Shown here one piece after another: positions 1 to 20,000 of a stretch of DNA of 20,000 bases. The notes beneath the pieces were generated by a model. The model made no database searches. It was not told the DNA's origin and saw only the letters and a list, made by a program, of their open reading frames with translations. Within the stretch, counting starts at the first letter, position 1. The number at the start of each line of letters is the position of its first letter. The DNA is from an uncultured virus (IMG/VR IMGVR_UViG_3300026201_000006) (taxonomy: Duplodnaviria; Heunggongvirae; Uroviricota; Caudoviricetes), in IMG/VR virus record IMGVR_UViG_3300026201_000006, positions 56,063 to 76,062 of that record; one strand, written 5' to 3'. The position numbers were made by a program, and so were the translations under genes.

Positions 1-3000
1 GGTGCATTAAGCATTGACCTAGATTCAGAGTCACTTACAATCGCAGGTGGTACAGGTATCGACACTGTAGGTAGTGGTAATAGCATTACTGCCTCTATTG
101 ATTCCACTGTTACAACATTAACGGGCTCCCAAACATTAACAAATAAAACATTAACAAGTCCAGTATTAAATACAGGAATTTCTGGTACTGCAATTAAAGA
201 TGAAGATGATATGGCTAGTGATTCAGCTACTCATCTTGCTACGCAGCAATCAATTAAAGCATATGTTGATGCTCAAGTAGATACAGCCGATGCATTAAGT
301 GAATTAGCCGATACAACTATAACATCTCCAGCAGATGGTTCAATGTTATTATATGACACTGGTAATTCTGTTTGGATTGATAATGTCATGTCAGGCGATG
401 CTACTCTAGCTGATACAGGTGCAATTACTCTTGCTACAGTTAATTCAAACGTAGGTTCATTTGGTTCTACAACAGCAATTCCAGTTATTACGGTTAATGC
501 TAAAGGTTTAATTACAGCAGCGAGTACTGCGTCTATTACAACATCATTAACGGTTGGAGCTGATTCAGGTTCTGATGATACAGTAGCTCTTGCCACTGAT
601 ACATTAAACTTTACTGGTGGAACAGGTATTGATACAACAGTATCTGATAATGACATCTCGATTGCTATTGATTCTACTGTTGCTACATTAACAGGTACAC
701 AAACATTAACGAATAAAACACTAACCAATCCTACTATTGCTAGTATTAATGGAAACGTTACGATTGGTGGTAACTTAACAGTATCAGGAACACAAACAAC
801 TGTTTCATCGACTACTGTTAATGTTGCAGATCCAATGTTATCATTAGCTACAAATAATGATTCTGCAGATGCAGTTGACATAGGTTTCTATGGTTTATAT
901 GATACAAGCGGTTCACAAGATTTATACTCAGGTCTATTTAGAGATGCATCAGATTCTGGTAAGTGGAAACTATATAAGGATTCACAAGCCGAACCAACTA
1001 CTACAGTTAATGTAAGTGCTACTGGCCATACGACTGGTACATTAGTTGCTAACCTTGAAGGTAATGTAACTGGTGATTTAACGGGTGATGTTACAGGTGA
1101 TGTAACAGGAAATGTATCTGGTACAGCAGCTACAGTTACAGGTGCTGCACAAACTGCTATTACTTCATTAGGTACATTAACAGCGTTAGATGTTGATAAT
1201 ATTAACATTAATGGAAATACTATTTCATCTACTGCGGGTACAGATTTAAATATTACTCCACTCGCTGGACAACAAATTGTATTAGATGGTGCAATTAATG
1301 TTGATGCAGGTGTAGTTACGGGTGCTACAAGTATTACATCAACAGCATTTGTTGGTGATTTAACAGGTGATGTAACAGGTGACGTAACTGGAAATGCAGA
1401 TACAGCAACTACATTAGCAACTGCAAGAACAATTGCGGGTCAAAGCTTTAATGGTTCTGCTGATATTACAATTGCTTCAACTGATTTATCTAATACGAGT
1501 GCTATTACTTTAAATACAGCTTCACAAACATTAACAAATAAAACATTAACTTCACCTGTTCTAAATACAGGAGTAAGTGGTACAGCTATATTAGATGAAG
1601 ATGATATGTCTAGTGATTCTGCTACTCAACTAGCAACACAGCAATCAATTAAAGCTTATGTAGACTCTCAAGTTACTGCTCAAGACTTAGACTTTGCTGC
1701 CGACAGCGGTGGTTCATTATCAATTGATTTAGATAGTGAAGCATTAACATTTACTGGTGGTACAGGTATTGATACATCAGGCTCTGGAAACGCTGTTACA
1801 TTTGCTATCGACTCAACAGTTACTACATTAACAGGCACACAGACATTAACTAATAAGACATTAACTAGTCCAACAGTAACTTCACCAGTATTAAATACGG
1901 GTGTTAGTGGTTCAGCAGTTAAAGATGAAGATGATATGTCATCAAATAGTGCTACTCATCTTGCTACTCAACAATCTATTAAGGCATATGTTGATGCACA
2001 AACTACAGACGAAACTGCTGAGGGTTCAAATAACTTATACTACACAGAGGAAAGAGTTGATGATCGTGTAAGTGCATTGATTGTTGGTGGTACAAACGTA
2101 ACTGCAACATATGATGATGCTAATAATAGATTAACAATATCAGCAACAACGGGTGCAAGTGGTTATGATCTAGCTGCTAACGATACAGATGACCTTAGTG
2201 AAGGTTCAGCTAACTTATACTTCACAGACGAGAGAGCACAAGATGCTGCAGGTGCTCAAATTGCTACTAATGGTTCACACACAAATATCACAGCAACATA
2301 TGATGATAATGGTGATGGTGCAATAGATCTATCAATTACAGATGCTGTTATTAGAGGTAAGGTAAGTGTTACCGATGCTGGTGGTGATGGTTCATTAGCT
2401 TATAATAATTCTACCGGTGTAATAACTTATACTGGTCCAAGTGCTGCAGAAGCCAGAGCACATATTAGTGTTACTGATTCTGGAGGTGATGGTTCATTAG
2501 CTTACAATAATTCTACTGGTGTTATTACATATACAGGGCCAAGTGCTGCTGAAGTACGGGCTCATTTAAGTGCTGGCACGGGTGTTACATATTCAGGTGG
2601 TGCAATATCTATTGGACAATCAGTTGCTACCGATGCTGATGTAACGTTTGATGATGTAGTTGTTAGTGGTAACCTTACAGTTAATGGTACTACAACAACA
2701 GCCGCTTCGACAAACACTGTTATTACTGATAAGTTAATCGAACTTGGTAATGGTCAAACTGGTTCACCATCAGGTGATTTAGGTTTAGTATTTGAACGTG
2801 GTTCATCAGATAATGCCTTTATCGGATTTGATGAGAGTGCAGATAAATTTATAGTTGGTACAGGATCATTTACAGGTGCTTCAACCGGTAACTTAACAAT
2901 TACAACTGGTACTATGGTTGCTAACCTTGAAGGTGCAACTGCAAGTCTTACTGGTAATATAACAGTAGGTGGTACGGTTGACGGACGTGATGTTGCTGCA

Positions 3001-3822
3001 GATGGTACAAAACTAGATGGCATTGAATCTGCTGCAACCGCAGACCAAACTGGTGCTGAGATTAAAGCATTATATGAGGCAGAAACCTCAGCCTTTACAG
3101 ATGCGCAATTTACTAAGCTAGCAAATATCGAAGCTAATGCTGATGTAACAGATGCAACAAATGTTAATGCTGCTGGTGCAGTTATGTTATCAGATACAAC
3201 AACTTCTGGAATGGGATTTGTTGTTGATGAAGATAATATGGCGTCAGATTCTGCTACTAAATTAGCAACACAACAATCAATTAAAGCATATGTAGATGCA
3301 CGTGAAGCTGCAATTACAACTGCATATACTGCCGCTGATGCAACACAAGATCATTTATCAGAAATGGGCGGTACATTAGATGATATTGATAATGGTACAA
3401 CACACGTTAAAAGTACTAATGACTTTACAGATGCTGCACTAGCAAAACTAGGTGGTATTGAAGCATTAGCAGATGTCACGGATGCTACAAATGTAGAAGC
3501 TGCTGGCGCGGTAATGGAATCAGGTGCTAACGCATCTGCGAAGATACCTTCAGGAACTACAGCACAGAGAGATGGATCTCCAAGTGCTGGTTTCTTTAGA
3601 TGGAATACAACAACTTCAAGTGCGGAAATCTATGATGGAAGTGAGTGGGGATTAGTTGGTGGTGGAAACACTACAGGAAAGGTTATGTGGGAACACAGTT
3701 ATACAGTTGCAGAAGATTATGAAATAACTTCTGGTAACAACGCGTTAACTGCTGGACCAATAACCATTAACTCAGGCTATTCAGTGACGGTCCCTAGCGG
3801 ATCTACTTGGGTAGTGGTTTAA
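1..3822 (+). CDS. Large repetitive tail fibre / virion structural protein, 5'-truncated (over 1270 aa)
   Basis: Frame 1 is open from base 1 (GALSIDLDSESLTIAGGTGIDT...), and the Met at 211 lies inside a repeated DEDDM motif, so the true start is upstream of the window. Thr/Gly/Ala/Asp-rich with no Cys. Carries QTLTNKTLTSP, GDVTGDVTGN and TDDLSEGSxNLYFT motifs, a C-terminal PSGTTAQR...RWNTTT..EIYDG.EW motif and an ending GPITINSG..VTVPSGSTWVVV, all of which I recognise from aquatic phage fibre-like proteins. Confidence 0.8.
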   Translation, partial: GALSIDLDSESLTIAGGTGIDTVGSGNSITASIDSTVTTLTGSQTLTNKTLTSPVLNTGISGTAIKDEDDMASDSATHLATQQSIKAYVDAQVDTADALSELADTTITSPADGSMLLYDTGNSVWIDNVMSGDATLADTGAITLATVNSNVGSFGSTTAIPVITVNAKGLITAASTASITTSLTVGADSGSDDTVALATDTLNFTGGTGIDTTVSDNDISIAIDSTVATLTGTQTLTNKTLTNPTIASINGNVTIGGNLTVSGTQTTVSSTTVNVADPMLSLATNNDSADAVDIGFYGLYDTSGSQDLYSGLFRDASDSGKWKLYKDSQAEPTTTVNVSATGHTTGTLVANLEGNVTGDLTGDVTGDVTGNVSGTAATVTGAAQTAITSLGTLTALDVDNININGNTISSTAGTDLNITPLAGQQIVLDGAINVDAGVVTGATSITSTAFVGDLTGDVTGDVTGNADTATTLATARTIAGQSFNGSADITIASTDLSNTSAITLNTASQTLTNKTLTSPVLNTGVSGTAILDEDDMSSDSATQLATQQSIKAYVDSQVTAQDLDFAADSGGSLSIDLDSEALTFTGGTGIDTSGSGNAVTFAIDSTVTTLTGTQTLTNKTLTSPTVTSPVLNTGVSGSAVKDEDDMSSNSATHLATQQSIKAYVDAQTTDETAEGSNNLYYTEERVDDRVSALIVGGTNVTATYDDANNRLTISATTGASGYDLAANDTDDLSEGSANLYFTDERAQDAAGAQIATNGSHTNITATYDDNGDGAIDLSITDAVIRGKVSVTDAGGDGSLAYNNSTGVITYTGPSAAEARAHISVTDSGGDGSLAYNNSTGVITYTGPSAAEVRAHLSAGTGVTYSGGAISIGQSVATDADVTFDDVVVSGNLTVNGTTTTAASTNTVITDKLIELGNGQTGSPSGDLGLVFERGSSDNAFIGFDESADKFIVGTGSFTGASTGNLTITTGTMVANLEGATASLTGNITVGGTVDGRDVAADGTKLDGIESAATADQTGAEIKALYEAETSAFTDAQFTKLANIEANADVTDATNVNAAGAVMLSDTTTSGMGFVVDEDNMASDSATKLATQQSIKAYVDAREAAITTAYTAADATQDHLSEMGGTLDDIDNGTTHVKSTNDFTDAALAKLGGIEALADVTDATNVEAAGAVMESGANASAKIPSGTTAQRDGSPSAGFFRWNTTTSSAEIYDGSEWGLVGGGNTTGKVMWEHSYTVAEDYEITSGNNALTAGPITINSGYSVTVPSGSTWVVV
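769..1062 (+). repeat. 98-aa (294 bp) module shared with 5211-5504; more divergent copy at about 2668-2934
   Basis: GNLTVSGT..VSSTT..VADP.LSLATNN.SADAVDIG.YGLYDTSGSQDLY.G.FRDASDSGKWK..KD.QAEPTTTVN...GTLVANLEG occurs colinearly and without gaps in both fibre genes. Confidence 0.9.
2365..2568 (+). repeat. Tandem 102-bp (34-aa) repeat, 2 copies
   Basis: SVTD(A/S)GGDGSLAYNNSTGVITYTGPSAAE(A/V)RAH(I/L) at 2365-2466 and 2467-2568. Confidence 0.95.
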
Positions 3823-3827
3823 TTTTT

Positions 3828-3832
3828 AGGAG
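3828..3832 (+). promoter_or_regulatory. Shine-Dalgarno AGGAG for the 3840 gene
   Basis: AGGAG lies 7 nt upstream of the ATG at 3840. Confidence 0.8.
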
Positions 3833-3839
3833 ACGATAA

Positions 3840-6131
3840 ATGTCAAAGATAAAAATTCAGGGTGATTCAGGCGGAACTGGTGTATTTACATTAACTTCTC
3901 CTAATTCAAATACTGATAGAACAATAACTCTACCGGACGACGCCGGTACGATTGTAACTTCAGCACAATCTGATGCTTCCGGTTATTCTTGGTTAATTGA
4001 CGAAGATAACATGGCATCTAACCTTGCCACGAAGGTACCATCGCAACAATCCGTCAAAGCTTACGTTGATGCACAAATTGGCGCTGAGAATACTCTTGCC
4101 GAAGATAACGATGTAAATATCACATCTGCCGCCGATGGATCTATGTTGTTATATGACACAGGAACATCAATGTGGATCGACAATGTGATGTCTGGTGATG
4201 CTACAATGACAGATGGTGGTGTAATAACACTAGGCGCAGATGTTATTGATGGTACTCATCTAGCAGATAACGCAGTTAACTCAGAGCATATCACCGCCGG
4301 TTCTATCGATACGGCTCATATTGCTGCAGATCAGATTGTTGCTTCATTGATTGCAGATGATGTTATTAACTCAGAGCATATCGTTGCAGATTCAATTGAT
4401 GCTGAGCATTTAGCTCCAAACTCTATTAATACTGATGCTATTATTGATGATGCAGTACGCACAGCACATATTCAAGATGCAAATGTAACATTAGCAAAGA
4501 TTGCTTCTCAAGCTGCTAACACAGTTATAGTAAGAGATGCAAATAGTTCTGGTGTTCTTTCAGCTAAAGCTGTTGCAGATACTCAAATACTAATTGGTGA
4601 TGGCACTGGATTTACTGCTGCTTCACTAAGTGGTGATGTAACAATGACTAATGCGGGTGTAACAAACATTAGTGCTGATGTAATTACTGGTGCAGAAATT
4701 GCTGATGATTCGATCAATAGTGAACACTATGTTGATGGTTCAATCGACACGGCTCACATTGCTGCAGATCAAATCACAAACGCTTTGATGGCAGATGATG
4801 CAATTGACACAGCTCAGATAGCAGATGGTGCGGTTGATACTGCTCGTCTAGCTGCTGATGCGGTAGATGGAACTAAGATTGCTGATGATTCAATTAACTC
4901 AGAGCACTATGTAGATGGTTCAATTGACACTGCACATATAGCAGCTGATCAAATTACATCTGCATTGATTGCTGACGCTCAAATTGATAGTGAGCATCTA
5001 GTTGCAGGTTCAGTTGATAACTCACACTTAAGTGGTTCAATTGCTAACGCTAAACTTGCTAACTCAACTATTACTGTAAGTGATGGTTCAAACTCAACAG
5101 CCACAGCTCTCGGTGGTACAGTTACTTTCGCCGGAACTGCCAACGAGGTTACAGTTGCTGAGTCTTCAGGAACAATCACAGTCGGTCTACCAGATAATGT
5201 AACAATTGCTGGTAACCTAACAGTATCTGGTACGAACACTTCAGTTAGCTCAACAACAATCGAAGTTGCTGATCCACTATTATCACTAGCTACCAACAAT
5301 GGTTCGGCTGATGCAGTGGATATTGGTCTATACGGATTGTATGATACATCAGGTTCACAAGACCTTTATGGTGGTATCTTTAGAGATGCTTCTGATTCAG
5401 GTAAGTGGAAGATCTTTAAAGACAACCAAGCTGAGCCTACTACAACAGTTAATACTTCTGGTACTGGCTATGCAGTTGGTACTTTAGTTGCTAACTTAGA
5501 AGGTGATGTTACGGGTGCAGTTACAGGTAATGCTGATACAGCAACTTTAGCAACTACTGTTACAATTACTGCAAATAACTCTACTGATGAGACTGTTTAT
5601 CCAGTATTTGTTGATGGTGCTACAGGTACACAAGGTCTTGAAAGTGATACTGGATTAGCGTATAATCCTTCATCAGGTAACTTGACAATTGGTGGTACGG
5701 TTGACGGACGTGACTTAGCCACTGACGGTAGTAAGCTAGATGGTATTGAGTCTGGTGCAACAGCTGATCAAACAAACGCTGAGATACGTGCAGCGGTTGA
5801 AGCTGCTTCGGATTCAAATGTGTTTACTGACGCTGATCATACTAAGCTAGATGGTATAGAAGCTTCTGCTACAGCTGACCAAACTGATGCTGAAATTAGA
5901 GCAGCGGTTGAAGCAGCGACGGACAGTAATGTATTCACAGATGCAGACCACACTAAACTAAATGGTATTGAAGCTTCTGCAACGGCTGACCAAACAGCTG
6001 CAGAAATCTTAACTGCTATTAAGACAGTTGATGGTGCTTCTTCAGGTTTAGATGCTGACTTACTAGATGGTCAACACGGTTCTCATTACCGTATAGATAT
6101 CTACAACGCTGCAGGTTCATTACTTAACTAA
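3840..6131 (+). CDS. Second repetitive tail fibre-like structural protein (763 aa)
   Basis: Good RBS. N-terminal SGGTGVFTLTSPNSNTDRTITLPD, decapeptide IADDxIxxxH repeats, 37-aa repeats and a C-terminal SGLDADLLDG motif typical of phage fibres. Shares several modules with the upstream gene. Confidence 0.8.
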   Translation: MSKIKIQGDSGGTGVFTLTSPNSNTDRTITLPDDAGTIVTSAQSDASGYSWLIDEDNMASNLATKVPSQQSVKAYVDAQIGAENTLAEDNDVNITSAADGSMLLYDTGTSMWIDNVMSGDATMTDGGVITLGADVIDGTHLADNAVNSEHITAGSIDTAHIAADQIVASLIADDVINSEHIVADSIDAEHLAPNSINTDAIIDDAVRTAHIQDANVTLAKIASQAANTVIVRDANSSGVLSAKAVADTQILIGDGTGFTAASLSGDVTMTNAGVTNISADVITGAEIADDSINSEHYVDGSIDTAHIAADQITNALMADDAIDTAQIADGAVDTARLAADAVDGTKIADDSINSEHYVDGSIDTAHIAADQITSALIADAQIDSEHLVAGSVDNSHLSGSIANAKLANSTITVSDGSNSTATALGGTVTFAGTANEVTVAESSGTITVGLPDNVTIAGNLTVSGTNTSVSSTTIEVADPLLSLATNNGSADAVDIGLYGLYDTSGSQDLYGGIFRDASDSGKWKIFKDNQAEPTTTVNTSGTGYAVGTLVANLEGDVTGAVTGNADTATLATTVTITANNSTDETVYPVFVDGATGTQGLESDTGLAYNPSSGNLTIGGTVDGRDLATDGSKLDGIESGATADQTNAEIRAAVEAASDSNVFTDADHTKLDGIEASATADQTDAEIRAAVEAATDSNVFTDADHTKLNGIEASATADQTAAEILTAIKTVDGASSGLDADLLDGQHGSHYRIDIYNAAGSLLN
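4233..5063 (+). repeat. Two blocks of 10-aa repeats (consensus xADDxIxxxH/xxxGSIDTAH) with a 60-aa higher-order repeat
   Basis: Blocks at about 4233-4505 and 4671-5063. IADDSINSEHYVDGSIDTAHIAADQIT is identical at 4698 and 4878, 180 bp apart. Confidence 0.9.
5733..6008 (+). repeat. Tandem 111-bp (37-aa) repeat, about 2.5 copies
   Basis: KL(D/N)GIExxATADQTxAEIRAAVEAAxDSNVFTDADHT units start at 5733, 5844 and 5955. Confidence 0.95.
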
Positions 6132-6143
6132 TAAGTAAAATTC

Positions 6144-6165
6144 TAAGGGCTCTTCGGAGCCCTTA
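6144..6165. terminator. Perfect 9-bp stem hairpin with cUUCGg tetraloop; likely intrinsic terminator, possibly bidirectional
   Basis: TAAGGGCTC-TTCG-GAGCCCTTA, 12 nt after the fibre stop codon. cUUCGg hairpins are characteristic of T4-like intergenic regions. The U-tract is weak on + and slightly better on - (GAAUUUUACUU). Confidence 0.75.
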
Positions 6166-6171
6166 TAAATA
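6164..6171 (+). promoter_or_regulatory. T4-type late promoter TATAAATA
   Basis: Exact T4 gp55 late consensus in the short intergenic gap, 5 nt before ATG 6177. Confidence 0.75.
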
Positions 6172-6176
6172 TTGTT

Positions 6177-7613
6177 ATGAATTATCCAAGTGAAACTTTT
6201 TGTGCTCTTCCATGGGTACACCTCTCAACAAGACCAAACGGACACATGCGCGTATGTTGTACAGCTAACGCTTCCGGTGTTCAGAATCCAGACTCTCAAG
6301 ATAAGATAGAATCAGACATTGGCATTCTAAAGAATGATGATGGTATGCCTTCTAATCTTGCCAATACATCATTAGAATCAGCATGGAATAATGCTTATAT
6401 GAGAGGTACACGTAAAGCAATGATGCGTGGTGAGAAACCTAATAGTTGTATTAAGTGTTACAAAGAGGAAGATGCAGGACATAGATCTAAGAGGATGTGG
6501 GAGACCACAAAATGGATTAATAAATTAGGTTTAGAGTCAGTATTAGAAGGTTACGATCCAGAGACTGGTTCAGTACCACCACAAATCCGATACGTGGATC
6601 TTCGCCTTGGGTCTAAGTGTCAGTTAGCCTGTGTTATGTGTTCACCGAACGATTCTTCGGGTTGGATTGTAGAACATAAAAAAATACATCCTAAATTAAA
6701 GAATGAAAATTTAGAAAAAACAATGCGTTGGGAGAAGGAGACAGGTAAGTTAGCCTTCGTAGGTGCAAGTTATGCATGGCATAAAAAGAATCCTATGTTC
6801 TTTGATGAACTATACGAACAAATACCTAAACTAAAACAATTGTATTGGGCAGGTGGTGAACCACTTGTAATGAAAGAACATTATGAATTATTAGAGCAAA
6901 TCATTGAAGATGGTTATGCTAGCGAGATTGAAGTGAGATATAACTCAAACGGAATGGAGTGGGACGACAACTTGTTCGATTTATGGAAGCATTTTAAGGA
7001 AGTTATATTTCATTTCTCTATTGATGATATGGGAGATAGGTTGCATTATATAAGATATCCTGCAACATTCGACCATCTCACTGAAAAAATGAGGGAGTTA
7101 GATAACTATCCTCATGGAAACCTTAGGCTTACAACAGCTTATACTATACAACTACTCAACATATGGTCTATACCAGATTTCGTTAAATGGAAATTAACAA
7201 ATAAATGGAAGCTGTTAAATACATGGCCTCAGGGTGGAGGTATGATTGATAACCATCTGGCATATTGGCCGCCTCAATTAAATTGTAAAGCGTTGCCATT
7301 AGATTTTAAGAAGAAGGTTACTGAAAAGTATGAGGCTTTCTATCCATGGTTAGAAGAGAACTGGGAATTATCTGGTGCACCAACAAAAGAAGCTTTCATG
7401 GAAAACAATTATACTATTGATAGACTTAAAGGTATTGCCTCATTCATGAATGCAGAAGATTGGTCTGTACGATTACCTGAGACTGCTGAATGGTGTTATC
7501 GTGTTGCAGAAGAAAGAGGACAAGATTTTAATGCAATCTTCCCAGAACTATCTTGGCTTCAAGACTATCATAAACCAAACAATGACTTTCCGCTAGTAAT
7601 TAATACTGTTTAA
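6177..7613 (+). CDS. Radical SAM protein with N-terminal twitch-type Fe-S domain (rSAM-1)
   Basis: N-terminal CALPW...G.MRVCC...CIKC; CQLACVMC (CxxxCxxC); GGEP motif; YNSNG and FSID strands. Confidence 0.9.
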   Translation: MNYPSETFCALPWVHLSTRPNGHMRVCCTANASGVQNPDSQDKIESDIGILKNDDGMPSNLANTSLESAWNNAYMRGTRKAMMRGEKPNSCIKCYKEEDAGHRSKRMWETTKWINKLGLESVLEGYDPETGSVPPQIRYVDLRLGSKCQLACVMCSPNDSSGWIVEHKKIHPKLKNENLEKTMRWEKETGKLAFVGASYAWHKKNPMFFDELYEQIPKLKQLYWAGGEPLVMKEHYELLEQIIEDGYASEIEVRYNSNGMEWDDNLFDLWKHFKEVIFHFSIDDMGDRLHYIRYPATFDHLTEKMRELDNYPHGNLRLTTAYTIQLLNIWSIPDFVKWKLTNKWKLLNTWPQGGGMIDNHLAYWPPQLNCKALPLDFKKKVTEKYEAFYPWLEENWELSGAPTKEAFMENNYTIDRLKGIASFMNAEDWSVRLPETAEWCYRVAEERGQDFNAIFPELSWLQDYHKPNNDFPLVINTV

Positions 7614-8277
7614 AAGCCCAGTATTTCTCTTTACACCACCAACATTTCTTACATGGTTTAGTAAAGTTTTTTGTTTCATCTGCCTGGCCTTCACAAGATC
7701 TTGTTAAAGGAAATAAACCTTTCATTAAACCTTCCGATTCAAAACAACGGGCTACCCAAGCTTTATCATGATTTTGAAATGGTTTTTCAGGATGATATCT
7801 TTTTGCACCATCTCTATAAGCAGGTCTATCATCAGTATATAAATCATGTTCTATCATAACAGGTCTAGATGGGTTTTTAGTAACAAATCCGTAACACTCT
7901 TTTAATTTGTATTTCTTTTTATTATCATCAAATACTTTCTGCCATTGATCGTTATCAATTCTTAAACCATCTTTAGGTGGAGTATCTACAATAATATGTT
8001 GAAACTTCTGAGTCTTTGTTAATTTTAATTCTTTTTCAACCCATGTCATAACTTTTTTAGCGTGGGTAACATTCCAATCTTTAGCAGGTTTACCCTTTTT
8101 AGGATTATCATCTGCGTCTCTTTTCCATGTAGCTACAACAATTTTATTCTTTAGTTTATTTTCTTTAATATGTTTAGCTATAGTATATAATCCTAATGCT
8201 GAATCAAGTCCGCCAGATACCCACAAAAGTAAATTTCCAGTCTTTGGTATTTCTATTTTAGTAGTCTTATAATTCAT
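7600..8277 (-). CDS. QueC-like PP-loop ATPase with C-terminal 4-Cys metal site (paralog A)
   Basis: SGGLDS PP-loop near the N-terminus; TRSC-x13-CKKCWWC at the C-terminus; lacks the QueC VPxRN and YPDC motifs. Confidence 0.8.
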   Translation of the reverse strand: MNYKTTKIEIPKTGNLLLWVSGGLDSALGLYTIAKHIKENKLKNKIVVATWKRDADDNPKKGKPAKDWNVTHAKKVMTWVEKELKLTKTQKFQHIIVDTPPKDGLRIDNDQWQKVFDDNKKKYKLKECYGFVTKNPSRPVMIEHDLYTDDRPAYRDGAKRYHPEKPFQNHDKAWVARCFESEGLMKGLFPLTRSCEGQADETKNFTKPCKKCWWCKEKYWAFKQY

Positions 8278-8284
8278 ATAAATA
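8277..8284 (+). promoter_or_regulatory. T4-type late promoter TATAAATA for the 8316-20000+ operon
   Basis: Exact consensus in the 38-nt divergent intergenic gap. Confidence 0.7.
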
Positions 8285-8308
8285 ATAATAAATTGATTAA
8301 CATAAGTT

Positions 8309-8316
8309 TATTTATA
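8309..8316 (-). promoter_or_regulatory. T4-type late promoter TATAAATA (minus strand) for the inverted QueC-like gene
   Basis: TATTTATA on + at 8309-8316, correctly oriented 31 nt upstream of the minus-strand ATG at 8277. Confidence 0.7.
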
Positions 8317-9653
8317 TGAAAAAAGATACCTTCTGTCCACTTCCTTGGAACTCTATTAACCTAAGAAATAATGGTGATATGAGGATTTGTTGTAATACAA
8401 ATTCATATTCACCTAAAAAAGGTATAATGCGTAAGGAAGATGGTACAATATATAACGCTGGAAAAGATGACTTTAATGAGGCAAGGAACGCTGACATATT
8501 AAAGGAAGTTCGTGCAGCTATGCTAAAAGATGAATGGCATCCTGAATGTGAACGCTGTAGACAAGAAGAGATTAATGGTATTCCATCTCGTCGAGAATAT
8601 GAGAATAACGATTGGGAAATAAAAAAAGAAACAGCTATTCCAATCACAATGGAGGATGGAACTCTTGATGTAGATAAACAACTTATTGAATTCTTTGATA
8701 TACGTTATGGTAATTTCTGTAATCTTAAATGTAGAATGTGTGGACCAACAGATTCTCATATGTGGTATCCTGATTATGTTAAACTAAGTGGTGCAACAAC
8801 ATATAAAGATACTCACACTCGTATAGAACTACATCAAACTCCTACAGGTAAATGGACGACTGATCAATATGATTGGTTTAAAGATGCTCCTATTTACTGG
8901 GATAACTTTGAAAAATATGCACATACAGCAAAAAAACTTTATATTGTCGGCGGTGAACCTCTTATTATTAAAGAACACGAAGAGAGTTTACAACGATTAG
9001 TTGATGGTGGTAATGCGCATAATATCGAAATAGAATATAATTCTAATCTAACAAATGTAACAAACAAATACATGGAGTTATGGTCACAGTTTAAACAGAT
9101 CCGTGTAGGTGCATCTGTTGATGGATATGGAGCTGTATTTGATTATCAACGTACACCAGCTAAATGGGATTCCGTGTATAACCATATGAAAAAGCTAAAT
9201 GACAATCGTGATGTAAATCTAAAATGCTGGTTTACATTTACTGTTACACCATATAATGTATATCATATGCCTGAGTTTATTAAATGGAAATTAGAAGAGA
9301 GTGGATTAGACAGATATAATCCTATTGATGGTTTACGGCCGACTATAACTCAGCATATGTGCCACTCACCAAAATATTATAACATTAAAGTACTTCCTCA
9401 AATGTTGAAAGATGACGTAGAAGATCATTATGAATTGTATAAAGAATGGATGAAAGGTACTGACTATTCAGACAAAGTAAAAAAACATTTCTATCAAGTA
9501 TTAGATAGTACAATAAGATTCATGCAATCAGAAGATTATTCTAAAGATCATTTACAAGGCTTCATTGATATAACAAATCAACTAGATGAGATACGAGGTC
9601 AAGATATAAGAGATATTGTACCACAATACAGAGAAATGTTTGATGCGAACTAA
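8316..9653 (+). CDS. Radical SAM protein with N-terminal twitch-type domain (rSAM-2)
   Basis: FCPLPW...GDMRICC...CERC; CNLKCRMC; GGEP; YNSN; ASVDG. Clear paralog of rSAM-1. Confidence 0.9.
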   Translation: MKKDTFCPLPWNSINLRNNGDMRICCNTNSYSPKKGIMRKEDGTIYNAGKDDFNEARNADILKEVRAAMLKDEWHPECERCRQEEINGIPSRREYENNDWEIKKETAIPITMEDGTLDVDKQLIEFFDIRYGNFCNLKCRMCGPTDSHMWYPDYVKLSGATTYKDTHTRIELHQTPTGKWTTDQYDWFKDAPIYWDNFEKYAHTAKKLYIVGGEPLIIKEHEESLQRLVDGGNAHNIEIEYNSNLTNVTNKYMELWSQFKQIRVGASVDGYGAVFDYQRTPAKWDSVYNHMKKLNDNRDVNLKCWFTFTVTPYNVYHMPEFIKWKLEESGLDRYNPIDGLRPTITQHMCHSPKYYNIKVLPQMLKDDVEDHYELYKEWMKGTDYSDKVKKHFYQVLDSTIRFMQSEDYSKDHLQGFIDITNQLDEIRGQDIRDIVPQYREMFDAN

Positions 9654-10749
9654 ACCATATTGTAAAGCACCCTGGCTAGGCTTAGCTTATGAAGGTACAG
9701 TAGGATGTAAACCCTGCTGTGAATGGAAAGGTGATGTTTTTAAAGGTACATATACAGACTATAAGGATTCTGATTACTTAAAAGACTTTAAACAGTTAAT
9801 GTATGAAGATGAAATTCATCCGGCATGTATTGAGTGTACTAATACCGAAGAGAGAAATATTCCTAATGTTTTATCAAGAAGACAGAAATACGAAGGTTAT
9901 CCTGCAGACTTCAATAGTGAAAACAAAGTAGTAAGATTCGATTATAGACCAGGTAATAAATGTAATTTAATGTGTCGCATGTGTTGGGAAGGTGCATCTA
10001 GCTTGATTGAAGAAGAAAAGGGAGTTGAAGTAATGCACTTAGATACTTCAGATGCTTATGATATAGATTTGTCTAATTGTAAAAAACTTATGATATTAGG
10101 CGGTGAACCTTCTATTGATTTAGAAATAAGAAAGTGGATTGACCATATTAAAGATCTTGATATGTATGTTGGTATAACTACTAATGCAACTAACGCATCT
10201 GATAAATGGTTTAATAAGCTTCACTCTATTACTGGCAAACTTGAAATAACTTTATCTGTTGATGCCGCAGGCCCTGTACAAGAATACCAAAGACATAAAA
10301 GTAATTGGAATGAAATTAAACAAAATATATGGAAATATAAAAAGCATTTTAAGAATTTACAAATTCAATTAACTGCTACTGCTATTAATATGCCAGTGCT
10401 TGATACATGGTGGGATGAGCTGATGGAATTTAATATTCCATTATTCTTTGGTGTTGTATTTTGGCCAGTAGAATATAATCTTGATGCTATACCAGATGAA
10501 TATAAAGATTATCAAATAGCCTGGTTAAAAAGATGGATTGAAAATTATGATGATAGACATCAGCAAACGGGTGAAGTATGGAGAAGAAAAACTCTAGAAG
10601 CTGAAGAAGCTATTAGTATTTTACAAGCCAGCAAATTTGACAAAGAAAAGAATTATGCTTTTAAACATGTTGTAGCTAAACAAGATAAAATTAGAAATCA
10701 AAATATATTAGATTTAGATGACAGATTTGAGGATATAATAAATGAGTAG
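9643..10749 (+). CDS. Radical SAM protein with N-terminal twitch-type domain (rSAM-3)
   Basis: Start moved from TTG 9616 to ATG 9643 (MRTKPYCKAPW), which matches the paralog N-termini and overlaps the upstream stop. PCC...CIEC; CNLMCRMC; GGEP; TTNAT; LSVD. Confidence 0.88.
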   Translation: MRTKPYCKAPWLGLAYEGTVGCKPCCEWKGDVFKGTYTDYKDSDYLKDFKQLMYEDEIHPACIECTNTEERNIPNVLSRRQKYEGYPADFNSENKVVRFDYRPGNKCNLMCRMCWEGASSLIEEEKGVEVMHLDTSDAYDIDLSNCKKLMILGGEPSIDLEIRKWIDHIKDLDMYVGITTNATNASDKWFNKLHSITGKLEITLSVDAAGPVQEYQRHKSNWNEIKQNIWKYKKHFKNLQIQLTATAINMPVLDTWWDELMEFNIPLFFGVVFWPVEYNLDAIPDEYKDYQIAWLKRWIENYDDRHQQTGEVWRRKTLEAEEAISILQASKFDKEKNYAFKHVVAKQDKIRNQNILDLDDRFEDIINE

Positions 10750-11980
10750 ATACGATTATGATGGTAAAGATAATGGTGTAGTATGCATGTATCCTTGGGT
10801 TCATACTACTGTAACAATGGAAAATTCTTTAAGACCATGCTGTGGTATTAGTCTGCGTGGTAGAGGCACTGTAAAACTCGGTGAGAATACTAATGATACC
10901 TTAGAAGATGCATTTAAATGGATGAGAGTAAAGATGCTTGCTGGTGAAAAGATAGAAGAATGTAATGAATGTTATTTAAATGAAGCATCTTACCCAGATA
11001 AAATGCAACCTATGTCTATGCGAGGACAAGCTAATACTGACTATAGATTAGACTTACAAAATTTAGATGAAAATTTTATTGGTTTAAAAGGCATGGAAAT
11101 TAGCCTTGATAATATATGTAATCTTCAATGCAAGATGTGTGACTCAATGTTTTCAAGTAATTTATATAGAAGAGATGAACATCTAATAAACGTAGAATTT
11201 GTATATAATGATAAAGTAACTAATCTTGGAAGTAGAAAACCTACAAAGATTCCTAAACAAAGAATTGAATTTATTAAATCTCTTGGTGTAGATTGGTCCG
11301 AGTTACAGCATCTTAAAATCCTTGGCGGTGAACCATTTTATTCACCTAATTTTGAAAAACTATTAGATCATTTAATAGAAGAAGCTAAACCAGAAAATTT
11401 AAGACTTGAGATTGTAAGTAATTGTACAAATAAAGTCGATGAACGAATAATAGATAAGTTAAATTTATTTAAAGAAATTATTCTTACTTGCTCATTAGAT
11501 GGGTGCAATGATTATAATTCATATCAACGTTGGGGTTCTCCTGGTTGGAAAGAGACATTAGAAATTTATAAATGGTATCATTCTAAAATTTATAAAATGG
11601 TTAAACATCATGTGCATTCAACATATTCATTATTAAATTTAAATGGATTAGCTGGTGATATAGTATGGTTTGCTGAGAATTATCCAGAGTGTAGTGTGTC
11701 AAGATTAATAGTAAAAGATGGTGACTATTGTCCTCATTATGCGCCCGCTGAATATTTAGATTGGTTAGAAGAAGAATGGAGTAAAGTCGAGATGTCAGAT
11801 GATGCTATGTTAAAACTTGATAGTCAAAGACATAAATTATTTAAAAAAGAAGAGTATAACCATAAACGATGGGCAAGATTCAAAGAAAAGATTGTTGCTT
11901 TAGATAAATATTATGATTCAAAATTAGAAGATTATAATCCTGAGCTTGCTGAGTTTATTGAAGAAGGATGGGGATGCTAA
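10742..11980 (+). CDS. Radical SAM protein with N-terminal twitch-type domain (rSAM-4)
   Basis: CMYPW...LRPCC...CNEC; CNLQCKMC; GGEP; SLDG; YQRW. Confidence 0.9.
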   Translation: MSRYDYDGKDNGVVCMYPWVHTTVTMENSLRPCCGISLRGRGTVKLGENTNDTLEDAFKWMRVKMLAGEKIEECNECYLNEASYPDKMQPMSMRGQANTDYRLDLQNLDENFIGLKGMEISLDNICNLQCKMCDSMFSSNLYRRDEHLINVEFVYNDKVTNLGSRKPTKIPKQRIEFIKSLGVDWSELQHLKILGGEPFYSPNFEKLLDHLIEEAKPENLRLEIVSNCTNKVDERIIDKLNLFKEIILTCSLDGCNDYNSYQRWGSPGWKETLEIYKWYHSKIYKMVKHHVHSTYSLLNLNGLAGDIVWFAENYPECSVSRLIVKDGDYCPHYAPAEYLDWLEEEWSKVEMSDDAMLKLDSQRHKLFKKEEYNHKRWARFKEKIVALDKYYDSKLEDYNPELAEFIEEGWGC

Positions 11981-13146
11981 AATGTAAATATGCTTGGGGT
12001 CATTTAGACTTCAAGAAAGGTGGATATGCTCCATGCTTTCGTTTTAAAAGGCATGACTTTGTAGAATCAGGTAGTGATAAACTTCCTTCTGAAGTAATTA
12101 ATAATAGTGACTTTGTAAAGGTTCGTCAGCAACTTCGTAATGGTGTATTTCCAAATGGTTGTATAGATTGTAAAATACAAGAAGAGGCTGGAGTATCTTC
12201 GTATAGAACACGATCACTAGACATTGCTCATATATCTGAACCTGATTATGATAGTGATAATATCTATATAAAAGATTTACAGATCAAAGCAACCCGAGCT
12301 TGTAACTATCAGTGTAGACATTGTGACACAGCATCTAATTCAAGATTCGAATTAACTGGTAGACAATTCCCTGAGATAGAAACAAAATTAAGAAAGGATT
12401 TTCAATTCACACATATATCTACACCTAAAGAAAAGATTCCTGTTCCGGCTACTGAAGTTATTGATGATTTATTTAAAAATGTTATACCGCGTGGAGTAGA
12501 AGGAATAGAATTTTCTGGTGGTGAACCATTCTATACACGAGATATGTATAAACACTTACATAGAATGATAGATGATCCAAACATTGATACGAAAAAGATT
12601 CAACTTATATACAATACAAATATGAGTATCTTAGAATATAAAGGATATAATGTTAAAGATCTTTGGCCGCATTTTAAAGGTGTAAATGTAACAGTATCTA
12701 TGGATGGCACAGGCGATCTGTTTAATTACTTTAGAACTGGGGGAGATTACCAAACAGTTATAAATAATATAAAAGAGATTGCACCATATGTAACTAAGTT
12801 TTTATTTGTGTGTACTACATCATCATATCAGGCTTTTTATATGAATGAAATATATAAAGACTTGTGTGATATAAGAGACTCAATTGATACACCTGCAAAT
12901 ATAAGAGCTACATTTGTTCATTGGCCTCAGGTTATGGATATTGTAAATCTTGAAGAAGATGTCAAGCTTCATTTGTTAGCAAATACAGATGAAAATGATT
13001 TTACAAAAGAATTCTTAAAGAGATTGACAGGTAAAAGAACAATAGATACATATAAGTTTAAAGAACTAGTAAAACTACAAGATGAATTATATGATGTATC
13101 TGCAAAAGAGATGGCTCCTAAAATATGGGATTATGTAAATGCTTGA
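11968..13146 (+). CDS. Radical SAM protein with N-terminal twitch-type domain (rSAM-5); start may be 11974
   Basis: CKYAW...APC...CIDC; CNYQCRHC; SGGEP; YNTN; VSMDG. Confidence 0.88.
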   Translation: MGMLKCKYAWGHLDFKKGGYAPCFRFKRHDFVESGSDKLPSEVINNSDFVKVRQQLRNGVFPNGCIDCKIQEEAGVSSYRTRSLDIAHISEPDYDSDNIYIKDLQIKATRACNYQCRHCDTASNSRFELTGRQFPEIETKLRKDFQFTHISTPKEKIPVPATEVIDDLFKNVIPRGVEGIEFSGGEPFYTRDMYKHLHRMIDDPNIDTKKIQLIYNTNMSILEYKGYNVKDLWPHFKGVNVTVSMDGTGDLFNYFRTGGDYQTVINNIKEIAPYVTKFLFVCTTSSYQAFYMNEIYKDLCDIRDSIDTPANIRATFVHWPQVMDIVNLEEDVKLHLLANTDENDFTKEFLKRLTGKRTIDTYKFKELVKLQDELYDVSAKEMAPKIWDYVNA

Positions 13147-14296
13147 TAATAGATTAGATCAATTAACCATAGAGGTTACATCAAATTGCCAGGCAAAATG
13201 CCCTGGGTGTATACGCCATAAAGTAATTAATTCTGTTACAGATGAAATTGGCGGTCCGCCAAAAAATATTAATATGACATTAGAAGCTCATAACAAATTA
13301 CTTGATGAGGCTTCTCCATTAAAGTATATATCATACGATGGTGGATTTGGTGATTCTCCTCTTCATCCAAAATTTCTAGAGATGATAGAATACGCAGCAA
13401 AGAAAGATATAGAGATGCTTACTATATCTACTAATGCATCTATGCGTAATCCAAAATGGTGGGCAAAACTTGGTGCTATATTAAGTGAGCATTTACCTAC
13501 TGTTGATGGTGTAGATCGTCATAAAATCTTTTTTGATTTAGATGGTGTCGATAATGAAACACAAGAAATGTATAGAATCAATACTAGCTTTGATAAGATT
13601 ATTGCAAATGCAAAAGCATTTATAGGTGCGGGTGGTACTGCATGTTGGAAAATGATTCCATTTGAATTTAATGAACCACTAGAAGAAAGAGCAAAAGAGT
13701 TAGCCACAGAATATGGGTTTGCAGAATTTCATAGAGATAGAGTACAGCGAATAGAACAAGTAGCAAGTAAGTTAGCCATCTTTAAAGCTATGAAAGGTGA
13801 AGATGCAGATTATAAAGATATGCGTGATGCAGAAATCAATTTATCACCTAAGAGTAATTTAGATGAGGTGGCAGAAAAAGCGAAGACACTCATACAAGAT
13901 GTTGAGATTAATCCTGCTTTAAGTGTAGAACAGAATCTAGATAATGCAAAAGAAAAATCTGGTATAGTATGTGAATGGTCTGAAAATGGTATGTGGCAAA
14001 TATCACACGATGGTGGAGTATATAGATGTTGTTGGCATCAGTCTAATTATAACTATTGGACAAGATTAAACTCAGGTGATAAACATGCTTGGGAAAGATT
14101 TATGGATAACTATGACGAGAATTGGAATAATATAAATTATCATACATGGGATGAGATAGTAAATCATCCATTCTTTACAGAAGACTTAGAGAAATCTTGG
14201 TCTAATTCGTATGACGATGAGGTCATGCCTAAATTAAAAGTTTGCACAAAGCGGTGCTCAAAACTAAATGTTGAATTAAGCGAGAGGCTAAGTTAA
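13139..14296 (+). CDS. Radical SAM protein with C-terminal twitch/SPASM-like domain (rSAM-6)
   Basis: N-terminal CQAKCPGC; GGFGD; STNAS; DLDG; C-terminal CEW...ISHDGGVYRCCW...VCTKRC. Confidence 0.85.
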   Translation: MLDNRLDQLTIEVTSNCQAKCPGCIRHKVINSVTDEIGGPPKNINMTLEAHNKLLDEASPLKYISYDGGFGDSPLHPKFLEMIEYAAKKDIEMLTISTNASMRNPKWWAKLGAILSEHLPTVDGVDRHKIFFDLDGVDNETQEMYRINTSFDKIIANAKAFIGAGGTACWKMIPFEFNEPLEERAKELATEYGFAEFHRDRVQRIEQVASKLAIFKAMKGEDADYKDMRDAEINLSPKSNLDEVAEKAKTLIQDVEINPALSVEQNLDNAKEKSGIVCEWSENGMWQISHDGGVYRCCWHQSNYNYWTRLNSGDKHAWERFMDNYDENWNNINYHTWDEIVNHPFFTEDLEKSWSNSYDDEVMPKLKVCTKRCSKLNVELSERLS

Positions 14297-15195
14297 TGAT
14301 TGAGGAAAATATAGTAATATACGGAAGAGGTAAAGCAAAAACAATACCTCATGAAAAAACATATAATATAAAATTAAATATTGATAAATCAGATAAACAT
14401 ATCGGAATAGGCATGTCAGGTGGAATGGATTCAGCCATGTTATTGTGGTTACTTGCATATCATATTGATAAAAATAATTGGGATACAACAATACATCAAT
14501 GGTCGGTCTGCCTTGACGAAAGACCTTTTCAAGTTCATCACGCAAAGAAAGTTATTCAATTTGTAAAAGATTCTTTCCCTAATGTTGAATTTGGAGAGCA
14601 TAGAACTAGCGTAGCCAATTCAATAGAATATGTGGATCATGGTACAGAATTATCATGGGAAATGGCTTATGATTGGAAAATAACAAAATTATTTAACGGT
14701 GTAACACTAAATCCATCAAAACATGAACAACAATATTGGGGTGTAGCATGGGAAAAAAGAGCTTTGAATCGTGATGATGATACTGCTGGTTGGGATGAAG
14801 AAGAAATTAAAGAGATACACCTTCCAATTATTGATAATGAATTTGGACCTGAAGCAAAAGCTTTATGTGGAAAAGAGTGGAATCAAAAAGCAATAGATGA
14901 TTTGTGTGATCAAGGTAGAAAAGTTTCTAATTATAAGTTCTTTGAAAATCTTCCGTTTATACACGATGATAAAAGAATTGTACTAGCTTTATATAAAAAG
15001 TATGGGTTATTATTAGAGCTTGGTCCATTAACAAGAAGTTGTGAAGGACCATGGGAAAGAACAGATGGATTTAAAACAGAATGTAAACGCTGTTGGTGGT
15101 GTATAGAAAAACAATGGGCTACCGCTCATATTTGGAATAATGATCCTAAAGAAGCATTAAAATATTATCCAGGGATTACTGAACCAGGGGTATAA
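14296..15195 (+). CDS. QueC-like PP-loop ATPase with C-terminal 4-Cys site (paralog B)
   Basis: MSGGMDS PP-loop; TRSC-x13-CKRCWWC; TAATG-coupled on both sides. Confidence 0.8.
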   Translation: MIEENIVIYGRGKAKTIPHEKTYNIKLNIDKSDKHIGIGMSGGMDSAMLLWLLAYHIDKNNWDTTIHQWSVCLDERPFQVHHAKKVIQFVKDSFPNVEFGEHRTSVANSIEYVDHGTELSWEMAYDWKITKLFNGVTLNPSKHEQQYWGVAWEKRALNRDDDTAGWDEEEIKEIHLPIIDNEFGPEAKALCGKEWNQKAIDDLCDQGRKVSNYKFFENLPFIHDDKRIVLALYKKYGLLLELGPLTRSCEGPWERTDGFKTECKRCWWCIEKQWATAHIWNNDPKEALKYYPGITEPGV

Positions 15196-16244
15196 TGTAC
15201 AAATACGAAGATATAAAACAGGTTCATCTTGAGCCAACGCAGAAGTGTCAGGCAAGATGTCCAATGTGTGATCGTAATGTGAATGGTGGTAAAGATAATT
15301 ATCATTTAACTAATGCTGATCTATCATTGATGGATGTCAAGATTATGATGCCTGAAGCTTTTGTACGCCAGCTTGAGAACCTCTATATGTGTGGTAATCA
15401 TGGTGATCCGATGATGGCACCTGAAACATTAGAGATATGCCAATGGTTAAAGGAAGTTAATCCGAAGATACGTCTTGCAATGAATACAAATGGTGGTGCA
15501 CGAACACCTGGTTGGTGGAGAGAGTTAGCAAAGGTTGTAGACCATGTAACATTCTCTGTTGATGGTTTAGATGACACTAATCATTTGTATAGACAAGGTG
15601 TTAGTTGGAATAAAGTAGAAGAAAATATGGCCGCCTTTTGTGAAGCAGGTGGTAACGCGAAGTGGGAATTCTTAGTATTTAAACATAACGAACATCAGCT
15701 TGAAGAGGCTGAGTTATGGTCAAAGACATTAGGTGTTAAAACATTTAGTGTAAAGAAATCAGGTAGATATATTTCTAGTGCAACGTTAAAGAAAAAAGAT
15801 TCACATCAATCACAGGACAGACATGAGCAACACACACAACTCTTGGAGCCACCTACTATGGAACGCTTTAAGAACAAGGCAAGCACAACATTTGATGAGA
15901 TTACTAGGAAGTTTGGTTCTATGGATTCTTATCTGGATGTGGCTGACATAGAGCCTAAATGCATAAAGAAAAAAGAGATTTATATTTCAGCTGAGGGATT
16001 TGTATTCCCTTGTTGTTGGACAGCAGGACAAATGTATAAATGGTGGCAAAAACCAGGTGAAGCACAGATATGGGAACACATAGATCAGTACGATATTAAT
16101 GCAATCACTACACCTATAGAAGAAATTATAAATACATTTTTTAATTCAATAGAGGAAGCATGGGAAGTTGGGCCTAACCGATTAAAGGTTTGTGCTCTTA
16201 AATGTAATAAAGCATTTGACCCATTTGCAGCACAATGGCAGTAA
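15195..16244 (+). CDS. Radical SAM protein with C-terminal twitch/SPASM-like domain (rSAM-7)
   Basis: CQARCPMC; GNHGDP; NTNGG; FSVDG; C-terminal PKC...ISAEGFVFPCCW...VCALKC. Paralog of rSAM-6. Confidence 0.9.
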   Translation: MYKYEDIKQVHLEPTQKCQARCPMCDRNVNGGKDNYHLTNADLSLMDVKIMMPEAFVRQLENLYMCGNHGDPMMAPETLEICQWLKEVNPKIRLAMNTNGGARTPGWWRELAKVVDHVTFSVDGLDDTNHLYRQGVSWNKVEENMAAFCEAGGNAKWEFLVFKHNEHQLEEAELWSKTLGVKTFSVKKSGRYISSATLKKKDSHQSQDRHEQHTQLLEPPTMERFKNKASTTFDEITRKFGSMDSYLDVADIEPKCIKKKEIYISAEGFVFPCCWTAGQMYKWWQKPGEAQIWEHIDQYDINAITTPIEEIINTFFNSIEEAWEVGPNRLKVCALKCNKAFDPFAAQWQ

Positions 16245-17368
16245 AAGAATTAAAGTGGAGTGAATATGACTTCGGTCAAATACCTTTTGATGATATAGAA
16301 CATTTTGGTACACGTTCTATGTTGGATAGAGATACATTTACAGTATCTTGGTTACTAGGAAGATTCTGTAATTACCGCTGTTCTTATTGCTGGCCGTATG
16401 CAAGATCAGATAAGAAAGACCATAGACCACTTAAAGCAACTATAGGAACAATAGATGAAATTAAAAGACAAGCAAGGGAAAGGGGGTTTAATTCGTTCCA
16501 CTTTAGCCTCTCTGGTGGAGAGCCAACCTTTCATCCACAGTATTTGGATATTGTACGTCATCTCAATGATGATGTTAGCAGATGTAATTTTCACTCACTT
16601 CACATGACCTCAAATATTTCTCGACCGTTAAAATGGTTCGAGGAATATTATCAAGCATCTAAAGATATGCATCGTGTATCGATTACAGCTTCTTATCATA
16701 GAGAACATGTAAACACACCAAAGAAGGTAAAAGAATTTGCAGACAAATTAGAATTCTGTCAAGAACATAATATACAAGTTACTATTAATATAGTTATGGT
16801 GCCTGAGTTCTTTGAGAAATTTTATGAGGAAGCATTGTACTTTCATAGCAGAGATATAAATGTAACACTTAAACCTCAATCAGATCCTACCGCTTCATTT
16901 GTTGTAGATGGATATACAGATGAACAATTAGCAGTTTTACATAAAGGAATGCCACAACGAGCATACACTCAAGAAAAATCTAAAGTTGATAGACCACATT
17001 ATAAGTGGAGAAACAAAGCAGTAGATAATAGATATGGTAAAGTACCTGCTCACTTTGAAATAGAATTTACAGATAAGCATGGTAAGAAATGGTATATGGA
17101 TCAGGCAGAAAGATTCAATGCATTTAACTTTAATAACTTTAATGGATGGGAATGTTCATCAGGTTATAGAAGTATTATTATACGTGAACCAGATGGTACA
17201 ATCAAAAGAAGTTATTCTTGCCATGATGAACCATTAGGCCAAATAGAAACTGGGTTTAAGTTATATGATGGACCCAAGATATGTACAACAAGTGCTTGTG
17301 TATCTTCAGCCGATAGTAAGATACCTAAACGCAAGCCAGGAAATATGATCCCATTATGGACGCAATAG
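16235..17368 (+). CDS. Radical SAM protein with degenerate C-terminal twitch/SPASM-like region (rSAM-8)
   Basis: CNYRCSYC; SGGEP; MTSN; ASYH; C-terminal ECSSG...DGTIKRSYSC...ICTTSAC. Confidence 0.88.
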   Translation: MAVKELKWSEYDFGQIPFDDIEHFGTRSMLDRDTFTVSWLLGRFCNYRCSYCWPYARSDKKDHRPLKATIGTIDEIKRQARERGFNSFHFSLSGGEPTFHPQYLDIVRHLNDDVSRCNFHSLHMTSNISRPLKWFEEYYQASKDMHRVSITASYHREHVNTPKKVKEFADKLEFCQEHNIQVTINIVMVPEFFEKFYEEALYFHSRDINVTLKPQSDPTASFVVDGYTDEQLAVLHKGMPQRAYTQEKSKVDRPHYKWRNKAVDNRYGKVPAHFEIEFTDKHGKKWYMDQAERFNAFNFNNFNGWECSSGYRSIIIREPDGTIKRSYSCHDEPLGQIETGFKLYDGPKICTTSACVSSADSKIPKRKPGNMIPLWTQ

Positions 17369-17586
17369 AAGAGCTTATAAATACTTTTGATACACGTGAA
17401 CTTCAGTTAGAAGCCGCACGAGTTATAAGTTCGCATAATGCAAACAATATATGGATAAAACAATTTAAAGCAAATCATAACTCAGAGGAATTTTACAAGA
17501 ATGTCATCAGATGGTATATTATTGAGTACGGAGGATTTCCTAGCGAAGTCGAACCCGGAAGTAAAATTAAACTTCTTTACGTTTAA
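17356..17586 (+). CDS. Small hypothetical protein (76 aa)
   Basis: ATG overlaps the end of rSAM-8 like the other coupled genes and fills an otherwise empty gap; no recognisable motif. Confidence 0.6.
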   Translation: MDAIEELINTFDTRELQLEAARVISSHNANNIWIKQFKANHNSEEFYKNVIRWYIIEYGGFPSEVEPGSKIKLLYV

Positions 17587-18304
17587 GTGGGGAACATTAT
17601 ATGGACCAGAATATGTTAATAGATTATACGGAAGTATAAAGAGGTTTTGTGATCTGGATTTTAACTTTACTTGTATTACTGATAACCCTAGTGGGATTAA
17701 TCCTGATGTAGGCTTAATAGATTATAATACATTTGGTCCAGATCATTGGAGATCTTATGGTCAAGATAAAATTTTTACTCGTGAAAAATTATGTCTATTT
17801 GATTTAGATCTTCCAGGCACAAAGCTGTGGGTAGACTTAGATAATTTAATTCACGGTGATATAACAGAATTAGTAAGTAGAGATTTTGATAAGCCAACAT
17901 TTATTCTAAACCACTGGAATATAAAAAAAGAAGGTGCACACAAATGGTTTGGTAAAGGATCAGATTGTCACGTTAACTCAAGCTTTGTGGCATGGCAAGA
18001 TGCTCAATGGTTATTTGATTATACAAATGAAAATCTAGAGAAGCTCATGTTCACCTACAAGTCTTTAGATAAATACTTATATTACCAGCATTATCGTAAC
18101 GATAGATTAGCGTATTGGGAAGAAGGCATTGTAGATAATTATAATTTTAGTGAGCCGCCTCATACCGAAAGAGAAGAAGCAAGGATGACATTATTTAATA
18201 CATCACACATTCGAATACAAAGAATGGGTATTGAAGCATTTGAATTACATGAAACAGAGGGTCAATGGCCCTGGGAATATTGGACAAGTTATGACGCAAG
18301 TTGA
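17501..18304 (+). CDS. Glycosyltransferase-like protein (GT-A type, DxD); start uncertain
   Basis: KWGxxYxxxYVNRL...FTCITD N-terminal signature, K.LF...WVDLDNLI (DxD) and NSSFV motifs. Confidence 0.7.
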   Translation: MSSDGILLSTEDFLAKSNPEVKLNFFTFKWGTLYGPEYVNRLYGSIKRFCDLDFNFTCITDNPSGINPDVGLIDYNTFGPDHWRSYGQDKIFTREKLCLFDLDLPGTKLWVDLDNLIHGDITELVSRDFDKPTFILNHWNIKKEGAHKWFGKGSDCHVNSSFVAWQDAQWLFDYTNENLEKLMFTYKSLDKYLYYQHYRNDRLAYWEEGIVDNYNFSEPPHTEREEARMTLFNTSHIRIQRMGIEAFELHETEGQWPWEYWTSYDAS

Positions 18305-18728
18305 TGCCTGGATATATACACAAATAACAACATTTAGTGAAGCTGAATCTATTGCTATCGTGGGCCCAGCGGATAAAAGAAATTTATATGATGAGTTTAA
18401 TGCTATTGATAGACTTACAGTAAATATGTACGACTACGATCCTCAAAGAGCTTGCGATGAAATTATTACTGCTGATGTTGTATTTGATATTGAACTAAAA
18501 GAAGAGCTCATTATAAATTATGCTTGTGAAAAGATGTGGCCGTTAGGTAAGATGTATAAGGATAGAGAATTTATATTAGTAGGTGATAATGAACATCATA
18601 ACGGTGATTGTAATCCTATTACTGGTAATAAACAATTAGCGGAACAAAATGAATTAAAAGAAATCTGGACATTTAATGAATTTAATAGATGGAAAGGTAA
18701 ATATTATGTGGTATACGGATGCAATTAG
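18291..18728 (+). CDS. Hypothetical protein, degenerate class I methyltransferase-like paralog of the downstream gene
   Basis: Start moved from 18231 to ATG 18291, a 14-nt overlap like neighbouring junctions. IAIVG, YDYDP, LIINYACEKM and QLAEQN align by eye with VEIVGG, FDVDP, LIINTSCEHM and ELAEKN of the next gene. Confidence 0.6.
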   Translation: MTQVDAWIYTQITTFSEAESIAIVGPADKRNLYDEFNAIDRLTVNMYDYDPQRACDEIITADVVFDIELKEELIINYACEKMWPLGKMYKDREFILVGDNEHHNGDCNPITGNKQLAEQNELKEIWTFNEFNRWKGKYYVVYGCN

Positions 18729-19459
18729 GAATAGTAGATTTAGAAAAAGAATTAGGACCACGTGACGCAGATCATATGGGTCATGATGTAAAAAAACCAG
18801 TAGATCCTGAAATATATTATAATATGCTCAAATGGTTTAATAGAAATTATCCAGATAAGATGGATAGATTTATTGAAAGCATATCACCTAATCAGATAGA
18901 AGGTAAGAATTGGTTAGTAAAAGAATTAGATAAGGTACAAATACCACGTGATCAGGAAGGTCGATTTAAGGTTGAAATTGTTGGTGGTTGGTTTGGCTTT
19001 CCTCTTATAGATTTGTTATATAATAAATACGGTGATCAGATAAGAGCTATTGACTTTTTTGATGTGGATCCATTTGCGGCAAAAGTGTTTGGAGTATATC
19101 TAAGTACATGGTGGGTAGATATACAAGATGTTAAAATATTTAGCAATAGCATGGGTGATTATTTTAATTATAAAGAGAAGCGTAGAGCTCATTTAATAAT
19201 TAATACCTCATGTGAACATATGCCAGATATGTTGAGTATGAAAGAATATTATTTTGATCCTGAAAGAACCTTATTATGTTTACAAAGTAATAATAAAACG
19301 GATGAAGACGATCATATTAATTGTGTAGAAAATGAGCAAGAGCTGGCAGAAAAGAATGGCATTCAATTATTAAATGGTGGATGGCGAACAATGAAAAGTA
19401 AAGAAGGTAAGACATATAATTTTTGGAATAGATATATGGCAATGGGAAAATGGATTTAG
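18719..19459 (+). CDS. Class I SAM-dependent methyltransferase-like protein
   Basis: VEIVGGWFG (motif I-like), acidic FFDVDP at the end of strand 2, and a LIINTSCEHM motif. Confidence 0.65.
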   Translation: MQLGIVDLEKELGPRDADHMGHDVKKPVDPEIYYNMLKWFNRNYPDKMDRFIESISPNQIEGKNWLVKELDKVQIPRDQEGRFKVEIVGGWFGFPLIDLLYNKYGDQIRAIDFFDVDPFAAKVFGVYLSTWWVDIQDVKIFSNSMGDYFNYKEKRRAHLIINTSCEHMPDMLSMKEYYFDPERTLLCLQSNNKTDEDDHINCVENEQELAEKNGIQLLNGGWRTMKSKEGKTYNFWNRYMAMGKWI

Positions 19460-20000
19460 AATTATTTTTATGGGCAACAGGCTTAGGCTTCTTATGGTGT
19501 CAGGTAATTACACATTACGCTGTCTCCGTGGGATTACATAGATACTTTGCTCACGGACAATTTAGAACAAGTGTATTTCACGAATGGGGCTTTATTATAG
19601 GCATACTCATTGCGTGTGTTCGTACACCTATTGGTTGGATAAGTTCTCATAGAATGCACCATGCAGATACAGAGGGACCATTAGATCCACATGACGCTAA
19701 ACGAATAGGTTACTGGAAAGTAGCAACTACTACTTGGGATTTAAAACATGTTCCAGTAAGGTTTGCAAAAGACTTATACAATAACCCAAGACTTGTATGG
19801 GCTCATGAGAATTGGGAAACATTCTTATGGTTATATTGGGCAGTATGTATGGCTATATCACCATACTTCTGGTGGGGTGCAGCATTTATGCCATACCTAT
19901 TTGCAAAGGTAGGATTTGGTATGTTAAATATATTTGGTCATTGGAATGGTCCGACAGATGGTCCATGGATGAATTGGATTTTAGGTGGCGATGGTTATCA
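19450..20000 (+). CDS. Membrane fatty acid desaturase (delta-9 / DesC-OLE1-like), 3'-truncated
   Basis: Own translation from ATG 19450: MDLELFLWATGLGFLW...GLHRYFAH (19537-19554)...WISSHRMHHADTEGPLDPH (HRMHH at 19648-19662)...LNIFGH...GGDGY(H) running off the window at the third His box. Hydrophobic segments present; open to base 20000. Confidence 0.9.
   Translation, partial: MDLELFLWATGLGFLWCQVITHYAVSVGLHRYFAHGQFRTSVFHEWGFIIGILIACVRTPIGWISSHRMHHADTEGPLDPHDAKRIGYWKVATTTWDLKHVPVRFAKDLYNNPRLVWAHENWETFLWLYWAVCMAISPYFWWGAAFMPYLFAKVGFGMLNIFGHWNGPTDGPWMNWILGGDGY

Follow-up and report, generated by a model that had tools for sequence, protein, structure and literature searches.

A strain-variable array of radical SAM genes beside the tail-fibre genes of a marine T4-like phage, tentatively read as a sugar-type tailoring pathway

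The closest described relatives of the locus analysed here come from marine phages. Zaragoza-Solas et al. (2020, PMC7029224) describe, in the passages concerned, a host recognition cluster (HRC) of pelagimyophages and cyanomyophages bordered by VrlC and gp14, and the relevant passage of Nishimura et al. (2017, PMC5332604) reports 12 radical SAM (rSAM) genes in a T4-like viral genome of environmental origin. A second point of reference is the QueC family, in which QueC and Cap9 adenylate a carboxylate, according to excerpts of the published accounts. A sequence-only reading of our locus had proposed an undescribed system; radical SAM cassettes are already mentioned in both marine phage papers, and what stands of that proposal is that the passages in question give them no function.

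The window, meaning the whole stretch of 20,000 nucleotides analysed, covers the final 20 kb of a 76-kb fragment from an uncultured marine T4-like myovirus. The contig contains T4-like core genes and is thus phage, not cellular, and its helicase is 60–64% identical to helicases of cyanophages and Methylophilales phages. A compact gene island of roughly 24 kb, with nearly all genes on one strand, lies in the tail-fibre (host-recognition) part of the genome, and its first 14 kb fall in the window; the extent of about 14 kb proposed earlier is correct for the window but is a minimum, since the contig terminates within the island. The conserved core of the island comprises an array of rSAM enzymes of three types and QueC-family PP-loop ATPases; a divergent GT-A-like protein, methyltransferase-like Rossmann proteins and a membrane di-iron enzyme surround it. 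In relatives, about 10 kb of further island encodes Fe/2OG dioxygenases, cupin hydroxylases and flavin reductases, and includes FMN_red and nitroreductase genes. Genes in the window abut or overlap, with just four gaps (17–132 nt) between called genes. We tentatively read the island as a late-expressed, strain-variable pathway that may build or edit a sugar-type unit for surface decoration, and give this reading a probability of about 0.35. The features of the window are as follows.

1..3822, plus strand: tail fibre gene 1, 1405 aa, starting 395 bases before the window
3840..6131, plus strand: tail fibre gene 2, 763 aa; phrog_21412, E 1.1e-71
6144..6171, plus strand: GC-rich hairpin, then TATAAATA, 6 nt 5′ of the first rSAM start codon
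6177..7613, plus strand: rSAM1, N-terminal-twitch, 478 aa; NF033640 391.5 bits, Pfam Radical_SAM 37.5 bits
7600..8277, minus strand: PP-loop ATPase 1, QueC-family-like, 225 aa; SGGxDS and C(x)13CxxCxxC
8277..8316, both strands: divergent intergenic region, TATAAATA on each strand 32 nt before each start codon
8316..9653, plus strand: rSAM2, N-terminal-twitch, 445 aa; NF033640 363.3 bits
9616..10749, plus strand: rSAM3, N-terminal-twitch; NF033640 182.1 bits; ORF opens with TTG at 9616
10742..11980, plus strand: rSAM4, N-terminal-twitch, 412 aa; NF033640 197.8 bits
11968..13146, plus strand: rSAM5, N-terminal-twitch, 392 aa; NF033640 206.3 bits
13139..14296, plus strand: rSAM6, C-terminal twitch-like Cys set, 385 aa; Pfam Radical_SAM 38 bits; phrog_21308, E 1.3e-17
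14296..15195, plus strand: PP-loop ATPase 2, QueC-family-like, 299 aa; SGGMDS and C(x)13CxxCxxC
15195..16244, plus strand: rSAM7, C-terminal twitch-like Cys set, 349 aa; Pfam Radical_SAM 49.4 bits; phrog_21308, E 3.4e-19
16235..17368, plus strand: rSAM8, third type, four C-terminal Cys, 377 aa; Pfam Radical_SAM 61.4 bits
17356..17586, plus strand: conserved small ORF, 76 aa, without Cys, overlapping the next gene by 86 nt
17501..18304, plus strand: GT-A-like putative glycosyltransferase, 267 aa; phrog_1962, E 1.9e-4
18231..18728, plus strand: protein with Rossmann-like motifs read by eye; start uncertain, 147-aa ORF in relatives
18719..19459, plus strand: methyltransferase-like Rossmann protein, 246 aa; from an Atlas lead, motifs and co-occurrence
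19450..20000, plus strand: membrane di-iron desaturase/hydroxylase-like protein, truncated at the contig end; 215 aa in relatives

All eight radical SAM ORFs claimed by the sequence-only reading are genuine family members: among the 17 window ORFs scanned, these eight exceed the Pfam Radical_SAM cut-off of 29.5 bits (33–61 bits), and each has one CxxxCxxC motif (CQLACVMC at residue 148 in rSAM1). The extra Cys sets claimed for them are likewise present in all eight. Five enzymes, rSAM1 to rSAM5, carry an invariant N-terminal C...C(C)...CxxC set and score 182–392 bits against NCBIfam NF033640 (cut-off 170); rSAM6 and rSAM7, which are 26% identical, carry a C-terminal C...CC...CxxxC set, and rSAM8 has four C-terminal Cys. 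Among named families rSAM8 comes closest to viperin_w_prok, but its 42.6 bits fall far short of the cut-off (180), and it is not a member. From the alignment and a 368-aa homolog in L017, rSAM3 likely starts at ATG 9643. The paralogs are 20–29% identical, keep all cluster ligands and, judged by their sequences, appear to be old. We know of no reaction for the NF033640 family; a literature search for 'N-terminal twitch' or 'N-terminal SPASM' radical SAM enzymes found no paper, and no solved structure is nearer to the N-terminal-twitch enzymes than the generic rSAM core.

The two PP-loop ATPases, 25.6% identical to each other, had been called QueC-like, and this holds for the fold: the best fold matches of both are Cap9 and QueC, Zn motif included, which suggests carboxylate activation. 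It does not hold for the catalytic motifs, since YxQxHxxE, VPxRN and YPDC are missing from both, and Pfam QueC gives no match to either protein. These data bear on a reading that we consider quite unlikely, in which the island would make a modified nucleobase, nucleoside or cofactor-like molecule either for hypermodification of phage DNA or RNA or as an inhibitor, with the QueC-like enzymes and rSAMs in 7-deazapurine-type roles. The QueC-family fold and Zn motif would fit such a product, as would weak QueE-like PHROG matches of three rSAMs (E 4.3e-6 to 1.1e-4), the presence of QueE and viperin among the fold matches, and nucleotide-metabolism genes on the contig. The absent QueC motifs and the sub-threshold viperin scores (42.6 against 180) weigh against it, as does the position of the island within the structural module behind late-type motifs; moreover, a DNA-modification pathway is not expected to be hypervariable between strains. 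The 7-deazaguanine partners TGT/DpdA, QueD and FolE each occur in 0/5 related contigs, all five being fragments, in line with the earlier proposal that the island does not hypermodify DNA.

The fold search with rSAM2 (AlphaFold model, pLDDT 97.0) gave BlsE 11.6, CteB 11.6, SkfB 11.3, anSME 11.1, viperin 11.0 and MoaA 10.9, a tie in which sugar enzymes are not favoured over peptide enzymes. The peptide-modifying enzymes SkfB, CteB, anSME, SuiB and EpeE belong to the tied top group of fold and sequence matches, consistent with a doubtful but not far-fetched alternative in which the enzymes would modify protein directly (in the fibres or elsewhere in the virion, or a small peptide) in a RiPP-like manner, by cross-linking, epimerisation, hydroxylation or methylation; here the QueC-like enzymes would join a carboxylate to a protein amine, like Cap9 and QatC. 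Asp/Asn β-hydroxylase-like cupins accompany the arrays in 7–8 of 18 groups, TPR domains are fused to some N-terminal-twitch members (2 of the 22 fused members scanned), the island adjoins fibre genes, and the conserved 76-aa ORF lies within it. Substrates of the TauD and Asp/Asn-hydroxylase families also include amino acids, peptides and lipid A, and the TPR fusions are compatible with protein substrates equally well. Several observations oppose this alternative. PqqD/RRE domains occur in 0/23 records, PADLOC gives no QatC-like match, and no credible precursor-peptide genes were found: the sole small conserved ORF lacks Cys and is present in only 1/18 groups, although it is 85% identical at the amino-acid level in L023 and L024, where the adjoining gene is 74% identical. 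Furthermore, both fibres have zero Cys and no collagen-like repeats, which excludes thioether chemistry and collagen prolyl hydroxylation.

The remaining tailoring genes differ in how well the earlier assignments fared. The desaturase-like assignment holds, with three His boxes and, in the full-length relative L022, a Pfam FA_desaturase score of 35.4 bits (cut-off 29.7); the window copy gives 30.4 bits against the NCBIfam DesA family, far under the cut-off. The glycosyltransferase is putative, its evidence being the weak PHROG match in the list and an Atlas look-alike lead, with GT8 and nucleotide-diphospho-sugar transferase as the closest clusters that bear a name; a paralog is encoded upstream, at contig 54716–55306 (phrog_1962, E 3.2e-12). 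Methyltransferase folds are suggested, also weakly, by an Atlas lead and the Rossmann-like motifs read by eye; the methyltransferase-like gene accompanies rSAM arrays in 9/18 groups, and the 18231..18728 protein, 78% identical in L023, has no family match in Pfam, NCBIfam or PHROGs.

The desaturase-like gene would have a natural place in late remodelling of the host envelope, in which LPS, lipid A and membrane lipids would be altered by desaturating or hydroxylating lipids and by changing the core glycan, and which, if true, could block superinfection or keep progeny off debris. Lipid A hydroxylase LpxO is itself a member of the Asp/Asn-hydroxylase family, cupins of which are present. A weak GT8-like match (contig 52210–52332, E 1.4e-5) and the Atlas lead point the same way, and Zaragoza-Solas et al. 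(PMC7029224) propose, in the passage on this region, O-chain modification by its glycosyltransferases. We nevertheless regard this reading as unlikely: the desaturase occurs in just 2/18 groups, neither rSAM arrays nor QueC-like enzymes are known to take part in the chemistry of lipid A, and superinfection exclusion genes are usually early, whereas the island motifs are of late type.

T4 late-promoter motifs had been reported ahead of the island. The window contains six copies of TATAAATA against 4.03 expected, and 46/200 shuffles reach at least six, which puts the count within chance. The placement is non-random: contig-wide, 13/23 copies touch intergenic DNA, which makes up 5% of the contig, and four lie at island gene starts, at 6164, 8277, 8309 (minus strand) and 17376, the last within the 76-aa ORF. 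The same motif is found at starts of structural genes. The consensus motif, the only basis for timing, suggests that the island may be expressed late.

PHROGs matches confirm the tail-fibre genes immediately 5′ of the island. Fibre 1 matches phrog_892 (E 4.8e-40 over its full length, 1.3e-21 for the part inside the window) and shares with fibre 2 a 112-aa segment of 80% identity. This synteny extends beyond the window, with the island 3′ of fibre genes in 6/6 close relatives and, in two other lineages, in the vicinity of such genes (G004, where it lies about 8 kb downstream, and the L096 group). The island middle (9500–15000) is as strain-variable as the fibres: against G001 its DNA identity is 62–74%, with about 90% in the flanks and 73–83% in the fibres, and local dips occur even against G002, which is 96–99% identical. 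The most variable gene is PP-loop ATPase 2, only 38–39% identical to its L012 and L014 orthologs.

The PP-loop protein led to 75 viral loci, of which 39 have rSAM ORFs, mostly 4–10 per locus, and 36 have no nearby rSAM. The 39 loci form 18 non-redundant groups. Across these groups N-terminal-twitch, C-terminal-twitch, rSAM8-type and methyltransferase-like genes recur jointly, with a PP-loop protein only 25–36% identical to that of the window. The families thus co-occur rather than assort independently, and a bacterial MAG also pairs N-terminal-twitch with rSAM8-type enzymes. Gene number does differ among close relatives, which have eight to nine rSAMs, inserted paralogs and an extra ORF of 244–286 aa, and the region is described as hyperplastic in related phages in part of PMC7029224. 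Both would be expected of a hypervariable dumping ground, in which unrelated auxiliary genes and duplicated rSAMs act independently. We consider this the least likely reading, given the same family combination in 18 groups and a bacterium, the old paralogs that retain all cluster ligands, and the overlapping or translationally coupled genes. Gene overlap and abutment, recurrence and the bacterial pairing instead argue for one pathway.

A sugar-type tailoring pathway therefore remains our preferred reading, built on the observed gene families, motifs, folds, co-occurrence, position, strain variability and promoter motifs, from which we infer substrate, product, target and timing. A role at the surface or in host interaction is suggested by the fibre-adjacent position, by TATAAATA as at structural genes, and by the fibre-like variability. 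A sugar-type substrate is suggested by a UDP-glucose/GDP-mannose dehydrogenase inside the array or within about 3.5 kb of it in 4/22 independent-group records (a count, not a tested enrichment), a carbohydrate-type sulfotransferase in L018, GT-like genes in 7/18 groups, an FkbM-type methyltransferase fused to one N-terminal-twitch family member, and Asn_synthase and GT4 in bacterial clusters. Canonical glycan genes near the arrays are scarce: GT2 occurs in 0/23 records, GT8 exceeds its cut-off in 1/23 (E ≤ 1e-3 in 5/23), the epimerase family occurs in 5/22, mostly 7–20 kb from the array, and profile searches of the window and close relatives gave no sugar-pathway dehydrogenase, nucleotidyltransferase or aminotransferase. 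Of the products that the sequence-only reading left side by side (small molecule, glycan, lipid or protein modification), the evidence favours a sugar-type one only modestly.

In the proposed pathway, the host, or a dehydrogenase of the phage, would supply a uronic acid as a carboxylated sugar nucleotide, whose carboxylate the QueC-like enzymes would adenylate and then amidate or ligate to an amine. Each rSAM would perform one C–H-based step, such as epimerisation, dehydration, decarboxylation or C–C/C-methyl chemistry, reduced by island flavin reductases; such electron supply is suggested by flavodoxin fused to rSAM7-type enzymes in P0123 and P0124 and by the FMN_red and nitroreductase genes of the continuation. 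Methyl transfer and hydroxylation would follow, and the GT-A-like protein would attach the product at a surface, be it on fibres of the phage itself or on the host envelope.

Compared with known systems, the island PP-loop proteins share SGGxDS and a C-terminal four-Cys Zn-type motif with the QueC family (QueC, Cap9 of type IV CBASS, QatC), but differ in Zn-motif spacing (C(x)13 against C(x)8), in lacking the three QueC catalytic motifs and in having no TGT partner. Five island proteins share the N-terminal Cys set, CxxxCxxC and GGE with NF033640 (N_Twi_rSAM). The sugar-tailoring enzymes BlsE and DesII and the RiPP maturases SkfB, CteB and anSME are all tied at 9–17% identity, and their auxiliary domain is C-terminal, whereas that of the five is N-terminal. 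Mycobacteriophage virion glycosylation operons (Freeman et al. 2023, as cited in a passage of PMC12619734) likewise place sugar-transfer genes in a phage, where they decorate its own structural proteins; as summarised there, they are glycosyltransferase-based with no rSAM array, whereas the island's transferase is putative and weakly supported. The genome of PMC5332604 is also marine and T4-like with many rSAMs, treated in the passage concerned as Fe–S-dependent viral enzymes and counted there without arrangement, partners or function. The passages of PMC7029224 on the HRC mention rSAM cassettes without family-level analysis or function. Like our island, the HRC is large and hypervariable and lies within the structural region in marine T4-like phages, and Asp/Asn β-hydroxylase is described there as common in pelagimyophages and cyanomyophages.

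The contig is that of a marine T4-like myovirus. The 76,062-base record is rated 44% complete by CheckV, and the window is its final 20,000 bases. Scans of the 73 upstream ORFs against PHROG, a phage protein family library, identified UvsX, a gp41-type helicase, gp32, gp59 and a gp33-type late transcription factor (phrog_254), in addition to a class Ia ribonucleotide reductase, a dCMP deaminase, baseplate hub and wedge proteins, a 1677-aa structural protein (phrog_358, a candidate VrlC) and tail-fibre proteins. The helicase shares 60–64% identity with its counterparts in cyanomyoviruses and in Methylophilales phage Melnitz. The T4-like core genes and the helicase similarity therefore place the contig among marine T4-like myoviruses and exclude a cellular origin, the case that the sequence-only reading had held against its own proposal of a phage-borne island. 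PHROGs also verified both tail-fibre genes that it had placed directly before the island, and G+C falls from ~40% across the fibre genes to ~30–35% across the island. The two fibre proteins (window 1–6131) have in common a 112-aa segment at 80% identity as well as other repeated stretches, and a structural gene of Pelagibacter phage HTVC115P matches 72 nt of the fibre region (window 3226–3297) at 91.7% identity; these similarities hint at module exchange and, possibly, at a SAR11 host. In the upstream replication region (contig 9734–12326) lie phrog_455 and cytidyltransferase-family genes, which may resemble phage NAD+ salvage genes.

Eight of the 17 scanned window ORFs match Radical_SAM (PF04055) above its gathering cut-off (33–61.4 bits against 29.5), and each of the eight contains exactly one CxxxCxxC, in agreement with the sequence-only count. 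The additional Cys-rich region attributed to every one of them is likewise present, N-terminal in five and C-terminal in three. We number these genes rSAM1–rSAM8 along the window.

Radical SAM, PP-loop and desaturase-like genes of the island (window coordinates; bits are scores against NCBIfam NF033640, curated whole-protein cut-off 170)
6177–7613, plus strand: rSAM1, N-terminal-twitch radical SAM protein, 391.5 bits
7600–8277, minus strand: PP-loop 1, PP-loop ATPase
8316–9653, plus strand: rSAM2, N-terminal-twitch radical SAM protein, 363.3 bits
9616–10749, plus strand: rSAM3, N-terminal-twitch radical SAM protein, 182.1 bits
10742–11980, plus strand: rSAM4, N-terminal-twitch radical SAM protein, 197.8 bits
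11968–13146, plus strand: rSAM5, N-terminal-twitch radical SAM protein, 206.3 bits
13139–14296, plus strand: rSAM6, radical SAM protein with a C-terminal C...CC...CxxxC set (26% identical to rSAM7)
14296–15195, plus strand: PP-loop 2, PP-loop ATPase
15195–16244, plus strand: rSAM7, radical SAM protein with the same C-terminal set as rSAM6, 58.7 bits (below cut-off)
16235–17368, plus strand: rSAM8, radical SAM protein with four C-terminal Cys, 38.1 bits (below cut-off)
up to 20000 (window end), plus strand: desaturase-like last ORF, cut by the contig end (full-length relative, 215 aa)

rSAM1–rSAM5 are thus above the cut-off of the N-terminal-twitch (N-twitch) family, while rSAM6 is unlisted. 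The five N-twitch paralogs have in common an N-terminal C...C(C)...CxxC set, the cluster motif and a GGE motif, with invariant Cys. Specifically, C9, C27, C91 and C94 are invariant in all five, and in 98 family members the equivalent columns are invariant or reach at least 90% conservation; as judged from these alignments, the N-terminal set would provide twitch-type ligands for a predicted auxiliary cluster. Pfam SPASM scores against the N-termini reach 17.7 and 20.3 bits, just under the cut-off of 21.5. The radical SAM paralogs are only 20–29% identical to one another and are therefore old. The rSAM3 ORF opens with a TTG at 9616, overlapping rSAM2 by 38 nt (window 9616–9653); the alignment and a 368-aa homolog in locus L017 suggest that its true start is probably the ATG at 9643.

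The predicted model of rSAM2 (pLDDT 97.0) gives a tie in the fold search between BlsE (11.6), CteB (11.6), SkfB (11.3), anSME (11.1), viperin (11.0) and MoaA (10.9). In sequence and fold searches alike, solved structures match the N-twitch model through the generic radical SAM core alone, with peptide, sugar, nucleotide and cofactor enzymes level, so that the N-twitch fold, as modelled, leaves the substrate undisclosed. Sequence searches of rSAM7 and rSAM8 against solved structures returned marginal core matches only (E 0.03–0.08). Membership in viperin or prokaryotic viperin was rejected, the best score being 42.6 bits (rSAM8) against a curated cut-off of 180, and PADLOC pVip matches are restricted to the radical SAM core.

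The two PP-loop proteins contain SGGLDS and SGGMDS phosphate-binding loops and a zinc-type motif, C(x)13CxxCxxC, that is invariant in 21 aligned relatives, in place of the C(x)8CxxCxxC of QueC. According to a 2026 QueC-family survey, the hallmarks are SGGxDS and C(x)8CxxCxxC, and preQ0 synthesis requires YxQxHxxE, VPxRN and YPDC (PMC13329287). A motif check found none of the latter three in either protein. With the hallmarks kept in variant form and all three catalytic motifs missing, preQ0 synthase identity was rejected. Pfam QueC (PF06508) gave no match to the window proteins at E≤0.01, and 4 of 30 homologs carry it as a precomputed label. The fold is nearest to QueC-family structures, a scaffold common to Cap9 and QatC, with the C-terminal Zn part included; the best match is Cap9, and PADLOC found no QatC match. 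By their motifs, both are predicted to be repurposed QueC-family scaffolds and not preQ0 synthases. By analogy with Cap9, described in a preprint abstract, such enzymes would use ATP to activate a carboxylate and then hand the carboxylate to an amine. The QueC-like scaffold is also the one feature that speaks for nucleoside or DNA chemistry, a reading we regard as very unlikely: phage 7-deazaguanine DNA modification is recognized by a DpdA/TGT-family transglycosylase together with FolE, QueD and QueE, and TGT, PTPS (QueD) and GTP cyclohydrolase I (FolE) were each found in 0 of 5 contigs, all of them fragments 17–50% complete.

The remaining island genes are of several kinds. The last ORF had been read as a desaturase, and it contains three His boxes (HRYFAH, HRMHH and HKVHH); its full-length relative in locus L022 scores 35.4 bits against FA_desaturase (PF00487; cut-off 29.7). 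The DesA equivalog was rejected (30.4 bits against a cut-off of 400). Remodelling of envelope lipid or LPS as the island's function seems to us quite unlikely. The proposed glycosyltransferase stands in part: the protein matches phrog_1962 weakly (E 1.9e-4), its upstream paralog does so more strongly (E 3.2e-12), and look-alike leads from the Atlas resource point to GT8 (0.95) and a nucleotide-diphospho-sugar transferase family (0.94), but neither Pfam nor NCBIfam gives a match. Similarly, the methyltransferase folds proposed from sequence find an Atlas lead and motifs read by eye, a weak basis, so we write methyltransferase-like. A conserved, Cys-free 76-aa ORF (window 17356–17586) shares 86 nt with the start of the glycosyltransferase-like gene; in relatives its identity is 85%, against 74% for the adjoining gene, and it has a homolog in 1 of 18 array groups.

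In six close relatives, in which rSAM1 is 93–99% identical, the same gene order follows the fibres, with 8–9 radical SAM genes, so the synteny survey bears out the placement of the island behind fibre genes. Two of the six extend past the window end and add about 10 kb. Beyond the desaturase, these two encode a 274-aa protein, three TauD-family Fe/2OG dioxygenases and two Asp/Asn-hydroxylase-like cupins, and, further on, an FMN reductase, a 480–490-aa methyltransferase-like protein and a nitroreductase. At the far edge of the island, in the relative G001 (L023:17372–19210, minus strand), a 612-aa gene (phrog_35576) with CHASE2 (Pfam E 1.5e-37) and adenylate/guanylate cyclase (E 3.3e-16) domains is a putative phage-encoded sensor cyclase.

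A megablast search of 50,697 phage records found no match to the island; DNA of this phage is present in marine metagenomes from many studies. Among the DNA runs listed for window 6000–15999, eleven hold exactly 0.59 of the sampled words, a share that fits a widespread relative with the conserved blocks but without the variable middle. Compared with G001, DNA identity is ~90% over rSAM1, rSAM2 and the rSAM7/8 junction, 62–74% over 9500–15000 (rSAM3 to PP-loop 2) and 73–83% over the fibres. A second, near-identical relative (G002) dips to 68–80% at 9501–10500 and 78% at 14501–15000, and holds an inserted paralog. By the G001 values and the local G002 dips, turnover in the middle of the island therefore keeps pace with that of the receptor-binding genes.

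The claim that the island lies behind T4 late-promoter motifs divides into two. The window has six copies of the motif TATAAATA, where 4.03 are expected; 46 of 200 shuffles contain six or more, so the count itself is uninformative. Its placement agrees with the claim: of the 23 motifs on the contig, 13 touch intergenic DNA, which makes up 5% of the sequence, and several stand ahead of baseplate and fibre genes. Four mark island starts (6164, 8277, 8309 on the minus strand, and 17376), the first three lying 6 nt before rSAM1, 32 nt before rSAM2 and 32 nt before the minus-strand PP-loop gene. Only four gaps, of 17–132 nt, separate called window genes. As consensus matches only, this arrangement may be said to fit late transcription units. 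T4-type late transcription also takes phage factors of the gp33/gp55 type, of which the contig has the gp33-like gene (phrog_254). Contigs of 160–444 nt from four RNA libraries in two studies map to island genes, some with 0–2 differences; these libraries may hold DNA, so neither transcription nor timing follows.

The N-twitch family extends far beyond this phage. rSAM2 has 1084 homologs at E≤1e-10, none usefully named, and its close relatives were not found in cellular genomes. With a five-paralog profile, the number of cluster representatives is 21,983 at E≤1e-3 and 5471 at E≤1e-30, and many are tandem double enzymes; among 22 scanned fused members, one is joined to an FkbM-type methyltransferase and two to TPR repeats. 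The rSAM6/rSAM7 type is fused to a flavodoxin/CysJ-like domain in two proteins (P0123 and P0124), one of them filed under the dinoflagellate Symbiodinium microadriaticum, the sole organism name that cluster look-ups yielded for family members. A PP-loop alignment scan yielded 75 viral loci, 39 with radical SAM ORFs within 10 kb (mostly 4–10 each) and 36 with none. The 39 form 18 non-redundant groups, all with radical SAM genes, accompanied by methyltransferase-like genes in 9, Asp/Asn-hydroxylase-like cupins in 7–8, glycosyltransferase-like genes in 7, a 549-aa family in 6 and homologs of the window's fibres in 3. PHROG annotation extended to the flanks of a minority of these groups, and linkage to fibres applies to the loci named here. 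Radical SAM genes thus recur with methyltransferase-like, cupin and glycosyltransferase-like genes and do not assort independently, as the sequence-only reading had required of a single system; that the genes serve no joint pathway strikes us as most improbable. Searches against solved structures by sequence gave nothing meaningful for PP-loop 2, the methyltransferase-like protein, the 549-aa family (L050) or the 274-aa protein (L022).

In a distant myovirus with a different backbone (G004), the array begins ~8 kb past fibre-like genes. Inside another distant array (L019:12886–13500), an alternative oxidase (AOX/PTOX, Pfam E 2.8e-82) adjoins an Asp/Asn-hydroxylase-like gene. A bacterial MAG (G006; 2.3 Mb, 61% G+C) has seven N-twitch genes above cut-off, clustered with rSAM8-type, SPASM-type and B12-binding radical SAM genes, asparagine synthase and GT4, and true N-twitch members occur in 7 of 41 related genomes. 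Its loci L036 and L037 (contigs C41 and C19) hold up to nine radical SAM genes, TPR fusions and also an M17 aminopeptidase. Small ORFs between the bacterial radical SAM genes were rejected as precursors, since they look like GC-rich frame artefacts.

We favour, at a probability of roughly 0.35, one tailoring pathway that is expressed late, varies between strains and serves a sugar-type surface decoration. In a raw tally without a background rate, 4 of 22 records, from independent groups, have UDP-glucose/GDP-mannose dehydrogenase in the array or at most ~3.5 kb away from it, whereas GT2 occurs in 0 of 23 records, GT8 above cut-off in 1 of 23, and epimerase genes, mostly distant from the array, in 5 of 22. 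A carbohydrate-type sulfotransferase in one distant array also supports a sugar, and so do the glycosyltransferase-like genes, the FkbM fusion and the bacterial asparagine synthase and GT4 neighbours. Direct modification of a protein or peptide, which we consider rather unlikely, would agree with the RiPP maturases within the tied folds, with Cap9 at the top of the PP-loop matches, and with the cupin hydroxylases and TPR fusions, yet a PqqD-like RRE is found in 0 of 23 records (though an RRE may be cryptic), no gene is a credible precursor, the sole small conserved ORF being the Cys-free one of 76 aa (though a precursor may be unusual), and the two fibre proteins contain neither Cys nor collagen-like repeats. 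A bolder and unlikely extension of the sugar-type reading is that the array is a phage 'chemical diversity generator', in which N-twitch enzymes and repurposed QueC-like ligases would put a strain-specific, heavily edited decoration on receptor-binding fibres, so that chemistry as well as fibre sequence might tune host range or escape from host defence. If so, a family that exceeds 5000 sequence clusters would gain its first reactions, and some of the commonest phages in the ocean would prove to modify their virions in a new way.

The N-twitch family is very large, has no known reaction or solved structure, and is paired here with QueC-like ligases in a compact conserved module of abundant marine phages, a place to study it. 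The module adjoins the fibres and varies between strains as fast as they do, and its product may therefore bear on which phages infect which hosts in the sea. Solving the island would reveal new radical chemistry and test the idea that phages put chemical decorations on their receptor-binding organelles or on the host surface. Our literature searches found no paper on N-terminal twitch or N-terminal SPASM radical SAM proteins and no functional study of phage radical SAM arrays. Of the published accounts, that of Nishimura et al. 2017 counts 12 radical SAM genes in one T4-like marine viral genome (PMC5332604), and that of Zaragoza-Solas et al. 2020 places fibres, glycosyltransferases and radical SAM cassettes in a hypervariable host recognition cluster (PMC7029224); neither gives a function. 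With the region in print and no function assigned, the region is therefore known at the level of annotation, and the form that the island gives it is new and unexplained. The host recognition cluster of pelagimyophages and cyanomyophages is an island that runs from VrlC to gp14 and holds the fibres; the contig studied here ends inside its island.
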